This document shows positions 1-64,000 of a DNA stretch of 64,000 nt, piece after piece. The notes under the pieces were generated by a model that was not told where the DNA came from, made no database searches, and saw only the letters and a program-made list of their open reading frames with translations. Both the position numbers and the translations under genes were made by a program. How positions within the stretch are numbered: position 1 is the stretch's first letter; each line of letters starts with the position of its first letter. Source of the stretch: Thermodesulfovibrionia bacterium (lineage in GTDB: Bacteria; Nitrospirota; Thermodesulfovibrionia; UBA6902); NCBI GenBank assembly GCA_020053105.1, contig JAGVNU010000084.1, positions 65,133-129,132 on the forward strand, in the 5' to 3' direction.

Positions 1-248
1 TTGTTCTGGATATGGGCATTTAACAGGCTGTTTTGGATGACTAAAACCTTCTCTGACAAGTGCAATATCTCCTATAGATAAAGGAACTTAAGGCTTTCAA
101 AGGGTAACATAATGCCATATTTATTTACAACAGACTTGCTGGTTAAGTAAATGCCGGTTGCAATTTTTTTGGTGACAAATGGCTTAAATACCTGTACAAT
201 TATCTTACCTAAAAAACGGCTGGGAGCTGCCAGTCAAAAGGAGTACAT

Positions 249-545
249 ATGGAGGACTCGGACGACCCTGTGGTAGAAGAAAAAGACGTACCTTCGTTTA
301 ACATTATTGAAGAAAAGATAAAGGCGATTGATAATACGATTATCATATATCGGGTATACTATTTTTTCAGTTCACGTATATTCAGGTTTCAGCTGATAAA
401 AAAGGACAAGATGTGCATGATTGAATTTCCGAGGAATTTTCTGGAAAGTTTGAGCAAAGACGGCACAACATCTGAGCAGCAGTTACTTAGAATACTGGAT
501 TTAAATATAGAGAATGCCGAATGCTGGAATGATTTTGAGGGATAA
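249..545 (+). CDS. hypothetical protein (98 aa)
   Basis: ORF preceded by an AAGGAG-type Shine-Dalgarno (aaaaggagtacat) just before the ATG. I recognise no motif. Confidence 0.4.
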   Translation: MEDSDDPVVEEKDVPSFNIIEEKIKAIDNTIIIYRVYYFFSSRIFRFQLIKKDKMCMIEFPRNFLESLSKDGTTSEQQLLRILDLNIENAECWNDFEG

Positions 546-818
546 TTCGGAACTCTCCCCCGGTGTTTTTGTTGTAAAATAACTATTCAACCGAAAACCG
601 CTGACTGATGAATCTATCTTGACCCGGAAAATGCATATTTGATTTCGGGGCTAAATGCGTTTCATGGGATGTTTATTGACCTTCTGGATTAGATCTTACT
701 ATAATTACGAAGGCCACAGTTGCAGCCTGTTACTTGAAATTGTGACCTTCCGTGAATTCTATATGGGTGAATAAAAACCTTAAAGCCGCAGTTAGAGTAA
801 GCAGAGAGGAATGCATAA

Positions 819-2231
819 ATGCCTAAACCGGGGATAAAAGTGTACTCAGTATTACTCGCAGGAGGAACAGGCTCACGCCTATGGCCTATTTCAAGAGAGC
901 TTTATCCGAAGCAGCTTGTCAATCTCGTCGGCGCTGATTCTCTGGTCCAGTCCACTATCAAAAGGCTGCTTCCTGAACTGGACGCCGCCAATGTACGGAT
1001 TGTGTGCGGAGAAGAACACTTTTATGAGATAGCAAGACATCTTGAAGAAATCAAAGTCCCGGCAGCCGGCAAGATAATAAGCGAGCCCTGCGGCCGGAAC
1101 ACGGCCCCTGCAATATTGCTTGCAACTCTCAATATTTTGAAGAAGGAAAAGGATGCTGTGGTTCTGGTATTCCCTTCGGACCATGTTATCCGTGATGCCG
1201 AAGGATTTCGTGAGCGCCTAAAGAAAGCCGTTTCTCTTGCCCAAAAGAATTATATAGTGACCTTTGGCATAAAACCTGATGCCCCCGAAACCGGCTATGG
1301 ATATATTGAAGGGGCCAAACGGGTAGATAAAGACGCCCTTGCAGTAAAAAGGTTTGTGGAGAAGCCGGACGAAAAGACCGCTGAGAAATATCTCAAGGCT
1401 GGAAACTTCTTCTGGAACAGCGGCATGTTTGCGTTCAAGGCCTCAGTTATGATCAGTGAGTTCAGGACATACGAGTCGGCGCTTCTTAAAAAAATGCAAA
1501 AAATTGTTTCATCCAGGGCAAAGATAACAGCCGCGCAATATTGTGAGCTGCCCGATATATCAATTGATTACGCCATAATGGAGAAGACGAAAAAAGGGGT
1601 GGTGCTCCCTTCTGATTTTGGATGGAGTGATATCGGTTCCTGGAAGTCCCTCTATGATTTCCTGCCCAAAGGCGACTTTAACAATGTAGTGGAAGGAGAC
1701 GTTATTCTCCAGGAGACAAGTAACTGTTTTATAAGAGCGGACAACAGACTTATCGTGGCAAACGACCTTCAGGACATTGTCATAGTTGAAACACCTGATA
1801 CGGTCTTTGTCTCAGGCCTCCAGAAAAGCAAAAACGTCAAGTCCATAGTCAGTGATCTAAAGAAGCAGGGACGCAAGGAGTGCAAGGCGCATTTAAAAGT
1901 ATACCGTCCATGGGGAACGTATACGATCCTGGAGGAAAACGGGAATACGAAGATAAAAAGGATCGTCGTATATCCGGGGGCCAAACTGTCCATGCAGATG
2001 CACCACCACAGGAGCGAGCACTGGATAGTGGTGCACGGCACGGCAAAGATCGTTAACGGCGACCAGGTGATATTCCTGGAAGAAAACCAGTCCACCTATG
2101 TTCCCAAGACCACGCGTCACCGGCTTGAAAACCCGGGCAAGGTGCCTCTTCACTTAATCGAAGTCCAGATCGGGCCTTATCTTGAAGAGGATGATATTGT
2201 GCGTTATGGTGATGATTTTGGAAGGGAGTAG
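819..2231 (+). CDS. manC: mannose-1-phosphate guanylyltransferase / mannose-6-phosphate isomerase (bifunctional, cupin C-terminus)
   Basis: N-terminal nucleotidyltransferase motif LAGGTGSRLWPISR, FVEKPD, and a C-terminal cupin HHHRSEHWIVVHG. The 470-aa length is typical of the ManC/CpsB/XanB family. Confidence 0.9.
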   Translation: MPKPGIKVYSVLLAGGTGSRLWPISRELYPKQLVNLVGADSLVQSTIKRLLPELDAANVRIVCGEEHFYEIARHLEEIKVPAAGKIISEPCGRNTAPAILLATLNILKKEKDAVVLVFPSDHVIRDAEGFRERLKKAVSLAQKNYIVTFGIKPDAPETGYGYIEGAKRVDKDALAVKRFVEKPDEKTAEKYLKAGNFFWNSGMFAFKASVMISEFRTYESALLKKMQKIVSSRAKITAAQYCELPDISIDYAIMEKTKKGVVLPSDFGWSDIGSWKSLYDFLPKGDFNNVVEGDVILQETSNCFIRADNRLIVANDLQDIVIVETPDTVFVSGLQKSKNVKSIVSDLKKQGRKECKAHLKVYRPWGTYTILEENGNTKIKRIVVYPGAKLSMQMHHHRSEHWIVVHGTAKIVNGDQVIFLEENQSTYVPKTTRHRLENPGKVPLHLIEVQIGPYLEEDDIVRYGDDFGRE

Positions 2232-2240
2232 GATATTGCA

Positions 2241-2260
2241 GGGGCGTATTGCAATATGCC
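2241..2260. repeat. REP-like GGGGCG-stem hairpin (ggggcgtattgcaatatgcc) between the convergent manC and tyrS
   Basis: Imperfect palindrome sharing the gtattgcaata core with the perfect copy at 28872-28901. Confidence 0.5.
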
Positions 2261-2267
2261 AATACAG

Positions 2268-3482
2268 TTAAGATGTAATCTTTAAAAACCTTCTCTTCCC
2301 GACTTTAAGGAGATACTCCCCTGGGGAAAGTTTTTTATCAGGGTCTGTCCACTTTTCATCATCCACGCTGACCCCGCCCTGTTTTATGAGCCTCATGGCC
2401 TCTCCGGTGCTTTTGGCAAGGCCGGCCTCTTTCATGAGAGCGGGAAGCCAGATGTCCTCGTCTTTGTTTGCAATATTAAATACCGGAATGTCTTCGGGCA
2501 GACCTTTATTCCTGAAAATATTTTCGAATTCATCCCTCGCGTATATCGCGGTTTCAGTATCGTAATATCTTTCTACAAGCTCGACTGCCAGAGACTTCTT
2601 TGCCTCCATGGGATGGACCGATCCGTTTTTGAGTCCCTCTTTCAGTTCAGCCAGTTCATCAAGAGAAATGTGGCTGAGCAGTTCGTAATACCTCAGCATT
2701 AATTCGTCGCTGACAGACATGACCTTTCCGAATATCTCTTTAGGCGGTTCGGAAATCCCTATATAATTACCGAGACTCTTCGACATTTTTTTAATTCCGT
2801 CTGTTCCTTCAAGGAGGGGCATGATAACAAGCACCTGCTGCTCCTGTCCGTAATCCTGCTGCAGTTCCCTGCCCATCAAAAGGTTGAATCTCTGGTCTGT
2901 CCCGCCCAACTCTATGTCTGATTTGAGCGCCACGGAGTCATACCCCTGAAGGAGGGGATAGATAAATTCATGGATGCCTATCGGATTATGATTTGCAAAG
3001 CGCTGCTTAAAGTCCTCCCGTTCCAGCATCCTTGCAACAGTCTGCCTGGACTGGAGTCTGATTGTCTCCATCAGGGAAAGCTTTTCAAGCCATTCACTGT
3101 TAAACCGCACCTGTGTCTTTTCAGCATCAAGCACCTTGAAGACCTGCTGCTTATAGGTTTCAGCATTCTGTAAAACTTCTTCTCTGGTCAACGGCTTCCT
3201 GATCTCAGACCTTCCGGTGGGGTCGCCGATCATCCCGGTCATGTCGCCGATAATGAGAATGATCTCATGTCCCAGGTCCTGCAGCTGTCTCATCTTTTCG
3301 AGAAGTACGGTATGTCCGAGATGGATGTCGGGAGCGGTAGGATCAAATCCGGCTTTTACTGTAAGCGGCGTCCCTGTCTGATAGGAGCGTTCCAGCTTTT
3401 TTATAAGCTCGTCTTCAAGAAGTATCTCAACAACACCTCTCCTGATTTCGCGGATCTGATCTTCAGGTTTTATTATTTGCAT
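2268..3482 (-). CDS. tyrS: tyrosine--tRNA ligase with C-terminal S4 domain
   Basis: HIGH motif (DIHLGHTV), KMSKS motif (KMSKSLGN) and an S4-like tail. I trimmed the start to the ATG at 3482 ([13 protein letters not shown]...). The 124 extra N-terminal residues of the tracked ORF look non-protein-like. Confidence 0.9.
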
Positions 3483-3595
3483 AACAGAAAAAGGATACAG
3501 GATTTTTGCCCGAAGATGCAAGGCGCGGCCAACTACGCATGCTCCCCTTGATTTGGAGGAAGACACTGAGTTATGCTGAAGCAGTTTTATCAGCC

Positions 3596-3745
3596 ATGGA
3601 AAATAAAACCAAAATCTGCCACGTCTGCGAAATGCCCATTGAAGATTGCACTTGCTGCTCCGAATGCGGACATATCTGCAGTCTGGATCTTGGAGAACCC
3701 TTTTGCCCGGTCTGTTTCCCTGAAAAGCAATCTGATAATAAATGA
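3596..3745 (+). CDS. small Cys-rich (zinc-ribbon-like) protein, 49 aa
   Basis: [41 protein letters not shown] has 9 Cys arranged as CxxC, CxxC and CxxC pairs. Its TGA stop overlaps the tadA ATG (ATGA). The start is chosen at the internal ATG of the tracked ORF. Confidence 0.45.
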
Positions 3746-4206
3746 GTGAGAGAGACGAATATTTCATGCGCCTCGCAATCAAAGAGGCAGAAGCGGCTTT
3801 TGCAAAAGGCGAAGTGCCGGTAGGCGCCGTCCTGGTAGCTGATGATAAGGTCATGGCCAGAGCCCATAACAGTAAAGAGTCTACAGCTGATCCTACCGCT
3901 CACGCGGAATTACTGGTTATCCGGGAAGGCTCCGTAAAGGGCGGTGAGTGGCGGATGACAGACGCAACACTGTATGTCACCAAAGAACCGTGCGTCATGT
4001 GCGCAGGGGCCATGCTAAACGCGAGGGTGGGAAGGCTGGTTTACGGATGTAAAGATGAAAGATTCGGCGCGGTAAACAGCCGGTATCAGCTGCTGCATGA
4101 TCCGGGACTTAATCATCAGATCAGGGTCGTTTCCGGAGTACTGGGACATGAGTGCGGGGAGATATTGAAAAAATTTTTCAGGATGCGCAGACTAGCCGGT
4201 GATTAG
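3742..4206 (+). CDS. tadA: tRNA-specific adenosine deaminase
   Basis: CDA zinc motifs HAE (TAHAELLVI) and PCVMCAGA. Size of 154 aa fits. Confidence 0.9.
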
Positions 4207-4239
4207 ACAATCCTGAACATTTGATGTTATTTTAATGCC

Positions 4240-5037
4240 ATGAAAGCAGGTTTCTATCAGTTCGCTCCAGCGTTCGGAGAAAAAGAGAAGAACATAAATA
4301 AGGCTGTGTCTGCTATAAATGATGCGGATGTCCAGCTCCTTGTGCTTCCGGAATTTTTTGCTACGGGGTATCAGTTTATCTCTAAAGATGAGGTGGCTGA
4401 ACTTTCAGAACCGGTCCCAAACGGTAATACCACGCAGGCCCTTATGCAGTTATCGCATGAGAAAAACATTTATATCGTTGCCGGGCTTCCTGAGAGGGCC
4501 GGGGACAAATTTTATAATTCGGCAGTCTTCACCGGGCCGGAGGGGTTTATCGGCCTTTACCGGAAGACGCATCTTTTCTTTGAAGAGACACTCTACTTTA
4601 CTCCCGGGGATACAGGCTTTAAAGTCTGGAACACAAAGATCGGCCGCATAGGCATAAAGATATGCTTTGACTGGTTCTTCCCCGAATCCATGAGGAGCCT
4701 CGCTCTTCTTGGCGCTGAGGTAGTCGCCCATCCTGCAAACCTTGTCCTGCCTTTCTGCCCTGACTCCATGCCGGTAAGGTGTCTGGAAAACAGGGTGTTT
4801 GCCGTTACCGCGAATCGCATCGGCACGGAGCACAGAAAGAAAGACCATTCTCTCACGTTCATAGGCAAAAGCGAAGTTGTTTCACCCAGAGGGGAAATCC
4901 TTGTCAGGGCCCCGGATGATGAAGAGGCGCTGATGGTTGTGGATATTGATCCGGAGATGGCACGGGACAAGGAGTTGAATCCGTATAATGATCTGTTGAA
5001 GGCCAGAAGGCCTGATCAGTATGGGCCGCTGTTTTAA
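4240..5037 (+). CDS. carbon-nitrogen hydrolase family protein (nitrilase/amidohydrolase superfamily)
   Basis: The Glu-Lys-Cys triad context is present: LPEFF, YRKTHLF, ICFDWFFPE. Confidence 0.85.
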   Translation: MKAGFYQFAPAFGEKEKNINKAVSAINDADVQLLVLPEFFATGYQFISKDEVAELSEPVPNGNTTQALMQLSHEKNIYIVAGLPERAGDKFYNSAVFTGPEGFIGLYRKTHLFFEETLYFTPGDTGFKVWNTKIGRIGIKICFDWFFPESMRSLALLGAEVVAHPANLVLPFCPDSMPVRCLENRVFAVTANRIGTEHRKKDHSLTFIGKSEVVSPRGEILVRAPDDEEALMVVDIDPEMARDKELNPYNDLLKARRPDQYGPLF

Positions 5038-5112
5038 ACTAACTCTTCGTCAAGGTCGTTTCTTGTGTCTTATAAAAACTCAATTTTCAAGCCTGACACG
5101 GCGGCCTGGTCT

Positions 5113-6333
5113 TCATGGCAACTGTGAAAGCCACTGATATGCGGGCGCTATAAGTGTCTTGTTCCCGCCATTTGAGGCAAGCCTGTAACTGTCCCCTTCG
5201 TTTGTAAGCTGTACTGCCGGTATGTTCAATGCGCGCTGAAAAATCTGCAGTGATTTCGAAGGCTGTTCGTCAGCGATTTTTGCTTCGATCAGAAGGAAGG
5301 GTTCTCTGTAATTTGCAAGCAGAAAATCTACTTCCTGTTTTTCCTTGTTCTTGATAAAATGCAGAGAGAAATCCCCGTATCCCATGTCATTCCATAATGT
5401 GACCGCCCTGTAGAGTTCTATGGCAACCATGTTTTCAAATCGTGCAGAAGGGGCCTTTATCCTCGGAGCATCCCAGAGATAAACCTTCCTCTCCTTCTGA
5501 ATGGCGCGGGTAATCTTTTCTGTCCATGTCGGGATACTGAAGACAAGAAAGAACCGCTCAAATACATCAAGCCAGTTTCTGACCGTATTGTAGGACACCT
5601 TCAGGTCATTTGCGAGCGACTGCACAGAAAGCGGACTGCCTGTCTTTGACGGTAGCAGTAAGTAAAGTGTCTCCACATCAATAATTGATTTCATATCAAC
5701 AATGTCCCTTATATCCTCCCGGATTAACTGACGCGAATAGGTATTGGACCAGCGCCGGTATGTTGTTGCCTTTCCCGAAAGATATGGTTCAGGAAATCCG
5801 CTGAGGTCTGAAAGCGTATTCCAGATTTCTTTGTTCTTTTTTGCATGTTCCATACTAATATTCAAAGGATTTTCAAGAAAGGCCTCTATCTTGACATTGT
5901 TACTCCCAAGCTCTGCTATAGTGAAAGGGAATAAATGGAACATATAATAACGCCCTGCCAGAGAGTCGCCGCCTTTCTGATATATATCAAGCCTGCCGCT
6001 GCCTGAAACAATAAATTTATAGTCTTCGTGAAACTGATCATATATGCCCTTCAGATAGTTTTTCCAGTCCTTGTACTTGTGGATCTCATCAAGGATGATC
6101 AGTGGATTTGAGGTGTCTTTTCTTTTGATACTTTCAAAAAAAACAGGATTTGAAAAGAAGAGTGTGCGATGTTCTGCAATGTCCCAGTTGAAATAATAGT
6201 TGTTTGTATAAGAGCGTGCGATAAGTTTGGAGAGGGTAGTTTTGCCGGCCTGCCGGGGGCCGGCAATAAAGATCATGCTTTTCCCGGCAGCAAGCTCCTG
6301 CCATATCTTTATATAAAAGCGGCGGTTATGCAT
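5113..6333 (-). CDS. AAA+ ATPase, DUF4143-type ATP-binding protein
   Basis: Walker A GPRQAGKTTL and Walker B-like IILDEIH. The 406-aa architecture is typical of the AAA_14/DUF4143 family. Confidence 0.8.
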   Translation of the reverse strand: MHNRRFYIKIWQELAAGKSMIFIAGPRQAGKTTLSKLIARSYTNNYYFNWDIAEHRTLFFSNPVFFESIKRKDTSNPLIILDEIHKYKDWKNYLKGIYDQFHEDYKFIVSGSGRLDIYQKGGDSLAGRYYMFHLFPFTIAELGSNNVKIEAFLENPLNISMEHAKKNKEIWNTLSDLSGFPEPYLSGKATTYRRWSNTYSRQLIREDIRDIVDMKSIIDVETLYLLLPSKTGSPLSVQSLANDLKVSYNTVRNWLDVFERFFLVFSIPTWTEKITRAIQKERKVYLWDAPRIKAPSARFENMVAIELYRAVTLWNDMGYGDFSLHFIKNKEKQEVDFLLANYREPFLLIEAKIADEQPSKSLQIFQRALNIPAVQLTNEGDSYRLASNGGNKTLIAPAYQWLSQLP

Positions 6334-6446
6334 ATACCCATTTTACACATCACTGAAAAATAGTCAAGACTATATTTAATTGTACTGAAATATAGTCAAT
6401 ATGTCTCTTGGCCCCCATCCTTCTTTGATGGGGGTCAAGATATCAT

Positions 6447-7286
6447 CTATAAATGCGGCCTTAAATCTTCCGGCAGACTGTATTCCCTGACCTCACCGCT
6501 GACAGGGCAGATAAAGGACAGGTAACAGGCTGTCAACTGCAGGTCTTCAGTATCAGGGCCCTGCCCATACATACGGTCTCCGACAACCGGGAAACCGATA
6601 CTGCTGAGATGCCGGCGGATCTGGTGCTTGCGCCCTGTTTCGATGCGGACTTCCAGCAGTGTGCGGTCTGATATCGAATCATATTTTATATAATGCACAT
6701 GGGTCAGGGCGGAACGGTTATCCAAGTCTTTATCTATGGTCAGAGGGCTGTCCTTTTCCGGGAACCGGCCTTTCACAATCACCTGATATTTTTTTATCAG
6801 TGCCCTCTCCTGAAACAGTTTTGACAGGGCTGCAGCTATTGTCTTCTTATGGGCGATGAGGATCAGGCCTGTGGCGGCACGGTCAAGCCGGTGGACAATA
6901 AAGGCCGGCCGCTGCGGGACCAGGTGCTGCTCTACCCAGCGGTTAATGGAAAAATGGTCCCCCCATCTAGAGCCCTGTGACAGCATCCCGTATGGTTTGC
7001 ACCAGACACTGTAACTGCCTTCATCAGCAAACAGCTGTGGCGGATCGACCTGCTTAAGGAGTATCTTTTCATTGTAATAGAGATAAAGTTTGTCCCCCTC
7101 TTTCATCACTCTGTCCATACGACGCAGCCGACGGGTGCCGCGCTTATTGGTCAGCCACACAGCCCCCTTCTGCATGGCCTGTTTTACGCGTGACTTTGAA
7201 AGACCGGAGGCTTCAGCAAGCAGGTCTGCCGCGGTTTCATGACTGGTTGTTATATTGATACTGCATTCAAATTTGTCTATGGGCAT
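6447..7286 (-). CDS. RluA-family pseudouridine synthase with N-terminal S4-like domain
   Basis: Catalytic motif HRLDRAATGL and conserved ETGRKHQIRRHL. Confidence 0.85.
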   Translation of the reverse strand: MPIDKFECSINITTSHETAADLLAEASGLSKSRVKQAMQKGAVWLTNKRGTRRLRRMDRVMKEGDKLYLYYNEKILLKQVDPPQLFADEGSYSVWCKPYGMLSQGSRWGDHFSINRWVEQHLVPQRPAFIVHRLDRAATGLILIAHKKTIAAALSKLFQERALIKKYQVIVKGRFPEKDSPLTIDKDLDNRSALTHVHYIKYDSISDRTLLEVRIETGRKHQIRRHLSSIGFPVVGDRMYGQGPDTEDLQLTACYLSFICPVSGEVREYSLPEDLRPHL

Positions 7287-7338
7287 TAGAATTGATGGTC
7301 CTTTTGTTTGTCAGATAGTATGCTTGATAATCTGATAA

Positions 7339-8490
7339 TTAGGGAGACAGGGCCTGTTTATTTGATAAATGGGATGTGGTCCCGGATTTTCCCTTCGCAT
7401 GCAGCGTAACACGGAGTATCTCTCCGGGATGCCACAGGCGCATGCGCGGGCCCCACGTGCCTGTACCCCTGCAGACGATGACCGTCATGCCGTCCACTTT
7501 GTACCGTCCCCCGAGCAGAGGATAAATGCGCTGCACAAGATAGCCGAAGGGCCATATCTGTCCTCCATGTGTATGACCGGAGAGCATCAGGCCGACACCG
7601 TCATGTGCGATCCTGTCAGCATACCACGGTGTATGGGAGAAAAGGATAGTTGCACCCGGCGGCCGCTCTGCAAGTGCCTTTGAGATGGGATCACCGCCCT
7701 GACCGGAACGGTGGTTGGCTGTAAGGTCTTCCACGCCTGCAAGTACGAGGGATGGTCGGACTTCGGTCCACGAGTTGTTAAGCACCCGCAGTCCATCATA
7801 ATTTATGAGGGACGCGTTTGTATTATTGCGCCCATGGAACTCATGGTTCCCCAGAACAGCCCATACGCCCATTGGCGCGGAAAGACGGCCCAGGACCGCA
7901 ATCAGTTCCTCATCGGGCCGGTCGTGTCCTTCGAATATATCCCCAAGGAGGACCACGAGATCGGGTTTCTGATCCTGCACCTGTACGACACGCGCCTCCA
8001 GCCACTGCCTGCTGATCAGTGTTCCTATGTGCAGGTCGGACATGGCGACAATTACTGTGCCGTCCATCTCAGGAGGAAGATTGGAGAGATTAACATCATA
8101 GTTTTGGATCACCGGCGGTCGAAGTCCCTGTACAAGCGCGACCACCGAAAGCGCTGCGCCTGCAGCAAGAGCACAGCCACGCAGGACAGGAGCCATCCGG
8201 GGCAGGACAAAGCCAAACATGGTAATGATGTCAACTAAAAGCAGTGAGACAGTCAAAAGGAAAACAACCGCCATCCAGTTCATTCCGAGAAATTCCAGAG
8301 TACCGGCAAAAGTGCCCGTACTCCCATGACCAATGAAGCGTCCGAGGAAAAAGACAGCCCATAGGACCATGCCCGTACCGATGAGGAGTTTTCCGGAGAC
8401 GTGGCGTTTCACAAACGGCACCGTGGAAGCGCGCCAGAAAACATAAATGTGCATCACAGTGATAATGGTCAGAAGAATAGTTCCAAACAC
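7339..8490 (-). CDS. membrane-anchored metallophosphoesterase (YkuE-like)
   Basis: N-terminal TM helices, then DLHIG, GDIFEG, GNHE and GHTHGGQ. Confidence 0.85.
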   Translation of the reverse strand: MFGTILLTIITVMHIYVFWRASTVPFVKRHVSGKLLIGTGMVLWAVFFLGRFIGHGSTGTFAGTLEFLGMNWMAVVFLLTVSLLLVDIITMFGFVLPRMAPVLRGCALAAGAALSVVALVQGLRPPVIQNYDVNLSNLPPEMDGTVIVAMSDLHIGTLISRQWLEARVVQVQDQKPDLVVLLGDIFEGHDRPDEELIAVLGRLSAPMGVWAVLGNHEFHGRNNTNASLINYDGLRVLNNSWTEVRPSLVLAGVEDLTANHRSGQGGDPISKALAERPPGATILFSHTPWYADRIAHDGVGLMLSGHTHGGQIWPFGYLVQRIYPLLGGRYKVDGMTVIVCRGTGTWGPRMRLWHPGEILRVTLHAKGKSGTTSHLSNKQALSP

Positions 8491-8745
8491 AAAGCCTCTC
8501 TGGAATGAATCTGATTTCTTCCCTATTGTAACATCTGTCTCCCGCCGATTTTGTGTTTCGCTTTGTGGTATTATGGTACGGTTGCTCTGCGGCAGGACGG
8601 CACTGCTGTTCTTTTCCCGAACTGAAAGCTGATTGCCGAGAGCTGCTTTAAGTTTGAGGGGGATTCAGATTATCACAACTCAATTTTCAAGTCTGGCCCC
8701 GGCGGCTCTTCCTCATTGCATGGTGATCGTCTTGTTTCTGATCTA

Positions 8746-9213
8746 CTAACGTCTTAATTCACGAGGTACATTCTTCAGCCATCCCACATCCATTACAGCC
8801 CAAAAACCAGCGAGAATTGCCTCCGCTGTATCGTGTCTGAGAGAAACAGGCCGGGACAAGCCGGACCATATAATGATCCTGCGCGCCGGATCATCGGCAT
8901 AATGCTTGGCCTTAAGACCGGTAGTCTGTTCACGGGGATACAAAAGCTTCTGCCGCCACTTTTCAGCGTTGATCTGTATTACGGGAATTTTTCTCCGGTC
9001 AGCTTCACGCTGCCATATCAATGCAAGTGGTCCCCCGCCTTCCAGCACAAGGAAGGAGAGACCAGGAAGACTGTTAAGCAGAGTATTAACCCCGCGCCTC
9101 AGGCTTGCGGCCGATCCAAAGTTTTTGGAACGATACCAGCACAACCGTCCGTCCCGGCCGTAAAGCGCAAGGCCCGTCTTTAATCCTAAATCAACAGCAA
9201 GCAGCGATTCCAT
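8746..9213 (-). CDS. hypothetical protein, possible RNase H-fold (RuvC-like) nuclease
   Basis: Acidic residues are spaced as in RuvC-like folds: AVDLGLKTG, VLEGGG, HDTAEAILAG. This is a pattern-level resemblance only. Confidence 0.4.
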   Translation of the reverse strand: MESLLAVDLGLKTGLALYGRDGRLCWYRSKNFGSAASLRRGVNTLLNSLPGLSFLVLEGGGPLALIWQREADRRKIPVIQINAEKWRQKLLYPREQTTGLKAKHYADDPARRIIIWSGLSRPVSLRHDTAEAILAGFWAVMDVGWLKNVPRELRR

Positions 9214-9383
9214 AAGAAATTCATCTTAACAGATTTACGCAATGGTGCAACAGTATCGCAGCTTTATTTTAGAGAAGAAAAACCTATTGCCATTTTCCCG
9301 GATCGATTGACATTTGTCCTGATCGTGATAATCTGATTATGTATTCAGACGGTATCATGTGAAACCATTATTGGAGGCAGGCC

Positions 9384-9884
9384 ATGAAAGTATTAATCAT
9401 AAGCGCAGATAATTTCGAGGACTCAGAACTTCTTGTTCCCTACTACAGGATGCTTGAAGAAGGGCATAATGTCGATATAGCTTCCATGAAAAAAGGCAAG
9501 ATCAAGGGCAAGCACGGATACGAGGTTGATGCAAACAAGGCACTCAAAGACGTTAATCCCGATGATTATGCCCTCCTCATACTCCCTGGCGGCAAGGCGC
9601 CTGAAGCGATTAGAAAAGAACAAAAAGCTCTCGAAATAGCTGGAAATTTTTTTGACCATAACAAACCTGTTGCAGCAATCTGCCACGGTCCTCAGACATT
9701 GATCTCAGCCGGGCTTATGAAAGGTAAACACGCGACCTGTTATCGCTCGGTCGCGCCGGAGATGAAGGAAGCGGGAGCCAGGTACGAAGATAAAGAAGTA
9801 ATCGTTGACGGCAATCTGATCACATCCCGTCAGCCCTCAGACCTGCCGGCTTTTATGCGAAAGATAATGAGGAAGTTATCCTGA
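9384..9884 (+). CDS. DJ-1/PfpI family intracellular protease/deglycase
   Basis: Nucleophile elbow AAICHGPQ and a typical 166-aa type-1 glutamine amidotransferase-like fold sequence. Confidence 0.9.
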   Translation: MKVLIISADNFEDSELLVPYYRMLEEGHNVDIASMKKGKIKGKHGYEVDANKALKDVNPDDYALLILPGGKAPEAIRKEQKALEIAGNFFDHNKPVAAICHGPQTLISAGLMKGKHATCYRSVAPEMKEAGARYEDKEVIVDGNLITSRQPSDLPAFMRKIMRKLS

Positions 9885-10032
9885 ATATTCCCTCTATTTT
9901 CAGCTTGCCCGGTTTTAATGCTATGCGGTTTTCCCCGAAGTGCTCTATGCCCCCGGTGGCTCTCAATGGGTGGTCCTTGAAAAATTAATTCAAAGCTTGT
10001 AAGATTTATTAACTTTTCAAGGGGAAAGGCTG

Positions 10033-10302
10033 ATGAGAATCCAGATTGATCCACATACGCTTGAAAGAGCTATAGAACGTGGTGCAAGCGAGAACGAAAT
10101 AAAAGATGTACTTATTTCCGGCTTTGATATTCCGGCAAAAAGAAACCGGAGAGGCAAGGCAAAAGCCTATCGGTATAATCAAAAACGACTGAATACTTCC
10201 TTTGAACAGAAGAGAATTGAAGTGATATATACTATCGAAGGTGATAGAATAATTACAGTAACCGTTTATGTGTATTACGGCAGCTGGGAGGAGACAAGAT
10301 GA
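10033..10302 (+). CDS. DUF4258-like putative toxin
   Basis: Small basic protein with a 4-nt ATGA overlap to the next ORF. The N-terminal H..ER..ERG pattern is typical of DUF4258. Confidence 0.6.
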   Translation: MRIQIDPHTLERAIERGASENEIKDVLISGFDIPAKRNRRGKAKAYRYNQKRLNTSFEQKRIEVIYTIEGDRIITVTVYVYYGSWEETR

Positions 10303-10514
10303 AAGTTACCTATGACGGGAAATCCGACCTTCTTTATATCCGTTTAGATGAAAGTAAACAGGACGTGATCAATAAACGTGTTGCCGATGATGTTGTTCTG
10401 GATATCGGAGAAGGTGATAAAATTGTCGGGATCGAGATCCTCGAAGCATCTGCACACGTTGATCTCAGCAAGATACTTCCGATCCAGCACGAAGGAATTA
10501 AAGTCTCCGCGTAG
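10299..10514 (+). CDS. DUF2283-like putative antitoxin
   Basis: MKVTYDGKSDLLYIRL...GIEILEAS is characteristic of DUF2283, and it is coupled to the upstream ORF. Confidence 0.65.
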   Translation: MKVTYDGKSDLLYIRLDESKQDVINKRVADDVVLDIGEGDKIVGIEILEASAHVDLSKILPIQHEGIKVSA

Positions 10515-10611
10515 CTTCCCCGCAAACGCCAAAATGAAAGACCTGCCCCCTTCGGCCCGTACTGACGGTTAAGAACTAATTATTGAGAGCTGTCTTTTGC
10601 GCTTTTCCCGC

Positions 10612-11376
10612 TTACGATCTTACTATCTTCCCCGCCGGAGCCAGGTATATGGTAAATTCATCGGTGCCGTCCACGCCGAGAAGTTCGTCCATCAGGTCTT
10701 GCCGGTAAGCTCCTACAGCACAGGTCCCGGCTCCGATCGCCTCGCATGCGAGATAAAGATTCTGACAAACATGTCCCGCGTCGATCGCGATCACTTTGTG
10801 TGCCGCAAGATCGTACCGCCACTCCATCCGGTAGGGAATGGCTGTCCATATGAATACCAAAGGCGCCTTTCCCAGGAACGGCTGATCAAGGCCTGCTGTT
10901 ACTATCCTTTCTGCAAGACCGTCCAATGTATTTTCGAGTACGAGCTGATGCTCGACCGGCAAATACCGGTATATGCCGAGTTCAAGCCCGGCCACGTTAA
11001 GAACGCACAGGTAAGTCTCAAGCGCATGGCGGCATCCTGTTGAAGGCACTGTGCGGTAGGCCGCAGCCGGATCAACTATCTTCTGTACGCCCTGCGTTGC
11101 CCACAGTAAAAAAGATACTTCCTCAAGTGTCATGGGGTCAGGCCTGAAATGACGGTGGCTTCTCCGTCTGTGCATTGCGGTGATGAGATCAATACCCTGT
11201 ATGGAGTTCCATTTCTGCCGGGGAATAAGGTCAATGCGCTGTTGACCCTTTTTACACGGTTTTTCAACAGGCGGAGGAGGAACACCCCTGCTCTGGTCCG
11301 TTCCTGAAAAATCGATCATCAGGCGTATGCTATCCTTTAAATAAAAGCGGTATTGTTCAAAGTCCTTTTTCCCCAT
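10612..11376 (-). CDS. SagB-type dehydrogenase / nitroreductase family protein
   Basis: RRSHRHF FMN-binding-type motif, LLWATQG, and a C-terminal nitroreductase fold pattern. Confidence 0.75.
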   Translation of the reverse strand: MGKKDFEQYRFYLKDSIRLMIDFSGTDQSRGVPPPPVEKPCKKGQQRIDLIPRQKWNSIQGIDLITAMHRRRSHRHFRPDPMTLEEVSFLLWATQGVQKIVDPAAAYRTVPSTGCRHALETYLCVLNVAGLELGIYRYLPVEHQLVLENTLDGLAERIVTAGLDQPFLGKAPLVFIWTAIPYRMEWRYDLAAHKVIAIDAGHVCQNLYLACEAIGAGTCAVGAYRQDLMDELLGVDGTDEFTIYLAPAGKIVRS

Positions 11377-11664
11377 GACCGGCTCCGTTCTTTTGAAATG
11401 TTTCAGATATGCTTTTATTAATTATATATCAGCTGCCACTTCCCCGTACCCCCATCGTCCGAAAAGATCATCCACGTAGGCGATATTATATTTAGAAAGA
11501 ATTTTCTCAACTTGAGCACGTTCTTCCACGCTCCCCTGCCATCCATTTGATTGTCCGGATTCTATAACTTCACTTGCAATGAGTTCCAGCAACCATCGCA
11601 AACGATCCTACGTCCCTGTACTTTCTTGCTACCATGTCTCCCTCCTTTTATGTTAAAAAATATA

Positions 11665-11871
11665 TTAGCTTTCCTGTTCTTCTATATACTGCCTTACTAA
11701 CTCGGTGACTATAACAGCATCAATTGTTTCTCTGCTGTATACAGACCAATATACATCCTTCAAATAATCGTCAAGTACATCATCGATATCTTCACCATCG
11801 TCATTGATCTCCCTGATGACACTTTCTGCAATGCCCTTTATGTACCAGCTCTTGTAAAATTCTTTTTTCAT
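11665..11871 (-). CDS. small acidic hypothetical protein (68 aa)
   Basis: The start is moved to the internal ATG (MKKEFYKSWY...), which has a strong SD (aaggaggggg) upstream. AT-rich islet context. Confidence 0.5.
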   Translation of the reverse strand: MKKEFYKSWYIKGIAESVIREINDDGEDIDDVLDDYLKDVYWSVYSRETIDAVIVTELVRQYIEEQES

Positions 11872-11943
11872 GATCAGCCCCCTCCTTACTCGTGTTATCA
11901 TGTTAACAAATTAACAAGAACATTTTAACCGCTATTTTTTTAT

Positions 11944-11991
11944 TTGTCAACATGTTATTTTGTTGACAAGTTGTTTTTTTTAAAGTACACT
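11944..11991 (+). promoter_or_regulatory. candidate promoter plus operator of the RHH gene
   Basis: 8-bp inverted repeat TTGTCAAC (11944-11951) / GTTGACAA (11962-11969). The second arm contains a perfect TTGACA -35. TACACT lies 17 nt downstream at 11986-11991, and the RBS aggag begins at 12001. Confidence 0.35.
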
Positions 11992-12014
11992 AACAAACAA
12001 AGGAGATTGGTCGA

Positions 12015-12194
12015 ATGGCAAAAAAAAGCGTACCGGCGGCGGGAACTTCCTTACCTAACAAGGTCTTCGGTGTAAGGATGGACCCTGAGCTGGCGAAGAA
12101 GATGAAAATACTGGCAGTGAAGAAGGATACGCAGGTGTATAAGCTGCTTGAGGAAGCGATTGTTGATTTTTTGAAGAAACACAAGGAGTTATGA
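12015..12194 (+). CDS. ribbon-helix-helix (CopG/Arc-like) DNA-binding protein, 59 aa; not in the ORF track
   Basis: My own translation is MAKKSVPAAGTSLPNKVFGVRMDPELAKKMKILAVKKDTQVYKLLEEAIVDFLKKHKEL. The strand-helix-helix pattern (FGVRMDPEL...) and an aggag RBS support it. The tracked antisense ORF 11990-12184 is its shadow. Confidence 0.6.
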   Translation: MAKKSVPAAGTSLPNKVFGVRMDPELAKKMKILAVKKDTQVYKLLEEAIVDFLKKHKEL

Positions 12195-12342
12195 GAGTCA
12201 AACTGTCTCTTTGGACTGTGGTTAAAACGGCTCTATATGAATAGGGGAATTTGTTGGACTGGTTTAAAACGCTAAAATGAAGACTTGGCTCTTATGCCTT
12301 TCTCCGTTAAGCATTAAAGGCAATTGAACTGCGTGCGCCAAT

Positions 12343-12774
12343 ATGGTAACTTATATTACCGTGCTAAATCAGAAGAAAAAAAATCACAAGGCAATTAGAT
12401 TCATTGATTTATTTTGTGGCATTGGTGGATTTCGCTCTGCTATTGAGCAAGCTGCTGATGAATTAGGAATACCCGTTAAATGCAAGTTCTCCAGTGATAT
12501 AGACGAAGATTGCCAGAAAGCTTATGAAGCAAACTTCAGAGAAAGACCCCTCGGAGATATTACAGCAATCAACGCCGAAGACATACCAGACCATGACATT
12601 CTTCTCGCTGGTTTTCCATGTCAGCCTTTCAGCATCATTGGACACAGACATGGATTTAAGGACACTCGAGGAACGCTTTTCTTTGACATTGCCCGCATAA
12701 TTGAAACAAAAAAACCGACTGCATTTTTATTGGAGAACGTTAAGCTGTTAGACTCATATAAAATTGCTGCTTGA
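12343..12774 (+). pseudogene. truncated DNA (cytosine-5) methyltransferase; motifs I-VI only
   Basis: Motif I FIDLFCGIGGF, motif IV GFPCQPFS and motif VI LLENVKLL are followed at once by DSYKIAA-stop. Motifs VIII-X and the target-recognition domain are absent. Confidence 0.8.
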
Positions 12775-12785
12775 GTTATTCGTAA

Positions 12786-13532
12786 ATGAAAAATGCTTTT
12801 TCAATAAGAGATAAATCAATTTTAGTCGGACTTTATTTATCAAAGTTTGATGAAGAAGCATTAAGTGCACTTGGATTTAGAGGATTTAATGAAGCATTCA
12901 ATACGCTGGGCTATTCAATAGGTTCAAAACCCGCTTCAATAAAAAATTACCGTGATGAATTTGACCCTTTATTCCCCAATCAGAGAAAGGGCTGGCATAA
13001 AAGACCAATCAGAGATTATTGCAAAAAGTTTTATGATGATTTTTCTAAATTATCATTTGGCTCTTTCACTGAATTGATTAAGAGTTTTGTTTTTGATAAT
13101 TATGACATAGAAAAAATTGTGGAAAAAGTTGAGAAGAAAAATATGTCTGAAACTGTTGCCAAACGACTTGTGACAGGTAAAGCGGCGGAAGAATATTTCA
13201 AAATAAATTATAAACTTGTATCCAATTTTTTGAATTATGAGTTGAAAGACACGACAAATCTTGCTTGTGGATTTGACTACAAGTTATCGTTGGAAAATGA
13301 TTTTTATTGTGTTGAAGTAAAAGGGTTAAATGCGAATTCAGGTGGAATCGCATTGACAGAGAAGGAATTTTATGTTGCCAATGAATTGAAGAAAAAATAT
13401 TGTCTTTTTGTTGTAATGAATTTTATTGAGAAACCTAATCATCAGTTTTTCTTTGACCCATTAAACAGCAAGTTGACTTTTAAAAAAGTTGAAAGAAAAG
13501 TAACTCAAATAAATTACTCTACTACGATATGA
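12786..13532 (+). CDS. DUF3883 (NOV C-terminal)-like PD-(D/E)xK nuclease-fold protein
   Basis: The C-terminal pattern TGKAAEEYF...CGFDYKL...VEVKG...IALTEKEF...YCLFVV matches the restriction-endonuclease-like DUF3883 core. Confidence 0.55.
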   Translation: MKNAFSIRDKSILVGLYLSKFDEEALSALGFRGFNEAFNTLGYSIGSKPASIKNYRDEFDPLFPNQRKGWHKRPIRDYCKKFYDDFSKLSFGSFTELIKSFVFDNYDIEKIVEKVEKKNMSETVAKRLVTGKAAEEYFKINYKLVSNFLNYELKDTTNLACGFDYKLSLENDFYCVEVKGLNANSGGIALTEKEFYVANELKKKYCLFVVMNFIEKPNHQFFFDPLNSKLTFKKVERKVTQINYSTTI

Positions 13533-13711
13533 ATAACCAATGGGAATGCTATTTATGTGGCAAGGAATCTGCTCTTGAATTAATACCTGGCGGTTGGCTT
13601 GGCAATTATCATCCACTTTGCAATTCTTGCGCTGACACTGTCTTTTTTGATATGACATCCAAATTTCATGATGCTATGACTTTTCATTATTTGATCGGCG
13701 ATTTTTTATAA
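13529..13711 (+). CDS. small zinc-ribbon-like hypothetical protein (60 aa)
   Basis: CYLCG...CNSC pairs, and an ATGA overlap with the upstream stop. Confidence 0.35.
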   Translation: MNNQWECYLCGKESALELIPGGWLGNYHPLCNSCADTVFFDMTSKFHDAMTFHYLIGDFL

Positions 13712-13850
13712 ATGATGATATAGTTCTCCAGCAAACACCTTGGGGAGCAAAGACAGTCAAGAACCGAAGACCTTCAACTGTTTCTAAAATTCGTCTTATA
13801 TCTGGACGCAAGTCCCCTATCTATTCTTTTGGCGACAAAGAAATCAGCGA

Positions 13851-14240
13851 GTGCGCCCAAATGAACTCGGAGAGAACATTCTCTCCATCTGGAACGAGCG
13901 AGTAGCAAGTATTCGCAAACTCTACAAACATGTCAGGACAGTGGTTTTGATTAAGTCCGATGACCTGCTGGAAGCGGCAGTCTTTGAGTTTGAAACTATT
14001 TTATACAGAGCTGAGAACTTCCGGTGGCAATGGAACGAGCGAACCAATCTTGAGGGATTTGACAAGGACAGCAAGCAGCACATCTTTACATGGCAGCCTC
14101 ACGGTTCTCAGTTTACCATCATAGAAGTCGTGCCTGATGATATACTTGCGATACGAATTAAGCAACCTCCACAAGTAGACCGAGACGACATCCTCAAGGC
14201 AATCAAATTTGATGATTCTTGGATAGAAATCATTAAGTGA
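13851..14240 (+). CDS. hypothetical protein, possible C-terminal remnant of a restriction endonuclease
   Basis: GTG-initiated 129-aa ORF between a C5-MTase fragment and vsr. A second open frame runs into it from upstream (see findings). No motif recognised. Confidence 0.4.
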   Translation: MRPNELGENILSIWNERVASIRKLYKHVRTVVLIKSDDLLEAAVFEFETILYRAENFRWQWNERTNLEGFDKDSKQHIFTWQPHGSQFTIIEVVPDDILAIRIKQPPQVDRDDILKAIKFDDSWIEIIK

Positions 14241-14280
14241 CAACATTGACACTTTTTCAAAATCTGAACGCTCAAGAATA

Positions 14281-14775
14281 ATGGCAAGCGTGAAATCCAG
14301 AGGCAATAAATCCACAGAGCTTAAGTTTGTTTCTATCCTCAAGGACAAGGGCATCACAGGGTGGCGTCGCAATTATCCTTTGATCGGCAACCCGGATTTT
14401 GTTTTCCCGAAAAAGAGAACCGCTGTGTTTATTGATGGTTGCTTTTGGCATAGTTGCCCCTTTCATTGCCGCATGCCCGCTTCAAATAAAAACTACTGGA
14501 ATAATAAAATTGGGAAAAATAAGATTAGAGACAAGAAGATAACAAGTACATTGAGGACAAATGGCTGGCAAGTGATTAGAGTCTGGGAACACGAAATTAA
14601 GTCGAGTAAGCTTAGCAATAAATTAAGCAAACTGAAAGATAAACCCTTTCAGCCCTCTTTTTCGTCTGCACCTCACGCGATATCCCTGACAAACTGCTCC
14701 TTAATAACCGGCCCCTCCGCCCAATCAAGCTTATGCAGTTCCTCCGGAGACAGCCATATCATTTCAATTAGGTAA
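14281..14775 (+). CDS. vsr: very short patch repair endonuclease
   Basis: NPDFVFPKKRTAVFIDGCFWHSCP...KNYWNNKIGKNKIRD...GWQVIRVWEHE matches Vsr. Vsr-like residues (DTFSKSERSRI) continue upstream of the first ATG with no canonical start. Confidence 0.85.
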   Translation: MASVKSRGNKSTELKFVSILKDKGITGWRRNYPLIGNPDFVFPKKRTAVFIDGCFWHSCPFHCRMPASNKNYWNNKIGKNKIRDKKITSTLRTNGWQVIRVWEHEIKSSKLSNKLSKLKDKPFQPSFSSAPHAISLTNCSLITGPSAQSSLCSSSGDSHIISIR

Positions 14776-14807
14776 TACCCAACTTCAACGAGGTAATAAC
14801 TGCCAGC
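14673..14807 (-). pseudogene. 3' remnant of a NUDIX (MutT-like) hydrolase gene
   Basis: My own translation of the minus strand is AGSYYLVEVGYYLIEMIWLSPEELHKLDWAEGPVIKEQFVRDIA-stop. It resembles the MutT C-terminus (W.S...L....FP.AN.PVI..L). No NUDIX box or 5' part is present. Confidence 0.35.
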
Positions 14808-15197
14808 TTATTACCCCATTCATGCCACCACATCCTGTGAATAGCGATAGAACTTTCAAGGTTGTTTTATCTTTCAACTTCATAAATTATTTGGATACTA
14901 GGGACACGTCCCTCGATGAAAAATGACAAGATGGCCTTAAGTGCTGTAGAAAAGAGCGAAAGCGCAGGAACGAAACTATCGAACTTGCGATCTTCCCCGC
15001 TTTCAGGCTTTCCCAATTTATTTACAAAAAACAAAGCATAGATGCTTAAAAAAGAAATATCTGATAAACTTACGTAGGGGCAAGGAACATCCTATAGATA
15101 TTTAGGTATTTAAAGATCCGGGAGTTGAATAGAAATAACATTGTAAGATTTCCGGGATAAGGAACCACTATAAAAATCAAAACAGTAAGGAGTATAC

Positions 15198-16160
15198 ATG
15201 AGATCGTTTAGTTCAAATCCCCGGCGTGGGAAATCACGGCCGCAGCAGCGTTCGAATGTGCCGGCGCGCAGGGTTGCTTCATCAGATGAGATAAAGTTTC
15301 TTGCCGGTACGGCAGTAAACCCGCATACGCGTATTATCCTTGAGAAGGGCAGTGATGATTTGTCCGTCCGTGCGCTTGATCTTATTTGTCCAATAGGGAT
15401 GGGACAGCGTGGTCTTGTGGTATCATCGCCCGGGTTGGGTAAGACAACATTCTTAAAGAATATATCTAACGCGGTAACAAACGGGTATCCCGACATGAAG
15501 GTGTATTGCTTACTTGTGGATGAGCGTCCTGAAGAGGTGACGGATTTTACGCGCAGTGTGAAGGCCAAAGTATATTCCTCATCTATGGACCATAGTCAGG
15601 AAAGTCATATCAAGATTGTTGACAAGGTTGTCGCAGAGGCTTTTAAGGAAGCGGCTGCAGGGCATAATGTGATGATATTGCTTGATTCACTTACGCGTCT
15701 GGCGCGGGTACATAACGCACAGCACAGGGGCAGCGGGCGTACGATGTCCGGAGGAGTGGGCGCCGGCGCGCTTGAAGTGCCACGCCGTATTTTTGGTATT
15801 GCCCGTAATGTAGAGGGTCTGGGATCTATAACGATCCTTGCTACGATCCTGGTCGATACAGGCAGCGCAATGGATAATGTTATATTTGAAGAGTTTAAAG
15901 GTACTGGTAATATGGAACTGGTGCTCTCAAAAGAGCTGGCACAAAAGAGGGTGTTCCCGGCAATCGATGTGATAAAGAGCGGTACCCGGCGTGCTGAGCT
16001 TTTGTTTGAGCCGCAAGAGTACAGACGCCTTGAATTATTACGACGGGGCATGGCATCGATGAATAATAGTGTTGCTGCTATGGAAAAGCTGATAGCGATG
16101 CTTCAGAAATATCCGAGCAATAGCGCTCTGCTGGATTCATTTAAGGATGTTAAGGGTTAG
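15198..16160 (+). CDS. Rho-family hexameric ATPase lacking the N-terminal RNA-binding domain
   Basis: RALDLICPIGMGQRGLVVSSPGLGKTT (Walker A), LLVDERPEEV (Walker B), SGRTMSGGVGAGALEVPRRIFGIARN, EEFKGTGNMELVL and VFPAIDVIKSGTRR. The SD taaggag and an in-frame TAA 12 nt upstream fix the N-terminus. Confidence 0.85.
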   Translation: MRSFSSNPRRGKSRPQQRSNVPARRVASSDEIKFLAGTAVNPHTRIILEKGSDDLSVRALDLICPIGMGQRGLVVSSPGLGKTTFLKNISNAVTNGYPDMKVYCLLVDERPEEVTDFTRSVKAKVYSSSMDHSQESHIKIVDKVVAEAFKEAAAGHNVMILLDSLTRLARVHNAQHRGSGRTMSGGVGAGALEVPRRIFGIARNVEGLGSITILATILVDTGSAMDNVIFEEFKGTGNMELVLSKELAQKRVFPAIDVIKSGTRRAELLFEPQEYRRLELLRRGMASMNNSVAAMEKLIAMLQKYPSNSALLDSFKDVKG

Positions 16161-16269
16161 TTAGGGGACCAACCAACGCTTAATATTAATCTACCCATGC
16201 CTCACCTGCCTGCTTAAAACGTACCGCGAATGCCGGGTCAGTCACCCGAAAAACCCGCTCAAAAAGTCA

Positions 16270-16299
16270 TTGACTATTTGGCCTTTAAACAGTTAGTTT
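16270..16299 (+). promoter_or_regulatory. candidate sigma70-type promoter for the purC-like/NYN pair
   Basis: TTGACT at 16270-16275, with TAGTTT/TTTAAT about 17-18 nt downstream. Confidence 0.3.
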
Positions 16300-16345
16300 A
16301 ATACCCTAACTTGTTTTTTTTACATACGAATTACCGGAGACAACG

Positions 16346-17635
16346 ATGACTGCATTTCCAAAGAAAATTGGTCTTAAGCCCGGCAGGCCGTTATACATAG
16401 GCTCAGTACAAAAGCTTTATAACGTGCCCGGGTGCCCGGACCTTATTATAAGCGAGACCTCCTCCGGGGGATCGGTTTTTGACGTCGGTACAATTTTTAA
16501 TATAGAAGGAAGCGATACCGGCAGGGCGGCCTTCAGGCACCTCGTGTTTCAGGAGCTGCAGAACCCTAGGTCATGGAAGCGGCTTGAGGAGAAACTCTCG
16601 GGGAAAGGGAAGGTCCTTCAGAAGGACAAGGCCGGACTTTTCAATAAAGTGCTGGCCGGATTTATAAAGAGCGGCGCCCCGACCCATCATGCGGGAATGG
16701 TTGAACGTAAAACAGGTAAGGTCTATGCCACAGGATTTCCCGGTGATCTCAGCAACCTTACCTTGATAAAAAAGTTTACTGTTGAAAAACCGGTCCTTAA
16801 AAACGTAATGGGCCGGCATTTTTATGATTATGAAAAATACCACCATATAGACCGCAACGTGATTCCGCTTGAATACATCGTAAGGCTCGGCGTGACCACC
16901 GGCTCGTCCATACTGAGAAAATATGACCGCCTGAGCGATGCAGACAAAAAGGCATACCTGAAAGAACTGGGCGTTAATTCGCTTAGCCCATGGAGCAGGT
17001 TCGATCCACCCATTGTCGATTTAACCACCAAGTATGAACCTGAGGACAGGAACATCAGCCTCCAGGAGGCATCTATGATCTCCGGCGTGGATGGTGATAC
17101 GTTTTCTAAATCACTGATAATGGCAATCCTCGGCGCTTATATGCTTCAGCAGATATTTGACGGCATGGGGCTGACCCTTTGGGACCTCAAATGGGAGATC
17201 GCGAGGGACGGAAAAAAACTCCTCTTCGTGGACACGATCGACACGGACTCGGTCAGGGTGACTTTCAACATGAAGCGCAAAGACAAATCGTATTTCGTCC
17301 ATTTTAATAAACAGGCCATGCGTGACTACTATAAGATCATGCACGCAGACTGGTACAGCGCGGTAAATGAGGCAAAGAAGATTGCCGCTCAAACGGGCAG
17401 GTCGTTTACGGACTTATTAAAGGAAGGCCAGGCGAGGAAAAAATACGCGGGTACGCCGGTTGTGGACAAGGATTTCCTTGACATCCAGGCAGAGAAATTC
17501 CTGATGATCCAGAGTTGTATCCGTGACAATACTCAGGACCTTAAAAAAGAAGCACGGCGCATAGCCAACAAAGAACTGGATTACTATCTGCAATCCGGTA
17601 AAATTAAAGAATATGAAAAATTAAATTCGAGGTAA
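16346..17635 (+). CDS. SAICAR synthase-family protein, unusually long (429 aa) and divergent
   Basis: Collinear with PurC: GSVQKLY, ETSSGGSVFDVG, IPLEYIVRLGVTTGSSILRKY, LTLWDLKWEIARDGKKLLFVDTIDTDSVRV. It has an internal insert and a roughly 100-aa C-terminal extension. Confidence 0.7.
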   Translation: MTAFPKKIGLKPGRPLYIGSVQKLYNVPGCPDLIISETSSGGSVFDVGTIFNIEGSDTGRAAFRHLVFQELQNPRSWKRLEEKLSGKGKVLQKDKAGLFNKVLAGFIKSGAPTHHAGMVERKTGKVYATGFPGDLSNLTLIKKFTVEKPVLKNVMGRHFYDYEKYHHIDRNVIPLEYIVRLGVTTGSSILRKYDRLSDADKKAYLKELGVNSLSPWSRFDPPIVDLTTKYEPEDRNISLQEASMISGVDGDTFSKSLIMAILGAYMLQQIFDGMGLTLWDLKWEIARDGKKLLFVDTIDTDSVRVTFNMKRKDKSYFVHFNKQAMRDYYKIMHADWYSAVNEAKKIAAQTGRSFTDLLKEGQARKKYAGTPVVDKDFLDIQAEKFLMIQSCIRDNTQDLKKEARRIANKELDYYLQSGKIKEYEKLNSR

Positions 17636-17636
17636 T

Positions 17637-18131
17637 ATGGAAAAGGAAAACATTTTCATTAATCAATCAGTAGCGATCCTCTGCGACGGCAACAATATCG
17701 AGCGGAGCATCCATGAACTCTCTAACTCAAAAAATGCAATGATCAATTTTGATAAGCTGATACCTAAACTGCTTAAGGACCGGGGATTGAACAGGCTGCT
17801 TTATTTCCGGGAAGGCAAGTCCATCTCATCAAAATTCGCTGAAAGGCTGCACGAAAACTATTACGGGTCTGTTATCCCGTGTCACAAGTCTGCGGATATC
17901 CCGCTGTCAATCAAGGCAACACAGCTTGCATCAAAGGTTGATACCATTGTCATCATGTCAGGCGACTCGGATTATGTGGAACTGGTCATTCATCTGAAAG
18001 GGCAGGGGGTCAGGGTTGAAATTGCTGCTGTAAGACAGACAACTGCCAGGATATTAATTGAGGAATCTGACCATTTTCACGAGATAACCAGCGAAGATCT
18101 GTTCATATACAAGACCCCGAGAAAGAAGTAG
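17637..18131 (+). CDS. NYN-domain (LabA/DUF88-like) putative RNase
   Basis: AILCDGNNIE...VIMSGDSDYVELVIHLKGQGVRVEI. The start is 1 nt after the upstream stop. Confidence 0.75.
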   Translation: MEKENIFINQSVAILCDGNNIERSIHELSNSKNAMINFDKLIPKLLKDRGLNRLLYFREGKSISSKFAERLHENYYGSVIPCHKSADIPLSIKATQLASKVDTIVIMSGDSDYVELVIHLKGQGVRVEIAAVRQTTARILIEESDHFHEITSEDLFIYKTPRKK

Positions 18132-18155
18132 GGGCGGGGTCTTCCCGCCCTTTTT
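18131..18155 (+). terminator. intrinsic terminator (GGGCGGG-loop-CCCGCCC plus TTTTT)
   Basis: 7-bp GC stem at 18132-18138 / 18144-18150, followed by a T5 tract directly after the NYN stop. Confidence 0.7.
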
Positions 18156-18190
18156 GAGCGGGGCAAGGCGAGATCTGGGCGAAAGAACAA

Positions 18191-18210
18191 GGGCGAGAAA
18201 ACCTCGCCCC
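18191..18210 (-). terminator. probable terminator hairpin downstream of purB (GGGCGAG/CTCGCCC)
   Basis: On the minus strand the hairpin is followed by the T-rich ttgttctttc. It also belongs to the GGGGCG-type hairpin family. Confidence 0.5.
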
Positions 18211-18261
18211 TACCATCCGTACAATTCAAATATAAATTCAAACCACAATCAATAATTTACC

Positions 18262-19578
18262 CTAACGACCGGCAGACCGTGTTCCGTTGCCAAACACCCG
18301 CTTGTAAATATAATCCACATGCTTTGTATAGAACTTGAAATCAAAGAGGTCATCTATATCTTTGGCAGACAGGTATTTGGTTATCGATGGTTCTTTTTTA
18401 AGAAGGTCCCTGAAAGGCTTTCTCTCTTTCCAGCTCTCCATCGCGGTCTTCTGGACGAGGCTGTAAGCATCCTCCCTGCTCATCCTGTTTTCCGTCAGTT
18501 TTAGAAGGACCCGCTGGGAACAGTAAAGGCCGTAGCTCCTGCCGATGTTTTCCTTCATCCTCTCGGGGTAGACCTGAAGGCCCCTGAGAATTCCCGTCAT
18601 CCTCACGAGCATGTAATTGATCAGGACCGTGCTGTCGGGAATGATGATCCTCTCAACAGATGAATGACTGATGTCGCGTTCATGCCATAAGGGAATATTC
18701 TCCATGGCAGCCATTGCATTGGAGCGCACTACCCTGGAAAGCCCGCTGAGGTTTTCGCTGCCGACGGGATTACGTTTATGCGGCATTGCGGAGGAACCCT
18801 TCTGTCCTTTTTCAAACGGCTCCTCTGCTTCGAGCACTTCGGTCCTCTGAAGGTGCCGGACCTCAACTGACATCTTTTCAATCGCCCCGGCAATGAGCGC
18901 AAGGGTGTTCATGTATTCGGCATGCCTGTCCCTTTGAATGACTTGTGTAACTACGGGATCGGGCTTAAGACCGAGCTTTTTACACACATATTTTTCTATG
19001 GACGTGGGGAGACTTGAAAAAGTCCCGACCGGGCCTGAGAGCTGTCCGTAGCTGATTGTCTCACGGGCTGTCTTCATCCTCACAAGGTTTCGCTTCATCT
19101 CCTCATACCAGAGCGCGAAGGTCAGTCCGAATGTAGTGGGTTCCGCATGAATGCCGTGGCTCCTGCCCATCTGCAGCGTGTCTTTATATTTAAAGGCATT
19201 GGATTTTAAGACCTTCATCAGCTCCTGAATGTTACTTATTATTATGTCTGCCGCTTCCTTCATCAAAAGGGCCAGGGCAGTATCACCTATGTCTGAAGAT
19301 GTCAGGCCCTTATGGATATAACGTGAATCAGGGCCCACATTCTCGGCAACAGAAGTCAGGAATGCAATGACATCGTGTTTGACTGTCTGCTCTATTTCAT
19401 CTATACGATTGATATTGAATTTGGCCCTTTTCCTGATTGTATCGAGACTCTTTTTCGGTATTTCACCCAATTGGGCCCATGCCTCGCATGCCGCGATCTC
19501 AACATCGAGCCATTTGCGGAATTTGTTTTCCGGCTCCCATATCTTTGCCATCTCAGGCCTTGAATAACGTGGTATCAA
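18262..19578 (-). CDS. purB: adenylosuccinate lyase
   Basis: MIPRYSRPEM start and the fumarate-lyase signature GSSAMPHKRNP. Confidence 0.95.
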   Translation of the reverse strand: MIPRYSRPEMAKIWEPENKFRKWLDVEIAACEAWAQLGEIPKKSLDTIRKRAKFNINRIDEIEQTVKHDVIAFLTSVAENVGPDSRYIHKGLTSSDIGDTALALLMKEAADIIISNIQELMKVLKSNAFKYKDTLQMGRSHGIHAEPTTFGLTFALWYEEMKRNLVRMKTARETISYGQLSGPVGTFSSLPTSIEKYVCKKLGLKPDPVVTQVIQRDRHAEYMNTLALIAGAIEKMSVEVRHLQRTEVLEAEEPFEKGQKGSSAMPHKRNPVGSENLSGLSRVVRSNAMAAMENIPLWHERDISHSSVERIIIPDSTVLINYMLVRMTGILRGLQVYPERMKENIGRSYGLYCSQRVLLKLTENRMSREDAYSLVQKTAMESWKERKPFRDLLKKEPSITKYLSAKDIDDLFDFKFYTKHVDYIYKRVFGNGTRSAGR

Positions 19579-19861
19579 ATCGGACCTCCAGTTTTATGTT
19601 TTTGATTCTTTATCTTTAGTTTTTGTTTATTACTTTTCATGCGAGTTACTAATATATCATAAGATCCGCATAACATGCCGTACATATTCAAGAAATTATC
19701 AGAGGTTTTTCCCCTGATGCGTAACTATCCGGAACTATGCAATATTTTGCCTATTGACACCTTCTTGAAATCGCGCTACGATGAAATCAAGAGAGGTAGC
19801 AGGGCGGTAAATAGAAGCCGCCCGCCAGCAGGCCATAAGGCCTGAGAAAGGAGGTCCGATC

Positions 19862-20167
19862 ATGGCAGTCAAACATGTCGACATAAAAGGGTATTGTGAC
19901 TCCCTGTATGGCGAACTCTCCGATATGAAGAACAGGCTCATGGGATTAAGGGGCCAGATCGAAGGGATGGAAGGGAAAAACAGAACTGTGCTCGATCCTC
20001 ATGTAAGACACCTTGATGAACTCATTCAGTCAATAGACTGGAAACTGGAAATATTCGCAAAGTCCTGTCCGGTTGACTGGAGCAAGTTTGGTCTCAAGAG
20101 TGAAACTACTGCGTCTGTTCCCACTACCGATAGAGAAATGCCTGCCGCTGGATACGGCGGTGGATAA
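19862..20167 (+). CDS. hypothetical protein (101 aa)
   Basis: ORF with an aaaggaggt SD, followed by a strong terminator. No motif recognised. Confidence 0.5.
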   Translation: MAVKHVDIKGYCDSLYGELSDMKNRLMGLRGQIEGMEGKNRTVLDPHVRHLDELIQSIDWKLEIFAKSCPVDWSKFGLKSETTASVPTTDREMPAAGYGGG

Positions 20168-20192
20168 GGGAAGTCCGGAAGTAACTATATAA

Positions 20193-20229
20193 CTCCCGTA
20201 GCGGATTAATTCGCTGCGGGAGTTTTTTT
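20193..20229 (+). terminator. intrinsic terminator, possibly bidirectional with nusB
   Basis: Stem ctcccgtagcg / cgctgcgggag with one G-T pair, followed by T7. Confidence 0.65.
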
Positions 20230-20231
20230 AT

Positions 20232-20693
20232 TCAAGGCTTAGCTTTGGTTCGCTTTTCTGATTTGCCCGTCTTTGTTACTGTCTTCCTGTCCCCCATATG
20301 CGCGATCTTGTCCAGTATGCCGTTAATGAATGGCGCGGACTCTTCAGTGGAATATTTTTTGGCAATCTCCAGGGCCTCATTGATTGCAACGGAACTGGGG
20401 ATATCAGTCCTGTAACAAAGTTCGTATGTAGACGCGCGAAGGATGTTTCTGTCAATAATCGCCATTCGTTCGATTGACCAGTTCTCAGCAGCTTTTTTTA
20501 TGATTTCGTCGATCTCTTTTATATGTTTCAGGGTGCTTGCCGCAATATCGCGGGTAAATTCCTTTACATCAGCTTCTTCAGCAATGCCTTCCCAGAATTC
20601 ATTCCAGACCTCTTCGGTAAATGCCTTGCCGGTCATGTCAAGTTGAAACAGTATCTGCAGGGCGTATTCCCTTGATCGGCGTCGTTTAGTCAT
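20232..20693 (-). CDS. nusB: transcription antitermination factor NusB
   Basis: RRRSREYALQILFQ start, a typical NusB fold sequence, and position downstream of ribH as in many bacteria. Confidence 0.9.
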   Translation of the reverse strand: MTKRRRSREYALQILFQLDMTGKAFTEEVWNEFWEGIAEEADVKEFTRDIAASTLKHIKEIDEIIKKAAENWSIERMAIIDRNILRASTYELCYRTDIPSSVAINEALEIAKKYSTEESAPFINGILDKIAHMGDRKTVTKTGKSEKRTKAKP

Positions 20694-20707
20694 ATAATAA
20701 AGCAGGT

Positions 20708-20748
20708 GCGATTCATGCCTGTGCCCTTTAGGGTAAATCGCCCCTGCA
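20708..20748. repeat. REP-like hairpin element in the ribH-nusB intercistronic spacer
   Basis: gcgattcatgcctgtgccctttagggtaaatcgcccctgcag. About 90 percent identical to 42709-42749, which lies inside purL. Confidence 0.55.
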
Positions 20749-20765
20749 GGTCCGTATATTTAATT

Positions 20766-21227
20766 TCATAATTTTTTTAACAGCTGCGCCATTTCAATGG
20801 CCACCATTGCTGCGTCCCATCCCTTGTTGCCGCTTTTGGTCCCTGCTCTCTCAACGGCCTGCTCGATTGTGTCTGTGGTCAATACGCCGAATGCGATCGG
20901 GACGCCTGTGTCCATAGAGGCGGCGGCGATCCCTTTTGCTGCTTCAGCGGCGACGTAATCAAAATGGGGCGTGGCCCCACGGATAACGGTCCCCAGACAT
21001 ATAACGGCATCGTGTGATTTTTTCCCTGCCACTATCTTGGCAGCAAGCGGGATCTCAAATGAGCCGGGGACCTTTATTACATCTATATCCTGGTCTGCCG
21101 CGCCATGCCTTATAAGCGCGTCAACCGCGCCGTCCAGAAGTTTGCCGGTGATAAAATCGTTAAAACGGCTTATAATGATAGCGAATTTAAGACCTTTTGC
21201 CTGAAGCTCTCCCTCAAATTTTTTCAT
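20766..21227 (-). CDS. ribH: 6,7-dimethyl-8-ribityllumazine synthase
   Basis: FAIIISRFN...VPGSFEIP...GTKSGNKG, 153 aa. Confidence 0.95.
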
Positions 21228-21247
21228 TTTCCCTCCTGAAATTGTAA

Positions 21248-21270
21248 GGGCGGGGTCACCCCGCCCCTAC
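21248..21270. repeat. REP-like hairpin GGGCGGGG-tca-CCCCGCCC(ctac) between ribBA and ribH
   Basis: 8-bp GC stem in an intercistronic position. It has the same GTAGGGGCG-type end as the other copies. Confidence 0.55.
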
Positions 21271-21278
21271 AGAAATTT

Positions 21279-22526
21279 TTACACTTCCTCAAGCATGTGA
21301 CCGAGTTTTTTCTTTTTTACGGAAAGATATTTAATGTTTTTTTCATGGGGCTTGATTTCGATAGGCACTCTCTCAACGATCTTTAAGCCGTACCCCTCCA
21401 GGCCTATAAGTTTTTTTGGATTATTGGTCATCAGGCGCATCTTTCGCACGCCGAGTTCCACAAGTATCTGAGCGCCTATCCCGTAATCCCTTAAGTCAGC
21501 CTTAAACCCGAGTTTAACATTGGCCTCCACAGTGTCCAGTCCCTCGTCCTGGAGCGCGTAGGCCTTTAATTTATTGACAAGCCCTATACCCCTTCCTTCC
21601 TGCCTCATGTAAAGGATTACACCCTTGCCCTCATTCTTGATCATGGTCATTGCCTTATGGAGCTGCGAGCCGCAATCACACCTTCTTGATCCAAAGACAT
21701 CTCCTGTCAGACATTCGGAATGGACCCTGACAAGGATATCTTCATCAGCTGAGATGTCCCCTTTAACCAGCGCGATATTCAAGGAATCATCGACTAAATT
21801 TCCAAAGACCATTGCAGTAAATTCACCGCCGGAGGCAGTGGGTATGGTTGTTGTCGCCAGCCTGCTTACAAGGCATTCGTTCTGCATCCTGTATTGAATC
21901 AGGTCTTTGATCGTGACCATTTTCAACCCGTGTTTGCGGGCAAACGTTGCAAGCTGCGGCACCCGCGCCATGGTCCCGTCGTCATTCATTATCTCGCATA
22001 TGACACCGGCGGGATTAAGGCCGGCCAGCCTTGACAGGTCCACTGAGCCCTCAGTCTGTCCAGCGCGCTGGAGCACTCCGCCGGGCTGAGCCCGCAGCGG
22101 AAATATATGCCCGGGCCGGGCGATGTCATCAGGTTTTGATTTCGGGTGAATAGCGGTTTTTATGGTCTTTGCCCTGTCAGCAGCAGAGATCCCTGTTGTG
22201 ACGCCGCGCTTTGCCTCTATTGATATGGTAAAGGCAGTGCCGAAACGTGATGTATTCAAGTCAGCCATCATGGGAAGCTTAAGATGCTCTACCCTCTCCG
22301 GGGTCAATGAAAGACATATCAGCCCTCTGCCGTATTTGGCCATAAAGTTGATTGCCTCAGGGGTAATTTTCTCAGCCGCTATCGTGAGGTCCCCCTCGTT
22401 CTCCCTGTCCTCGTCATCAATGAGGATGACCATCCTGCCTTCTTTTATATCGTCGATGGCCTCTTTTATTGTGTTGAATTTAAATTTTGCAGCGGTCTTT
22501 GGTGACTTCGTCTGTTTTTTACTCAT
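21279..22526 (-). CDS. ribBA: bifunctional 3,4-dihydroxy-2-butanone-4-phosphate synthase / GTP cyclohydrolase II
   Basis: [11 protein letters not shown] (RibB) and [21 protein letters not shown] (RibA zinc site). Confidence 0.95.
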
Positions 22527-23157
22527 CTATAAAACCTTTCTCTTTGAGCAGTCCCATGAGATTAGAATCAGGGTCCTTTTTGCCCAGAAATTTCTCAACA
22601 TATTTCCCTATTATGTCCGCTTCGAGATTGACCCTGTCGCCGATGCCTTTGCCCCCGAGGTTTGTAGCAGCTGCGGTATGCGGGATAATGGCAACTCTGA
22701 ATGACCCGTGGTCCAGATCAACAACGGTAAGACTTATGCCGTCGATTGCAACGGAACCCTTTTTGACGATGTACTTTAGTATTTCCGCAGGCGCCTCAAA
22801 TGTATAAAATGTATATTCCCCGGCCTGCTGCCTGTTTCTTATAGTGCCGATGCCGTCTACATGCCCTGTGACGAGATGCCCGCCGAGACGGTCGTTTAAC
22901 CTTAATGCCCGTTCCAGATTTATTTTATCGCTGATTTTTAATTTCCCGAGATTGGTGCTTCGTAAAGTCTCAGGCGACACGTCAAAGGAAATGTCCCCGT
23001 TGTGCTTTGTGACCGTTAAACATACGCCGTTTACAGAAACGCTGTCGCCCAGGCGCACCTCAAATTCAGACAAAGGCTTTACAGACAGACTGCAGCCGTT
23101 ACCTGTATTTCTGACATCAGTTACTGCGCCGAATGTTTCAACGAGACCAGTAAACAT
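22519..23157 (-). CDS. ribE: riboflavin synthase alpha chain
   Basis: MFTGLVE start and duplicated lumazine-binding repeats ([13 protein letters not shown] / [12 protein letters not shown]). Confidence 0.9.
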
Positions 23158-23333
23158 ATTAACCCAAAAAAGTATTTAACATAATGCGGATGTTGGAAAA
23201 TAATTTATTTTTCGATTCCTTAAACGCATTCTCAATCAAGGTTATTATAGATATTTTCATTCAAAGACATATGCATAATTGATTATTAATTCATCGAGTT
23301 AAATAATTTATTTTTCAATGTCTGCATTATTGA

Positions 23334-24044
23334 TTAATGAATCAGTTTCCCTAACCTGTTCCACCTGACCTGGTTTAAAAGCTTCCCCTCGTTGTCCCAG
23401 GACCAGTACATAATAAATGCCTTTCCCTTGACTTCATCCAGGCTTACAACGCCCCAGAAGCGGCTGTCATAGCTCTGGTCCCGGTTGTCTCCCATTGCGA
23501 AGAAGTTTCCGCGGGGGACTGTAAAGGGACCGAAATTGTCACGAGGGGGGCCCTCAACTGTAAGATCATTATGTATGGTGTAAGGCTCATCGAGGGGGAT
23601 GCCGTTTACGTATACTCTTTTATCCCTTACCTCTATCTTGTCTCCCCCTACAGCTATGACCCTTTTAATAAAATCCTTGCAATCGTCCTTGAACAGATAG
23701 AAAGGGTTGCCGCTGCTCCACGCATTGCTTACCCTGGTTGAAATATTTTTGGAAATGCTTGTACATTCTTCCTGCTCCTTGTTCCTGGGAAAAGAGAACA
23801 CGACAACATCCCCTCTTTTGGGCTGGTTGAAGATCAGCACTCTGCTGTCTGTAAAGGGCACTTGTATTCCATAAGTGAATTTGTTTACAAGGATGTGGTC
23901 GCCTACCAGCAATGTAGGTATCATTGAGCCTGAAGGGATTTTAAAGGCCTGCACCACAAAGGCCCTTATCAGGAGCGCCAGAAACACGGCAATGACAATA
24001 GCCTCAATATATTCCCTTAACTTGGATTTTCTTTTAACGGCCAA
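23334..24044 (-). CDS. lepB: signal peptidase I
   Basis: Catalytic Ser box PSGSMIPTL, Lys box KRVIAVGGD, and GDNRDQSYDSR. Confidence 0.9.
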   Translation of the reverse strand: MAVKRKSKLREYIEAIVIAVFLALLIRAFVVQAFKIPSGSMIPTLLVGDHILVNKFTYGIQVPFTDSRVLIFNQPKRGDVVVFSFPRNKEQEECTSISKNISTRVSNAWSSGNPFYLFKDDCKDFIKRVIAVGGDKIEVRDKRVYVNGIPLDEPYTIHNDLTVEGPPRDNFGPFTVPRGNFFAMGDNRDQSYDSRFWGVVSLDEVKGKAFIMYWSWDNEGKLLNQVRWNRLGKLIH

Positions 24045-24056
24045 TCTTGCTCTCCT

Positions 24057-25850
24057 TCATTTTACCTTCAGGACTGCCAGAAAAGCCTCCTGCGGGATTT
24101 CAACTCTGCCGACCATCTTCATACGGCGCTTCCCCTCCTTCTGCTTTTCAAGGAGCTTCCTTTTCCTGGTTATGTCTCCACCGTAACATTTTGCAAGGAC
24201 ATTTTTCCTGATTGCTTTAATAGTTTCCCTTGCAATGATTTTACTCCCGATGGAGGCCTGAATTATAACTTCAAATTGTTGTCTCGGGATAACTTCCCTC
24301 AATTTTTCAGCAACCTGCTTGCCCTTATAATAAGCATTGTCTTTGTGAACAATCAATGAAAGGGCGTCAACCGGCTCTCCATTGAGCAGGATATCAAGCT
24401 TGATGAGTTTTGACTCCCTGTATCCGATAAACTCGTAATCCATAGAGGCATAGCCGCTTGACGAGGATTTTAGTTTATCATAAAAGTCCCACAAAATCTC
24501 ATTTAATGGCAGCTCATATGTCACTATAATCCTGTCTTTGCCTATATAATTAAAGTCTTTTTGGACGCCCCGTCTTTCCTGGCAGAGGTCAAGGATCGGG
24601 CCGATATATTTTGAGGGCACAAAAACAGAGGTAGTTACAAAAGGCTCTTCAATCCTGTCATATTTGTCCGGCAGTTTTGCAGGGCTGTCTATAAATAATT
24701 CGCTCCCGTCAGTCAGGATGATCCTGTAAACAACGGTAGGCGCGGTATTCACAAGGTTCAGCTGGAACTCCCTCTCAAGACGTTCCTTGATTATCTCCAT
24801 GTGCAGCAGGCCGAGAAAACCGCAGCGGAAGCCGAATCCCAAGGCAGTTGATGACTCAGGTTCAAACTTGAAAGACGAGTCATTGAGACTGAGTTTCCCC
24901 AGCGCATCTTTCAGGTCTGCGTACTGATTGGTTTCTACGGGATACAGGCCCGAAAATACCATGGGCTTTATGTCCTTGTAACCGGGACACGGCTCGGAGG
25001 CCGGATTTTCTGCGTTAGTGATTGTGTCCCCGACCTTTGAATCTGATACATTTCGTATGGCTCCGGTTATATAACCGACTTCGCCGGCTTTAAGCACGTC
25101 AACCGGTTTCTTGGCCGGAGTAAATATGCCGACCTCCTGTACTTCATAAGTTGTATTGGTTGCCATGAAAAGGATCTTAGTGCCCTTGCGGACCTCTCCG
25201 TCAAAAAGCCGGACAAGCACTATGACCCCCTGATAGTTATCAAACCATGAGTCAAAGATCAGGGCCTTCAGGGGAAGATCGCTGCTGCCTACCGGGGGCG
25301 GGACTTTTTTTACAATCGCCTCCAGGACATCCCTGATCCCTGTACCCTCTTTGGCGGAAGTAAGCAGCACATCGCTGCAGTCAATGCCGATAGTCTCTTC
25401 TATGTCCGCCTTTACCCTGTCGGGTTCAGCGCCCGGAAGATCGATCTTGTTTATGACCGGGATTAACTCAAGATTATGATCAAGCGCCAGATAGGTATTG
25501 GCCAGGGTCTGCGCCTCAACTCCCTGAGATGCATCAACTATAAGAATGGCCCCTTCACATGATGCCAGGCTTCTTGACACTTCATAGGAAAAATCAACGT
25601 GCCCCGGCGTGTCAATGAGGTTAAGGATATAGTCCTGTCCGTCCAATGCCGTGTAATTAAGCCTGACCGCGTGGGCCTTTATGGTAATGCCGCGCTCCTG
25701 CTCAAGGTCCATGGAATCCAGCACCTGATTAGTGGTCATCTCCCTTTGCGTCAGCGCTCCGGTCAATTCAAGAATGCGGTCTGCAAGCGTGGATTTGCCG
25801 TGGTCAATGTGGGCGATTATGGAAAAGTTTCTGATGTTACTTCCGGGCAT
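24057..25850 (-). CDS. lepA: elongation factor 4
   Basis: [28 protein letters not shown] and the LepA C-terminal domain. Confidence 0.95.
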
Positions 25851-25854
25851 GATG

Positions 25855-26850
25855 TTATGAGGCCTTTTGGTCGGAAACTCCAGCTAAACTACTAAAGAGA
25901 AGCCCGGCAGCTCCTATTGAACCCCCGTTCTTTGATAGTGTGCTCTTGAGGATCTTTACATCTGTTGAAAGAAGTTTGAAGGCCCTTTTTTGTGCTTCCT
26001 TTGATAATTCTTCAATAAACATGTCCCATCCGCCTATAAGGCCGCCGCCGATGATTACAGCATCTATACCCAGAAGATTTATGAGGTTGGCGATGCCGAT
26101 GCCGAGAAACTGACCGACTTCTCTGAAGATCTCCCTGCTGAGGCTGTCTCCGTCGAGCGCTTTCTCAAATACAATTTCCGGGGTTATTTTATAAATATTG
26201 CCGTCACAGCATTTTGAGAGCAGGCTTTCAGTGCCTTTTTCCAGAGAAGATATGGCCCTGTCCACAATGGCCCGTCCCGAGGCGTAAGATTCAAGACACC
26301 CGGAGCTTCCGCAGGTACAATAACGGCCGCTGGGCACAATAGTCATGTGGCCCACTTCCATCGGGCCTTCATATAAGCGGCCCTTGTAAATAAGTCCGCC
26401 ACCCAGCCCTGTCCCTAATGTAAGGACAATAAAGTTGTCCAGGCCTTTTCCCGCTCCGACCCATTTTTCTCCATATGCGTATGCATTGGCGTCGTTCTCG
26501 ACTGTGACCGGCAGTGAAAATTCCTTTTCAAAGAGTTCCTTCAGCGCTATACCGTTTATTGCGGGCATATTGGGGGACTGTATTATTCTGCCGAGCTTCC
26601 TGTCTATGAGCCCGGCAACGCCGATACCTATGCCTGAAATTTCTGAAGCTTCTGAAATTACTTTTTTTGCGGACGGCTCATTAAGAAAGTCTTTCAAATT
26701 ATTAACTAACTGATTTTGAATCTTGTCCTTGTTTTTTTCCATCACGGCAGGTGTCGGGTTTTTGCTGCTTAACAATATCTCCCCGTTTTCAGAGGCAATG
26801 ATTGTCTTTGTATTTGTGCCGCCTATATCCAGGCCGATGGCAATTTTCAT
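25855..26850 (-). CDS. ROK-family glucokinase
   Basis: [12 protein letters not shown] motif and the ROK zinc motif [15 protein letters not shown]. Confidence 0.85.
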
Positions 26851-27144
26851 AGCTAATTTTACCCCAATGAATTTAGATGGTTACCCCGAACACTTATTTA
26901 ACATAATGCAGGCGTTGGGAAATAATCAGTAATTAAAATAGTGCTGATTATTTATTAATGTATGCATTATTTTAAATAGATCTTCAGTGTTAAGATAAAA
27001 TCTTATCTTAACTAGACTAAATATTATCACAATCTATAGTTTGTGTAAAGCAAAGATGGGATGATTCGCAGAGAACATATTGAACAATTTGATGAAATAG
27101 TTATTTAATGGTATCAGTTTAAATACAAAAATTGGTCGCTGATG

Positions 27145-28839
27145 TCATTCCATGGCCGTCAGTTTTTTCTCGCCAATCCTCATTGCCGCCCATATCACGA
27201 AACTATTTAGAATCAACACCGCAAAGAACAACATGCCGATGATTGTCCACCCCCTGAATGTCAGCACCGATTCACTCACCTCTTTAATAAACATGCTTAA
27301 CGTGGGAATGATCTCAAGCATGATGGTCATTATTATAAGCGCAAATGACAGGAGCATAAAGGCCGTTCCCTGAAAACCTGTCTGCTCCCGGTCGGTCTCT
27401 GCAGGAGAAAACCTTGCATTATACGCCCCGGTCCCTATAGCGAGTGCTGTTATTGAAGCGACAAGCACAAGGCATGTTCCGGCGCCTAACAATATAAACC
27501 ATATCTTGACCCCAAGTAATATATTGGAAATAACAATCAGCAGCAGCGCCAGCAGGAGAAGGGGGAAAAAGGCCATCAGGAACTTGCTCCAGAGAAACCC
27601 ACGCATGCTGACGGGCGAGACCCTGATTATCCAGAAGGCCCTGCCTTCATTTTCTATTGAGGGCAGGACGATCCTCGCGGCCACTGCTGTAATGACAAAT
27701 GCGACAAGTCCTATGTTGAGAAAGGAGATCACATATTTAAGCTGCAGACTCAGATATGTCCCCCATTCAAGCGGCAGGGACTTGATGCTGAAGAGATAGA
27801 TAATAATAATGGCAAAGAGCAAAAGCAGCTGCGACGATTGCCTTACATTACGAAAGAAAGTCACAATGTCTTTCTCAAAAAGCGCCCTTCTGTAACCTTT
27901 CACAAAAAAGAGCCAGACGGACAATCCAGCGCCTATGGCCCCTGTCCCTGCCAGGGAGCTTCGCGATTGCTGCGCCTTTATCATGCCGGAGTAGAAAAAG
28001 GCCCTGAACAGCCAGTTGCCGAATATTATAAAAGCGCCTGCAGTAAACAAGAGCAGCGACAGATAAAAGATAGATGTTCCTCCGCCTTCCCTGAAAAAAG
28101 GCATCAGGGACTCAGTGGTCCACATGCTGGGAAGGAACACGGACACTGGCAGTTTCATTTCAGAAAGGAAGATGGTAAGGTTTGCAAACCATTCAGGATT
28201 AGCGAAGCGCTCGGGCTTTAAGAACCTGAAAAGCAAAAAAAGCAGGGCCGTTATCAGCAGGCCGAGAAAAACAAATATATTCCTGGCCCTCTTTGCCGGC
28301 ACCAGCGCCATGAGAATAATGCTTATCATGACCCCTATGCCCACAGGAATCAGGGCAAATACACTCAGCACCGGAAGCAGAAAAATGTAATAACTCACAG
28401 GGGATTTTAAGACCAGACCCAGTGCGACAAATACAGGGAACATCGCAAATAAAATCATCCATGAGGATTTAACAGCGGTCTCCAGCCACTTTGAAAGGTA
28501 AATATTCTCCCATGACACAGGAGACGACAGGATAACGGGCAGGTCGCTTGAAAGATAGAAGTTATTAATCCCTGACAGAAGACTGCTGAATATCAGAAGA
28601 AAAAAAACGAGCATAAGAAGGAGCGATAGCCCTTTTAAAGCTATAACAATCCCGACGCCCCCCCCTATCCCCTGAAGACGCGATAAGACAATTGTGAGAT
28701 AATGCAGGGCCGTAACCCAGAAACCTCCCCCGAGGAAAAGCACAAACAATGCTTTTATATAAGCCGTGCGTCCGGAACGCAGGAGCCGGTTTTTAAACGT
28801 CCACCACTGCGGCGAAAATATAGTAATAAGCTCGTTCAT
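27145..28839 (-). CDS. polytopic membrane protein, putative ABC-transporter permease partner
   Basis: Highly hydrophobic over 564 aa, with more than 10 predicted TM segments by eye. It lies directly downstream of the ABC ATPase. Confidence 0.6.
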   Translation of the reverse strand: MNELITIFSPQWWTFKNRLLRSGRTAYIKALFVLFLGGGFWVTALHYLTIVLSRLQGIGGGVGIVIALKGLSLLLMLVFFLLIFSSLLSGINNFYLSSDLPVILSSPVSWENIYLSKWLETAVKSSWMILFAMFPVFVALGLVLKSPVSYYIFLLPVLSVFALIPVGIGVMISIILMALVPAKRARNIFVFLGLLITALLFLLFRFLKPERFANPEWFANLTIFLSEMKLPVSVFLPSMWTTESLMPFFREGGGTSIFYLSLLLFTAGAFIIFGNWLFRAFFYSGMIKAQQSRSSLAGTGAIGAGLSVWLFFVKGYRRALFEKDIVTFFRNVRQSSQLLLLFAIIIIYLFSIKSLPLEWGTYLSLQLKYVISFLNIGLVAFVITAVAARIVLPSIENEGRAFWIIRVSPVSMRGFLWSKFLMAFFPLLLLALLLIVISNILLGVKIWFILLGAGTCLVLVASITALAIGTGAYNARFSPAETDREQTGFQGTAFMLLSFALIIMTIMLEIIPTLSMFIKEVSESVLTFRGWTIIGMLFFAVLILNSFVIWAAMRIGEKKLTAME

Positions 28840-28871
28840 GGCTATTAATAGCTTCGATCCTTTTCAGTCTC

Positions 28872-28901
28872 TGTAGGGGCGTATTGCAATACGCCCCTAC
28901 A
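28872..28901. repeat. perfect 30-nt palindromic REP-like element TGTAGGGGCGTATTGCAATACGCCCCTACA
   Basis: Perfect inverted repeat overlapping the ATPase stop codon, between the ATPase and permease genes. Confidence 0.7.
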
Positions 28902-29658
28902 TTTTCTGCAGTTCTTTTACAATATTCACTACATCTTCTCCGCCGGTTAAATGGAGAAATACCTGTTCAAGATTACTCTCGGAAGCGTGCGCCTGTGCCC
29001 TTATTTCGCCTGCAGTGCCGGTCGATATAATGCTGCCCTTGTGAATAATGGCCATTCTATCGCACATCTGCTCGGCTATCTCAAGGATGTGGGTCGACAT
29101 GAATATGCACATGCCGTTATTTCGTGAGGTATGCAGTATCTCCTTGAAAAGTCTGGCGCCCCTGGGGTCAAGCCCGATAAGGGGTTCATCCAGAATCAGG
29201 ACCTTGGGATCACGCATGAATACTGCTGACAGGTTTAGTCTCTGCTTCATTCCATGGGAAAAATTTTCAACAAGCTCATTTAGCCTGTCTCCGAGGGCGA
29301 ATATCTCCAGGAATTTCCGGCCCCTTTCCTCCATGTCCTTTATATCAACGTTATAAAGTCCCGCGATAAACTTCATATACTCCCAGGCCGTAAGCTTCTC
29401 ATAAAGGATCGGCCTGTCCGGGATATATCCCAGGATTTTTTTTGCGGACACCGGGTCCTTCTGTATATCATGACCGCCTATTGTAATGGAACCGGAGGTT
29501 GGTCTCATAAGGCCCATCATCATTTTTATGGTGCTGGTCTTGCCCGCACCGTTTGGGCCAAGAAAGCCGAAGATCTCACCGGCCTGCGCCCTGAGGCTGA
29601 CATTGTTGACGGCCATATGATCTCCGTACCTCTTAACAACCTGGTCAAGTATTATCAT
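28897..29658 (-). CDS. ABC transporter ATP-binding protein
   Basis: Walker A GPNGAGKTS, signature-like FSHGMKQRL, Walker B VLILDEP. Confidence 0.9.
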   Translation of the reverse strand: MIILDQVVKRYGDHMAVNNVSLRAQAGEIFGFLGPNGAGKTSTIKMMMGLMRPTSGSITIGGHDIQKDPVSAKKILGYIPDRPILYEKLTAWEYMKFIAGLYNVDIKDMEERGRKFLEIFALGDRLNELVENFSHGMKQRLNLSAVFMRDPKVLILDEPLIGLDPRGARLFKEILHTSRNNGMCIFMSTHILEIAEQMCDRMAIIHKGSIISTGTAGEIRAQAHASESNLEQVFLHLTGGEDVVNIVKELQKM

Positions 29659-31121
29659 AGCGCCTCCATTATATCAATTTTCATGTCCCTGATGACTTCT
29701 CCCAGAGAAGCCAGCTTATCTATATCTCCTTCCATAAGGCGGATGTGTGTTACATCCGCAGGGAACTGACCCATAGACGGGTCTGCGGGCACCCACCGGC
29801 CAAGCCAGACCTCGGGCCATGTATGATAATAAAAATATCCATTGAGGTACACAAGGCCCCCGACCATCCTTGCAGGCATACCAGCAGCCCTCGCAAAAGA
29901 GGTGAACAGCACTGTATGTTCATTGCTCTCCCCTGCCCGTAAGTTGAAAATATCCATGGCAGGGATAATGTGGAAAGAGGGCGTTTTTGTGATAGTTAAA
30001 TATAAATTTGAGGTCAGGAACCGCGCCAGGCGGAATGCGTTTTTCTCAATAGCAACGAATTTCTTCGCATTGTATATGATCGTATGATGATCGCTTTGAA
30101 CTAACGGCGTATGACTTAAGAACGGCCCCATTTCCTTGCCAGGATAAGGCAAATCATAGGCATTTTCCTTTAATACCGCTTCATTTTCTTTACGTATCGT
30201 CAGGATGTCCCCTGTTAAGACCTGACGTCCCTCGTTTAATAAAGGATACCTGGAAACATCAAGACCGGTAAGCCTGACTTTCAGATCAGGAAGTTCTTCA
30301 GTGTTCGATAATAATTTATTTGTTTTTAGAACTGGCATGGAAAGGTAATCAAAAAAAGGCCGGGTATCTTTTGATTTTGCCTGGGCCTCCTTTTCCGCCA
30401 GATACATGACTCCGGAAGCATCTTTTTCCTTCAGTGTAATGCCGCCGTTGCTGACCCATGAGAAGTTATCGCCGATCTTTAACAGGTACGCGGTATTAAT
30501 ATTGATCCCGGTTTTTACAGGGACCAAATCCTGGACTTCAACAACCGTATCCGCCACAGCTAATGAAAAGATGTTGAGGATAGGGATATTAAAGCGCTTG
30601 CCCTTTTCCAGTCCCTGTGCAAAAAGCGCCTGTTTGACTGTCGCGGGCAGGTAAGGCTGTCCCTGAATATCTATGGTTTCAGTCTTTCTCTGTTTCTCCG
30701 TCTCCATAAATACCTGCAGCACATTGTCCCTGTCAAGTTCTCCATGGGACTTAAAGTAGGCATCTCCGGACCTGCTTTCAAATTCAAAGGACTTTATCCT
30801 GTATGAAAGGTCTGTCAGGCATTTAAAGCTGGAGCTGCTTTTAATGGTCTTGCCTTCCCTGTCGACTGCGGTTTCCCCTGACTGGGTGAACCTGTACTCA
30901 TCCCCTATTTTTTCAGATGAAGTCCTGATATGCCCGATTTTCCGGTCCTGAAAATAGACGCCTAACCATTCTTCACTGGTCCTGAACTGGTCCCCTGATA
31001 CGGCCCGGAGTCCGGATAATTCAGCGCCTGAGATGTAATGACGATAGACAAAAACAGATATGAGGCAGAGCCAGATGCCAACGATCCCTAATTGAATAAA
31101 CTTAGAAAACCCTTTTGACAT
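29655..31121 (-). CDS. transglutaminase-like domain protein with N-terminal TM anchor
   Basis: The C-terminal core is ARAAGMPARMVGG...YHTWPEVW...PADPS. The position of the usual catalytic Cys reads Ser (GESNEH). Confidence 0.7.
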   Translation of the reverse strand: MSKGFSKFIQLGIVGIWLCLISVFVYRHYISGAELSGLRAVSGDQFRTSEEWLGVYFQDRKIGHIRTSSEKIGDEYRFTQSGETAVDREGKTIKSSSSFKCLTDLSYRIKSFEFESRSGDAYFKSHGELDRDNVLQVFMETEKQRKTETIDIQGQPYLPATVKQALFAQGLEKGKRFNIPILNIFSLAVADTVVEVQDLVPVKTGININTAYLLKIGDNFSWVSNGGITLKEKDASGVMYLAEKEAQAKSKDTRPFFDYLSMPVLKTNKLLSNTEELPDLKVRLTGLDVSRYPLLNEGRQVLTGDILTIRKENEAVLKENAYDLPYPGKEMGPFLSHTPLVQSDHHTIIYNAKKFVAIEKNAFRLARFLTSNLYLTITKTPSFHIIPAMDIFNLRAGESNEHTVLFTSFARAAGMPARMVGGLVYLNGYFYYHTWPEVWLGRWVPADPSMGQFPADVTHIRLMEGDIDKLASLGEVIRDMKIDIMEAL

Positions 31122-31229
31122 TTTCTAATACTTTTTTATAAATCAGTTTAAACCTTTAAACCGGTTTTTATTATTGCTGGTCCTCCGGCTTATATTTTCG
31201 GAAAGTTTTTTATGGACTTTAGCCCTGTC

Positions 31230-32693
31230 CTAAAAAAGATCTATCTGCACAGTATTGTCCTGCCGTGTAAGGACCGGATAATTGTCATTAAAGCATGCAG
31301 TGCAGTATTTCTCCGGGGTCGGCACCACCTTTAATAATCCGTCCAAGCTTAAGTAACAAAGGCTATCGGCTGTTATATATTTTCTTATTTCATCAACAGT
31401 GTGGGTTGAAGCTATCAGCTCTTTTCTTGTGGGAGTGTCGATCCCGTAAAAACAGGGTCCGATGGTCGGAGGTGAACTGATCCTCATGTGGACTTCCTTT
31501 GCGCCCCCGCCTTCCCTGATCATCTTGACGATTTTCTTGCTTGTGGTCCCTCTTACAATAGAGTCATCCACTACCACTACCCGTTTGCCTTCAAGGATCT
31601 GACGAATGGGATTCAATTTGATCTTCACGCCGAAATGCCTGATAGACTGCCTCGGTTCAATAAAGGTACGGCCCACATAATGGTTTCTTATCAGGCCCTG
31701 GTCAAAAGGAATGCCGCTCTCTTCCGCAAACCCGAGCGCTGCCGGCACCCCTGAATCAGGCACGGCGATAACCAGGTCCGCGTCGACCGGATATTCTCTT
31801 GCCAGTTGCCGGCCGAACTCTTTTCTTTTTGTATTGACATTACGGTTCCCGAATATATTGCTGTCCGGCCTTGCAAAGTATATAAATTCAAAGACGCAGA
31901 ACGCATGTCTATGGGAAGGAAGCGTCCTGATATGATGCAGGCCGTCTTTATTTATAATCACCATCTCCCCTGGCTCAACGTCCCGGACATATTTTGCGCC
32001 GATGAGGTCAAAGGCGCAGGTCTCAGACGCAACGATATAGGCGCCGTCATATTTCCCGATACTCAGGGGCCTGAATCCGAAGGGGTCTCTGACGGCAATA
32101 AGTTCATCCTCGCTCATCAGCAACAAACTGTATGCGCCGGAAAGACTCTTCATCGTATCAATGATACGTTCGTGCAATCCCCCGGCCCTGGAGTTTGCGA
32201 TCAGATGGACGATCACTTCGCTGTCCGCAGTAGACTGGAAAATGGCGCCCTGTGACTCAAGCTCATTTTTCAGTTCAAAGGCATTGACAAGGTTTCCGTT
32301 ATGGGCAATCGCAAGAGAGCCCAATGAGAAATTAACCATTAAAGGCTGAACATTTTTCAGGGAACTCGTCCCAGCGGTTGAATAGCGGTTATGCCCGATA
32401 GCAATATTCCCTGGCAGTCTTTTCAGTCTTTTTTCAGAAAAAATATCAGCGACAAGCCCCATGGATTTCTCCACATAGACCTGCTTGCCGTCTGAAGAGC
32501 ATATGCCGGCGCCCTCCTGACCCCGGTGCTGAAGGGCATGAAGTCCCAGATAGGTAAGATTTGAGGCCTCAGGATGGCCGAACACCCCGAACACCCCGCA
32601 TTCGTCGTGGAATTTATCCGCCGATAATGATGCATAGGGGAGCTGCCCCGGCTTGATGCTTTTAATGAGTTTACTTATATTGCGCAATGACAT
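31230..32693 (-). CDS. purF: amidophosphoribosyltransferase
   Basis: N-terminal nucleophile CGVFGVFG and the PRPP loop [13 protein letters not shown]. Confidence 0.95.
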
Positions 32694-32884
32694 GCCCGAA
32701 ACTGATAGTATTCATTCGAATCATAGTATAACATTTATACTTACACAAAATTCCAACTCAAATATTATGTTAAGGCGCTATTTTCTATTCACTATTTTAC
32801 GCCTTATTTTCTTGAACTTTAAGGCTGTTTGGGTTAAGATTAACCGATTGATTTTTTAAGGGGAAATGCACATTCCAAAACAAC

Positions 32885-35800
32885 ATGCTGCTTGATAACA
32901 AAACAAAAAAAGTAGATAACGAGCACTCGACAGTATACGACTTCCTGCGTAACTACATTGAGCATGGAAAGGTCGATATGGTTACCGGCTATTTTTCAGT
33001 CAGCGCACTTGCCAGAATAAAGGATGAGATGAATGGTCCTGAAAGATTTCGCATGGTTCTTGGCAATTTACTTAAAGAAGATAATCAGCAGGACAAGGTC
33101 ATAAATCTTCTAAGTGACTCATTAGGTATTGCTCAAGTATTGAATCTCAATCAGTCGGCTAAAAGGGCAGTTGATTTTCTGAGGCAGGAAAAAGTACAGG
33201 TCAAAACCATTCAACGAAACTTCTGCCATGCAAAGACCTATATGTACCATGATCCGGACCCGCGGAAGAATTTCCATATTGTCGGGAGTTCCAACTTGAC
33301 TGATGCAGGACTTGGAATCAGAGAGTCCGGCAATATTGAGTTAAATTCAGCAAGCACGGGGAATGATAATGATTTCAGGGAACTGACTACCTGGTTTAAG
33401 GATCTGTGGTCGAGTAACGATGCATTAACAACAATTGAACTACCTGATAAGTCAAAAGTCAGTGTGAAAGAACATATCATAAATATTATTCAGAACCTGT
33501 ATAGGAAATACACCCCATATGAACTTTATTACAAGGTGCTTTATGAACTATTCAAAGATGACTTACTATCGCTTTCTCTTGATCCAGAATTTAAAAAAGA
33601 GATATCTCATTTAGAAGATACTCTTATTTATAAGATTCTTTATTCCTTCCAGAAGACAGGAGTAATCAGCCTTATCAAAATGCTTCAAAAAAATAACGGA
33701 GCAATTCTGGCTGATGCAGTGGGATTAGGCAAGACATGGACGGCGCTGGCTGTCATGAAGTATTTTAAAATGAAAGGTTTCAGAGTTATCTTGTTATGTC
33801 CGAAGAAGCTGGATGCCAACTGGAGACAATATCTTGAAGGACATCGCTCAAAATTTGAGAGAGACAGGCTAAAGTACACGATCCGTTATCATACTGATCT
33901 GCAGGATGATAGATTAGAGTCGTATCAGGACGGGTATAAGATAAATACTTTTTTTCAGGGCAATCCCAAGCTTTTAGTTGTAATTGATGAGAGTCATAAT
34001 CTGCGGAATGATAAATCATCCCGCTATAAATTCCTCGTTGATAATATCTTTACCCGGAATAAAGAAGTAAAAGTATTGCAGCTTTCTGCAACACCAATAA
34101 ACAATAAACTGATTGATGTCAGAAACCAGTTTAAATTAATGGTAAAGGGTCAGGATAATGGTTTTAAAGAGACATCGCTGGAGATAGGCAGTCTTGAGAG
34201 CATATTCCGGACGGCTCAGAAAGATTTTAAAACATGGCAAGACAAGGACAATAGAAAGATCAGCGATTTTATCCAGATGCTTCCTCAGAAATTCTTTTCG
34301 CTTACTGATGCATTGATCGTTGCCAGAACCAGGAAACTGATTGTAGGTGAATTTGGCGGCCTGTCCTTCCCCAAAAAAGAAGATCCTGAGAATGAATATA
34401 TTAATCCTGAAAACATTGGTAACTTAAAGACCTTTGAGGAACTATTACACGCAATCGAATCGATTAACCTCATTGCATATATGCCACATAAATATATAGA
34501 GAAAATAGCACCAGAAAGCGTATTGAAAGACGAGGTCCAGCGTGAGGGTTTTCTGGTAAAGATGATGTACATTCTCTTGATGAAGCGTCTTGAATCAAGC
34601 TGGCATTCATTCAATAATACAGTAAATAATATTTATGACCATCACACTAACGCTTTGAAGAAAGTTAATAATTTTAAAGATAGAAAAGAAGATACTTGTC
34701 TTGAAGATGAAATATCAGAGCAAGATAATTTCGAGGATGATCTTGAGGAAACTTCTTCCGAATTTACAGGTGCTGATGATGAAACAGAACAGCTTGAGGA
34801 ATTTACTCTTGGGAAAAAGAACCCTATCAATCTTTCAGATATCAGGTACATTGATATGTTTAAGAGGCATCTTGAAGATGATATTGCCCGGTTGGAGAAA
34901 CTTAAATCAAATCTGGATATATTTGAGCAGAATCTGAAAGAGAAAAAAATAAAAGATATTAAATTGGAAAGACTTGTTGAACATATTGAGAAGAAAAGGA
35001 GAGCGCGCGAAAACCAGAAAGTCATTGTCTTTACAGTCTTCACAGATACAGCACAGTATTTATATGAACAGTTAATTGATAAAGGATTTTCAGGAATTGC
35101 TTATGTGTCAGGCTCACAGTCTGCAACCAGTTACGGCTATAGCGGTAAAAATTTCGAAGGGATATTAGAGCGCTTTGCTCCATATACCAAATTGTACAAG
35201 GAAAAAGACTGGAACTATTTATATGAAGAAAAAGGCATCCTGGAGCCGGAGAGTTTTGGAGATTGGAAAGATATCATAAGAAAGCATGATCCTGAGACGT
35301 TGAGGAAATTAGAAGAGCCCTTAGACATTTTGATAGCTACAGACTGTTTAAGTGAAGGCCAGAACCTGCAGGATTGCGACTGTGTGATCAACTACGATAT
35401 ACACTGGAACCCTGTGAGGATCATTCAGCGAATGGGACGTATAGACCGTCTCGGCTCACCCAATCAAACCATCAAAGGCATAAATTTCTGGCCGGGGAAA
35501 AATTATGAAGATTACCTCAGGCTCAAGACAAGGGTAGAAAACCGGATGGCAGCTATGTCTGTTGTTGGTGCAGAGATAGACGAGAAAATGACCCCGGAAA
35601 TCGAAAAGATGGTTAAAGACAATCCCATAGTCACAAGACAGACAGAGAAAATGCTCAATCAAATGCAGTTTACCTGGGAGGATGTTGAGACCAGTGATGA
35701 AAGTCTGGGGCTGAATGACTTGTCTCTGGAGCAGTTCAGGCAGGAACTGTTCGATATTTTCCAGAAGAACAAAGAGTTATTTGAGAAAATGCCCAACGGT

Positions 35801-36244
35801 ATTTTTACCGGCTTCCAGGCGGAACCGGATAAAAAATATACTGAATTGCCGGAGGGAATTATTGCATTACTGGGTTATCCTAAAAAGCCTGATGACGCTG
35901 ACATGCATAAATATAATGAATATCATCTGCTGTATTCTCATGCGAAAGGATTTTCTACCTACAATAATAATCAGGAAATATTAAGCATATTAAGAAAGCA
36001 TAAAAACAAAATCAGGCTCGTCCCTGATGATGTTGAAAATGGCGATAAGGAAGCCCTGCAATGGTTAAGCGACAGGATAAAAGCATGGATTGAAGGGCAG
36101 GTGCCTCAAAAAGCTATTGATGAAATTCAGGGGATTTTTGCTAATGGTGTGCCTAAAAAGAAATCACCTGAAGATAAGAAACTTGATGATAAGTTTAAGC
36201 CGGACAATTTTGATTTAATCACATGGTTTGTCGTGTCGGAGTGA
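32885..36244 (+). CDS. PLD-family (single HKD) nuclease domain fused to an SNF2-family helicase/translocase
   Basis: HKD motif FCHAKTYMY...HIVGSSNLTDAG (nt 33227-33304). Helicase motif I is LADAVGLGKTW, II is VIDESHNLRN, III is LSATPINN, and the C-lobe is LIATDCLSEGQNLQDC...NPVRIIQRMGRIDRLGS. Confidence 0.85.
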   Translation: MLLDNKTKKVDNEHSTVYDFLRNYIEHGKVDMVTGYFSVSALARIKDEMNGPERFRMVLGNLLKEDNQQDKVINLLSDSLGIAQVLNLNQSAKRAVDFLRQEKVQVKTIQRNFCHAKTYMYHDPDPRKNFHIVGSSNLTDAGLGIRESGNIELNSASTGNDNDFRELTTWFKDLWSSNDALTTIELPDKSKVSVKEHIINIIQNLYRKYTPYELYYKVLYELFKDDLLSLSLDPEFKKEISHLEDTLIYKILYSFQKTGVISLIKMLQKNNGAILADAVGLGKTWTALAVMKYFKMKGFRVILLCPKKLDANWRQYLEGHRSKFERDRLKYTIRYHTDLQDDRLESYQDGYKINTFFQGNPKLLVVIDESHNLRNDKSSRYKFLVDNIFTRNKEVKVLQLSATPINNKLIDVRNQFKLMVKGQDNGFKETSLEIGSLESIFRTAQKDFKTWQDKDNRKISDFIQMLPQKFFSLTDALIVARTRKLIVGEFGGLSFPKKEDPENEYINPENIGNLKTFEELLHAIESINLIAYMPHKYIEKIAPESVLKDEVQREGFLVKMMYILLMKRLESSWHSFNNTVNNIYDHHTNALKKVNNFKDRKEDTCLEDEISEQDNFEDDLEETSSEFTGADDETEQLEEFTLGKKNPINLSDIRYIDMFKRHLEDDIARLEKLKSNLDIFEQNLKEKKIKDIKLERLVEHIEKKRRARENQKVIVFTVFTDTAQYLYEQLIDKGFSGIAYVSGSQSATSYGYSGKNFEGILERFAPYTKLYKEKDWNYLYEEKGILEPESFGDWKDIIRKHDPETLRKLEEPLDILIATDCLSEGQNLQDCDCVINYDIHWNPVRIIQRMGRIDRLGSPNQTIKGINFWPGKNYEDYLRLKTRVENRMAAMSVVGAEIDEKMTPEIEKMVKDNPIVTRQTEKMLNQMQFTWEDVETSDESLGLNDLSLEQFRQELFDIFQKNKELFEKMPNGIFTGFQAEPDKKYTELPEGIIALLGYPKKPDDADMHKYNEYHLLYSHAKGFSTYNNNQEILSILRKHKNKIRLVPDDVENGDKEALQWLSDRIKAWIEGQVPQKAIDEIQGIFANGVPKKKSPEDKKLDDKFKPDNFDLITWFVVSE

Positions 36245-36274
36245 TATAGATCGTGAGAAAAATTAGGGTTAACT

Positions 36275-37735
36275 GTGAAATATAAAATTTTCATCAGCAG
36301 CGTCCAAAAAGAGTTTGCGCAGCAGCGTCTGGATTTGAAGGCCTTTTTGCTTGGTGATGCTGTGTTGCGGCGTTTCGTTTCCGAGGTATTCCTGTTCGAG
36401 GAAATTCCGGCAAAAGACCGTCGCGCTGATCAGCTCTATCTGGAAGAAGTAGAACGCTGCGACATATACCTCGGCCTCTTTGGTTATGAATATGGAAATG
36501 AAGACACGCAGGGCGTGTCCGCAACGGAACGTGAATATATCCATGCAACCCGGCTCGGCAAGACCCGGTTGATTTATGTCTGGGGAGCTGACGAAAAAAA
36601 GCGCGCAGCCAAGATGAAAAAGCTGGTCAGCAAGGCCGGCAGTGCCCTGATCCGCCGTCGTATTGAAGACGGGAGCGCCCTTACCGTAGAGGTCTACGCC
36701 AGTCTTGTTGACTATCTCGATACTAACGGTGCGCTGCGTGTCCCACCGTTCGATACTGCCGCTTGTCATGGGGCCGGACTGAAAGACATCTCCCGAAAAC
36801 GTATCGAATGGTTCCTTGAGGCAGCCCGCCGCGAGCGAGGCTTCCCCCTCAAATCCAATACAACAACAAAGGCCTTGCTCACTCATCTCAACCTTCTCGA
36901 TGAAGGGAAACCGACCAATGCCGCCATAATGCTGTTCGGGATAAATCCCCAGCGCTTTCATCGTACCGCCGAAACCAAGTGCATCCACTGTCATGGCACG
37001 GAATACCGTCGTCCCTTTGCTTCCATGCAGGTGTATGGCGGAGATCTCTTTGAACAGGCTGATGAGACGCAGGATTTCATACTGGGCAAGATCAATCGCT
37101 CAATCGGTACCCGCGCTGTGAGCATCACTGCGCCAGCTACATACGAACTCCCCACTGATGCCATTGCGGAGGCTGTCATCAATGCTATTGCGCATCGCGA
37201 TTATCATAGTAATGCATCTGTTGAAGTCCGCCTGTTTGCGGACCGCCTTGAGGTCTGGAACCCCGGCACTCTGCCCGGTACGCTGACGCTCGACGCTCTG
37301 CGTGATGATCATCCTTCGGTGCCGCACAACCCCTTGATTGCCGAGTCGCTCTACCTGACGCGCTATATCGAAAGGGTTGGTTCCGGCACTCAGACGATGA
37401 TTGAGCTCTTCAGAGAAGCTGGACTGCCGGAACCTCAATTCGAGCAACGGAACGGCTCATTTGTCACTACCCTCTGGCGCGACTGGCTGACAGATAAGAT
37501 ATTGGCTGAGCTTGATCTTAATGAGCGACAAATAAAGGCCCTTCCGGTGATCCGGCAACAGCGGCATTTAACCAATAGCGAATACCAAACCATAACCGGA
37601 GCAACGCGACCAACAGCGAAACGAGATCTTGAAGAACTTGTAAGAAAAGGTGTGGTTGTCCCAAAGGGTAGCGGCAGGGGAGCTCGCTACGAGTTATTTA
37701 AGAAACGGCTCATTAATGGTTCAAATGGATCATAA
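36275..37735 (+). CDS. DUF4062-like N-terminal domain fused to a COG2865-type (HATPase_c_4-like) module and a C-terminal wHTH
   Basis: GTG start. KIFISSVQKEFAQQR...CDIYLGLFGYEYG is DUF4062-like. AIAEAVINAIAHRDY...LEVWNPG is HATPase_c_4-like. LTNSEYQTITGATRPTAKRDLEELVRKG is a wHTH. Confidence 0.7.
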   Translation: MKYKIFISSVQKEFAQQRLDLKAFLLGDAVLRRFVSEVFLFEEIPAKDRRADQLYLEEVERCDIYLGLFGYEYGNEDTQGVSATEREYIHATRLGKTRLIYVWGADEKKRAAKMKKLVSKAGSALIRRRIEDGSALTVEVYASLVDYLDTNGALRVPPFDTAACHGAGLKDISRKRIEWFLEAARRERGFPLKSNTTTKALLTHLNLLDEGKPTNAAIMLFGINPQRFHRTAETKCIHCHGTEYRRPFASMQVYGGDLFEQADETQDFILGKINRSIGTRAVSITAPATYELPTDAIAEAVINAIAHRDYHSNASVEVRLFADRLEVWNPGTLPGTLTLDALRDDHPSVPHNPLIAESLYLTRYIERVGSGTQTMIELFREAGLPEPQFEQRNGSFVTTLWRDWLTDKILAELDLNERQIKALPVIRQQRHLTNSEYQTITGATRPTAKRDLEELVRKGVVVPKGSGRGARYELFKKRLINGSNGS

Positions 37736-37877
37736 GCGGGTGGTGATAGAATGGCTCATAAATGGCTCAAATGGTTCACTGGTAACCCGTCACAAACCCG
37801 TCAAATCTGTCACGAAAAGGGCGTGGACATAGGGACGTTTTTAAATACGCCATAATGACGCCAAATAAAAAAGACCA

Positions 37878-40800
37878 ATGATAAACCTGACCATATTCAA
37901 CAACAACATCTTTGACGCAGGCACTGAGTTTTTCAGCCAGCTTGGCATACGCCTGAACAGCAATACCGCCGTCTCATTAGGGTCAAGAGAGCTATTAAAA
38001 GACCATTATAAAGACAAAGATATTTTCAATGCCATTACAGAAACATATTTTCTGGGCCTTGTGGATGACTCGGTTTTTGAGGGAAACGCCCCCCTTTTGG
38101 GCAAGAAGAAAATCTCTCTCAAAGAAGCGGAAAACAGGATCGATCCGGAATATAAGGGGTTGATGGTCTTTGCTGTAAAGCTGAACGATTCTTACCTTCC
38201 TGTTAGAGGTAAGATAGCCGAACTCACAAGGGCGTTTAACAGGGTAAGCAAAAGTGTTCCGGTTGTACTGCTTCTCAAATATGGCGGTCTGCTTTCCTTT
38301 GCTGCTTCTGAAAGGACTAAATATAAACAGGCATGGAGAGATGGAGAAAAGATAGGGAAGATTTCTCTCCTTAAAGATATTAATCTTAAGTCCCCTCATA
38401 CCGGCCATTTAAAGATACTTTATGATTTAAAGGTTAAGGCTGATGTAAACACCTTTGATGCCCTTTATAAGCAGTGGCAGGAGGTGTTTAATGTTCAACT
38501 GCTGAATAAGAAGTTTTTCAGGGAACTTGCTGACTGGTATTTCTGGGCAATACAGAATGTTGAATTTCCCGATGATGCTGAAAAAGACAAGGCTGTCAGG
38601 AATGCAATAAATGTGATCCGGTTAATCACTCGGATAATATTTGTATGGTTTTTAAAAGAAAAAGATTTGGTGCCCGATTCATTGTTCATCAAAAGCCGTA
38701 TAGACAATATTCTCAACTATACGGATAAAACCGGCTCTACATTTTACAAGGCAATCCTGCAGAATTTGTTTTTCGCCACTCTCAATACTGAAATGAACAA
38801 GGACAAGCCCGGAAACCGTATCTTTGTAAACAGGCAATATGGGATAACAAATCTTTACCGGTATGAGAGGTTTTTTAAAGACAAAGATAAGGCATTGGCA
38901 TTATTTAAAAACATTCCATTTCTTAACGGCGGTCTCTTTGAATGTCTTGACAAGGATTTATCCCCCACTTTGGAAAAGGGGGGTGAGGGGGGATTTTCCA
39001 ATAAAAAGACAATCCGCATTGATTGTTTTTCAAACAGAAGAGATAATGAAACACGCCTCACCGTGCCGGACCATTTATTTTTCAATCCCGAAGGCCGGAT
39101 AGTTGATCTTAGCGATGTATATGGAGACAAGAAAAGGAAAAGCGAAAAGGTCAGAGGCCTTATCGACATCCTCGACAGCTATAAATTCACCGTCGATGAA
39201 AATACACCTATTGAAGAGGAAATCGCGCTTGACCCTGAATTATTGGGCAAGGTATTTGAAAATCTTCTGGCAAGTTATAACCCTGAGACCCAGACCACAG
39301 CACGGAAGCAGACAGGATCTTTCTACACACCGAGAGAGATCGTCAATTATATGGTCGATGAATCGTTGATTGCGTATTTGACCACAACCCTTGAGCGTCA
39401 TTCCCGCGAAGGCGGGAATCCAGAGGAACTGGATGCCCGATTAAAAACTTCGGGCATGACGGAAAAGAAGAACAACGATTCCCGTCTTCGCCACCTCGTC
39501 GCATACAATGACGACCCGCATAAATTCACCCCGGTTGAGGTTGATATTCTCATTGCAGCAATCAATACACTGAAGGCCCTCGACCCTGCATGCGGTTCCG
39601 GGGCCTTTCCGATGGGAATGCTTCATAAGCTGGTTTACATCCTTGGCAAGCTTGATCCTGATAATTCAAAATGGCGCGAGCTACAGAAGCAAAAGGCGAT
39701 CAGGGAGACAGAAGAAGCCTACAATATCGGCGACAAGGAAGAGCGTAACAAGCGCCTTCAGGATATAAGTGAGGTTTTTGAAAACAATGCCTCTGATTAT
39801 GGAAGGAAGCTTTATCTTATTGAGAACTGCATCTTCGGCGTTGACATTCAGCCGATAGCAGTGCAGATCGCGAAGCTGAGGTTTTTTGTGTCGCTGATAG
39901 TTGACCAGCGGATCAACCCCAAAAAAGAAAACCTCGGTGTGCGGCCCTTGCCTAATCTTGAGACGAAGTTTGTGGCGGCAAATACGCTGATTGGGATTGA
40001 TAAGCCGAAGTTTATGACATTGGGATTAAGAAATCTCAATATTGACATAAAGGAAAAAGAGCTTAAGCAAGTGAGAGAAAAACACTTCTCTGCAAGGACG
40101 CCTAAAACCAAGGAGAAATACCGGAATGAAGATGCCAGACTCAGAGCAGAATTAGCAGAACTTTTTAAAAACGACGGATTCAGCGCCGAGACAACTCACA
40201 AGTTATCCGAATGGAACCCTTATGACCAGAATGCCCATGCCGATTTTTTTGATCCCGAATGGATGTTCGGCGAAAAGAACGGATTTGACATCTCCATCGG
40301 CAATCCGCCTTATGTGAGGGCTGATTCGGGCCTTGAGCATTTGGCTCTGCGCCAATCTATTATCGAAAGCAAGCAATACGAAACTCTCTGGGAGAAGTGG
40401 GACCTATTTGTTCCCTTCATTGAGTATGGTTACAAGCTTTTAAAACCGGGCGGTATAACCACGATGATAGTGTCCGACGCCTATTGCCATTCCAAGTACG
40501 CACAAAAATCTCAAAAGTGGTTTCTGCAAAACAGCAGGATTTTACGCCTGGACTTTTTGAGCAAGATAAAGGTATTCGAGGCTGGTGTTCATAACATTGT
40601 CTATTTCTTCCAGAAAGCTGAAGGCAGTGGCAACAAGCCGGAGCGGCGGGAACATGAGGATGAGTTTGGAAAGGTGAAGGTATTGCCGACAGATGAGCAG
40701 CGGAATCTTACGTATCGGGCATTCTTCCCTCAGGAACAAGGGGAAAATATTAGTGGCATACCGTTAGAAGAAATATGTTATATCACTTATGGTTTAAGGC

Positions 40801-41525
40801 CAAGCAGCGATGAGCATGAAGCAAAAGGGGAGTTTGTTACCGCTGATCTGGTATCTGAAAAGAAAGATAGTATTCATTGTAAACCTTATGTTGAAGGGAA
40901 ACATCTTAACAATTGGTATCGCGGTACGCATCTTTGGATTGAATGGGGTACTAAACGCGCACCAGCACTTTTTTGCCGTCCTACATTCCCTGAACTTTAT
41001 ATAATCAAAGAGAAGCTTCTTGCACAAAGAAGTCCTGGTCCCGATCCGGTGGCGTGTTATGACGATGAAAAACTTGTATTTACACCTGCCAGTGTTGGCT
41101 TCATCCCTTGGCATGACTTGGCAGGAGTTCGCAATAATTCACTGAAAAAGGCGGCTCGTTACCGTGGCGAACGTCCTGTTCGTCATGACATGCCGAAACG
41201 TGAAGAGTTGGAAGTCACAAGCAAACGCTTTGAGGTTAAGTACCTACTTGCGGTGATGAACTCGACAGTGGCGCGTGATTTTCTGCGGGCAAATCGTCGG
41301 AGCAATATTCACCTCTACCCTGACGACTGGAAGAAACTGCCTATTTCCGATGTCTCGCAGGAGAAGCAGAAGCCGATTGTGGCATTAGTCGACCAAATCC
41401 TCGCCTCCAAAAAGAAAGACCCCAACGCCGACACCTCCGCCCTCGAAAAACAGATCGACGAAATGGTCTATGCCCTCTACGGCCTCACGCCGGAGGAGAT
41501 TGCGATTGTGGAGGGGAAGGGATGA
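37878..41525 (+). CDS. Eco57I/PglX-type gamma-class N6-adenine DNA methyltransferase with TaqI_C-like specificity domain (1215 aa)
   Basis: GSFYTPREIV (motif X), LDPACGSGAF (motif I, nt 39579-39608), NPPY (nt 40302-40313), FLNGGLFE, and a C-terminal TRD ending in the typical YALYGLTPEEIAIVEG. Confidence 0.85.
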   Translation: MINLTIFNNNIFDAGTEFFSQLGIRLNSNTAVSLGSRELLKDHYKDKDIFNAITETYFLGLVDDSVFEGNAPLLGKKKISLKEAENRIDPEYKGLMVFAVKLNDSYLPVRGKIAELTRAFNRVSKSVPVVLLLKYGGLLSFAASERTKYKQAWRDGEKIGKISLLKDINLKSPHTGHLKILYDLKVKADVNTFDALYKQWQEVFNVQLLNKKFFRELADWYFWAIQNVEFPDDAEKDKAVRNAINVIRLITRIIFVWFLKEKDLVPDSLFIKSRIDNILNYTDKTGSTFYKAILQNLFFATLNTEMNKDKPGNRIFVNRQYGITNLYRYERFFKDKDKALALFKNIPFLNGGLFECLDKDLSPTLEKGGEGGFSNKKTIRIDCFSNRRDNETRLTVPDHLFFNPEGRIVDLSDVYGDKKRKSEKVRGLIDILDSYKFTVDENTPIEEEIALDPELLGKVFENLLASYNPETQTTARKQTGSFYTPREIVNYMVDESLIAYLTTTLERHSREGGNPEELDARLKTSGMTEKKNNDSRLRHLVAYNDDPHKFTPVEVDILIAAINTLKALDPACGSGAFPMGMLHKLVYILGKLDPDNSKWRELQKQKAIRETEEAYNIGDKEERNKRLQDISEVFENNASDYGRKLYLIENCIFGVDIQPIAVQIAKLRFFVSLIVDQRINPKKENLGVRPLPNLETKFVAANTLIGIDKPKFMTLGLRNLNIDIKEKELKQVREKHFSARTPKTKEKYRNEDARLRAELAELFKNDGFSAETTHKLSEWNPYDQNAHADFFDPEWMFGEKNGFDISIGNPPYVRADSGLEHLALRQSIIESKQYETLWEKWDLFVPFIEYGYKLLKPGGITTMIVSDAYCHSKYAQKSQKWFLQNSRILRLDFLSKIKVFEAGVHNIVYFFQKAEGSGNKPERREHEDEFGKVKVLPTDEQRNLTYRAFFPQEQGENISGIPLEEICYITYGLRPSSDEHEAKGEFVTADLVSEKKDSIHCKPYVEGKHLNNWYRGTHLWIEWGTKRAPALFCRPTFPELYIIKEKLLAQRSPGPDPVACYDDEKLVFTPASVGFIPWHDLAGVRNNSLKKAARYRGERPVRHDMPKREELEVTSKRFEVKYLLAVMNSTVARDFLRANRRSNIHLYPDDWKKLPISDVSQEKQKPIVALVDQILASKKKDPNADTSALEKQIDEMVYALYGLTPEEIAIVEGKG
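38961..38997. repeat. C-tract/G-tract miniature element embedded in frame in the methyltransferase CDS
   Basis: tcccccactttggaaaaggggggtgaggggggatttt encodes SPTLEKGGEGGF directly after the conserved FLNGGLFE motif. CCCCC/GGGGG can pair. Confidence 0.45.
39397..39460. repeat. 64-nt palindromic MITE/REP-like element embedded in frame in the methyltransferase CDS
   Basis: GTCATTCCCGCGAAGGCGGGAATCCAG-aggaa-CTGGATGCCCGATTAAAAACTTCGGGCATGAC. It has GTCAT/ATGAC termini, a central TCCAG/CTGGA stem, and two internal hairpins. Confidence 0.55.
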
Positions 41526-41536
41526 ACAAATCAAAC

Positions 41537-44500
41537 CTACTTGTTATTATCGCACCATTCACTGGCATTCTGAAACATCCTAAGCCAGGGCGACGCTTGT
41601 GAGGACGCATTGCCATATGCCCCTACATTCTCCGGCATCCACGGCCATTGCCATTTGAGAAAGGTCCTTTCAGGATGAGGCATTACAGCAAGATGCCGCC
41701 CATCAGGGGAGCAAAGTGCTGCGATCCCGTTGGCCGATCCATTCGGATTGAACGGATATTTCATGGTGATCTCATTACTGTCATCTACGTAGCGGACGGG
41801 TGCGAGATTTTCTGCCTCTATTCTTTTTAAAATATTTTCATCCGGGAAATATGCCCGGCCTTCGCCATGCGCGACCCATATGCCGAGGGCGGAACCTTCC
41901 ATGCCCTTCAGCATTATCGCGGGACTCTGCAATATCCTGACTGTAGAAAAGCGGGACTCAAACCGTCCGGACACATTGTGAATGAACCTCGGCTGGATGC
42001 TGTTTTCAATGCCCTGCCACGGTACCCATCCAAGCAGGGCCATAAGCTGACATCCGTTGCAGACGCCAAGGCTGAAGGTGTCTTTTCTGTTATAAAATTT
42101 CCGGAATTCATCCCATATTTTATTATTGAACCTGATGACCCCGGCCCAGCCCTTTGCAGAGTCCAGTACGTCCGCGTAACTGAACCCGCCGACAAATGCA
42201 AGCCCGCTAAAACCGGCAAGCGAGACCCTGTCCTCAAGAAAATCGGTCATCGTTACATCCCAGGGCTCAAACCCTGCCTGATAAAAAGCAGCCGTCATCT
42301 CCCTGTCGCTGTTGCTGCCTTCTTCACGGATGATCGCAACCTTCGGCTGGGCAGGCATGTGGGGACGGGGTTTGGTCTCTTCCGGTTCAAAAGTCAAAAC
42401 GTATTCAGGTCCCTTCCTGTCAAAAATATTTATTTTCTCTTCTTCAACGCATTCAGGATTTGCCTGCAGGCGCTCAAGCTGATAACTCGTTTCTTCCCAG
42501 ATGCTTCTAAGAGCGGGCATGTCTTCATCGAGCAAAGTGAGAAGTGAGGCGTCAGAAGTGAGAAGTTTAACTGAAATTCTTTTTTCGGATAATGTTTTAC
42601 CGATGATATCGTAAGGGACAGAGGAATTCTTTAGAACGGAAATAATATCATCCTCTTTCTCCGGTAAATATTCTATCACCATGCCGAGTTCTTCGGAGAA
42701 GAGTAGGGGCAATTCATGCCTGTGCCCTTCAGGGTAAATTGCCTCTGCGGATGAAATGTCTACATCCATTCCGCAATTCCCTGCAAAGGCCATTTCAAGG
42801 AGAGTTGTGATCAACCCCCCATCGCTTCTGTCATGACCCGAGAGAATCAGGTCTTTGTCGATCAGCGCCTGCACTGCAGTGAATGTTCTTTTTAACAACT
42901 CCGGATCATCAACATCCGGGGATTCATCACCCGTCTGATTATATACCTGGGCCAGTGCGCTTCCGCCGAGGCGGTTTTTCCCTGTGCCCAGATCAATAAG
43001 AATGAGTTTGCTCTGTCCCGGTCTTTTAATATCAGGGGTAATTACCTTTTTAATATCAGGACAGGTCGCATAAGCGGATATAACAAGTGTACCTGGGGAT
43101 TTCACAGTTTCGGAGTTGCCCGATGCGTCCCTTACCTGGGTCGCCATTGACAGGCTGTCCTTTCCGCCGTCAATAGCTATATCGAGTTTGATTAATATAT
43201 CGCTGAGCGCAACCGCCGCGTCATACAGCTTCGCTCCTTCTCCGGGGAGCTTCGCGGCCCACATCCAGTTGCCGGAACACTTGATGTCCTCCAGGGAACT
43301 GATCCTGGCCCAGACTATATTGGTTAATGCCTCGCCAACACAGAGGCGAGCCATGGCTGCCGGATCTATCAATGTCTTTACCGGCTGCTCTCCGATAGAT
43401 ATAGCTGCACCGGTCAATCCAAAATGACTTTGGCCGATCACTGCCACATCTGAAACAGTAAGCTGTAACGGCCCGGCACACTGTTGTCTCGCAATCAATC
43501 CGGTGACGCTCCTGTCAACTTTATTGGTAAGAAACCTCTTTGATCCAACCGAGAGCAGACGTAACACCCTGTCAAGGGCCGCTCTTACGGTTAATCCTTC
43601 GGGTAATTTTAACGGACTGGGTTTAAGCCGGATGCGGTCAAGGTGAAAGGTCTTCTGAGGCATTTCGCCTAATATTTTGCCAAGGTCCAAATTGACCGGA
43701 GTGCTCCCGTCGGTTTCGTCATAAAGCACTGCAAATCCGTCTCCTGTAATAACACCGATAACGGCAAAAGGGACCTTTTCGCGCAGACACATTTCCCTGA
43801 ATATCTCAATATGCTCCTTTTTCAAAAGCAGCGCATTCTGCTCCTGATACTCGGCGCCCCATATCTCAAGGACTGAAAGCGTGTTATCGCCAAGCTGGAT
43901 CTTTCTTACCTCGATCTTTGCCCCGGCAGGATAAATGATCTCCTTCACAACATTGCAGTTCCCCCCCGCGCCCTGATCATGGATACTGACAACAGGATTC
44001 TCACTGCCCAATTCAACACAGGCGCGCAGGACCCTGTTCATCTTCTGCTCCATCTCGGCGTCACCGCGCTGTACTGCGTTAAAATCAAGCTCAGCAACAT
44101 TTTCACCCTGGATCATGCTTGACGCAGCCCCGCCGCCGATGCCTATCCTGTATGCCGGGCCCCCGATCTTGACAACCAGCATCCCTTCTTCAGGTTCACC
44201 TTTCTTTATATGCGTCGCGTCCATCTGGCCGATGCCTGCGGTAAACATTATCGGCTTGAGCCATTCATACCGCTCCCCGTCAGGCAGTCTCATTCCGAAT
44301 GAACGGGTATATCCCTGGATAACAGGCTCACCGAATTTATTTCCGTAGTCAGACGCCCCGTTACTTGCCTGGACCTCGATATCGAGAGGGGAAGCAAGGT
44401 TGGGTGGATATTTAAATGATTTGTCTTCCCACGGGAGTTCATAACCGGGGATGTGAAGATTCCCTACACAGTAAGCGGCAGTCCCTGCAATGACCAGCCC

Positions 44501-45562
44501 GCCCCTGCCTGTGGCCTCGACATCCCTTATCCTCCCGCCGGTGCCGGTTTCAGCCCCTGGAAACGGTGCGACCCCGCTCGGAAAATTATGGGTCTCTGCA
44601 GTAAAGATAACATCATACATCCGCTTGGCCTTTTTATAAGCTGCCGGCGCGAGGTGATTATCCGGAATGATCGTATTAATTTCATATCCCCGGATCGAAC
44701 TGGAATTGTCCTTGAATGCAATGACGCTGTTTGCAGGGTTTGCCTTGAGGGGTTTCTGGATTATCCTGATAAGATCATCCGGAACTTCTTTGCCGTCAAC
44801 TATCAGCCGGCCTTTAAAAAACCAGTGCCTTGAATGTTCGCTGTTTGACTGGCTCAGATCAAAGCATTCCACATTGGTAGGATTTCTGCCGATGTCATTG
44901 ACAAAGAGGTTATAGTAATAATCAATGTCCCAGGCGTCAAGCCCTAGCCCCATTGCCTTATTGATTTTTTCGAGCGCTGCTTTCCCTTCTTCTTTAAGCC
45001 GTATTTCAACCACCGGTTCGGGTTTGGTCCCGGTCTCAAATGTTGTCAGCGGCTCCGGATATTGGCACTCTGTCATCCGGTCATAAAACAGTGATGAGTG
45101 ATGAGTGATGAGTGACTGGCAAAAATCTTCCTTCTGCTTATTGCCGAATGATTCATCTTTACTGAATGTAAATTTATACCTGCGGGACCTTTCAATTCGA
45201 GTAATCTTTTTAAGCCCGCATGCGTGACATACCGATACAGCGTTTGCGGACCATGCAGTAGTAAAGTTCATGCGTGGACCGACTTCGAGAATTATACCGG
45301 GCACGGCGCGCCGCGCCCCTGCGGGGACATCTGCCAAAAAACTATGCTCAGAGAAATTCTCCGGTTCAAATGTCTCGGAAAGCAGCCAGCGGAGGATGAC
45401 CATTTCTTCCTGCTCTACCGGGCCGGCCGTCTCTATGTTAAAGCAGTATTCGGTTTCAATTTCTTCAACTGCTGACGAAATCCTCTGCCTGACAATCGCG
45501 AGCAGTTCATTTTGCTGTGCTCCTGATAAGGCAGGGGCTCTGTAAAAGTGCATCAAGGCCAT
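41537..45562 (-). CDS. purL: phosphoribosylformylglycinamidine synthase, single-chain large form
   Basis: Collinear with the large FGAM synthase: SNSEHSRHWFF, ETHNFPS, DRSDGGL, and the C-terminal glutaminase GVCNGCQ...HGEGR. Confidence 0.95.
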   Translation of the reverse strand: MALMHFYRAPALSGAQQNELLAIVRQRISSAVEEIETEYCFNIETAGPVEQEEMVILRWLLSETFEPENFSEHSFLADVPAGARRAVPGIILEVGPRMNFTTAWSANAVSVCHACGLKKITRIERSRRYKFTFSKDESFGNKQKEDFCQSLITHHSSLFYDRMTECQYPEPLTTFETGTKPEPVVEIRLKEEGKAALEKINKAMGLGLDAWDIDYYYNLFVNDIGRNPTNVECFDLSQSNSEHSRHWFFKGRLIVDGKEVPDDLIRIIQKPLKANPANSVIAFKDNSSSIRGYEINTIIPDNHLAPAAYKKAKRMYDVIFTAETHNFPSGVAPFPGAETGTGGRIRDVEATGRGGLVIAGTAAYCVGNLHIPGYELPWEDKSFKYPPNLASPLDIEVQASNGASDYGNKFGEPVIQGYTRSFGMRLPDGERYEWLKPIMFTAGIGQMDATHIKKGEPEEGMLVVKIGGPAYRIGIGGGAASSMIQGENVAELDFNAVQRGDAEMEQKMNRVLRACVELGSENPVVSIHDQGAGGNCNVVKEIIYPAGAKIEVRKIQLGDNTLSVLEIWGAEYQEQNALLLKKEHIEIFREMCLREKVPFAVIGVITGDGFAVLYDETDGSTPVNLDLGKILGEMPQKTFHLDRIRLKPSPLKLPEGLTVRAALDRVLRLLSVGSKRFLTNKVDRSVTGLIARQQCAGPLQLTVSDVAVIGQSHFGLTGAAISIGEQPVKTLIDPAAMARLCVGEALTNIVWARISSLEDIKCSGNWMWAAKLPGEGAKLYDAAVALSDILIKLDIAIDGGKDSLSMATQVRDASGNSETVKSPGTLVISAYATCPDIKKVITPDIKRPGQSKLILIDLGTGKNRLGGSALAQVYNQTGDESPDVDDPELLKRTFTAVQALIDKDLILSGHDRSDGGLITTLLEMAFAGNCGMDVDISSAEAIYPEGHRHELPLLFSEELGMVIEYLPEKEDDIISVLKNSSVPYDIIGKTLSEKRISVKLLTSDASLLTLLDEDMPALRSIWEETSYQLERLQANPECVEEEKINIFDRKGPEYVLTFEPEETKPRPHMPAQPKVAIIREEGSNSDREMTAAFYQAGFEPWDVTMTDFLEDRVSLAGFSGLAFVGGFSYADVLDSAKGWAGVIRFNNKIWDEFRKFYNRKDTFSLGVCNGCQLMALLGWVPWQGIENSIQPRFIHNVSGRFESRFSTVRILQSPAIMLKGMEGSALGIWVAHGEGRAYFPDENILKRIEAENLAPVRYVDDSNEITMKYPFNPNGSANGIAALCSPDGRHLAVMPHPERTFLKWQWPWMPENVGAYGNASSQASPWLRMFQNASEWCDNNK
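42709..42749. repeat. REP-like hairpin element lying in frame inside purL
   Basis: gcaattcatgcctgtgcccttcagggtaaattgcctctgcg. It matches 20708-20748 and encodes AEAIYPEGHRHEL on the coding strand. Confidence 0.55.
45091..45116. repeat. heptanucleotide tandem repeat (gtgatga x3 plus gtgac) inside purL
   Basis: Read directly from the sequence. It encodes SLITHHSSL on the minus strand. Confidence 0.8.
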
Positions 45563-45597
45563 TTTGTTTCTCCATGGGGAAAAGCTTAGCAGACGCT

Positions 45598-45627
45598 ATT
45601 GTATCATTTTTAAAAAAGCCCTGTCAT
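45598..45627 (-). promoter_or_regulatory. candidate purL promoter
   Basis: Minus-strand ATGACA, then 18 nt, then an extended -10 TGATACAAT. It lies about 35 nt upstream of the purL ATG. Confidence 0.3.
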
Positions 45628-45729
45628 TAACCGTGAAGACACCTGTTTATATTTATCTTCCGGCTAAAGCTTCCCCTCAGACGTGCCGATATCTAACTTA
45701 AGGAAACATGATAAAGAAAGAAGGTGAAT

Positions 45730-45891
45730 ATGTATAACTACATGGTGTTAAATGTGTCAAAAAAGAAATTGTTCAGGGACTTTTTGGCGTATTACAAGCG
45801 GAACCCGGATGATGAACTTTATTATGTTTCCATCAATAATCCGAAGTTGTTGAAATATCTCGAAGAGTTTATAGAAAGAAGAATGAATTAG
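45730..45891 (+). CDS. small hypothetical protein (53 aa), below the ORF-track cutoff
   Basis: My own translation is MYNYMVLNVSKKKLFRDFLAYYKRNPDDELYYVSINNPKLLKYLEEFIERRMN. The SD is gaaggtg. Confidence 0.3.
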   Translation: MYNYMVLNVSKKKLFRDFLAYYKRNPDDELYYVSINNPKLLKYLEEFIERRMN

Positions 45892-45906
45892 AAACGAATA
45901 GCTTAA

Positions 45907-47265
45907 TCATTCGGTTATGTCCTTTATGGCCTCAGCAGTGATCCTGGTGAGGCTTTTTAGTTCCTGGAGGGATATGGTTAACGGCGGCATCAGTACGATA
46001 ACATTTCCGAGGGGTCTTATAATAAGTCCTTTCTCCCGCGCCGCATAACAGACCCGCCAGCCGATTTTATCCTCAAGCGGATACGGCCCACCGGTTTTTT
46101 TATCTTTTACAAGTTCAATCCCGACCATGAAGCCTTTCTGCCTGATGTCTCCGACGTGTTTGAAAACAGACATCTTCTGCAGTTCCTTTTTCAGCAGTTC
46201 TGTTTTTCTAACCAGTTTCTGCAAAGTTTTTTCCTTTTTAAACACGTTGAGATTAGCGATGGCGGCTGCACAGGCGAGTTGATTGCCGGTATATGTGTGA
46301 CCGTGGAAGAAGGTCTTTAATTCACTGTAATTACCGAGGAATGAACTGTAGATTTTTTCCGTTGCAATTGTTGCAGCAAGTGGCAGATAGCCGCCGGTTA
46401 TTCCCTTTGCAAGACAGAGGATGTCAGGACTCACATCTTCATGTTCGCAGGCAAACATCTTCCCTGTCCTTCCAAAGCCGGTAGCGACTTCATCCGCGAT
46501 CATGAGGATATCGTAACTGGCGCATATTTTTTTAATCCCCTTTAAATATCCCGGAGGAGATGCAATCATGCCGCCTGCCCCCTGCATAAGAGGTTCAATA
46601 ATCAATGCGGCTATTTCCCGTTTATGTTTTTTAATTATTTTTTCTGCTTCTTTAAGACAAAAAAGCCTGCATGAAGGATATTTTTTCCCGAGTTCACAGT
46701 GGTAACAATATGGAGAGGGTATTTTATATGACTTAAAAAGCAGCGGAGAGAATATATTATGAAACAGGTCGATCCCCCCGACGCTTACCGCTCCTATAGT
46801 GTCCCCATGGTATGCATTATTAAGGGATACAAATTTTGTCTTACTCTTAATCCCCTTGTGCTGCCAGTATTGATAGGCCATTTTAAGCCCAATTTCTACG
46901 GACGTCGATCCATTGTCAGAATAAAAGACCTTTGAAAGACCTGCCGGTGCTATTTTAGCGAGCACCCCGGCAAGCTCTGCTGCCGGGGGATGGGTCAACC
47001 CGAGGAGGGTGGAGTGGCTGATCCTGTCTATCTGGCCTTTTATTGCGTCGTCTATTTCTTTTTTTCTATGGCCGTGGACTGTTACCCAAAGGGAAGATAC
47101 ACCGTCAATATACCACTTTCCATAAATGTCTTTAAGAAAAGAACCCCGTCCGTCGGTGATAATCAGGGGGCTTTCTTCTGACCACTCTTTCATTTGTGTA
47201 AAGGGGTGCCAGAGATGCTTTTTGTCAAGGTTTTCGATGTGGCTTCTATAAGACCGGATGTTCAT
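45907..47265 (-). CDS. bioA: adenosylmethionine-8-amino-7-oxononanoate aminotransferase
   Basis: Class-III aminotransferase with HLWHPFTQM at the N-terminus and DEVATGFGRTGKMFA. The PLP Lys context is AKGITGGYLP. Confidence 0.9.
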   Translation of the reverse strand: MNIRSYRSHIENLDKKHLWHPFTQMKEWSEESPLIITDGRGSFLKDIYGKWYIDGVSSLWVTVHGHRKKEIDDAIKGQIDRISHSTLLGLTHPPAAELAGVLAKIAPAGLSKVFYSDNGSTSVEIGLKMAYQYWQHKGIKSKTKFVSLNNAYHGDTIGAVSVGGIDLFHNIFSPLLFKSYKIPSPYCYHCELGKKYPSCRLFCLKEAEKIIKKHKREIAALIIEPLMQGAGGMIASPPGYLKGIKKICASYDILMIADEVATGFGRTGKMFACEHEDVSPDILCLAKGITGGYLPLAATIATEKIYSSFLGNYSELKTFFHGHTYTGNQLACAAAIANLNVFKKEKTLQKLVRKTELLKKELQKMSVFKHVGDIRQKGFMVGIELVKDKKTGGPYPLEDKIGWRVCYAAREKGLIIRPLGNVIVLMPPLTISLQELKSLTRITAEAIKDITE

Positions 47266-47470
47266 TTTGTTACCTGGCTTCTCACATTTTCTTTCGCAAC
47301 TAAAGTTACCATTGACAATTTAAAATGTCAAAGTATCGCATATCATAGCTGATTCTGATCCGATGACTTTCCATCTTGTTTTCTTACTTTCATCTTTCCC
47401 CTTATACAAAAATATATGTATGTTATATTATAAGTTTACAAGGTTCGGTAACCAAGGTATAATTTAGAAA

Positions 47471-48946
47471 ATGAAGAAAATAACTATAGTTACATTAATA
47501 GTAATTGCCTTAGTTTCAGGGTACATAATAGGCAACAGAACGGATTTTTTCTCTTCCAGGCCGGCATCTCCTCCTTATATGTACAATCTTCAGCTGCCCA
47601 AAGAGCTTTCAGGAGATAATGCGGCCTTTTCCGGAGTTGCCAATGTTATCAGCCCGGTTGTCGCAAACATTTCTACTTCAAAGACTGTTGCGCGTAAAGA
47701 CATTTCTCCGAATCCTCACTCCTTCGACGGCCCCTTGAATGATTATTTCGAGTCTTTTGATATTCCGAAAAAGTGGAAGGAACAGAGCCTGGGGTCAGGG
47801 GTTGTTGTATCTTCTGACGGATACATCATCACGAATAATCACGTTGTGGAAAAATCCGATGAAATCAAGGTGACACTATTTGATCAGCAGAATTACAAAG
47901 GTAAAATTATCGGCACGGACCCGAAGACGGACCTTGCTGTAATAAAAATATCAGCGACAAACCTTCCGGCAATAAAATGGGGGGATTCCGACAAGCTTCA
48001 GGTCGGCGAGTTTGTGCTCGCATTCGGCAATCCCTATAGTTTAGGTCATACGGTCACGATGGGCATAGTCAGCGCCCTTGGCAGGGCCAATGTGGGCATC
48101 GCGGATTATGAAGATTTTATACAGACCGATGCAGCTATCAACCCCGGGAATTCAGGCGGGCCGCTGGTAAATATCAAAGGAGAGCTGGTGGGTATCAATA
48201 CCGCTATCTTTTCAAGGACCGGGGGATATCAGGGGATAGGGTTTGCGGTGCCGAGCAATATGGCAAAATCCGTTATGACACAGCTTATGAACCAGGGAAA
48301 GGTAACACGTGGATGGCTGGGGATAACAATACAGAACCTGACCCCTGAACTTGCAGGGGAATTTAACCTGAAGAAATCTTCCGGAGCCCTTGTCACGGAT
48401 ATATTTAAGGGAAGCCCCGCTGAGAAGGCCGGGGTCAGGAGGGGGGATGTGATACTTGAGATAAACGGCAAGGAGATCCGGAACGTCGAGTCCCTGAGAA
48501 ACATAGTGGCCCAGAGCAAAGTGGGAAGCAGGATCAAGCTGGAAGTCCTGCGCGACGGCAGGACCTTCCCTGCGAATGTGAATGTAACAGAATATCCCCA
48601 GGAGTTGGCCCAGGCAGAACAAGATGGATCTGAGGAGGATGTGTTTACAAAAGAGAAGGCGCTGGTCGGTATGAGTGTCATGGACCTTACGCGGGACATT
48701 GCCAAACAGCTGGGACTCTCAAAAAACGACAAGGGCGTTGTAATCGTAAAAGTCGATACTTACAGCGCAGCAGAGGAAGCAGGACTGAAAAAAGGGGACC
48801 TGATCCAGGAAGTCAATAAGAAAAGGATCAAGGATTTAAGTGATTTCAATAAAATACTCCCTGGCATAAGGGACGGAGATACGGTTTTGCTTTTTATTAA
48901 CAGAGGTGGTAATAAATTCTATATCACCTTGAAAACATATTCTTAA
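47471..48946 (+). CDS. degP: periplasmic serine endoprotease DegP/HtrA family (two PDZ domains)
   Basis: Catalytic triad contexts TNNHVV, DLAVIK and GNSGGPL, plus two PDZ repeats. Confidence 0.9.
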   Translation: MKKITIVTLIVIALVSGYIIGNRTDFFSSRPASPPYMYNLQLPKELSGDNAAFSGVANVISPVVANISTSKTVARKDISPNPHSFDGPLNDYFESFDIPKKWKEQSLGSGVVVSSDGYIITNNHVVEKSDEIKVTLFDQQNYKGKIIGTDPKTDLAVIKISATNLPAIKWGDSDKLQVGEFVLAFGNPYSLGHTVTMGIVSALGRANVGIADYEDFIQTDAAINPGNSGGPLVNIKGELVGINTAIFSRTGGYQGIGFAVPSNMAKSVMTQLMNQGKVTRGWLGITIQNLTPELAGEFNLKKSSGALVTDIFKGSPAEKAGVRRGDVILEINGKEIRNVESLRNIVAQSKVGSRIKLEVLRDGRTFPANVNVTEYPQELAQAEQDGSEEDVFTKEKALVGMSVMDLTRDIAKQLGLSKNDKGVVIVKVDTYSAAEEAGLKKGDLIQEVNKKRIKDLSDFNKILPGIRDGDTVLLFINRGGNKFYITLKTYS

Positions 48947-48960
48947 AAGAGGAGAGAAAA

Positions 48961-49965
48961 ATGTTATATAAAATTATATTTTTCCTCGTATTTGTAGCGG
49001 GCGGATATGCTATAGGAATAAGAGAGGGCCTGAATTATCAGGGACTCATATGGGGCGCGGGAGTCGGGATTATTGCATTGGCCCTGGAGTATGTATTAAC
49101 GATGGTGGGTTTCGGCACAGTGCTTGGGGGATTGGCCGGATTATCGATCGGGCTTTTATTCGCCAAGTTAATCTATTTACCGCTAAAGACAATTTTCACC
49201 AGCATGGACGGGACCTATATCGGCGTTATCTTTAATACAGTATTCGGCTACAGCGGCCTGCTCCTGGGGTTGCGGGCAGGGAAGGACTTTACCATATCGA
49301 GCATTATCAAGGCCTTCAAAAGCAGGGTGGAAGAGGGATATGCCAAGGTCATTGATACCAGTGTAATAATAGACGGCAGGATAGTGGATGTCTGCGAGGC
49401 GGGCTTTATTGAAGGCACTTTCATTATCCCCCAGTTTATACTGCAGGAGCTCCAGCATATCGCGGATTCAGCGGACTCCCTGAGGAGGGCCCGTGGTAGA
49501 AGGGGCCTGGACATCCTGCACAAGATCCAGAAGATGAACAATATCACCGTAAAAATAGTTGATGAAGATTTCCCGAAGATAAAGGAAGTGGACGCCAAAC
49601 TGGTGGCATTGGCCAGGCTGATAGGAGCCAAGATTATAACCAATGACTTTAATCTTAACAAGGTCGCCGAGCTTCAGGGGGTGACCGTGTTAAATCTCAA
49701 TGAGCTTGCAAACGCATTGAAGCCCGTCGTGCTGCCCGGAGAGACGATGAATATCTTTATATCCAAAGAAGGCAAGGAATCAAATCAGGGGGTGGGTTAT
49801 CTGGATGACGGGACGATGGTTGTAGTAGATAACGCGAGGAAGAAAATAAATCAGCAGCTGGACGTGGTTGTTACAAGTGTCCTGCAGACAACAGCAGGGC
49901 GAATGATATTTGCGAAGCTCAAGGAAGAAGCAGACAGGGAAGAACGTCAGATGGCCCGGCATTAA
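48961..49965 (+). CDS. membrane-anchored PIN and TRAM domain protein (YacL-like)
   Basis: N-terminal TM helices, PIN VIDTSVIIDGR...TNDFNL, and a C-terminal TRAM VVVTSVLQTTAGRMIFAKL. Confidence 0.8.
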   Translation: MLYKIIFFLVFVAGGYAIGIREGLNYQGLIWGAGVGIIALALEYVLTMVGFGTVLGGLAGLSIGLLFAKLIYLPLKTIFTSMDGTYIGVIFNTVFGYSGLLLGLRAGKDFTISSIIKAFKSRVEEGYAKVIDTSVIIDGRIVDVCEAGFIEGTFIIPQFILQELQHIADSADSLRRARGRRGLDILHKIQKMNNITVKIVDEDFPKIKEVDAKLVALARLIGAKIITNDFNLNKVAELQGVTVLNLNELANALKPVVLPGETMNIFISKEGKESNQGVGYLDDGTMVVVDNARKKINQQLDVVVTSVLQTTAGRMIFAKLKEEADREERQMARH

Positions 49966-50672
49966 TGGACACAAAGATAATCGCGATAGTGCCTTCAGCA
50001 GGTCTCGGTAAAAGATTTGACCCCTCCAGGAGAAAGACATTTGTCAGCATAAACGGCGTCCCTCTTCTCATTTACACCTTGAAACGTCTCCAGAGTGAAG
50101 CCTTGATAGCGGAAATTATCCCTGTAATCAGACAGGATGATACGGACCGGTTTAAAGAAATGGTAAAAGAATACCATCTGGACAAGATCAAACGGGTGGC
50201 GCCGGGAGGGCCGGAAAGACAGGACTCAATTTATAATGCGCTGAGACTTATTGAAGCGGAAGGGATTGCTTATTACAAAAATAGTTATGTCTTAATTCAC
50301 GATGGTGTCAGGCCGTATATCCCCGAAGGCATGATTGATAAACTTGTGGATGAAATAAAAGACGTTGACGGGGTGATACCGGGAGTCCCGGTGAAGGACA
50401 CTATTAAAGAAATCGACGGGGGTGGAATGGTTGTTTCCACTTTAAACCGCGAGAAGGTCAGGGCTGTGCAGACCCCGCAGTTTTTTTCTTTCAGGGCACT
50501 TAAAAAGGCTTATGATAAGGCCTATGAAGACGGCCTTTATGCAACAGACGATGCAGCCCTTGTTGAGAGGACAGGCGGCCGGGTAAAGATAATCTTAGGC
50601 AGTCCCTTTAATATAAAGGTCACTACACCTGAGGACCTTAAGATGGTAGAATATTTGCTCAATAAGGAGTAA
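49965..50672 (+). CDS. ispD: 2-C-methyl-D-erythritol 4-phosphate cytidylyltransferase
   Basis: [26 protein letters not shown]. Confidence 0.95.
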
Positions 50673-50680
50673 GTTTCATT

Positions 50681-51151
50681 ATGAGAATCGGGACAGGCTA
50701 TGATTCACACAGGCTGGTTGAGGGAAGGAAACTTGTTATCGGCGGCGTGGACATCCCTTTTGAAAAGGGGCTGCTTGGACATTCTGATGCCGATGTATTA
50801 TGCCATGCAATCATCGATGCCATACTGGGGGCGCTCGGAATGGGCGATATAGGGACACACTTCCCTGACACCGACAGTAAATGGAAAGACGCCTCAAGCA
50901 TCGCCCTGCTTTCAAGGACCGTAGAGCTTGTGAAGAAGCATGGCTTTGAGATCTCATGGATTGACTCCACTGTTATAGCGGAAAGACCAAAGCTCCAGCC
51001 GCACATAGAGATAATGAAAAAAAATATTTCAGGCGCAGGGATACCCTCAGGCGCAGTTAATATAAAGGCCAAGACGAATGAAGGCATGGGGTTTATAGGA
51101 CGGGGAGAAGGAATAGCAGCGCAGGCTGTGTGTCTTATAAAATCCCTATGA
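50681..51151 (+). CDS. ispF: 2-C-methyl-D-erythritol 2,4-cyclodiphosphate synthase
   Basis: [22 protein letters not shown], and position directly after ispD. Confidence 0.95.
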
Positions 51152-51269
51152 TTTTATTCGCGGGAGATTAAGGTCACGGCATTAGGGTATAATAGATACC
51201 GCCTTTTCACATTGTTGTCATAATTAGTATTTAGAATAACTGCGTTCAAGATACCATGGAGGATAAAAC

Positions 51270-51785
51270 ATGAAATACAAAGGACCTGTTTTAATAATTA
51301 TTATTGCTATCGGGGCCGCGATGCTGTTTCTTATGCCCGGAACAAAAGAATATGAAGAAATCGCCTCGGTAGGCAAACCTGCCCCTGATTTCAACTACCC
51401 TGATTCCACCGGCAAGATGTGGAAACTATCGGACCTCCGGGGGAAAGTAGTGTTTATCAGTTTCTGGGCCACCTGGTGCACGACCTGCGAATCGGAGATG
51501 CCATCAAAAGATTTCCTTTACAATAAAATGCAGGGCAAACCCTTTCAGATGCTCGGCATGCTGTTCAGGGATGACCCCTCAAATCTTGTCCCATACAAAA
51601 GGACACATGTACTTAACCTTCCTACTCTCATAAGCCCTGAAAACGAGGCCGCAAAGAAATACGGCATAACCGGAGTACCAGAGACCTTTATCATTGATAA
51701 GGACGGAATAGTCAGGGAAAAGCTGGTCGGTCCGAAGGCCTGGGACAGCCAGGAACAGATCGCCCTGATTGAGAAGTGGTTATAG
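51270..51785 (+). CDS. TlpA/ResA-family thiol-disulfide oxidoreductase
   Basis: Signal anchor plus the thioredoxin motif FWATWCTTC. Confidence 0.85.
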   Translation: MKYKGPVLIIIIAIGAAMLFLMPGTKEYEEIASVGKPAPDFNYPDSTGKMWKLSDLRGKVVFISFWATWCTTCESEMPSKDFLYNKMQGKPFQMLGMLFRDDPSNLVPYKRTHVLNLPTLISPENEAAKKYGITGVPETFIIDKDGIVREKLVGPKAWDSQEQIALIEKWL

Positions 51786-51789
51786 ACTG

Positions 51790-52443
51790 ATGTATGAAGA
51801 ACTGAAGGCCATTGCACATGCATCGGGCGCAACCGCATTCGGCGTAGCCCAGATAGAAGACCTCAGGACCCATTTTGACGCGCTGCCGATGGACCAGACC
51901 GAAGGCTTGTCCATTGGGATCAGCATCGGATCAAGGGTTTCTGCAGCCGTATTAAGGGGCTGCATCATCGGCCCGACACGCCACTACCTGCACAACTACA
52001 GGATGATCAACTGGCTGCTTGACCAGACAGCAGCTAAACTGTCTGTCATGATTCAGAACAAAGGCTACAATGCCATGCCCATCCCTGCAAGCCAGATAGT
52101 TGACTGGGAGGCGCAGACAGCCCATCTGTCCCATAAAATGATAGCGCTTCGCGCAGGGATAGGTTGGATTGGAAGAAACAACCTCATGGTACACCCCGAG
52201 TACGGCTCAAAGATCAGGCTTGCAACCATCCTGACAGACATGCCTCTTAAAACGGACTCTCCTGTTGAAAGGGATTGCGGCGCATGTAAAAAGTGCATTG
52301 AGATCTGTCCGGTGAATGCTATAAAAGAATCACACAAGGATTGGGACAAGGTGGCCTGTCTTGAGAAACTGAAATACTTTGCCAAGGCACATAATGTGGG
52401 GCAGTTTATTTGCGGGCTTTGTGTTAAGGCGTGTCAGCCGTAA
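51790..52443 (+). CDS. 4Fe-4S cluster protein, epoxyqueuosine-reductase (QueG)-like short form
   Basis: CGACKKCIEICPVNAI and FICGLCVKACQP. The start is moved to the ATG at 51790, just after the tlpA-like stop. Confidence 0.55.
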   Translation: MYEELKAIAHASGATAFGVAQIEDLRTHFDALPMDQTEGLSIGISIGSRVSAAVLRGCIIGPTRHYLHNYRMINWLLDQTAAKLSVMIQNKGYNAMPIPASQIVDWEAQTAHLSHKMIALRAGIGWIGRNNLMVHPEYGSKIRLATILTDMPLKTDSPVERDCGACKKCIEICPVNAIKESHKDWDKVACLEKLKYFAKAHNVGQFICGLCVKACQP

Positions 52444-52446
52444 CCT

Positions 52447-52992
52447 ATGGGAATAATAATCGAACCACACCCCGTCAAACTGTTCATCGGCATGCTGTCT
52501 CAGGATATGTCCCTGATTGAGCAATTAACCGATAGCCTTCAAAACATGTTCGGCCCGATTGACCTTTCAAGTCCTGTCCTTCCCTGGGAGCATACGAAGT
52601 ATTATGAAAAAGAAATGGGGGAGGGCCTGAAGCGGAAGTTTATATTTTTTGAAAAACTGGTCCACCCCGGAACAATCGCTGATATTAAATTGAGAACCAT
52701 GGAGCTTGAAAGCAGGCGCCTTAAGGATAAGGGTGGAAGGGAAATTAATCTTGACCCCGGGTATTTAGACGCCGCGAAAATAGTTCTCGCTTCAACAAAG
52801 GATTTTTCCCACAGGATTTATCTTGATAAAGGGATATACGGAGAAGTGACCCTTATGTATTCAGGCAAAGATTATCAGACTCTGCCTTATACATTTCCTG
52901 ATTACAGGACTAAAGAGTATTGGGACATTTTTAAAACAGCCAGGGAATTGTTCAAATCAGAAATAAAGAAACGGTTAAATCCTGATCAATAA
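52447..52992 (+). CDS. DUF4416-like protein
   Basis: PVKLFIGML...YYEKEMG...INLDPGYL...KIVLASTKDFSHRIYL matches my recollection of DUF4416. Confidence 0.6.
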   Translation: MGIIIEPHPVKLFIGMLSQDMSLIEQLTDSLQNMFGPIDLSSPVLPWEHTKYYEKEMGEGLKRKFIFFEKLVHPGTIADIKLRTMELESRRLKDKGGREINLDPGYLDAAKIVLASTKDFSHRIYLDKGIYGEVTLMYSGKDYQTLPYTFPDYRTKEYWDIFKTARELFKSEIKKRLNPDQ

Positions 52993-53037
52993 TACAGCAG
53001 GTATTGTCGAATACTAGATGTCTGATTGGGTGACCTT

Positions 53038-55155
53038 CTACTCCTTCTCATGAACAGCCCCATCCATATATCTCATGACGTCATCATAATCTTTCCTGAT
53101 CTTTTCGTACATGGTGGCATTTTCTATCGCGGTCCCGCACTGCTCAGCTAGTGAAGAGGCAAACTCTATTTCCTGCTTTGAAAAATTTCTCGCCTCACCG
53201 GTCAGAAGCCTCAGTATGCCAAGCACTTTACCCCTGGCAATAACCGGTAGAGTAAGCATGCTCTTTATCCCTTCTTCTTCGGCTTCTTTCTTGTAGCGTA
53301 TTCTGTGGTCCGTTGGGACATCATAAATGGCAACAGGGTTTTCTTTCAATGCTTCGGTGACATTCTTCTCAGCATCGACAGGACCTTTCTTCAGGTATTT
53401 TTCGCTAAGGCCGTGTGAGGCCACGAGTTTCAGTTTCTTTCCTGAAGGATCCAGCAGTCGCACTGTAGCTGCCTTTAAATGCATGACCTCGGGGATCTTC
53501 CTTGCGATCATATCAAGGACTTCATTGACATTCAAGGAAGCACTCACTGCTTTGGAAATTTCCTGAAAGACCCTGAGATATTCTTTTTCCCTGGAGATCT
53601 CTTTTTCAAAGTACTTTGCATTGACGATTGCGATAGCGGTCTGCTCAGCTATTGCGGACATGAATTTGAGGTCCGCGTCCTTATATTTGACCGGCTTGGT
53701 TGTATAGAGTCTTAGCACCCCGATGACCTCCTGCTGAAAAAACATGGGGATGGACAGAATGCTCCTGATGCCTTCCTTCACGGCCTCATGATAGTACTTT
53801 GAATCTCTGTGCTCTGTAATGTCGTACTCCGAAACCGGTTTGCCGGCAAGGGCGTCATCAATACTGGCGTCATATGACACCGGCCCTTTGTTGGCATAAT
53901 TTTCACTCAATCCGTAATACGCGGCAAGCTCCAGCTGCTTTGTGTCTTTGTTTAAAAGCCGGAGTGAAGCGCCTTTCAACCCCATCACCTGCGGGATTTT
54001 TTGAGCGATCATATCCAGCACTTCTTTTAAATTCAGGGTGGAGCTTACGGCCTTTGTAATTTCCTCAAAGACCCTGAGATATTCTTTTTCCCTGGACACG
54101 GCCCTTTCAAAGCGTCTGGCGTTTACAATCGCGATCGCGCCCTGTTCCGCAATCGCGGATATGAATTTCAGGTCTTCGTCAGTATATTTCACCGGCTCAG
54201 TGGTATACATCCTGAGTATTCCTATTACCTGCTTCTCAAAACGCAATGGGATGGAAAGGATGCTCCTTATGCCCTCTTCCAGAGCCTCGCTATAATATTT
54301 TGAATCTTTATGCTCTGCCATATCATAGACAGACACCGGCATCCCGGCAAGCGCGTCGTCAATGCTTGCATCATAGGCAACCGGGCCTTTATTGACGTAT
54401 TTTTCGCTGAGTCCGTAATGCGCCGCAACTTCCAATTGCTTCGTCTCCTTGTTAAGCAGCCTGAGCAGGCTAGCCTTGACATTCATGACTTTGACGACAT
54501 TTGTCGCGATCAACTGCAGGACTTCGTCAAGGGATATGCTGGCGCTTATTGATTTGCATATTTTCTGATAACTTTCGAGATAGACTTTTTTCTCAAATAT
54601 TTTCTCAGCGCACGACGGGCACATGCCGTGAGTGAAAATGCCGAAGCCTTCATTTGTGAGATACGTTTCGAGCTGTTCCCAGTAGTCCTCATTGCTCCTG
54701 ATCTTTTTGCACCAGCCGCATATGGGGATCAGCCTTTCCTTCCTCTCGGACTTCAGCCGCTGTTCCACGGCCCTGGTAAGATGAGAAATGTCCCTGAAGG
54801 TTGCCACTACGCCTGTCATTTTACCTTTTTCATAAAACGGAGCGGCGCTCTCTTCAACGGGTATTTTATTATTGTCTTGTGTCTTCATGAAAAAGGTTCT
54901 GCTGATGATCTTTCTTTCCTGAAGGCAAAGGGAAACCGGGTATTCGAAAGGCTGCAACGTATTGTCCCCTTCACCTTCAAACTTGATATAACCCCCATCA
55001 ATGGCCTTACCGACTATCTGGTCAGAGGTTATTCCTGTCAGATGTTCCGCGGCCCTGTTCCAGTACTGTACCTTCTGGTTCAGATCGACAAAGTACATGC
55101 CGTCTGTCATGCTGTCAAGTATGTCACGATATTTTATCCGGTACCAGCTGAACAT
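53038..55155 (-). CDS. PAS domain, Cys4 module and three tandem GAF domains; sensor protein without a recognisable output domain
   Basis: PAS is MTDGMYFVDLNQKVQYWNRAAEHLTG. The Cys motif is ICGWCKKIR...THGMCPSC. Three units of about 167 aa follow, GAF-like by pattern recognition only (for example IGILRMYTTEP, VIGVLRLYTTKP, VLGILRLLTGEA). Confidence 0.8.
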   Translation of the reverse strand: MFSWYRIKYRDILDSMTDGMYFVDLNQKVQYWNRAAEHLTGITSDQIVGKAIDGGYIKFEGEGDNTLQPFEYPVSLCLQERKIISRTFFMKTQDNNKIPVEESAAPFYEKGKMTGVVATFRDISHLTRAVEQRLKSERKERLIPICGWCKKIRSNEDYWEQLETYLTNEGFGIFTHGMCPSCAEKIFEKKVYLESYQKICKSISASISLDEVLQLIATNVVKVMNVKASLLRLLNKETKQLEVAAHYGLSEKYVNKGPVAYDASIDDALAGMPVSVYDMAEHKDSKYYSEALEEGIRSILSIPLRFEKQVIGILRMYTTEPVKYTDEDLKFISAIAEQGAIAIVNARRFERAVSREKEYLRVFEEITKAVSSTLNLKEVLDMIAQKIPQVMGLKGASLRLLNKDTKQLELAAYYGLSENYANKGPVSYDASIDDALAGKPVSEYDITEHRDSKYYHEAVKEGIRSILSIPMFFQQEVIGVLRLYTTKPVKYKDADLKFMSAIAEQTAIAIVNAKYFEKEISREKEYLRVFQEISKAVSASLNVNEVLDMIARKIPEVMHLKAATVRLLDPSGKKLKLVASHGLSEKYLKKGPVDAEKNVTEALKENPVAIYDVPTDHRIRYKKEAEEEGIKSMLTLPVIARGKVLGILRLLTGEARNFSKQEIEFASSLAEQCGTAIENATMYEKIRKDYDDVMRYMDGAVHEKE

Positions 55156-55244
55156 AATAACCTGTGATCTCCTTAAAAAATATAATTATAAATTTTACTA
55201 TATCAAGAAGTAAAAATCAGAAATGGGCTGACTGTGGCTTAGCT

Positions 55245-56162
55245 CTACTCCGCAGCGAACACGACGTTCTTCGTTGAGAACTTGCCGTGGTAAAGCGCCT
55301 TGTCAGCAATCGCGAGCAGTTCTTCCTTGTTTTTTGCGTTGACGGGAAAAGAGGCAACGCCAAAACTTGCGGTTATTCTGACGGGATGGTCCTCACTCTT
55401 CAAAAAAACGCTTTTTTCAATTGTCTTTCTCAATCTGTCAGCAACCATGAAGCATGAATCCTTTGAGGTCTGGGGCATTATTATCACGAACTCGTCCCCG
55501 CCGTAGCGTATTATTATATCAACCTTTCTCAGATTTTCCTGAAGCACACGGGCGGTTTCTATAAGCACCCTGCTCCCAGTGAGATGACCGAATCTGTCGT
55601 TGACTTTCTTAAGGTCGTCGATGTCCATAAAAATCAGCGAAAAGATCGATCCGAAACGATGCGACCTCTCTATCTCGATATCAATCGACTGATTGAGAAA
55701 TCGGATATTATAGAGGCCGGTAAGGTCGTCAGTCAGCGATATTTCTTCTATCTTTTCCTGCTTGGCCTTTATCTCCGCCCTGAGCGCGCTGTTTTCCTCC
55801 ATAAGTGTTTTGATATTCAGAAGCTTCCCGGCCCAGGAAACAAATTCGGGGAATGAAAGAGGCCCCCTGACAGGGACAGCGTATTTGTCGTTGAGCCACA
55901 GGGTCTTATCATAAGAACCATCTTTGCCCAATAAATAAATCTTCGGCTTATCAGCGGAATTATTTCTGAAACCGGCCGAATTTACTATAGCGGAAGAATT
56001 GTCCAGGTCGATGACAATCATATCAACATCGTTGTTTTTCAAAAAGCGAAGCGCTGTTTTGATGTCTCGAGCGTGCGTTAATTCATATTTTTTCTTTGCC
56101 AGGGATTTTTTGAAGTTGTGGACAGAGGATGTACCTTTGTCAATAAGCAGGATTTTAGGCAT
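55245..56162 (-). CDS. response-regulator receiver plus GGDEF diguanylate cyclase
   Basis: N-terminal REC-like fold (MIVIDLD), a coiled linker, and the active site [11 protein letters not shown]. Confidence 0.85.
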
Positions 56163-58833
56163 TTACACCACAGCACTTCTTGTATTTCTTGCCGCTTCCG
56201 CAAACGCAGGGATCGTTTCTCCCTATCCTTTTATCTTTGACGACTGTCTGCGGTTTGGCGCTTTCTCCTCCGCTGCCCCTGCCGTATACCATTCTGGCGG
56301 GTCTTGGAGCGAATTTTTTCTCCACAGTGTCTTCTCTTGCGATCTGGACTTTCATCAGTCTTGCAATGACCTCTGATGATACCCTGTCGCTTAAGCTTGA
56401 AAAAATTTCAAAGGCCTCTTTTTTGTACTCAATTAAAGGATCTCTCTGTCCGTATCCCCTGAGGCCCACGCCTTCTTTTAAATGGTCCATGCTCAGGAGA
56501 TGGTCTTTCCATTGTGTGTCGAGTACCTGGAGCAGGATCATTCTTTCAAGGTACCGGAATGTCTCGGCCCCTATTTCCTGCTCCTTGTTTTTATAAGTCC
56601 GGCTTATCTCTTCAAGGAGTTTATTCCGCAGCTCTTCCAGGACTGAGAGCTCAATTTCCGGGGAAATGGAAAACTGGCCATAGAGCGAGTCTTTAAGGCT
56701 CTTTAAATCCCACTCCTCCGGATGTTTGTTCTCCGGGCAGTGGACAGAGAGGACATCGTCAAGGACATTTTCCCTCATCTCGGCAATCCTGTCCTCCAAG
56801 CTGTCGGCGGCGAGTATCTCACGCCTGAATGAATAGATTTCGCTTCTCTGCATATTATTAACATCATCATATTCGAGGAGGTGCTTTCTGATATCAAAGT
56901 TATGGGCCTCGACCTTTTTCTGGGAAGATTCGATGGCCTTTGTGACCCACTTGTGTTCAATAGGCTGGTCTTCCTCCATGCCCAGTTTGCCCATGAGACC
57001 GGCGATCCTGTCTGATCCGAAGATCCGCATAAGGTCATCTTCAAGGGACAGATAGAACCTTGAGGATCCGGCGTCTCCCTGCCTGCCGGAACGGCCCCGG
57101 AGCTGATTGTCGATCCTTCGGGCCTCATGCCTTTCCGTGCCGAGTATGTGCAGGCCGCCTGCGGTAATGACTTGCTCCCGGTCCTTCTCGCAAATTTCTC
57201 GGGCCTTTACCAAGGTCAAGTTAAATTCCTCGTCGGAGTATTCCTTTTTTTCCCGTAACATGTCCTTTGCAAGGCCTAGTGGGTTCCCCCCGAGAACAAT
57301 ATCAGTGCCTCGGCCCGCCATATTGGTAGCAATCGTTATCGCGCCTTTCCTGCCTGCCTGGGCAATTATCTCTGCCTCATTTTCATGATACTTGGCATTC
57401 AGCACTGAGTGAGGTATCTTTTTCTTCTTCAGCAGGGAGCTGAGGACCTCGGATTTTTCAATCGATATCGTGCCTACCAGTACGGGCTGTCCTCTTTTAT
57501 AACAGTCTTCTATCTCGTTAATGACGGCGTTGAATTTTCCGGTTTCGGCTTTATAAATTACATCTGGGTTATCGACCCTGATCATAGGTTTATTTGTAGG
57601 GATTACAAGCACATCAAGGTTATATATCTTTGCAAACTCCGCGGCCTCTGTATAGGCAGTGCCTGTCATGCCGGAGAGTTTGTTATACATCCTGAAATAA
57701 TTCTGAAAGGTGATGGTGGCAAGGGTCTGGTTCTCGCTTGCTATCTTAACGCCTTCCTTGGCTTCTATCGCCTGGTGAAGTCCGTCGGACCATCGCCGGC
57801 CCGGCATGAGACGGCCAGTAAATTCATCTACGATAATGACTTCATCGTCCTTCACAATATAATCCACGTCTCTCTTAAAGAGGGCATGCGCCCGCAGGCC
57901 CTGATTTACATGATGGACCAGTTCAACGTTTGCCGGATCATAGAGGTTGCCTGCACCGAGCAGCTTTTCAACTTTGATGTTTCCCTCCTCTGTGAGAATA
58001 GTGCTCTTGGCCTTTTCATCTATAGTGTAATCTTCATCCTTAATGAGCTTGGGGATTATCTTGTCGATTTTATAATACTTGTCCGTTGATTCTTCAGAAG
58101 GCCCTGAAATTATCAGGGGAGTTCTTGCCTCGTCTATCAGTATGCTGTCTACCTCGTCTACAATAGCGTAATTCAGTTCCCTCTGCACATAATCATTTAT
58201 GTGGTACTTCATGTTGTCTCTTAAGTAGTCAAATCCAAATTCATTGTTCGTCCCGTATGTTATATCTGCGGCATAGGCCTCATTTCTGCCCACGGGTCTT
58301 AAATATTTCAACCTGCTGTCTTCTGAATGATAAGAGGGGTCATAAATAAAAGAGCTGTCATGCTGGATAATCCCTACGGTTAGTCCATGAAAATGATAAA
58401 GAGGACACATCCATTGCGCATCCCTTTTTGCGAGGTAATCATTGACGGTAATAATATGTGCGCCTCTGCCGTCAAGCGCATTCAGATATACGGACAGGGT
58501 GCCCACAAGTGTCTTGCCCTCACCGGTCTTCATCTCTGCGATTTTCCCCTGGTGCAGGACAATGCCGCCGATCAACTGGACGTCAAAATGCCGCATGTTG
58601 AGGACCCTGCGCGAAGTTTCCCTGACCACTGCAAATGCCTCAGGAAGGATATTGTCCAGACTCTCTTCGTCAACAATTTTCTTTCGGAATTCATCGGTCT
58701 TGCCCTTCAGCTCAGCATCGCCAAGGGCGCTGATTGACGGCTCAAGGATATTAATCTGCTCTGCGATCTCCCAGAGCTTTTTAATGTCTCTCTCGTTTTT
58801 TGTGCCTATAATCTTTGCTAAAAAATCAAACAT
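56155..58833 (-). CDS. secA: preprotein translocase ATPase SecA
   Basis: Start trimmed to [20 protein letters not shown]. Also shows [29 protein letters not shown], and the C-terminal zinc motif [14 protein letters not shown]. Confidence 0.95.
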
Positions 58834-59034
58834 GGTTTTTATTATAACAAAAACACTATTATTAACATATGGTGTTGCAACAGGCGGATTCAACCGGTAT
58901 TGGATCATGACTGTTACATTAAATTCTAACGGTCCAGCAGGGCTGCGAGGAATTGTTTGATTAAATTACCAAATAAAGTTCTGCTTCTTGAATTATAAAT
59001 TCAGGCAATATACAATATCTCATTATTCCAACGT

Positions 59035-59109
<75 letters not shown>

Positions 59110-59212
59110 AATAGTAGAATTCCTGCAAGGTTCTCACGGCAAGAAAAAATAAACGAGGGAAAAGAGTGTTTGCAGCTATTGATTCATCTGAAAAAAACTC
59201 AGCGGTCTGTTG

Positions 59213-59242
59213 AAAAAGCAGGCCCTGCCAGTCAGGGCCTGC
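59213..59242 (-). terminator. intrinsic terminator of the cold-shock gene
   Basis: 10-bp stem gcaggccctg / cagggcctgc, followed on the minus strand by TTTTT. Confidence 0.7.
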
Positions 59243-59251
59243 CTGCATTGA

Positions 59252-59455
59252 TTATAGCTTTTCGATATTTGTTGCCTTCAGGCCCTTATCGCCTTCGACA
59301 ACATCAAAGCTCACCTTATCACCTTCGGTAAGGTTTTTAAAACCATCCCCCTTGATCTCTGAATAGTGAGCGAAAACATCAGGCCCCCCATTCTCCTGGG
59401 TTATGAAACCAAAACCCTTGGACTCATTGAACCATTTTACAGTTCCCTTTGCCAT
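59252..59455 (-). CDS. cspA: cold-shock protein (CspA family)
   Basis: [15 protein letters not shown] (RNP1) and DVFAHYS (RNP2), 67 aa. Confidence 0.95.
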
Positions 59456-59644
59456 TCTTACTTCCTCCTTGCTTGATAAGCTGGATCCCCGCGGAATCCA
59501 GCGCTTAATAAAACGGCCACAAAGTTAAAAGTCTTTGTGGCCCTATGTGTCACAACACCTGAAACTTATTATCAATGATGCCATCTTTTATTCTGAAAAG
59601 TCAATGACAATTTTCCGATCTTATTTTATAATTATCCTATTGTT

Positions 59645-59905
59645 ATGGATAAAGATTTTATAGCTGCTATCGGATTACTCGCGGGGGCCTGCACAACTCT
59701 ATCTTTTTTGCCTCAGGCAATTAAGACCTTCAAGATGAAAGAAACAAGAGATATTTCACTGTCTATGTACATAATCCTTGCAGCAGGCATTCTGTTATGG
59801 ATAATATATGGCATATTAATTCATGATCTTCCGGTAATTCTGGCAAACTCGATTTCTTTTGCCTTTGCAAGTCTTATAATAATTCTCAAAGTCAAACACG
59901 GATAA
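59645..59905 (+). CDS. SemiSWEET / PQ-loop family small transporter
   Basis: Three TM helices in 86 aa, with the PQ motif (SFLPQAIKTFK). Confidence 0.7.
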   Translation: MDKDFIAAIGLLAGACTTLSFLPQAIKTFKMKETRDISLSMYIILAAGILLWIIYGILIHDLPVILANSISFAFASLIIILKVKHG

Positions 59906-59929
59906 TCAAAATTTGCGTCTTTCTGTATT

Positions 59930-60247
59930 ATGATAGTAGCGATGGATTATTTTATCTCAACGGCCACTGATCAGGAGATCAAGAAAGAAAAACAGAAGGC
60001 TAGAGACCTTCGTAAGACACAGTGGTGGAAGGAGAAATGTGCCGAACGTAAGTGTTATTACTGCGGGACGGAAACTGCACCTGAAGATCTGACCATGGAC
60101 CATATTGTTCCCGTTATACGGGGGGGTAAGTCAGCAAAGAATAACGTTGTGCCGGCGTGCAAGGAGTGTAATAGTAAAAAGAAGCACTCCCTTCCCTTCG
60201 AATGGGCAGAATACATGCAAAGGGTGAAAAAAGAAACGATTGAATAA
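59930..60247 (+). CDS. small HNH endonuclease
   Basis: CYYCG...DHIVPVIRGGKSAKNNVVPACKECNSKK. Confidence 0.8.
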   Translation: MIVAMDYFISTATDQEIKKEKQKARDLRKTQWWKEKCAERKCYYCGTETAPEDLTMDHIVPVIRGGKSAKNNVVPACKECNSKKKHSLPFEWAEYMQRVKKETIE

Positions 60248-60365
60248 AAAATCGGGACAGACAGTTTCCACTCTTTATCGGACCGGACAGTAAGGGCCTC
60301 TGGACTATGTCAAAATATGCACTGAAATCAAGATTGGAATTACAGTCATGAAATGCAGAATAGAT

Positions 60366-60788
60366 TCAGCATACCTGATTTTGGCTTAGCAGTTTGGTGC
60401 CATCCTTAAATAGGATCTCCATTTTATTAATCTGAATTACGGATAAGACGACGCCGACTCCGAATTTTGGATGGTCCAGTATCTCATCTTTCTGATAATT
60501 TTCATTAAAGCTGTATTTTCTGGCCCTGGACAGGTCGCCTCCGGTCAACCGGGACAGATATTCTTCATAGATTGCCCCCTTAACTCTTGTCTTGCGTACA
60601 GAGGGTTTTAATTTTGTACGGCTTGTTTCAGATGATTTGACACGATAGTTATGTTGTCCTTCACATGTATTACATTTGACTTTTTTAGGCATATTATCGA
60701 CCATGGCAACAATTGTATGGCCCAATTCCAGTTTGCATTTAGTACACCACGCTTCAATATATCCACCGGCTTCGAAATTCTCATTCAT
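60366..60788 (-). CDS. zinc-ribbon-containing hypothetical protein
   Basis: CTKCK...CNTCEG pairs at the N-terminus. No other motif. Confidence 0.5.
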   Translation of the reverse strand: MNENFEAGGYIEAWCTKCKLELGHTIVAMVDNMPKKVKCNTCEGQHNYRVKSSETSRTKLKPSVRKTRVKGAIYEEYLSRLTGGDLSRARKYSFNENYQKDEILDHPKFGVGVVLSVIQINKMEILFKDGTKLLSQNQVC

Positions 60789-60966
60789 ATTTTTATCCTT
60801 TAATAAATTAGTATTGTCAATTTATGAGAAAATTAACTCGCCCTTATTCTAACTTATATTTATGTAAATTCACTACAGCCCGAAGCCGACTGACTATCAC
60901 CTGCAAAACATTTTACCTCGGGCCATCACTCTTTATATACTCTTTTCCATTATAGTAAAGTTAATA

Positions 60967-62103
60967 ATGAGACTATTTTTAGTTGTGTTTTTCCTGATAT
61001 ATGGTTCCCTGCATCTCTATGGATTTCTGAAAGCAAAAGCCGCCCTGTCTCTGGGCCCTAAAGCATGCATTTCGCTGATTGTCTTTATGTCGGTCATGAC
61101 GTCTGCGCCTGTGATTATTCGCTATCTCGAAGGACATAAACTGGAATTCTTTGCAAGTCTTATGTCTTACACCGGCTATATATGGATGGGGGTCCTGATA
61201 TTGTTCTTCGCTTTCGCCATATGTATTGATGTTTACAGGCTGCTGCATTATCTGCTTAAACTTATAGTTCATACTGATCTATCTGCTATATCAATTTCCG
61301 TAAAGGCATCTTTCTTCATTCCACTTATAACTGCCCTGGCTGCGGGTTGTTACGGTTTTTTCGAGGCAAAGGATATACGGATTGAGTATTTAACTGTTAA
61401 GAGCCCCAGGATTCCTGCGGAAAGCAACGGTCTTAAAATTGTCCAGATATCTGATGTCCACATCGGATTAATTGTAAGGGAAGAGAGGCTGAAACGAATC
61501 GCTGAAATAGTAATGGCGGAATCGCCTGATATTGTGGTGTCAACTGGTGATTTCGTGGACGGACAGATAAACGGGCTTAAAGGGCTATCAGAAATATTTT
61601 TGAAAGTTGACCCTGTTTACGGTAAATATGCGATTACCGGCAATCACGAATATTATGCGGGACTTGATCAGGCGCTTGAGTTTACCCGAAGGGCAGGGTT
61701 TACCATTTTGAGAGGAGAAGCGGTTGAGGTCGCAGGTATTTATATTACGGGGGTTGATGACACTACAGTAAAACAGTTCGGAAGGTCCAATGGTAATTCT
61801 GAAAGGGAGCTGCTTTCTGGTCTTGACAGTAATAAATTTAAAATCCTGTTAAAGCACAGGCCTCTTGTCAGTAATGACGGTACCGGCCTGTTTGATTTGC
61901 AGCTTTCAGGGCATACGCATAAAGGACAGATATTCCCCTTCAGCCTTGTAACAAAACTTTACTATCCCAAACACGCAGGATTTTTAGATCTTAAGAACGG
62001 CTCTCACCTGTATGTCAGCCGCGGCAGCGGCACATGGGGGCCTCCGATACGTTTTCTGTCACCGCCGGAAGTAACAGTCATTGAACTGGAACATGCAGAT
62101 TAA
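60967..62103 (+). CDS. membrane-anchored metallophosphoesterase (paralog of 7339-8490)
   Basis: DVHIG, GDFVDG, GNHEYY and GHTHKGQ. The architecture matches the earlier copy. Confidence 0.85.
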   Translation: MRLFLVVFFLIYGSLHLYGFLKAKAALSLGPKACISLIVFMSVMTSAPVIIRYLEGHKLEFFASLMSYTGYIWMGVLILFFAFAICIDVYRLLHYLLKLIVHTDLSAISISVKASFFIPLITALAAGCYGFFEAKDIRIEYLTVKSPRIPAESNGLKIVQISDVHIGLIVREERLKRIAEIVMAESPDIVVSTGDFVDGQINGLKGLSEIFLKVDPVYGKYAITGNHEYYAGLDQALEFTRRAGFTILRGEAVEVAGIYITGVDDTTVKQFGRSNGNSERELLSGLDSNKFKILLKHRPLVSNDGTGLFDLQLSGHTHKGQIFPFSLVTKLYYPKHAGFLDLKNGSHLYVSRGSGTWGPPIRFLSPPEVTVIELEHAD

Positions 62104-62200
62104 ATTTGCCTGACGAAATTAACAGGAGAAGTTGATAAATCAGATGGTTAATTATAATATATCGCATAGTTGCTGACTTATGGGGACATGGAGGAATCAA

Positions 62201-64000
62201 ATGAGAGATAAAAGCGTAAATACTACGTCACCAGTGGTTGATATACTGAAAAAAGTTTTCGGTTTTCAGTCCTTTCGGCCGAATCAGGAAGAGATTATAC
62301 GGAATATCCTTGACGGCAATGATGTCTTTGCGGTCATGCCTACAGGCGGGGGGAAGTCGCTCTGTTATCAGCTACCTGCCAAACTGATGAAAGGGACGAC
62401 AGTGGTAATTAGTCCCCTGATTTCCCTTATGAAGGACCAGGTGGACGCTGCCCTGGAAAACGGCATCTCTGCGGCTTTAATAAATAGCTCCCTGTCACCG
62501 GAAGAAATGACTTCTGTAGTCCGGAGTTTCAGAAATAATTCACTTGATCTGCTTTATATTGCGCCCGAGCGTTTTGCCATGCCCGGTTTTTGCGAAATAT
62601 TAAGGACTGTCCCAATTTCTCTTTTTGCAATCGATGAAGCGCACTGTATTTCTGAGTGGGGACACGATTTCCGTCCGGATTACCTGAGTCTCTCAGATAT
62701 AACAAAAACCTTTCCGGAAACTCCTGTATCAGCCTTTACGGCAACCGCCACCGGCAAGGTCCAGAATGACATAATCAGCAAGCTAGGCCTGAGATCTCCC
62801 TTTACAATACGGGCATCATTTAACCGCCCTAATCTTTATTACCGGGTTGAGAATAAAAGGGAACTGAAGACCCAGGTGCTGGATATTATCAAAAAATATG
62901 CTGGTGAGCCCGGGATAATCTACCGGACCACCCGTGACTCTGTGACTAATATGGCAGATATGCTGAAAGAAAACGGTATCAGGGCCCTGCCCTATCACGC
63001 AGGTCTGTCGCAGGAACAGAGGAAGGCAAACCAGGAGGCGTTTAACAGGGACGAAGTGAATGTCATTACGGCAACTATAGCCTTTGGCATGGGTATAGAC
63101 AAGTCCAATGTACGCTTTGTCGTCCATGCTGACCTTCCCAAGAATATAGAGGGTTATTACCAGGAGACAGGCCGTGCAGGCCGTGACGGTGAGCCTGCCG
63201 AATGTGTCCTCTTCTTCGGCAGGGAAGATATCCCGAAAATAAAATACTTTATTAACCAGATGCCTGATGGGCCGGAGCGGACTGTTGCAGTGGACAAGCT
63301 CAATCAGATGATAAAATATGCATCGCACAACGTCTGCAGGCGCAGACAGCTTCTTTTCTATTTCGGTGAAGATTATGCAGATAAGGACTGCGGTGCATGC
63401 GATATATGTACTGAAACAGTCGAAAAAGTCGACATTACAACTGACGCCCAGATACTTATGTCAGCCATGTCAAGGACAGGACAGCGCTTCGGTACATTGC
63501 ATATTGTCGATATTGTCATGGGTGCAGATACAAAGCGTGTCCGTGAACTCGAACATGACAAGATCAAGACATTCGGCGCAGGAAAAGGCCGGGACAAAAA
63601 TCACTGGCGCTTCATAGTTGATGAGCTTCTTGCACAGGATGTAATACATCAGGATGGTGACAGATATCTGGTATTAAAGTTGATGGAAAAGGGTAAAACT
63701 ATTCTCTTTGGCAAGGAAAAGGTCAGCGCCCTTAAAAGAGAAGGGCCCAAAAAGAAACTACGCGCCGGGAAGGGGGGCGGATTTGAAAAATATGATGAAG
63801 CGCTGTTTGAAAAACTTCGTGCGCTGAGAAAAGAACTTGCCGATAAACAGGGGGTGCCTCCTTATATAGTTTTCTCAGACAAGACACTTCATGAAATGTG
63901 CAGACTCTATCCCGCGTCCTTATCGGATATCGCAGGGATTACCGGCGTGGGCGCTGCCAAGCTTGAACGTTACGGAGATGACTTTATTAAAGCGATAAAA
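62201..64000 (+). CDS. recQ: ATP-dependent DNA helicase RecQ, 3'-partial (runs off the window); absent from the ORF track
   Basis: My own translation from the ATG at 62201 (SD ggagga) shows FGFQSFRPNQEEII, MPTGGGKSLCYQLPA and IDEAHCISEWGHDFRPDY. It also shows the zinc-binding CRRRQLLFYFGE...CGACDIC and an HRDC domain. The frame is open for 600 codons to the window end. Confidence 0.9.
   Translation, partial: MRDKSVNTTSPVVDILKKVFGFQSFRPNQEEIIRNILDGNDVFAVMPTGGGKSLCYQLPAKLMKGTTVVISPLISLMKDQVDAALENGISAALINSSLSPEEMTSVVRSFRNNSLDLLYIAPERFAMPGFCEILRTVPISLFAIDEAHCISEWGHDFRPDYLSLSDITKTFPETPVSAFTATATGKVQNDIISKLGLRSPFTIRASFNRPNLYYRVENKRELKTQVLDIIKKYAGEPGIIYRTTRDSVTNMADMLKENGIRALPYHAGLSQEQRKANQEAFNRDEVNVITATIAFGMGIDKSNVRFVVHADLPKNIEGYYQETGRAGRDGEPAECVLFFGREDIPKIKYFINQMPDGPERTVAVDKLNQMIKYASHNVCRRRQLLFYFGEDYADKDCGACDICTETVEKVDITTDAQILMSAMSRTGQRFGTLHIVDIVMGADTKRVRELEHDKIKTFGAGKGRDKNHWRFIVDELLAQDVIHQDGDRYLVLKLMEKGKTILFGKEKVSALKREGPKKKLRAGKGGGFEKYDEALFEKLRALRKELADKQGVPPYIVFSDKTLHEMCRLYPASLSDIAGITGVGAAKLERYGDDFIKAIK

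Follow-up and report, generated by a model that had tools for sequence, protein, structure and literature searches.

A 320-aa protein encoded in a Thermodesulfovibrionia contig, within a stretch of 64,000 nucleotides that was analyzed as a whole (the window), retains the Rho fold together with every residue of ATP hydrolysis and of the Q-loop, and carries none of the N-terminal RNA-binding domain. The family to which it belongs is monophyletic, is spread over several phyla and includes cultured Gammaproteobacteria. The best explanation, which we hold with about even confidence, is that the protein represents a vertically maintained lineage of Rho paralogs and acts as an accessory RNA motor of the Rho type that is independent of the primary binding site (PBS).

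The reading frame opens with an ATG that is preceded, 12 nt to its 5′ side, by an in-frame TAA (15186–15188) lying within the Shine-Dalgarno (SD) sequence TAAGGAG (15186–15192), which confirms the start proposed in the original prediction. It had also been claimed that the short form is not an artefact of ORF calling, and an assembly error hiding an N-terminal exon had been considered as the alternative; both kinds of artefact are excluded because more than 120 homologous protein clusters have the same length of ~320 aa, in addition to the in-frame stop, the conserved SD and the absence of any remnant of the N-terminal domain (NTD). Searches by tblastn with the NTD of E. coli or Nitrospirota Rho gave no match in any frame of the window, which rules out a frameshifted N-terminal exon within it; the same queries gave no match in 82 related loci. 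A split Rho with its NTD encoded nearby was likewise rejected, as searches of the window, L001/L002 and 80 metagenome loci revealed none. Weak NTD matches in three loci (L147/L150/L176) sit inside a glutamine synthetase gene, and only a few loci have a cold-shock (OB) gene less than 10 kb away, the linkage being inconsistent. The 5′ leader is kept also in non-syntenic relatives and is without supported secondary structure: one weak hairpin with little covariation was found in 10 close relatives and none in 20 sequences, an Rfam search gave no match, and a scan for promoters and terminators gave nothing above background. The features of the locus are listed in the table.

Table. Coordinates in the window of the short rho gene, its leader and the motifs of its product
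Feature	Position	Strand	Remark
Conserved 5′ leader: imperfect inverted repeat, A-rich tract, SD TAAGGAG, fixed spacing to ATG	15107..15197	+	
CDS, ATPase-only Rho-like protein, 320 aa, stop codon included	15198..16160	+	PF00006, NCBIfam and PDB matches
Arg/Ser-rich N-terminal tail, residues 1–30, MRSFSSNPRRGKSRPQQRSNVPARRVASSD	15198..15287	+	predicted disordered
Linker/connector, residues 31–60, equivalent to E. coli Rho ~130–160 (ILFENLTPLH...)	15288..15377	+	
Walker A / P-loop SSPGLGKTT (K82, T83)	15423..15449	+	
DERPEE, catalytic Glu109 and Arg-valve Arg110	15519..15536	+	invariant in 146/146 aligned Rho-type sequences
Walker B LLDS (D163), then R167, R170	15678..15689	+	
Q-loop region NAQHRGSGRTMSGGVG (R181 = Ec K283, S184 = Ec T286, G185, G186)	15714..15761	+	
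R-loop DTGSAMD; Ala224 at the basic RNA-contacting position (Ec K326)	15855..15875	+	
GTRR, arginine finger R264	15981..15992	+	

The claim that the protein is collinear with Rho from about residue 32 agrees with three comparisons: residues 127–417 of E. coli Rho align to 15279–16145 with 46% identity (tblastn), residues 29–314 align to positions 128–412 of 413 in the NCBIfam Rho models, and the PDB entry most similar in sequence is Rho of T. thermophilus, over residues 147–424. Profile searches for the N-terminal, RNA-binding and ATPase domains of Rho returned PF00006 as the sole Pfam domain. The three-helix bundle Rho_N (PF07498) gave no Pfam match at E ≤ 1, with only 30 residues standing before the linker, and the OB-fold primary site Rho_RNA_bind (PF07497) gave no Pfam match in the 320-aa protein, so that Pfam, NCBIfam and tblastn together uphold the proposed absence of the whole N-terminal RNA-binding domain. 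The score for the equivalog TIGR00767 was below its cut-off (341.4 vs 509.45 bits), and the name Rho given by PGAP is due to the looser model NF006886, which was passed (360.2 bits for a cut-off of 315). The short-form model NF041509 (paralog_Rho2) was ruled out as the family of the protein on score (288.7 bits for a cut-off of 628, aligned to model positions 79–358 only); relatives scored 314–392 bits and no tested ATPase-only form reached its cut-off. The next-closest family, FliI and the type III secretion ATPases, gave 84–90 bits against cut-offs of 380–620, which places the protein outside it. The AF2 model (pLDDT 86.7) has Rho chains as its top Foldseek matches (TMq 0.85, rmsd 1.5 Å over 286 columns).

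Residues K82/T83, E109, R110, D163, R167 and R264 are invariant in the aligned Rho-type sequences, and Q-loop residues R181, S184, G185 and G186 are invariant or conservatively replaced in the family alignment. The linker follows the family motif [DE]E.K.FLAGT..P.PRI.LE.GS..L..RA.DL., the P-loop has G79 (a family signature) where E. coli has K181, and Met stands in place of E. coli F232. The string LLVDERPEEV had been mistaken for Walker B; it is the motif of the catalytic Glu and Arg valve, and Walker B is ILLDS (D163). The pattern DERPEEVT matches all Rho. The claim that all ATPase and secondary-site elements are present stands for the catalytic and Q-loop residues and fails for the basic residue of the R-loop, replaced here by Ala224. 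This position is occupied by A33, N12, R6, V4 and C1 in the Nitrospirota-type subfamily (n = 56), and by R/K in 33 of 34 other ATPase-only forms, in all seven Group-B-like forms and in 48 of 49 canonical Rho proteins. A functional role of the basic residue has been described (PMC4499133; bioRxiv 10.1101/069559): the K326A substitution lowers the ATPase activity of E. coli Rho by ~75%, and M. tuberculosis Rho (MtbRho), with Thr at this position, is a weak motor. By analogy with MtbRho, loss of the R-loop Lys/Arg would make the Nitrospirota subfamily a weak, short-range motor.

A tail of about 30 Arg/Ser-rich residues had been proposed to replace the RNA-binding domain, and this holds: residues 1–30 carry a net charge of about +7 to +8, and AF2 gives pLDDT < 50 for residues 1–23. 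Basic disordered tails are predicted in all ATPase-only members of the family, with a median of 28 aa, a charge of +7 and a composition of 20% R, 20% S and 10% Q. Tail residues R9, R10 and R25 are conserved, and the tail evolves with dN/dS ~0.5 vs ~0.13 in the core. Evolving this fast, the tail may serve as a compositional spacer and not bind RNA.

The ~320-aa form is found in the more than 120 clusters cited above, which come from Nitrospirota/Thermodesulfovibrionia MAGs and are 72–93% identical; this Nitrospirota branch of the ATPase-only family is large and was previously unreported. PVC bacteria, Omnitrophota, Elusimicrobia and cold-marine Gammaproteobacteria have related forms; carriers among cultured bacteria are Colwellia psychrerythraea 34H (on the chromosome, CP000083.1, at about 718.7–719.7 kb), Colwellia MT41, Shewanella benthica and Paraglaciecola, and one further member is encoded by the phage-plasmid of Spartinivicinus ruber. 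The family core is under strong purifying selection (dN/dS range 0.07–0.18). Relative to the closest relative, dS of the short rho equals that of the neighboring DJ-1 gene, as expected of vertical inheritance. A phylogeny of short Rho-like proteins, as called for in the original prediction, was built on the ATPase core by neighbor-joining, a method giving moderate support here and open to long-branch effects. It places 87 ATPase-only forms in one clade (84% bootstrap) set apart from the canonical Rho of Nitrospirota (L044, L070), with Group-B-like forms joining this clade at 65% NJ bootstrap; the Nitrospirota subclade of the 320-aa protein has 92–98%, and a Colwellia protein of 314 aa (P0465) groups with L006 inside the same 87-member clade. 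Of 15 family signature positions, five are common to Group B (F117, S129, E193, R196 and I198), and identity to Nitrospirota canonical Rho is only 46–49%. The tree and the signature residues support the view that the 320-aa protein belongs to a separate Rho-paralog lineage and is not a recently truncated resident rho. The proposal of a paralog with another loading mechanism or role is retained as to the separate lineage and given up as to the link with a defence islet. The closest typical-length Rho proteins (P0126, P0285) are encoded on contigs of 66% and 54% GC, and L070 shows rho-rpmE synteny. Compared by accession block, 12 short and 11 canonical Nitrospirota Rho entries had no MAG in common.

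Canonical Rho depends on the OB-fold crown at its N-terminus to locate rut sites. Lacking an OB-fold primary site, the 320-aa protein must engage RNA differently. It is predicted to form a hexameric, Rho-like ring that would hydrolyze ATP and thread RNA 5′→3′ through its central channel. Six tails of +7/+8 charge could capture RNA non-specifically, on the face that usually bears the PBS crown and in place of the recognition of YC-rich rut sites by six OB clefts, and NusG or another adaptor may assist this capture. In the source genome such a protein would most likely work beside a canonical Rho, in an accessory role as RNA translocase or terminator. This coexistence is extrapolated from other phyla: ATPase-only members are present in Colwellia, in Shewanella and on a Spartinivicinus plasmid, and a functional Rho is found in all Pseudomonadota.

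It seems rather unlikely that the canonical rho has been lost and that the ATPase-only protein performs termination genome-wide as the sole housekeeping Rho, loading through its tails and/or NusG. This reading is consistent with a highly conserved family of fixed length, present as one monocistronic copy at every locus examined and inherited vertically with a neighboring chromosomal gene; its strong SD and its leader, both conserved, are what a core gene would be expected to have. Additionally, no canonical Rho NTD was found in 740 kb of flanks, although only ~0.2 matches are expected there by chance, M. tuberculosis has an essential Rho without the R-loop Lys, and PGAP names the ATPase-only proteins Rho. 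However, family members of Gammaproteobacteria occur alongside a canonical Rho and one member resides on a phage-plasmid, the clade does not derive from Nitrospirota canonical Rho, and the R-loop position is free to vary (A/N/R/V/C) in the subfamily. Other Nitrospirota, including T. yellowstonii, carry a functional Rho, and Moreira et al. (2024) reported no species of Pseudomonadota, PVC or Nitrospirota without a functional Rho among 2730 genomes.

A modulator of termination, acting through mixed hexamers with full-length Rho (in which fewer or more primary sites per ring would tune termination) or through competition for NusG/RNAP, is unlikely. Moreira et al. suggested that Group B paralogs enter hetero-hexamers and have their missing functions provided in trans, and the signature residues common to the short family and Group B as well as the intact CTD, which bears the hexamer-cohesion motifs, would fit such an assembly. 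Nevertheless, the low identity to Nitrospirota canonical Rho counts against this reading, the 15 family-specific substitutions may do so as well, and a passive poison subunit would not require the full set of catalytic residues.

The neighborhood bears on the claimed tie to a defence-type islet, which did not survive. The block of Dcm fragment, NOV_C and Vsr genes upstream of the short rho is a low-GC insertion; L099, the closest relative, lacks this block and has the DJ-1 gene 1.2 kb upstream of its short rho. The suggested test of neighborhood conservation showed that synteny is not conserved, with wholly different neighbors within ±10 kb in two related, complete genomes (CP070632.1, assembly GCA_020356065.1, and ERZ21831077 contig_2). 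The defence link fails on these two counts, the restriction-modification remnant being an insertion specific to one lineage and the gene order differing between relatives, and PADLOC-DB gave P-loop-level matches only (E = 5e-4 and 2e-3, 15–18 bits). The 320-aa protein is thus not part of a defence system, and a defence role was ruled out. More broadly, a factor of phages, plasmids or defence islands, a Rho-like ATPase that disturbs the transcription of invader or host, is very improbable. The Spartinivicinus ruber member lies between holin and structural genes (the same element is present in IMG/VR) and the copy in the window adjoins the restriction-modification remnant, but no Nitrospirota-type member was found in 2.9 million viral contigs, 50,697 phage records or 72,556 plasmids, the PADLOC match is generic P-loop noise, and the neighbors are housekeeping genes. 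That the gene is a decaying or non-functional Rho remnant, as the supplement of Moreira et al. (2024) says of such proteins and as the loss of the R-loop Lys and of a domain considered necessary for rut recognition might suggest, is scarcely credible, being already contradicted by the selection analysis of the core and opposed by catalytic residues invariant across at least four phyla, conserved length and leader, and a confident fold prediction.

Motor-only Rho proteins are listed in a single survey, which dismissed them as non-functional. They form one coherent multi-phylum family under purifying selection, always with a basic tail predicted to be disordered. If active, these proteins would represent a second way, nonspecific for sequence, in which a Rho-type ring is loaded onto RNA, and would either terminate transcription or remove R-loops in an accessory role, or else regulate canonical Rho; were the protein instead the sole Rho, it would be a natural "minimal Rho", and factor-dependent termination could then do without the primary binding site. 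Since PGAP names all such proteins "transcription termination factor Rho", surveys of Rho presence or absence in MAGs can be misled. Experimentally tractable entry points exist, such as Colwellia psychrerythraea 34H.

Compared with canonical Rho (E. coli P0AG30, T. thermophilus 8HSJ and the 415-aa Nitrospirota proteins L044/L070), the accessory motor proposed here shares the C-terminal RecA-type motor, including Walker A/B, catalytic Glu, Arg valve, Arg finger, Q-loop and C-terminal helices, with 46–51% identity and an rmsd of 1.5 Å over 286 residues. It differs in its 30-aa basic, predicted-disordered tail where canonical Rho has Rho_N and the OB-fold, and in the replacements R-loop Lys/Arg to Ala, E. 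coli K181 to Gly and E. coli F232 to Met. The "Rho-like ATPase domain" category in the supplement of Moreira et al. (2024) holds 28 sequences, from 28 of 2730 genomes, present as second copies (for example in Colwellia psychrerythraea 34H, Marinomonas arctica and Lacunisphaera limnophila); the Colwellia protein is listed beside a functional Rho, and these proteins were stated, without experiments, to be "not functional Rho factors". In domain content the 320-aa protein fits this category, as searches detect its ATPase domain alone and the essential motor residues are kept, whereas none was reported from Nitrospirota. Unlike other ATPase-only forms, which keep the R-loop Lys/Arg, its subclade combines an Arg/Ser/Gln tail with R-loop loss. 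Group B or Type 4 proteins (D'Heygere 2013; Moreira 2024), considered here together with NF041509, are also shortened Rho paralogs, usually second copies, and appear as the nearest neighbors on the ATPase-core tree, with 65% bootstrap and five signature residues in common; however, they keep the OB-fold (N-termini of ~100 aa; GFGFLR in L040), whereas the 320-aa protein has no OB domain. Finally, MtbRho is likewise non-basic at the R-loop position (Thr501) and engages RNA through a positively charged disordered region as a weak motor of low processivity, but it keeps a complete NTD with its OB fold, the disordered region being an insertion and not a replacement.

The gene referred to here as short rho encodes a 320-aa Rho-type motor that, as the original prediction stated, lacks the N-terminal RNA-binding domain. 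Pfam searches returned only PF00006 (F1/Rho-type nucleotide-binding, residues 57-261), whereas PF07498 (Rho_N) and PF07497 (Rho_RNA_bind) were not found even at E<=1. Residues 29-314 correspond to positions 128-412 of the 413 in the NCBIfam Rho model, in the PDB the closest sequence is that of residues 147-424 of T. thermophilus Rho, and the proposed collinearity with the C-terminal part of E. coli Rho extends over residues 127-417 of the latter (46% identity). The start is also genuine, since the ATG is preceded by a TAAGGAG Shine-Dalgarno sequence that contains an in-frame TAA 12 nt upstream. No Rho N-terminal domain was found by tblastn in any frame of the window with E. coli and Nitrospirota queries, so that no frameshifted or separately encoded copy is hidden nearby; this and the length kept in more than 120 clusters exclude an ORF-calling or assembly artefact. 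Its score clears the cut-off of the loose model NF006886 (360 vs 315 bits) but not that of the equivalog TIGR00767 (341 vs 509 bits), and is far from reaching that of NF041509 'Rho, short form' (289 vs 628 bits). All ATPase-only forms tested pass NF006886 (cut-off 315 bits) and fail TIGR00767, hence their PGAP name 'transcription termination factor Rho'; a name-based survey of MAGs for Rho would take them for the canonical factor.

Coordinates of short rho and of the features discussed (window positions unless an accession is given)
Feature	Position	Strand	Remarks
AAA_14 + DUF4143 ATPase gene	5113-6333	-	matches PADLOC candidate defence family PDC-S01 (E 3e-51)
Nitroreductase gene	10612-11376		
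Decayed restriction-modification remnant	12343-14775		Dcm methylase fragment (143 aa of ~324-aa profile), NOV_C-domain nuclease-like protein, 129-aa ORF, Vsr nicking endonuclease
Short-rho leader	15041-15197		
TAAGGAG	15186-15192		
Short rho CDS	15198..16160	+	sole long ORF at site
SAICAR-synthetase-like (purC-like) gene and NYN-domain gene	16346-18131		purC-like product 429 aa, partial divergent match (residues 118-339); stop 17635, next start 17637
Defence island	32885-41525		
Defence island gene			1119-aa PLD(HKD)+SNF2 helicase; PADLOC C3a139 'HKD+Snf2', also DrmD/BrxH-like
Defence island gene			486-aa DUF4062 + HATPase_c_4 protein; weak matches to pAgo-associated models
Defence island gene			1215-aa Eco57I-like type IIG restriction-methylase
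Spartinivicinus pB member (L188)	NZ_CP048880.1 54176-55135	opposite to flanking holin and hypothetical genes	319 aa, Lys-rich tail
Colwellia loci (L185, C. psychrerythraea 34H; L186)	L185: CP000083.1 712725-725669		

An AlphaFold2 model built on a 64-sequence alignment has a mean pLDDT of 86.7, with residues 1-23 below 50 and predicted to be disordered, and its top Foldseek matches in the PDB are all Rho chains (TMq 0.85, rmsd 1.5 A, 286 columns). In an alignment of 146 sequences the Walker A Lys/Thr, catalytic Glu, Arg valve, Walker B Asp, R269 and R272 (E. coli numbering), Arg finger and Q-loop R/K-x-x-S/T-G-G are invariant. The expectation that all ATPase and secondary-site elements are present thus holds for the catalytic residues and the Q-loop but not for the R-loop, whose basic residue (E. 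coli K326) is Ala224; additionally, LLVDERPEEV, which had been read as Walker B, is instead the catalytic-Glu/Arg-valve motif. At the R-loop position the 56 Nitrospirota-type sequences carry Ala (33), Asn (12), Arg (6), Val (4) or Cys (1); Arg or Lys occupies it in 33 of 34 other ATPase-only forms, all seven Group-B-like sequences and 48 of 49 canonical Rho proteins. E. coli K326 makes contact with the RNA backbone and links the pore with the ATPase site, and K326A lowers ATPase activity by ~75%; M. tuberculosis Rho has Thr at this position, contributing to a weak, low-processivity motor (PMC4499133; bioRxiv 10.1101/069559). Because the R-loop lysine is missing, short Rho is predicted to be a short-range motor.

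Short Rho combines an intact Rho motor fold and chemistry with a basic disordered tail and has no primary RNA-binding site (PBS, the OB fold). Among Nitrospirota-type tails the median length is 28 residues and the net charge +7 (R 20%, S 20%, Q 10%); for other ATPase-only forms the corresponding values are 33 and +6 (R 20%, P 12%, N 9%, H 7%). Tail residues R9, R10 and R25 are conserved. Q/R/S/G-rich units are expanded in some homologues; the enlarged N-termini of five of them (L115, L122, L132, P0097, P0118) consist of tandem Q/R/S/G/P-rich units, e.g. GQSRHGQSRYGQSQPGQKRAGQSRQGQSRPQQRS and PGRKQRPHQPGRRQRPNQPGRRQRPNQPARR, suggesting that repeats drive the variation in tail length. A hexamer would place ~45 positive charges on the face where the PBS crown normally sits. 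The protein would assemble as a hexameric ring, capture RNA electrostatically through its tails without YC specificity, possibly with help from NusG, and thread it past the Q-loops with RNA-stimulated ATP hydrolysis.

Protein searches gave more than 120 clusters at 72-93% identity, nearly all of 315-322 aa. Their source is MAGs labelled Nitrospirae, Nitrospirota or Thermodesulfovibrionia, and every one bears the annotation 'transcription termination factor Rho'; among the carriers are the complete genome CP070632.1 (3.17 Mb) and a contig of 4.29 Mb. A metagenome scan with the first 85 residues added 80 loci, where nearly all complete ORFs have 305-350 aa and a basic tail of 25-60 residues followed by [DE]E.K.FLAGT..P.PRI.LE.GS..L..RA.DLICPIGMGQR. 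Short rho is under purifying selection: pairwise Nei-Gojobori dN/dS against 18 relatives is 0.07-0.18 in the core and ~0.2-1.2 (median ~0.5) in the 27-codon tail. Against the closest relative (L099), dN and dS are 0.041 and 0.35 for short rho and 0.038 and 0.33 for the adjacent DJ-1 gene, and this equality fits vertical inheritance. The leader is conserved in nucleotide sequence across non-syntenic genomes (upstream regions of L001 and L099-L139), with an A-rich tract, TAAGGAG and fixed spacing; close relatives conserve ~100 nt more, including the imperfect inverted repeat GATCYGGGAG...CTCYRGRAT. The leader showed no covariation support and no Rfam match; a role in translation or autoregulation is possible.

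The link to a defence-type islet, also part of the original prediction, was not sustained. The restriction-modification remnant upstream of short rho (37% GC vs 45.6% for the window) and the nitroreductase gene are entirely absent from L099, where short rho follows the DJ-1 gene at a distance of 1.2 kb. In CP070632.1 it has msrA-like and thioesterase genes as neighbours, in the 4.29-Mb contig acetyltransferase and AraC regulator genes. Since short Rho also gave no meaningful PADLOC match, the adjacency is coincidental. A genuine defence island of low GC (38-43%), 17 kb away, is unrelated to short rho; a further candidate defence ATPase gene is listed in the table. Downstream lie the SAICAR-synthetase-like gene, an NYN-domain gene, purB, and then nusB with the riboflavin operon. 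The purC-like gene is translationally coupled to the NYN-domain putative RNase gene and faces purB, an unusual pairing.

Basic-tailed ATPase-only relatives occur in Planctomycetales, Omnitrophota and Elusimicrobia MAGs and in cultured Gammaproteobacteria: Colwellia psychrerythraea 34H (chromosome CP000083.1), Colwellia sp. MT41, Shewanella benthica, Paraglaciecola and Glaciecola. The genera named are mainly marine, from cold or deep water. In Colwellia a ~675-nt intergenic region precedes the Rho-like gene and a cold-shock (CSD/OB-fold) gene lies 450 nt downstream, a linkage not kept in the Shewanella or Nitrospirota loci. Spartinivicinus ruber carries one member on its 102-kb phage-plasmid pB; the gene is placed between holin and hypothetical genes, close to those for terminase and portal, and looks like a moron-like cargo gene; the element is also in IMG/VR (L083, UViG_2909979649_000009). 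Searches of viral, phage and plasmid collections gave no member of the Nitrospirota type. A 301-aa ATPase-only protein (P0121, MEZ0371657.1; 61% identical) comes from a MAG classified as Candidatus Sericytochromatia; with a contig of just 4.2 kb, it may be mis-binned. Cyanobacteriota, the phylum concerned, are reported to lack Rho.

In a tree computed by neighbour joining from 282 columns of the ATPase core, with 100 bootstraps, 87 ATPase-only sequences form one clade (84%) with no canonical Rho inside, the Nitrospirota-type subclade is supported at 92-98%, and seven Group-B-like sequences (~385-415 aa) join the clade at 65%. High-GC Nitrospirota MAGs (L044, L070) have a 415-aa canonical Rho that groups with the other canonical sequences, in agreement with the suggested paralog status. 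In that high-GC lineage (57-59%) canonical Rho is unusually conserved: the matches listed comprise more than 120 clusters at >=92% identity, all of 415 aa, and the gene order at L044 and L070 is rho-rpmE-DUF1385. Family-specific residues occupy 15 positions (e.g. Ec K181->G, K170->M, V206->C); with the separate clade, these place short Rho in an old paralog lineage and rule out a recent truncation of a resident rho.

By falling likelihood, the possible roles are an accessory rut-independent terminator or R-loop/RNA remodeller, a modulator of canonical Rho through mixed rings, and the sole terminator. The first two both imply coexistence with a canonical Rho, which is probable. That short Rho is the only Rho of its genome is unlikely: it is conserved like a core gene, in one monocistronic copy at each locus examined and with a conserved leader and strong Shine-Dalgarno sequence, but family members and canonical Rho coexist in every case of a known organism (Gammaproteobacteria), a mobile element carries one member, the lineage does not derive from the canonical Nitrospirota Rho, which occurs with extreme conservation in other Nitrospirota, and the R-loop position drifts freely.

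Proteins of this kind are uncharacterised, although the ATPase-only architecture has been catalogued, in a supplement only and dismissed without experiments. Moreira et al. (2024; PMC11347177) define functional Rho by its RNA-binding and ATPase domains, their Type 4 or 'Group B' lacking only the Rho_N bundle, and list as 'Rho-like ATPase domain' 28 sequences in 28 of 2730 genomes, including Colwellia psychrerythraea 34H, Marinomonas arctica, Lacunisphaera limnophila, Ktedonosporobacter and Myxococcales; these are called 'not functional Rho factors', yet 'well conserved' with 'the essential residues'. None is from Nitrospirota, represented there by four species including T. yellowstonii, none of which is among the species lacking functional Rho (Moreira et al., 2024; PMC11347177). 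New here are a large branch of the family in Nitrospirota, a basic tail as a universal feature, the analysis of selection, an R-loop loss specific to the subfamily, a copy on a phage-plasmid, and the monophyly and affinity with Group B, which has 5 of the 15 signature positions in common with the family.

Follow-up and report, generated by a model that had tools for sequence, protein, structure and literature searches.

A putative restriction–modification-like gene pair with a nested, predicted NADase gene in DNA inserted between purL and purF

In a 64,000-nucleotide stretch of a Thermodesulfovibrionia genome (the window), three plus-strand genes stand between the minus-strand purine genes purL and purF. 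They encode a single-HKD phospholipase D (PLD)-type nuclease fused to an SNF2 ATPase, a DUF4062 protein and a large N6-adenine methyltransferase, and they raise the question of whether this locus holds one defence system or several. A preliminary description regarded them as a single candidate system and gave the middle protein a sensing or regulatory role. On balance, we favour a different reading with moderate confidence, namely that a single insertion houses two nested defence units, a restriction–modification (R-M)-like pair and a separately mobile NADase gene.

Insertion between purL and purF

The arrangement of the three genes was confirmed from the open reading frames, including the 11 nt that separate the stop codons of the methyltransferase and purL genes (Table 1). 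All three lie on the same strand, 30 nt and then 142 nt apart, and both flanking genes reach NCBIfam equivalog cutoffs. The block is an insertion, because in close relatives nothing separates purL from purF. For example, in an empty-site contig (L086) purL is followed directly by purF (91% and 94% identical to the window, respectively), and in about 20 further relatives the two genes adjoin at a distance of 60–180 nt. The alignment to L086, from which the insertion bounds were derived, ends just past the purL coding end and picks up again at window position 32736; the last purL codons at the junction are unlike those of L086.

Table 1. Features of the purL–purF locus (window coordinates)
Feature	Position	Strand	Basis
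purF (amidophosphoribosyltransferase), left flank	31230..32693	-	TIGR01134, 552 bits (cutoff 350)
Inserted DNA block, about 8.8 kb	32737..41540	.	Empty-site homology; relatives with purL and purF adjacent
Promoter-like site, left edge of insert, upstream of PLD-SNF2 gene	32740..32768	+	Consensus scan, 9/12 matches
Fusion of single-HKD PLD nuclease and SNF2 ATPase, 1119 aa; predicted to be the restriction/motor subunit	32885..36244	+	Pfam, PADLOC, motifs
Variable slot between core genes; here a 1.63-kb unit of higher G+C	36245..37877	+	L001 comparison, slot contents, G+C
Middle gene: DUF4062 (TIR-like NADase) and DIP2311-like body with HATPase_c_4 and wHTH, 486 aa, GTG start	36275..37735	+	Pfam, motif, Foldseek
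Array of about four 29-nt modules	37704..37870	+	Repeats D1, D2, D3
Eco57I/PglX-like gamma-class N6-adenine methyltransferase, 1215 aa	37878..41525	+	Pfam, PADLOC, motifs
purL (large single-chain FGAM synthase), right flank	41537..45562	-	TIGR01735, 1710 bits

The mosaic composition first suspected from spot counts was also borne out, with G+C of 0.385 for the PLD-SNF2 gene, 0.524 for the middle gene and 0.444 for the methyltransferase gene against 0.49–0.50 for purF and purL. As described earlier, no integrase, tRNA, target-site duplication or long flanking repeat was found at the insertion. The promoter-like site is weak evidence, as sites of this consensus were no commoner overall than in shuffled sequence. 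The empty sites in relatives support the view that the cassette is horizontally acquired defence DNA.

The middle gene and its contexts

The domains proposed for the middle protein were recovered in part. Pfam matched DUF4062 (aa 4–91, E 3e-19) and HATPase_c_4 (aa 314–400, E 3.5e-23), the C-terminal winged helix-turn-helix (wHTH) appeared as a sub-threshold DIP2311-like match (E 1.6e-4; 22.3 bits vs a cutoff of 27), and AlbA_2 was not detected in the window protein, where DUF4062 occupies the position that AlbA_2 has in relatives. A TEREY motif lies in the DUF4062 domain (aa 84–88), with E85 and E87 invariant. Foldseek searches with a poor model (pLDDT 61.6) returned DIP2311 (3lmm, E 2e-7) as well as nucleoside deoxyribosyltransferases and TIR-STING proteins (E about 5e-4).

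Two preprints describe DUF4062 as a TIR-like NADase providing single-gene abortive-infection defence (bioRxiv 10.64898/2026.05.01.722283; 10.64898/2026.06.25.731849), and the characterised systems act there as single genes and sense phage proteins or replication intermediates. With two such systems, Swarozyc and Evangelion, the middle protein shares an N-terminal DUF4062 in which the Glu-aromatic motif is conserved, an auxiliary C-terminal region that varies and includes a winged HTH, horizontal spread and defence neighbourhoods. From the available preprint text on these systems it differs in carrying a DIP2311-like body of about 300 aa with HATPase_c_4 between DUF4062 and wHTH, and its gene differs in being nested in R-M operons with triple-repeat DNA modules behind it.

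Homologues of the middle gene occur inside PLD-SNF2/Eco57I-like loci (the window, L002–L006, L069 and L075) and also independently of them. One stands alone beside SIR2_2 (L166), one is carried on a conjugative element (L172), one lies directly downstream of a Res-like gene (L170) and four are located between type III Res and Mod genes (L168, L174–176). Outside the pair, identity is 77–85% (L166, L172, L168 and L174–176), and 79–85% for the stand-alone copies L166 and L172. These occurrences, together with the single-gene activity outlined in the preprints, argue against a sensor or regulator dedicated to the outer genes. Judged from its sequence and contexts, the middle gene is most likely a separately mobile, predicted stand-alone abortive-infection effector and sensor. 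It combines a predicted TIR-like NADase with a DIP2311/Schlafen-associated body and a wHTH that can be swapped, and detection of a phage cue by the C-terminal module would lead to NAD+ depletion.

The array behind the gene is built of 29-nt modules, each consisting of one 9-mer repeated three times with start-to-start spacings of 11 and 9 nt; the first module codes for the protein tail LINGSNGS. The same architecture recurs 3' of middle-gene homologues in all contexts, even where no methylase lies downstream, and it is enriched (5.7 per kb vs 0.157 per kb). These modules and the recurrent nesting of an NADase gene between restriction and methylase genes are the most interesting leads from this locus.

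An abortive-infection effector gene embedded between R-M genes has a precedent in PrrC, the anticodon nuclease of the EcoprrI type I R-M locus. In an unlikely alternative, the predicted NADase would stand guard over the R-M system in the manner of PrrC, as a backup behind first-line restriction, with all three genes functionally linked. The NADase could then be kept inactive by the R-M complex or by wHTH–DNA binding, and a phage anti-restriction factor disabling the complex would release NAD+ depletion. Because the middle gene sits between the restriction and methylase genes of two non-homologous ATP-dependent R-M classes (PLD-SNF2/Eco57I-like and type III Res/Mod), there are hints of functional coupling rather than mere hitch-hiking; the copy directly after a Res-like gene and the AlbA_2-type relatives that fill the same slot at other loci point the same way. 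However, the sample comprises only eight independent contexts, close homologues stand alone, unrelated cargo is also found in the slot and characterised DUF4062 systems act singly, as cited above. Moreover, the likeness to PrrC lies in gene order, and the effector here is a predicted NADase, not an anticodon nuclease.

The outer pair and its variable slot

The outer genes of the favoured two-unit reading were assigned as previously proposed. In the PLD-SNF2 protein, Pfam matched PLDc_2 (aa 61–175), SNF2-rel_dom (255–416) and Helicase_C (804–857), and the top PADLOC match was C3a139 'HKD+Snf2' (E 3e-80). Its motifs are intact (HAK...D and GSSN of a single HKD, GLGKT, DESH and QRMGRIDR), and the catalytic motifs are invariant in an alignment of 16 sequences. 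Full-length homologues at 58–95% identity occur in several phyla. The methyltransferase consists of an N-terminal domain (aa 1–430), a catalytic core (about aa 440–920) and a C-terminal recognition region (aa 921–1215) that is hypervariable. Pfam matched Eco57I (650–900, E 8.5e-31) and N6_Mtase, and DPACGSG (at 569) and NPPY (at 809) are intact; the expected TaqI_C domain gave only a weak match (E 0.092), although homologues do carry it.

R-M systems are known to include HKD domains fused to SNF2 ATPases (PMC3417536), and PLD+SNF genes have been reported to adjoin Cj0031-like R-M genes (PMC9881135). Self-marking by the methylase and restriction of unmarked DNA by the PLD-SNF2 motor, as first suggested, is still the most reasonable reading of the outer genes. 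The methyltransferase would use its variable C-terminal region to read a short DNA site, probably an asymmetric one, and would mark host DNA by N6 methylation of adenine, and its conserved N-terminal domain of about 430 aa may couple it to the PLD-SNF2 protein. At an unmethylated site, the SNF2 motor would hydrolyse ATP and travel along the DNA. A single HKD motif constitutes only half a PLD active site, as established for Nuc and BfiI; two PLD-SNF2 molecules are therefore expected for cleavage, which could occur when they meet, following the collision logic by which type I, III and ISP enzymes work.

It could also be argued that the methyltransferase is a complete type IIG R-M enzyme bearing an N-terminal nuclease of its own, which would make the PLD-SNF2 protein either an accessory to it or the product of an independent defence gene. 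REase_MTase_IIG profiles are its best PADLOC matches (E 5e-65), N-terminal fragments are labelled 'type II restriction endonuclease' in some sources, and Milman et al. name such genes Cj0031-like type II R-M enzymes. For the N-terminal domain, in which a cryptic nuclease is possible, neither Pfam nor a PDB fold search with a fairly confident model (pLDDT 77.5; E<0.1) gave any match, which counts against a nuclease there. The nuclease of type IIG enzymes lies in the first ~200 aa; here the type IIG profile covers only aa 202–308 of the N-terminal 430 (profile positions 200–295), and the first ~200 aa match nothing. We consider this alternative improbable; the methyltransferase is strictly paired with a motor that bears a nuclease, which points to cleavage activity provided in trans.

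Coupling of the two genes is favoured by their ATGA overlap in one relative (L001) and by lineages that encode the N-terminal domain in an ORF of its own (L179, L045, L071). It is also favoured by the similarity among PLD-SNF2 proteins, which tracks the first 90 residues of this domain most closely (Spearman 0.84) and aa 91–430 less so (0.63), with no such relation for the catalytic core (0.23) and the C-terminal region (0.12). This gradient could, however, stem from recombination at the 3' end and the physical linkage of the genes instead of a protein interface.

The comparison covered 80 genome loci from Bacteroidota, Cyanobacteriota, Chloroflexota, Verrucomicrobiota, Poribacteria and other phyla. 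In most of them, and in almost all with enough sequence, the gene next downstream of the PLD-SNF2 homologue encodes a homologue of the methyltransferase. When neighbour genes were grouped by similarity (with a Pfam scan of some), PLD-SNF2 (82 loci) and methyltransferase (73) were the only universal families; no third gene was universal beside them, the next commonest families occurring in 15 (the middle-gene family), 11 and 11 loci. About half of the loci have an empty slot between the core genes; elsewhere the slot holds AlbA_2- or DUF4062-HATPase_c_4 genes, DUF1016/YhcG, Abi_2, Fic, Bro-N or Schlafen-type genes; in the window its G+C is 0.52 against 0.39–0.44 for its neighbours. The conserved core is the pair, a widespread, putative two-gene R-M-like system; in the literature searched, no experiment on any of its members was found.

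That the three genes form one obligate, co-conserved system, with the PLD-SNF2 nuclease licensed by the middle protein as regulator or sensor, is accordingly improbable. The shared strand and tight spacing would fit such a system, as would the wHTH and repeat modules just upstream of the methyltransferase start and the recurrence of the trio in a different genomic context in the BMS3Abin09 and BMS3Bbin08 relatives. However, the middle gene is absent from most loci, including the closest relative (L001, 95% PLD-SNF2 identity), where the outer genes, overlapping by ATGA, leave no room for a gene between them. Furthermore, L002 is discordant (88% identity for PLD-SNF2 vs 72% for the middle gene, whose homologues elsewhere reach 85–87%), and the repeat modules follow the middle gene irrespective of a methylase. 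A non-defence role of the pair, as an epigenetic or DNA-repair module of SNF2 remodeller and orphan methylase, is very improbable: RapA-like SNF2 proteins have housekeeping roles and a phenotype of the pair is yet to be reported, but the cassette is horizontally inserted and patchily distributed, has a nuclease domain and a hypervariable recognition region, holds classic R-M hitch-hikers in its slot, and has homologues on 116 plasmids and beside other defence genes.

Relation to known systems

Judged by profile matches and gene content, the cassette falls outside DISARM, BREX and type ISP, as already concluded in the preliminary description, and also outside Hma/BREX-related systems, although a newer formal name may exist for it. 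Its PLD (DrmC-like), SNF2 (DrmD-like) and large N6A methylase (DrmMI-like) recall class 1 DISARM (DrmA, DrmB, DrmC, DrmD, DrmMI), and PADLOC and NCBIfam DISARM profiles match partially. However, PLD and SNF2 are fused here, the DrmD model gives 139 bits where 610 are required, and DrmA and DrmB (DUF1998) are absent anywhere in the window. Similarly, the methyltransferase shares with type IIG/IIL enzymes (MmeI, Eco57I, Cj0031) and PglX a large gamma-class methylase with a helical spacer, a TaqI_C-type recognition region and both catalytic motifs. It differs from the former in lacking a recognisable nuclease domain and being paired with a nuclease-motor gene, and from BREX PglX in its score (53 bits vs a cutoff of 500) and in the absence of PglZ, BrxC and BrxL.

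The tentatively proposed Hma relation did not hold, since Hma, also known as the type-1 BREX-related system, is built around a DUF499 ATPase (PMC12839542) that the cassette lacks; the HmaA profile matched only the helicase C lobe (E 4e-17). The Hma nuclease layout fits type 1 of the DUF499-centred BR class. The type-2 BREX-related system combines a DUF499 ATPase, an N6-MTase, an HKD-Snf2 helicase and DUF3780 (PMC12839542). It resembles the pair in having an HKD nuclease N-terminal on an SNF2 helicase, paired with an N6 methylase, and in being predicted to be R-M-like, but DUF499 and DUF3780 genes are absent here and were not among the universal neighbours of the 80 loci (similarity clustering, with a Pfam scan of some).

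Type III R-M (Mod and Res) is likewise a two-gene arrangement in which the methyltransferase has target recognition and a separate SF2 ATPase is fused to the nuclease, with predicted ATP-dependent long-range communication. In contrast to its beta-class N6_N4_Mtase, Res helicase and C-terminal PD-(D/E)xK nuclease, the pair has a 1215-aa gamma-class Eco57I/PglX-like methylase that carries an additional N-terminal domain, an SNF2 motor and an N-terminal single HKD. The same NADase gene family is nested between the restriction and methylase genes of both.

The purL-purF insertion

The three plus-strand genes wedged between purF and purL were recovered in the ORF list as the preliminary description gives them (see the table), with 11 nt between the methylase stop and purL. 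Its interpretation of the split purine genes as the result of an insertion is borne out by relatives that have purF immediately after purL. Among the contigs recovered from metagenomes by a purF query, L086 is an empty site, where the two genes lie on the same strand with a 75-nt gap and are 94% (purF) and 91% (purL) identical to those of the window; about 20 further contigs have the same order and strand (purF identity 76-83%). Alignment of the junctions against L086 places the bounds of the insert at about 32737-41540: homology runs to the end of the purL coding sequence, whose last codons differ, and picks up again 43 nt upstream of the purF start. A target-site duplication, an integrase, a nearby tRNA and a long flanking repeat were looked for and none was found, in agreement with the earlier reading. 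The mosaic composition noted there was also reproduced, with G+C contents of 0.385, 0.524 and 0.444 for the PLD-SNF2 gene, the middle gene and the methylase compared to 0.49-0.50 for purF and purL. In Pfam scans the flanks and the larger ORFs of the window are housekeeping genes such as LepA, ROK kinase, ABC transporter, aminotransferase, HtrA, IspD, SecA and others. This block of about 8.8 kb is a real, cleanly bounded insertion of predicted defence genes. An Rfam search of the insert gave no match, and promoter and terminator scans performed no better than on shuffled sequence.

Table. Window positions of the genes of the insert, the repeat array and the flanking purine genes
Feature	Position	Strand	Basis or remark
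purF	31230-32693	-	ORF list; above NCBIfam equivalog cutoff
PLD-SNF2, 1119 aa	32885-36244	+	Pfam PLDc_2, SNF2-rel_dom, Helicase_C
Middle gene, 486 aa, GTG start	36275-37735	+	Pfam DUF4062, HATPase_c_4
Array of 29-nt modules	37704-37870		overlaps middle-gene stop codon; fills 142-nt spacer before methylase
Methylase, 1215 aa	37878-41525	+	Pfam Eco57I, N6_Mtase
purL	41537-45562	-	ORF list; above NCBIfam equivalog cutoff

The sole other insert found at this junction, 3.8 kb long (L105, 1713-5556), holds a sigma-54-dependent response regulator, a histidine kinase and a small secreted protein, and because of this regulator and kinase the idea of a defence-specific hotspot was rejected. Elsewhere in the window are genes for an AAA_14 + DUF4143 ATPase (5113-6333, minus strand) and a 334-aa PIN-domain protein (48961-49965, plus strand). 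The region is rich in purine biosynthesis, since an unusually long SAICAR synthetase-like ORF (429 aa; 16346-17635, plus strand) and an adenylosuccinate lyase gene (18262-19578, minus strand) also lie in it.

A conserved pair around a variable slot

The single-HKD PLD nuclease fused to an SNF2 motor was correctly recognised from sequence. PLDc_2 scores 32.5 bits (Pfam cutoff 27), SNF2-rel_dom and Helicase_C are also above their cutoffs, and the motifs are intact, namely one HKD motif (FCHAKTYMYHD...GSSN at aa 113-137, with residues invariant in 16 homologues) and the SNF2 motifs I (GLGKT at 280), II (DESH at 368) and VI (QRMGRIDR at 848). Thousands of full-length relatives exist, the best 120 of which are 58-95% identical and include Nitrospirota, Desulfobacterota, Bacteroidota and Ignavibacteria; a 16-sequence alignment has a mean column identity of 76%. 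The best PADLOC model is C3a139 'HKD+Snf2' (E 3e-80), which goes back to a survey of the accessory genes of type III CRISPR systems (PMC6546367).

Similarly, the methylase carries an Eco57I domain (E 8.5e-31, Pfam) and the gamma-class N6A motifs DPACGSG at aa 569 and NPPY at aa 809, as proposed earlier. The TaqI_C-like recognition domain proposed with them is a weak match here (E 0.092); homologues do carry it, and their C-terminal regions are hypervariable. PADLOC profiles of type IIG enzymes align with the methylase and spacer regions. The N-terminal domain has no Pfam match. Of its residues only aa 202-308 align with a type IIG profile, at the helical spacer, and the first ~200 aa are without a match in these comparisons; for a fairly confident AF2 model (pLDDT 77.5) no PDB structure matched at E<0.1. 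Programmed inversions have been reported for related genes (PMC9881135) and do not apply here, because neither inversion-type repeats nor spare recognition-domain cassettes occur near the methylase.

A PLD-SNF2 scan of one genome per species gave at least 594 loci, of which 80 were examined with up to 10 kb of flank each, and all their ORFs of at least 150 aa were clustered. Nearly all loci whose downstream sequence is long enough have a methylase homologue after PLD-SNF2 on the same strand, and the two genes are strictly adjacent, with overlapping stop and start codons in some loci. Only these two families are universal (82 and 73 loci, respectively); next come the HATPase_c_4 family (15 loci), DUF1016/YhcG (11) and an SMC/AAA_23-like ATPase downstream of the methylase (11). 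The co-conservation of all three families expected of a single three-gene system was thus not found: the conserved unit is the pair of PLD-SNF2 and methylase, not the trio. This pair is widespread, with 1,240 clusters of the methylase N-terminal domain (50% identity, E<=1e-10) and 116 plasmids bearing distant PLD-SNF2 homologues, mostly ~30% identical, in hosts such as Enterococcus, Listeria, Bacillus, Escherichia and Acinetobacter, in addition to the matches in species-representative genomes.

The slot between the two genes ranges from a few nucleotides to 4.5 kb in the 80 loci, and its contents fall into 16 clusters, with proteins assigned by Pfam to AlbA_2-HATPase_c_4-wHTH, DUF4062-HATPase_c_4-wHTH, DUF1016/YhcG, Abi_2, Fic and Bro-N. 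Genes of this kind are classic embedded genes of type I R-M operons. The middle gene of the window is a DUF4062 variant of the commonest slot family. The closest PLD-SNF2 relative among the matches listed (L001, a Nitrospirae MAG, 95% identical) is without a middle gene, and its outer genes overlap by ATGA. This locus looks like a decaying copy of the system: its methylase (13357-16274) has an internal deletion of aa 494-1112, including both catalytic motifs, and the C-terminus of the window methylase is matched at 100% identity by a 29-aa fragment that stands apart from it. The BMS3Abin09 and BMS3Bbin08 relatives (86-88% identical) hold the trio in another genomic context, with a middle gene only 71-72% identical.

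Several neighbourhoods deserve mention. In the BMS3Abin09 relatives (L002-L004) the trio lies after purH-purD-purE, preceded by a WYL/WCX regulator gene and a small HIRAN-domain gene (L002, 8242-9800) and with DUF1016 and OLD-like/UvrD-like genes downstream. On an Acinetobacter plasmid (L177, sp. NEB149 pMsp65, 6998-12583) a ~30%-identical PLD-SNF2 homologue is accompanied by a DUF4391 gene, for which a literature search found no name, and a 537-aa 'site-specific DNA-methyltransferase' that stands in place of the Eco57I-like methylase. At least three lineages (L179, L045, L071) have the methylase N-terminal domain as an ORF of its own, and many ~500-aa proteins consisting of this domain only are present in databases. 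In Microcoleus (L179, CP181292.1, 4583-13578) such a ~500-aa ORF lies between PLD-SNF2 and a shorter methylase, after which comes an SMC_N/AAA_23 ATPase, the one that 11 of the 80 loci have downstream of their methylase.

Relation to known systems and a proposed mechanism

Membership in DISARM, BREX, type ISP and Hma was rejected in each case on the defining genes, the first three in line with the preliminary description. DISARM class 1 has the DrmA helicase and DrmB (DUF1998), both missing from an insert of three genes with housekeeping surroundings; the NCBIfam DISARM_DrmD model reaches 139 bits in the window against a cutoff of 610, and PADLOC matches to DrmMI are partial only (E 7e-15). 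PglZ and BrxC of BREX were not found in Pfam scans of the window, and the PglX model BREX_1_MTaseX scores the methylase at 52.8 bits against a cutoff of 500. Type ISP enzymes combine an Mrr-type nuclease, helicase, methylase and recognition domain in a single polypeptide, whereas here there are two genes, a PLD nuclease and an SNF2 motor. Hma and BREX-related systems are defined by a DUF499 ATPase, and type 2 of the latter has an N-terminal HKD on the helicase as well as DUF3780 (PMC12839542). The relation to Hma that had been thought possible does not hold, as the DUF499 AAA+ ATPase and DUF3780 are absent from the insert and not common in the 80 related neighbourhoods, and the HmaA profile of PADLOC matches only the C lobe of PLD-SNF2. 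Furthermore, no DrmA, DrmB, PglZ, BrxC, DUF499 or DUF3780 partner emerged from the clustering of these 80 neighbourhoods.

Type III R-M systems differ in having a beta-class Mod (N6_N4_Mtase matches the window methylase at E 0.0099, below cutoff) and a Res nuclease of C-terminal PD-(D/E)xK type, in contrast to the N-terminal HKD here. With type IIG enzymes the methylase shares gamma-class N6A motifs and a C-terminal recognition region; in those enzymes the methylase polypeptide also contains a nuclease domain. Aravind and colleagues pointed out HKD-SNF2 ATPase fusions in R-M systems (PMC3417536), and Milman et al. described Cj0031-like R-M genes next to PLD+SNF genes (PMC9881135). No name, structure or experiment concerning the pair came out of literature and PDB sequence searches, the PDB matches being generic SNF2 and TaqI/BseCI ones only. 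Its characterisation would close a gap among type III, type ISP, DISARM and BREX-related systems.

The earlier model of a self-marking methylase and a PLD-SNF2 motor fits the two outer genes; its extension to a three-gene system is not supported. Under this model the methylase would supply site recognition and self-marking, its N-terminal domain would act as an adaptor recruiting PLD-SNF2, and the SNF2 motor would translocate from unmethylated sites. In PLD nucleases such as Nuc and BfiI two HKD domains combine to cut. Cleavage by the pair may likewise need two HKD domains brought together, which would give collision-type cleavage like that of type I, III and ISP enzymes. Over 52 intact pairs, PLD-SNF2 similarity follows that of methylase aa 1-90 closely (Spearman 0.84) and that of aa 91-430 less so (0.63), compared to 0.23 for the catalytic core and 0.12 for the C-terminal region. 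Such a gradient is consistent with an N-terminal adaptor and could also stem from linkage together with 3' recombination. Work on the pair would also test whether a single-HKD nuclease on an SNF2 motor cuts on collision only.

The middle gene and its repeat modules

Of the domains proposed for the middle gene, DUF4062 (PF13271, 69.4 bits, cutoff 24.7) and HATPase_c_4 were found with Pfam, the C-terminal DIP2311-like wHTH match is sub-threshold (22.3 bits, cutoff 27), and no AlbA_2 profile match was detected. [quoted passage not shown] Its fold matches, although from a poor model, are coherent: nucleoside deoxyribosyltransferases (NDT) and TIR-STING for the N-terminus (E ~5e-4), DIP2311 (3lmm) for the body (E 2e-7) and ArsR/MarR-type wHTH proteins for the C-terminus. 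DUF4062 contains a TEREY motif, and E87 is retained even in 48-55%-identical homologues. According to two recent preprints, DUF4062 is a TIR-like NADase with a catalytic Glu, and Swarozyc (10.64898/2026.05.01.722283) and Evangelion (10.64898/2026.06.25.731849) are each a single DUF4062 gene with a variable auxiliary region that confers abortive-infection defence. The middle gene shares with them a DUF4062 with the conserved catalytic Glu.

Homologues 74-87% identical, from Thermodesulfovibrionales, Betaproteobacteria, Verrucomicrobiales, Methylomirabilis and Nitrospira, are closer to the window gene than is the copy in related cassettes. One database record of the middle gene (P0241, on a 138-kb JGI contig) is 100% identical; look-ups by exact sequence gave no match for this record or for the window's own proteins. 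They occur alone after carB, adjoining a SIR2_2 gene (L166), on a conjugative element with TraG, ArdC, SSB and primase (L172), and directly after a Res-like gene (L170). In two lineages (L168/L169, 4936-12504; L174-L176, about 4924-11700) the order is a type III Res gene (ResIII + RE_endonuc), then the homologue, then a Mod gene (N6_N4_Mtase), within defence islands also holding AAA_21/DUF4276, UvrD-like and HATPase_c_3/SduA_C genes. These contexts point to the middle gene as a separately mobile, predicted DUF4062 NADase in a cargo slot. A nested, predicted NADase gene is a new architecture for the newly described DUF4062 defence family.

A PrrC-like guard role was kept under consideration because two R-M classes, unrelated to each other, have members of the family between their R and M genes. 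In its full form, which we regard as improbable, the DUF4062-HATPase_c_4-wHTH family would be a dedicated guard of ATP-dependent restriction enzymes, inserting between R and M genes of unrelated classes and kept inactive by the R-M complex or by its wHTH on its own 29-nt triple-repeat modules; phage anti-restriction factors that disable R-M would trigger NAD+ depletion, and exchange of the wHTH and modules as cassettes would retune what is sensed. The repeated R-to-M placement of the predicted NADase gene would allow a direct test of such layered, guard-type immunity.

Each of the modules contains three copies of a 9-mer (AAxxxxxCA), whose starts are 11 and 9 nt apart, and the 5-nt cores are module-specific and differ between modules. 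The same architecture follows close middle-gene homologues in every context, with 5.7 modules per kb by strict detection compared to 0.157 per kb over the same loci. The protein tail is encoded by the first module, which explains why database homologues end in tandem tripeptides such as NGSNGS, NAPNAP, NPSNPS, KGSKGS, NRTNRT and KGPKGP. Those homologues that are 92-95% identical over aa 1-405 reach only 44-51% in the last ~80 aa (wHTH and tail), a stretch over which homologues with the same NGS tail are 74-79% identical. By this comparison, the wHTH and tail behave as a swapped cassette. Modules further downstream have cores that other homologues use in their tails, as if replaced cassettes had been stacked up in the array. 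The modules may be operators for the wHTH or substrates of cassette exchange, and together with the cassette they could reveal how sensor specificity gets exchanged. Distant slot proteins (L061, L064, L069, L075) carry three to four tandem copies of a 4-residue peptide (APVT, LESG, QPES, QPVT) in the linker before the C-terminal wHTH, which may be the same phenomenon of repeats at a cassette boundary.

Follow-up and report, generated by a model that had tools for sequence, protein, structure and literature searches.

A PLD–SNF2 helicase-nuclease and an Eco57I/PglX-like methyltransferase in an acquired purL–purF island: a probable two-gene restriction-modification-like system

What role is played by a protein that joins a single-HKD PLD nuclease to an SNF2 translocase and is encoded between the housekeeping genes purL and purF of a Thermodesulfovibrionia bacterium? 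We analysed the 64,000-nucleotide stretch of contig JAGVNU010000084.1 that carries this gene (the window). The protein, P0001, is probably the restriction subunit of a compact, acquired two-gene ATP-dependent restriction-modification-like system, the obligatory partner being the methyltransferase encoded at 37878–41525. The interest lies in this surrounding two-gene system and not in the fusion, which is ordinary. The ORF at 32885–36244 (+) is an open frame of 1119 aa with an ATG start, with the following features.

32885..36244 (+): PLD(HKD)–SNF2 helicase-nuclease P0001, 1119 aa, predicted restriction subunit
32942..33430 (+): PLD nuclease domain, residues about 20–182 (PLDc_2, SauUSI profile match, AlphaFold)
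33227..33295 (+): catalytic HxK...GSSN motif, H115/K117/G134–N137 (conservation in homologues)
33632..34144 (+): SNF2 ATPase lobe 1, motifs I, II and III (SNF2-rel_dom, PDB profile matches)
34145..34954 (+): inter-lobe insert, residues about 421–690, chiefly long helices (AlphaFold)
34703..34801 (+): acidic disordered tract, residues 607–639 (composition, pLDDT)
34955..35494 (+): SNF2 ATPase lobe 2, motifs IV–VI (Helicase_C)
35495..36244 (+): C-terminal alpha/beta region, residues 871–1119

The HxK...GSxN motif quoted in the earlier note was found as written, in a single copy per chain, at residues 114–139 (C114-H115-A-K117-TYMY ... V133-G134-S-S-N137-L-T139); another 'HAK', at position 1019, is not conserved. 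The same note had named conservation of the His and Lys among orthologues as one point on which its assignment could fail, and both residues proved to be well conserved: H115 was present in 64 and K117 in 63 of 66 representatives (down to ~30% identity), and both were present in 105 of 105 close orthologues. The Pfam domain PLDc_2 matched residues 61–175 of P0001 (E 8.8e-8; 32.5 bits, cut-off 27) and all 27 of the diverse N-terminal domains of the family, 23 of which were also matched by the NgoFVII PLD restriction-nuclease domain. When the PDB was searched with a single sequence (P0001 or its first 252 residues), only SNF2 matches or noise were obtained for the N-domain. A profile built from 27 diverse family domains matched the SauUSI PLD nuclease (7clg_A) with E 2e-10, with the HxK, GSSNlT and N-E-L elements aligned, and R.NgoVII at 0.055. 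The full-length AlphaFold model shows alternating strands and helices for the N-domain at a pLDDT of about 80, with dips at loops; the N-terminal 240 residues modelled alone, from an alignment of 14 sequences, gave a pLDDT of 40. Judged by sequence, P0001 is a member of the PLD/HKD nuclease superfamily, of the single-HKD Nuc/BfiI/SauUSI type.

The SNF2 motifs of P0001 are intact, including Walker A GLGKT (280–284), DESH (368–371) and SATP (401–404), together with SEGQN (823–827) and QRMGRIDR (848–855) of motifs V/VI. SNF2-rel_dom was detected on residues 255–416 (E 4.5e-14; 52.7 bits, cut-off 24.9) and Helicase_C on residues 804–857 (E 3.5e-16) in Pfam, and the PDB profile matches of the motor were SNF2h, CHD1L, RapA and SsoRad54. 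A Foldseek search with the full-length model gave RapA as the top match and was dominated by helicases, with SauUSI at rank 44 (E 8.8e-7); the TM-scores of these matches were low because the inter-domain geometry of the model, which is of moderate quality (pLDDT 66.7, pTM 0.41), is uncertain. The motif letters, the PLDc_2 and SauUSI matches and the intact SNF2 motifs thus bear out the earlier description of a single-HKD PLD nuclease N-terminal to an SNF2 translocase.

The long acidic inter-lobe insert, also described earlier, was confirmed. About 310 residues separate motif III from motif IV; the AlphaFold model places helices at 437–484, 550–606 and 656–707, and the acidic tract at 607–639 contains 17 D/E and no K/R among its 33 residues. 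Residues 603–638, flanked by the second and third of these helices, are disordered in the model (pLDDT <50). The acidity of the tract, as net charge, was kept in 66 of 66 representatives, while its sequence was not. The C-terminal region (871–1119) has no Pfam match and is conserved among full-length family members, in which no invariant acidic/lysine catalytic set was found within it. No SRA/DUF3427 or other reader domain was detected in P0001 with Pfam.

The earlier note took the fusion to be a distinct architecture, a claim that has to be given up, since the HKD–SNF2 fusion is a common, already described type of bacterial defence protein. HKD-SWI2/SNF2 fusions in bacterial restriction-modification systems were mentioned in 2012, citing 2006 (PMC3417536), and in 2018 a screen of CRISPR neighbourhoods yielded the cluster 'C3a139 HKD+Snf2' (PMC6546367); the PADLOC model of that name is matched by P0001 with E 3e-80. 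HKD-Swi2/Snf2 is also the defining effector of the Type-2 BREX-related systems, reported from 921 taxa (PMC12839542), and constitutes MtsD, the effector of MANTIS (bioRxiv 10.64898/2026.09.23.753747). A sequence search gave more than 7900 matches to the P0001 family, and the full-length family comprised 1107 clusters at E<=1e-30. Within the phylum the distribution of homologues was patchy, with 20 positive genomes out of 301. Against two other models P0001 scored far below the cut-off, namely 96 bits vs 1100 for NCBIfam NF042964 (an 895-aa PLD-helicase anti-phage model) and 139 bits vs 610 for the DrmD model NF038317.

The gene lies first in an 8.8 kb island of three genes.

32737..41530: horizontally acquired three-gene island in the purL–purF spacer
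36275..37735 (+): DUF4062 + HATPase_c_4 + winged-helix protein, 486 aa, optional cargo (Pfam)
37878..41525 (+): gamma-class Eco57I/PglX/MmeI-type N6-adenine methyltransferase with a C-terminal recognition domain, 1215 aa

This island is a horizontally acquired insertion in the 71-bp purL–purF spacer. At least five relatives lack it, with the end of purL about 74 bp upstream of purF, and of this spacer the island junctions preserve the 43 bp nearest the purF ATG and some 11 bp downstream of the purL stop. The GC contents of the three genes are 38.5, 52.4 and 44.4%, vs 49–50% in purF and purL. A scan of the locus for promoters and terminators gave nothing above shuffled background. The middle gene is add-on cargo rather than a core component: its GC content of 52.4% is unlike that of either neighbour, and the closest orthologous loci lack it, retain remnants of it or have other genes in its place.

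The third gene, two genes downstream of P0001, is the decisive context of this locus and was missing from the earlier note. Its product matched Eco57I (Pfam, E 8.5e-31) and the PADLOC Type IIG models (E 5e-65), and carries motif I (DPACGSGAF) ahead of motif IV (NPPY). Among the partner methyltransferases the N-terminal 500 aa are conserved and the region beyond NPPY is hypervariable. No nuclease Pfam domain was detected in the methyltransferase, nor was a conserved ExK found in its N-terminal domain; in five partners the residues at the candidate ExK position are K, E, E, Q and E, with no lysine after it.

Gene order was compared among those close orthologous loci whose sequence extends as far as the gene downstream. 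In the window and 13 distinct loci of this kind (59–95% identity), the helicase gene was followed in every case by a same-strand methyltransferase gene of the partner's type. Complete partners were of 1120–1392 aa; two others were cut by a contig end and one was truncated. The slot between the two genes was empty or held KilA-N, HEPN+MNT, small ORFs or the DUF4062 gene. For distant Nitrospirota homologues (30–37% identity), a same-strand downstream Eco57I-type methyltransferase of at least 1190 aa was found in 13 of 19 genomes, within about 2.5 kb in 11 of the 13, and no DUF499 gene lay on the same contig as these homologues or within 1 Mb of them. The identities of helicase and methyltransferase to those of the window co-vary (Spearman 0.82, n=12). 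In one orthologue, of 95% identity, the helicase-nuclease is intact and the adjoining methyltransferase lacks residues 494–1112. This arrangement is consistent with a nuclease that is harmless without its partner, and the truncation could be an assembly artefact.

Based on these observations, we propose the following mode of action. From its motifs and pattern of conservation, the methyltransferase would read a short sequence via the variable C-terminal recognition domain and methylate host DNA. On unmethylated foreign DNA, the site-bound methyltransferase would recruit or activate the PLD–SNF2 protein, a step proposed because of the strict synteny and the relative with an intact motor-nuclease beside a core-less methyltransferase. 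By homology to SauUSI and MtsD, P0001 would form a homodimer via its PLD domains, which together make one active site, and the SNF2 motor, with its intact motifs, would hydrolyse ATP and track along double-stranded DNA. On the pattern of the MANTIS, Type III and Type ISP systems, the PLD site would cut the strands sequentially and away from the recognition site; efficiency would probably be highest on encounter of the motor with another site-bound complex. The acidic inter-lobe loop might, speculatively, be an autoinhibitory or partner-docking element.

Single-HKD nucleases require two copies, as established for Nuc and BfiI, and Type I and Type ISP enzymes cleave on collision. Together with the one HKD per P0001 chain, this background had led the earlier note to predict that cleavage needs two motors to meet. 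Spelled out, monomers would translocate, and the HKD halves would form a site only when two motors collide. That single-HKD nucleases act as dimers is supported, but a need for meeting motors does not follow from it. SauUSI is a stable dimer via its nuclease domains, with a pre-formed PLD site, that translocates, acts alone and cleaves DNA with a single site (PMC7913695); the P0001 N-domain is homologous to it, as the profile match indicates. MtsD is likewise a dimer via its nuclease domains with one PLD site, and its restriction is orientation-dependent, although its nuclease activity has so far had no in vitro reconstitution (10.64898/2026.09.23.753747). Since both are stable dimers with the PLD site pre-formed, assembly of the active site by meeting motors is, by this analogy, unlikely for P0001; in SauUSI and MtsD, collisions have been proposed as the trigger of cutting and not as the assembly of the site.

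It is improbable that the two genes merely share an island, the methyltransferase being a self-contained Type IIG/IIL enzyme and P0001 a stand-alone SauUSI-like (Type IV-like) nuclease. Such independence would accord with the PADLOC Type IIG matches, with the autonomy of SauUSI (PMC7913695) and with a 250-aa C-terminal region in P0001 that could read DNA. It is at odds with gene order and strand conserved down to 30% identity and with the co-varying identities; the five partners show K, E or Q at the putative ExK position, and P0001 has no detected reader domain. In addition, a modification-dependent nuclease would attack self DNA next to its own methylase. SauUSI (Type IV ATP-dependent, PDB 7CLG) resembles P0001 in having a PLD domain N-terminal to an SF2 translocase, with homologous domains, but differs in its own SRA-like recognition domain, its methylated-cytosine target, its lack of a methyltransferase partner and its non-SNF2 motor.

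The locus might instead be what is left of a MANTIS, BREX-related or DISARM system, incomplete or degenerate, with other components elsewhere or lost and no function alone. This would accord with the MtsD-like architecture of P0001 and with the resemblance of the methyltransferase to PglX and DrmMI; with the genome 83% complete, unlinked partner genes elsewhere in it are possible. In MANTIS (formerly Gao_RL; Type-2 DUF499-centred BREX-related), MtsD shares with P0001 the N-terminal single-HKD PLD domain followed by an SF2/Swi2-Snf2-type ATPase and the extra helicase inserts; an N6-adenine methyltransferase sets the specificity of MtsD and presumably that of P0001, and a dimer with one PLD site, shown for MtsD, is expected for P0001. 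MANTIS, however, requires MtsA (DUF499 AAA+) and MtsB (DUF3780), and the island is without either. Its methyltransferase MtsC belongs to the alpha class and has the recognition domain in the centre; the island's methyltransferase is gamma-class, Eco57I/PglX-like, and carries this domain at the C-terminus. Class 1 DISARM (DrmD SNF2, DrmC PLD, DrmMI, DrmA/DrmB) has three activities in common with the island, namely an SNF2 ATPase, a PLD nuclease and an Eco57I-like adenine methyltransferase, but keeps PLD and SNF2 in separate genes, as the earlier note correctly stated, and includes DrmA and DrmB (DUF1998), which are missing from the island.

In the 83%-complete genome, DUF499 (PF04465), which is also absent from the island, and DUF1998/MZB (PF09369, DrmA/DrmB) gave no match; no DUF3780 ORF is present in the island, and the genome search for this domain was without match, but so were the control genomes. 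With no gene for DUF499, DUF3780 or DUF1998, the locus is therefore neither MANTIS nor DISARM. Housekeeping genes also flank the island on both sides, relatives have the insertion site empty and intact, and the two-gene core occurs without DUF499, DUF3780 and DUF1998 genes on many unrelated contigs. We consider an incomplete system of this kind very improbable. Nevertheless, the MANTIS effector needs an AAA+ loader and a co-regulator that are missing here, so that the two genes may form an incomplete system or one with another way of working.

A role with no tie to restriction, whether in housekeeping (RapA-like), in repair as an SNF2 protein or as an accessory of type III CRISPR, is hardly credible. 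In its favour, RapA is the best Foldseek match and the C3a139 model stems from a CRISPR-neighbourhood screen (PMC6546367); against it, the distribution is patchy, the insertion is recent with foreign GC, the nuclease residues are conserved, the methyltransferase linkage is obligatory and the island has no cas genes.

The Type ISP (LlaGI/LlaBIII) and Type III systems have, as here, an ATP-driven motor-nuclease and a gamma-class methyltransferase/recognition module, and their hemimethylation logic and orientation-dependent long-range cleavage would be expected here too. A Type ISP enzyme combines in one chain an Mrr/PD-ExK nuclease, an SF2 motor of another kind, a methyltransferase and a recognition domain; in Type III Res the nuclease is PD-ExK and C-terminal. 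The island differs from both in its PLD nuclease, its SNF2 motor and its division into two genes. The locus was thus placed neither with DISARM or the MANTIS/Type-2 BREX-related systems nor with Type ISP or the CRISPR accessories, Type ISP being ruled out by the two separate genes and the PLD, not Mrr, nuclease.

The preferred reading, in which P0001 and the methyltransferase act as one system, bears on annotation. The two-gene pairing is widespread and very common, and in the literature searched we found neither a name nor an experimental test for it. Annotation pipelines appear to score the pair as a self-contained "Type IIG" and to leave the nuclease gene unlabelled ("helicase-related protein"). 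If the pair works as restriction-modification, a large block of "Type IIG" calls needs re-reading; the pair would also offer a model simpler than MANTIS or DISARM for a methyltransferase that passes unmethylated DNA to a PLD-helicase effector, and a test of whether the MANTIS AAA+ loader is dispensable with a PglX-type methyltransferase. More tentatively, and at somewhat less than an even chance, the pair may constitute a class of its own within ATP-dependent restriction-modification, minimal and autonomous: a 'split Type ISP' that combines PLD and SNF2 and needs no AAA+ loader, present in many phyla and systematically mis-annotated as Type IIG, in which the acidic loop is a DNA-mimicking autoinhibitor released by the site-bound methyltransferase.

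Homologues of P0001 were also carried by 142 plasmids. For the plasmid operons of PLD–SNF2, DUF4391, methyltransferase and DEAD-box helicase genes, no characterisation was found in the literature searched. A P0001 homologue stands first in them, with 29–30% identity over the full length; unlike the island, their other members are DUF4391, a methyltransferase of ~540–620 aa and a second helicase.

Three genes on the same strand lie between purL and purF in the window, with the gene of the PLD-SNF2 protein first.

Genes of the island and domains of the PLD-SNF2 protein
32885–36244, + strand: P0001, the PLD-SNF2 protein, open from ATG, 1119 residues
P0001 residues 61–175: PLDc_2 (Pfam, E 8.8e-8, 32.5 bits against a cut-off of 27)
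P0001 residues 255–416: SNF2-rel_dom (Pfam, above the gathering score)
P0001 residues 804–857: Helicase_C (Pfam, above the gathering score)
36275–37735, + strand: P0002, the middle gene, 30 bp downstream of P0001; 486 aa, DUF4062, HATPase_c_4 and winged-helix
37878–41525, + strand: P0003, 142 bp further, downstream of P0002; 1215 aa, Eco57I-family N6-adenine methyltransferase

The HxK...GSxN motif quoted in the earlier note was found in P0001 as a single copy (C114-H115-A-K117 ... G134-S-S-N137-L-T139); the other 'HAK', at 1019, is not conserved. All ATPase motifs are intact (GLGKT 280, DESH 368, SATP 401, SEGQN 823 and QRMGRIDR 848), and motifs III and IV are separated by approximately 310 residues. 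This spacing corresponds to the acidic inter-lobe insert described earlier, with an acidic tract at residues 607–639 (of its 33 residues, 17 are acidic and none is basic). The full-length AlphaFold model (mean pLDDT 66.7, pTM 0.41) shows residues 603–638 as disordered, flanked by long helices at 550–606 and 656–707, which appear to match the coiled-coil that the note had predicted. The loop is negatively charged in all 66 diverse representatives, while its sequence varies; any function of the loop would be putative.

Conservation of the HKD His and Lys, one of two points on which the note had staked its PLD assignment, was clear: among the 66 representatives (down to approximately 30% identity), H115 was kept in 64, K117 in 63, and G134, S135, N137, T139, N150 and E152 in 62–65 each, and all eight residues were invariant among 105 close orthologues. 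PLDc_2 matched each of 27 diverse N-terminal domains (best E 8e-14), and the NgoFVII PLD restriction-nuclease domain matched 23 of them. A profile of these 27 domains matched the PLD nuclease domain of SauUSI (7clg_A, residues 94–179) with an E of 2e-10, with HxK, GSSNlT and N-E-L lined up, followed by R.NgoVII (0.055) and Zucchini (0.7). In a Foldseek search with the whole-chain model, RapA and other SNF2/SF2 motors led, and SauUSI ranked 44th (E 8.8e-7, 918 columns). It is sequence profiles, rather than a domain-level structure model, that identify the N-terminus as a PLD nuclease.

The HKD-SNF2 fusion is not the distinct architecture that had been proposed, since it is very common and already described. 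A word-indexed search with P0001 gave more than 7900 matches, the best 120 of which were full-length (approximately 1125 aa, 58–95% identity), those with a named source coming from Nitrospirota, Bacteroidota, Desulfobacteraceae and Ignavibacteriaceae metagenome bins. Searched exhaustively, the representatives of 50%-identity clusters gave 15,612 matching clusters at E<=1e-3 and 1107 at the stricter E<=1e-30; dozens of these align collinearly with P0001 over residues 1–1118. P0001 matches the PADLOC model 'C3a139, HKD+Snf2' (E 3e-80), named from a 2018 survey of genes adjoining type III CRISPR loci (PMC6546367). Fusions of HKD with SWI2/SNF2 ATPase in bacterial restriction-modification systems were mentioned in PMC3417536, citing work of 2006, and 'Type-2 BREX-related' systems, present in 921 taxa (PMC12839542), are defined by an HKD-Swi2/Snf2 fusion as their effector; they were earlier called Gao_RL and are now named MANTIS (10.64898/2026.09.23.753747). 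P0001 is a new member of this known family, and its two-gene pairing with a PglX-like methyltransferase, which lacks an AAA+ loader, represents a variation on known systems. The searchable literature yielded neither a name nor an experiment for this pairing. The fusion as first stated is of limited interest; the system around it is somewhat more interesting.

The pairing itself is conserved. In all 13 distinct close-orthologue loci (59–95% identity) long enough to display the downstream gene, as in the window, a methyltransferase of the P0003 type (1120–1392 aa where complete; Eco57I/MmeI_Mtase/TaqI_C) lies downstream of the helicase, on its strand. Among 19 Nitrospirota genomes with distant homologues (30–37% identity), 13 carry a downstream Eco57I-type methyltransferase of at least 1190 aa in the same orientation, which in 11 of them lies within approximately 2.5 kb, and none has a DUF499 gene on its contig or within 1 Mb. 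The identities of helicase and methyltransferase to their window counterparts rise and fall together (Spearman 0.82, n=12, among related and hence not independent sequences), which fits inheritance as a unit. In five partner methyltransferases, the N-terminal 500 aa and the catalytic motifs (DPACGSGAF, NPPY) are nearly invariant and the sequences diverge completely past NPPY, the pattern of a variable and presumably swappable recognition domain. At the position of the ExK in Type IIG/IIL enzymes, they read K, E, E, Q and E, and a following lysine is lacking. Two in-frame insertions of P0003 are absent from the four aligned partners, SPTLEKGGEGGFSNKK (window 38955–39000, approximately residues 360–375) and ERHSREGGNPEELDARLKTSGMTEKKNNDS (window 39390–39480, approximately residues 505–535); at the second position, another partner, in locus L001, has a much larger insertion with a DUF559 domain.

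In a 95%-identical orthologue at another chromosomal site (L005/L007, Nitrospirae MAG JACQZF010000006.1), the helicase-nuclease is intact, and the methyltransferase (L005 12357–15274) keeps residues 2–493 and has lost the catalytic core 494–1112. Downstream of it lie two separate remnants of the C-terminus, and one matches the window at 100% identity over 29 residues. The missing core could be an assembly artefact; if real, an intact nuclease beside such a methyltransferase suggests that the nuclease does no harm when its partner is missing.

Membership in DISARM, MANTIS/Type-2 BREX-related or Type ISP systems fails on defining features. DUF499 and DUF1998/MZB had no match in the genome (83% complete), nor had DUF3780, for which control genomes also gave none in the same search, and the island has no room for a further gene. 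P0001 scored 139 bits with the DrmD model of DISARM (cut-off 610) and 96 bits with NF042964, an 895-aa PLD-helicase anti-phage model (cut-off 1100). P0003 is gamma-class, whereas MANTIS has an alpha-class methyltransferase, MtsC, whose recognition domain is central (10.64898/2026.09.23.753747). Parts and logic are common to all these systems. Plasmids carry another arrangement, built on a PLD-SNF2 homologue of P0001, which shows the PLD-SNF2 effector to be a module reused with differing modification modules.

Four-gene plasmid operons of PLD-SNF2, DUF4391, smaller site-specific methyltransferase and DEAD/DEAH (DEAD-box) helicase
6998–16967: L037, Acinetobacter sp. NEB149 plasmid pMsp65
6965–15906: L038, Enterococcus hirae plasmid

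We regard a restriction-modification-like reading, taken as a whole, as fairly probable. P0003 would recognize and methylate a short motif and, on unmethylated DNA, recruit or activate P0001. P0001 would be a constitutive dimer via its PLD domains and translocate along duplex DNA by its SNF2 motor, and the single PLD site would cut the strands in turn, off-site, probably best on meeting another site-bound complex. That cleavage requires two motors to come together and so build the active site, as the prediction in the earlier note is read here, is unlikely, because SauUSI is a stable dimer that cuts single-site DNA (PMC7913695) and MtsD, the MANTIS effector, is also a stable dimer. Its cryo-EM structure has a single active site made by two PLD domains, with two SF2 ATPase domains below, and resembles SauUSI (10.64898/2026.09.23.753747). 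Cutting may still be set off by collisions.

In relatives from the same genus and family, purL stops approximately 74 bp short of purF. As the window junctions retain the 43 bp immediately upstream of the purF ATG and approximately 11 bp downstream of the purL stop, the 8.8-kb cassette (approximately 32737–41530) is a clean insertion into this spacer. The GC content is 38.5% for P0001, 52.4% for P0002 and 44.4% for P0003, and 49–50% for flanking genes; P0001 homologues occur in 20 of 301 genomes of the phylum and on 142 plasmids, many from Listeria, Enterococcus, Bacillus and Acinetobacter. The island was acquired horizontally. The purF-proximal 43 bp (window 32694–32736), with a TATACT box, are conserved in relatives despite the insertion, and purF, although separated from purL, probably still has a proximal promoter of its own. 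Insertions may recur in this spacer, because a same-genus relative (L042, G302:C126, 155–1501) has approximately 1.3 kb there, not 74 bp.

The slot between helicase and methyltransferase varies among the close-orthologue loci.

Contents of the slot
Empty: L004, L009, L013, L034, L035
KilA-N: L001, L002/L003, L033
HEPN and nucleotidyltransferase: L006
Two small ORFs: L032
Remnants of P0002: L008 (13391–13702, residues 1–53 fused to 435–486) and L010 (13372–13602, residues 412–486 alone)
Intact DUF4062 gene: window only

Since L008 and L010, the closest relatives, keep mere remnants of the middle gene, the cargo gene is gained, and lost via internal deletion, at this junction. HATPase_c_4 and winged-helix proteins with differing N-terminal domains repeatedly adjoin PLD-SNF2/methyltransferase pairs (window 36275–37735; L002 18310–19818; L033 16488–17990; L003 17081–19158; L014; L016), an association extending to PLD-SNF2 subfamilies of 30% identity. 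At the N-terminus, the window protein has DUF4062 and the proteins of two Bacteroidota loci have dCMP deaminase; one locus has a separate DUF4062 gene. These proteins appear to be an accessory sensor/effector family whose head domain can be exchanged.
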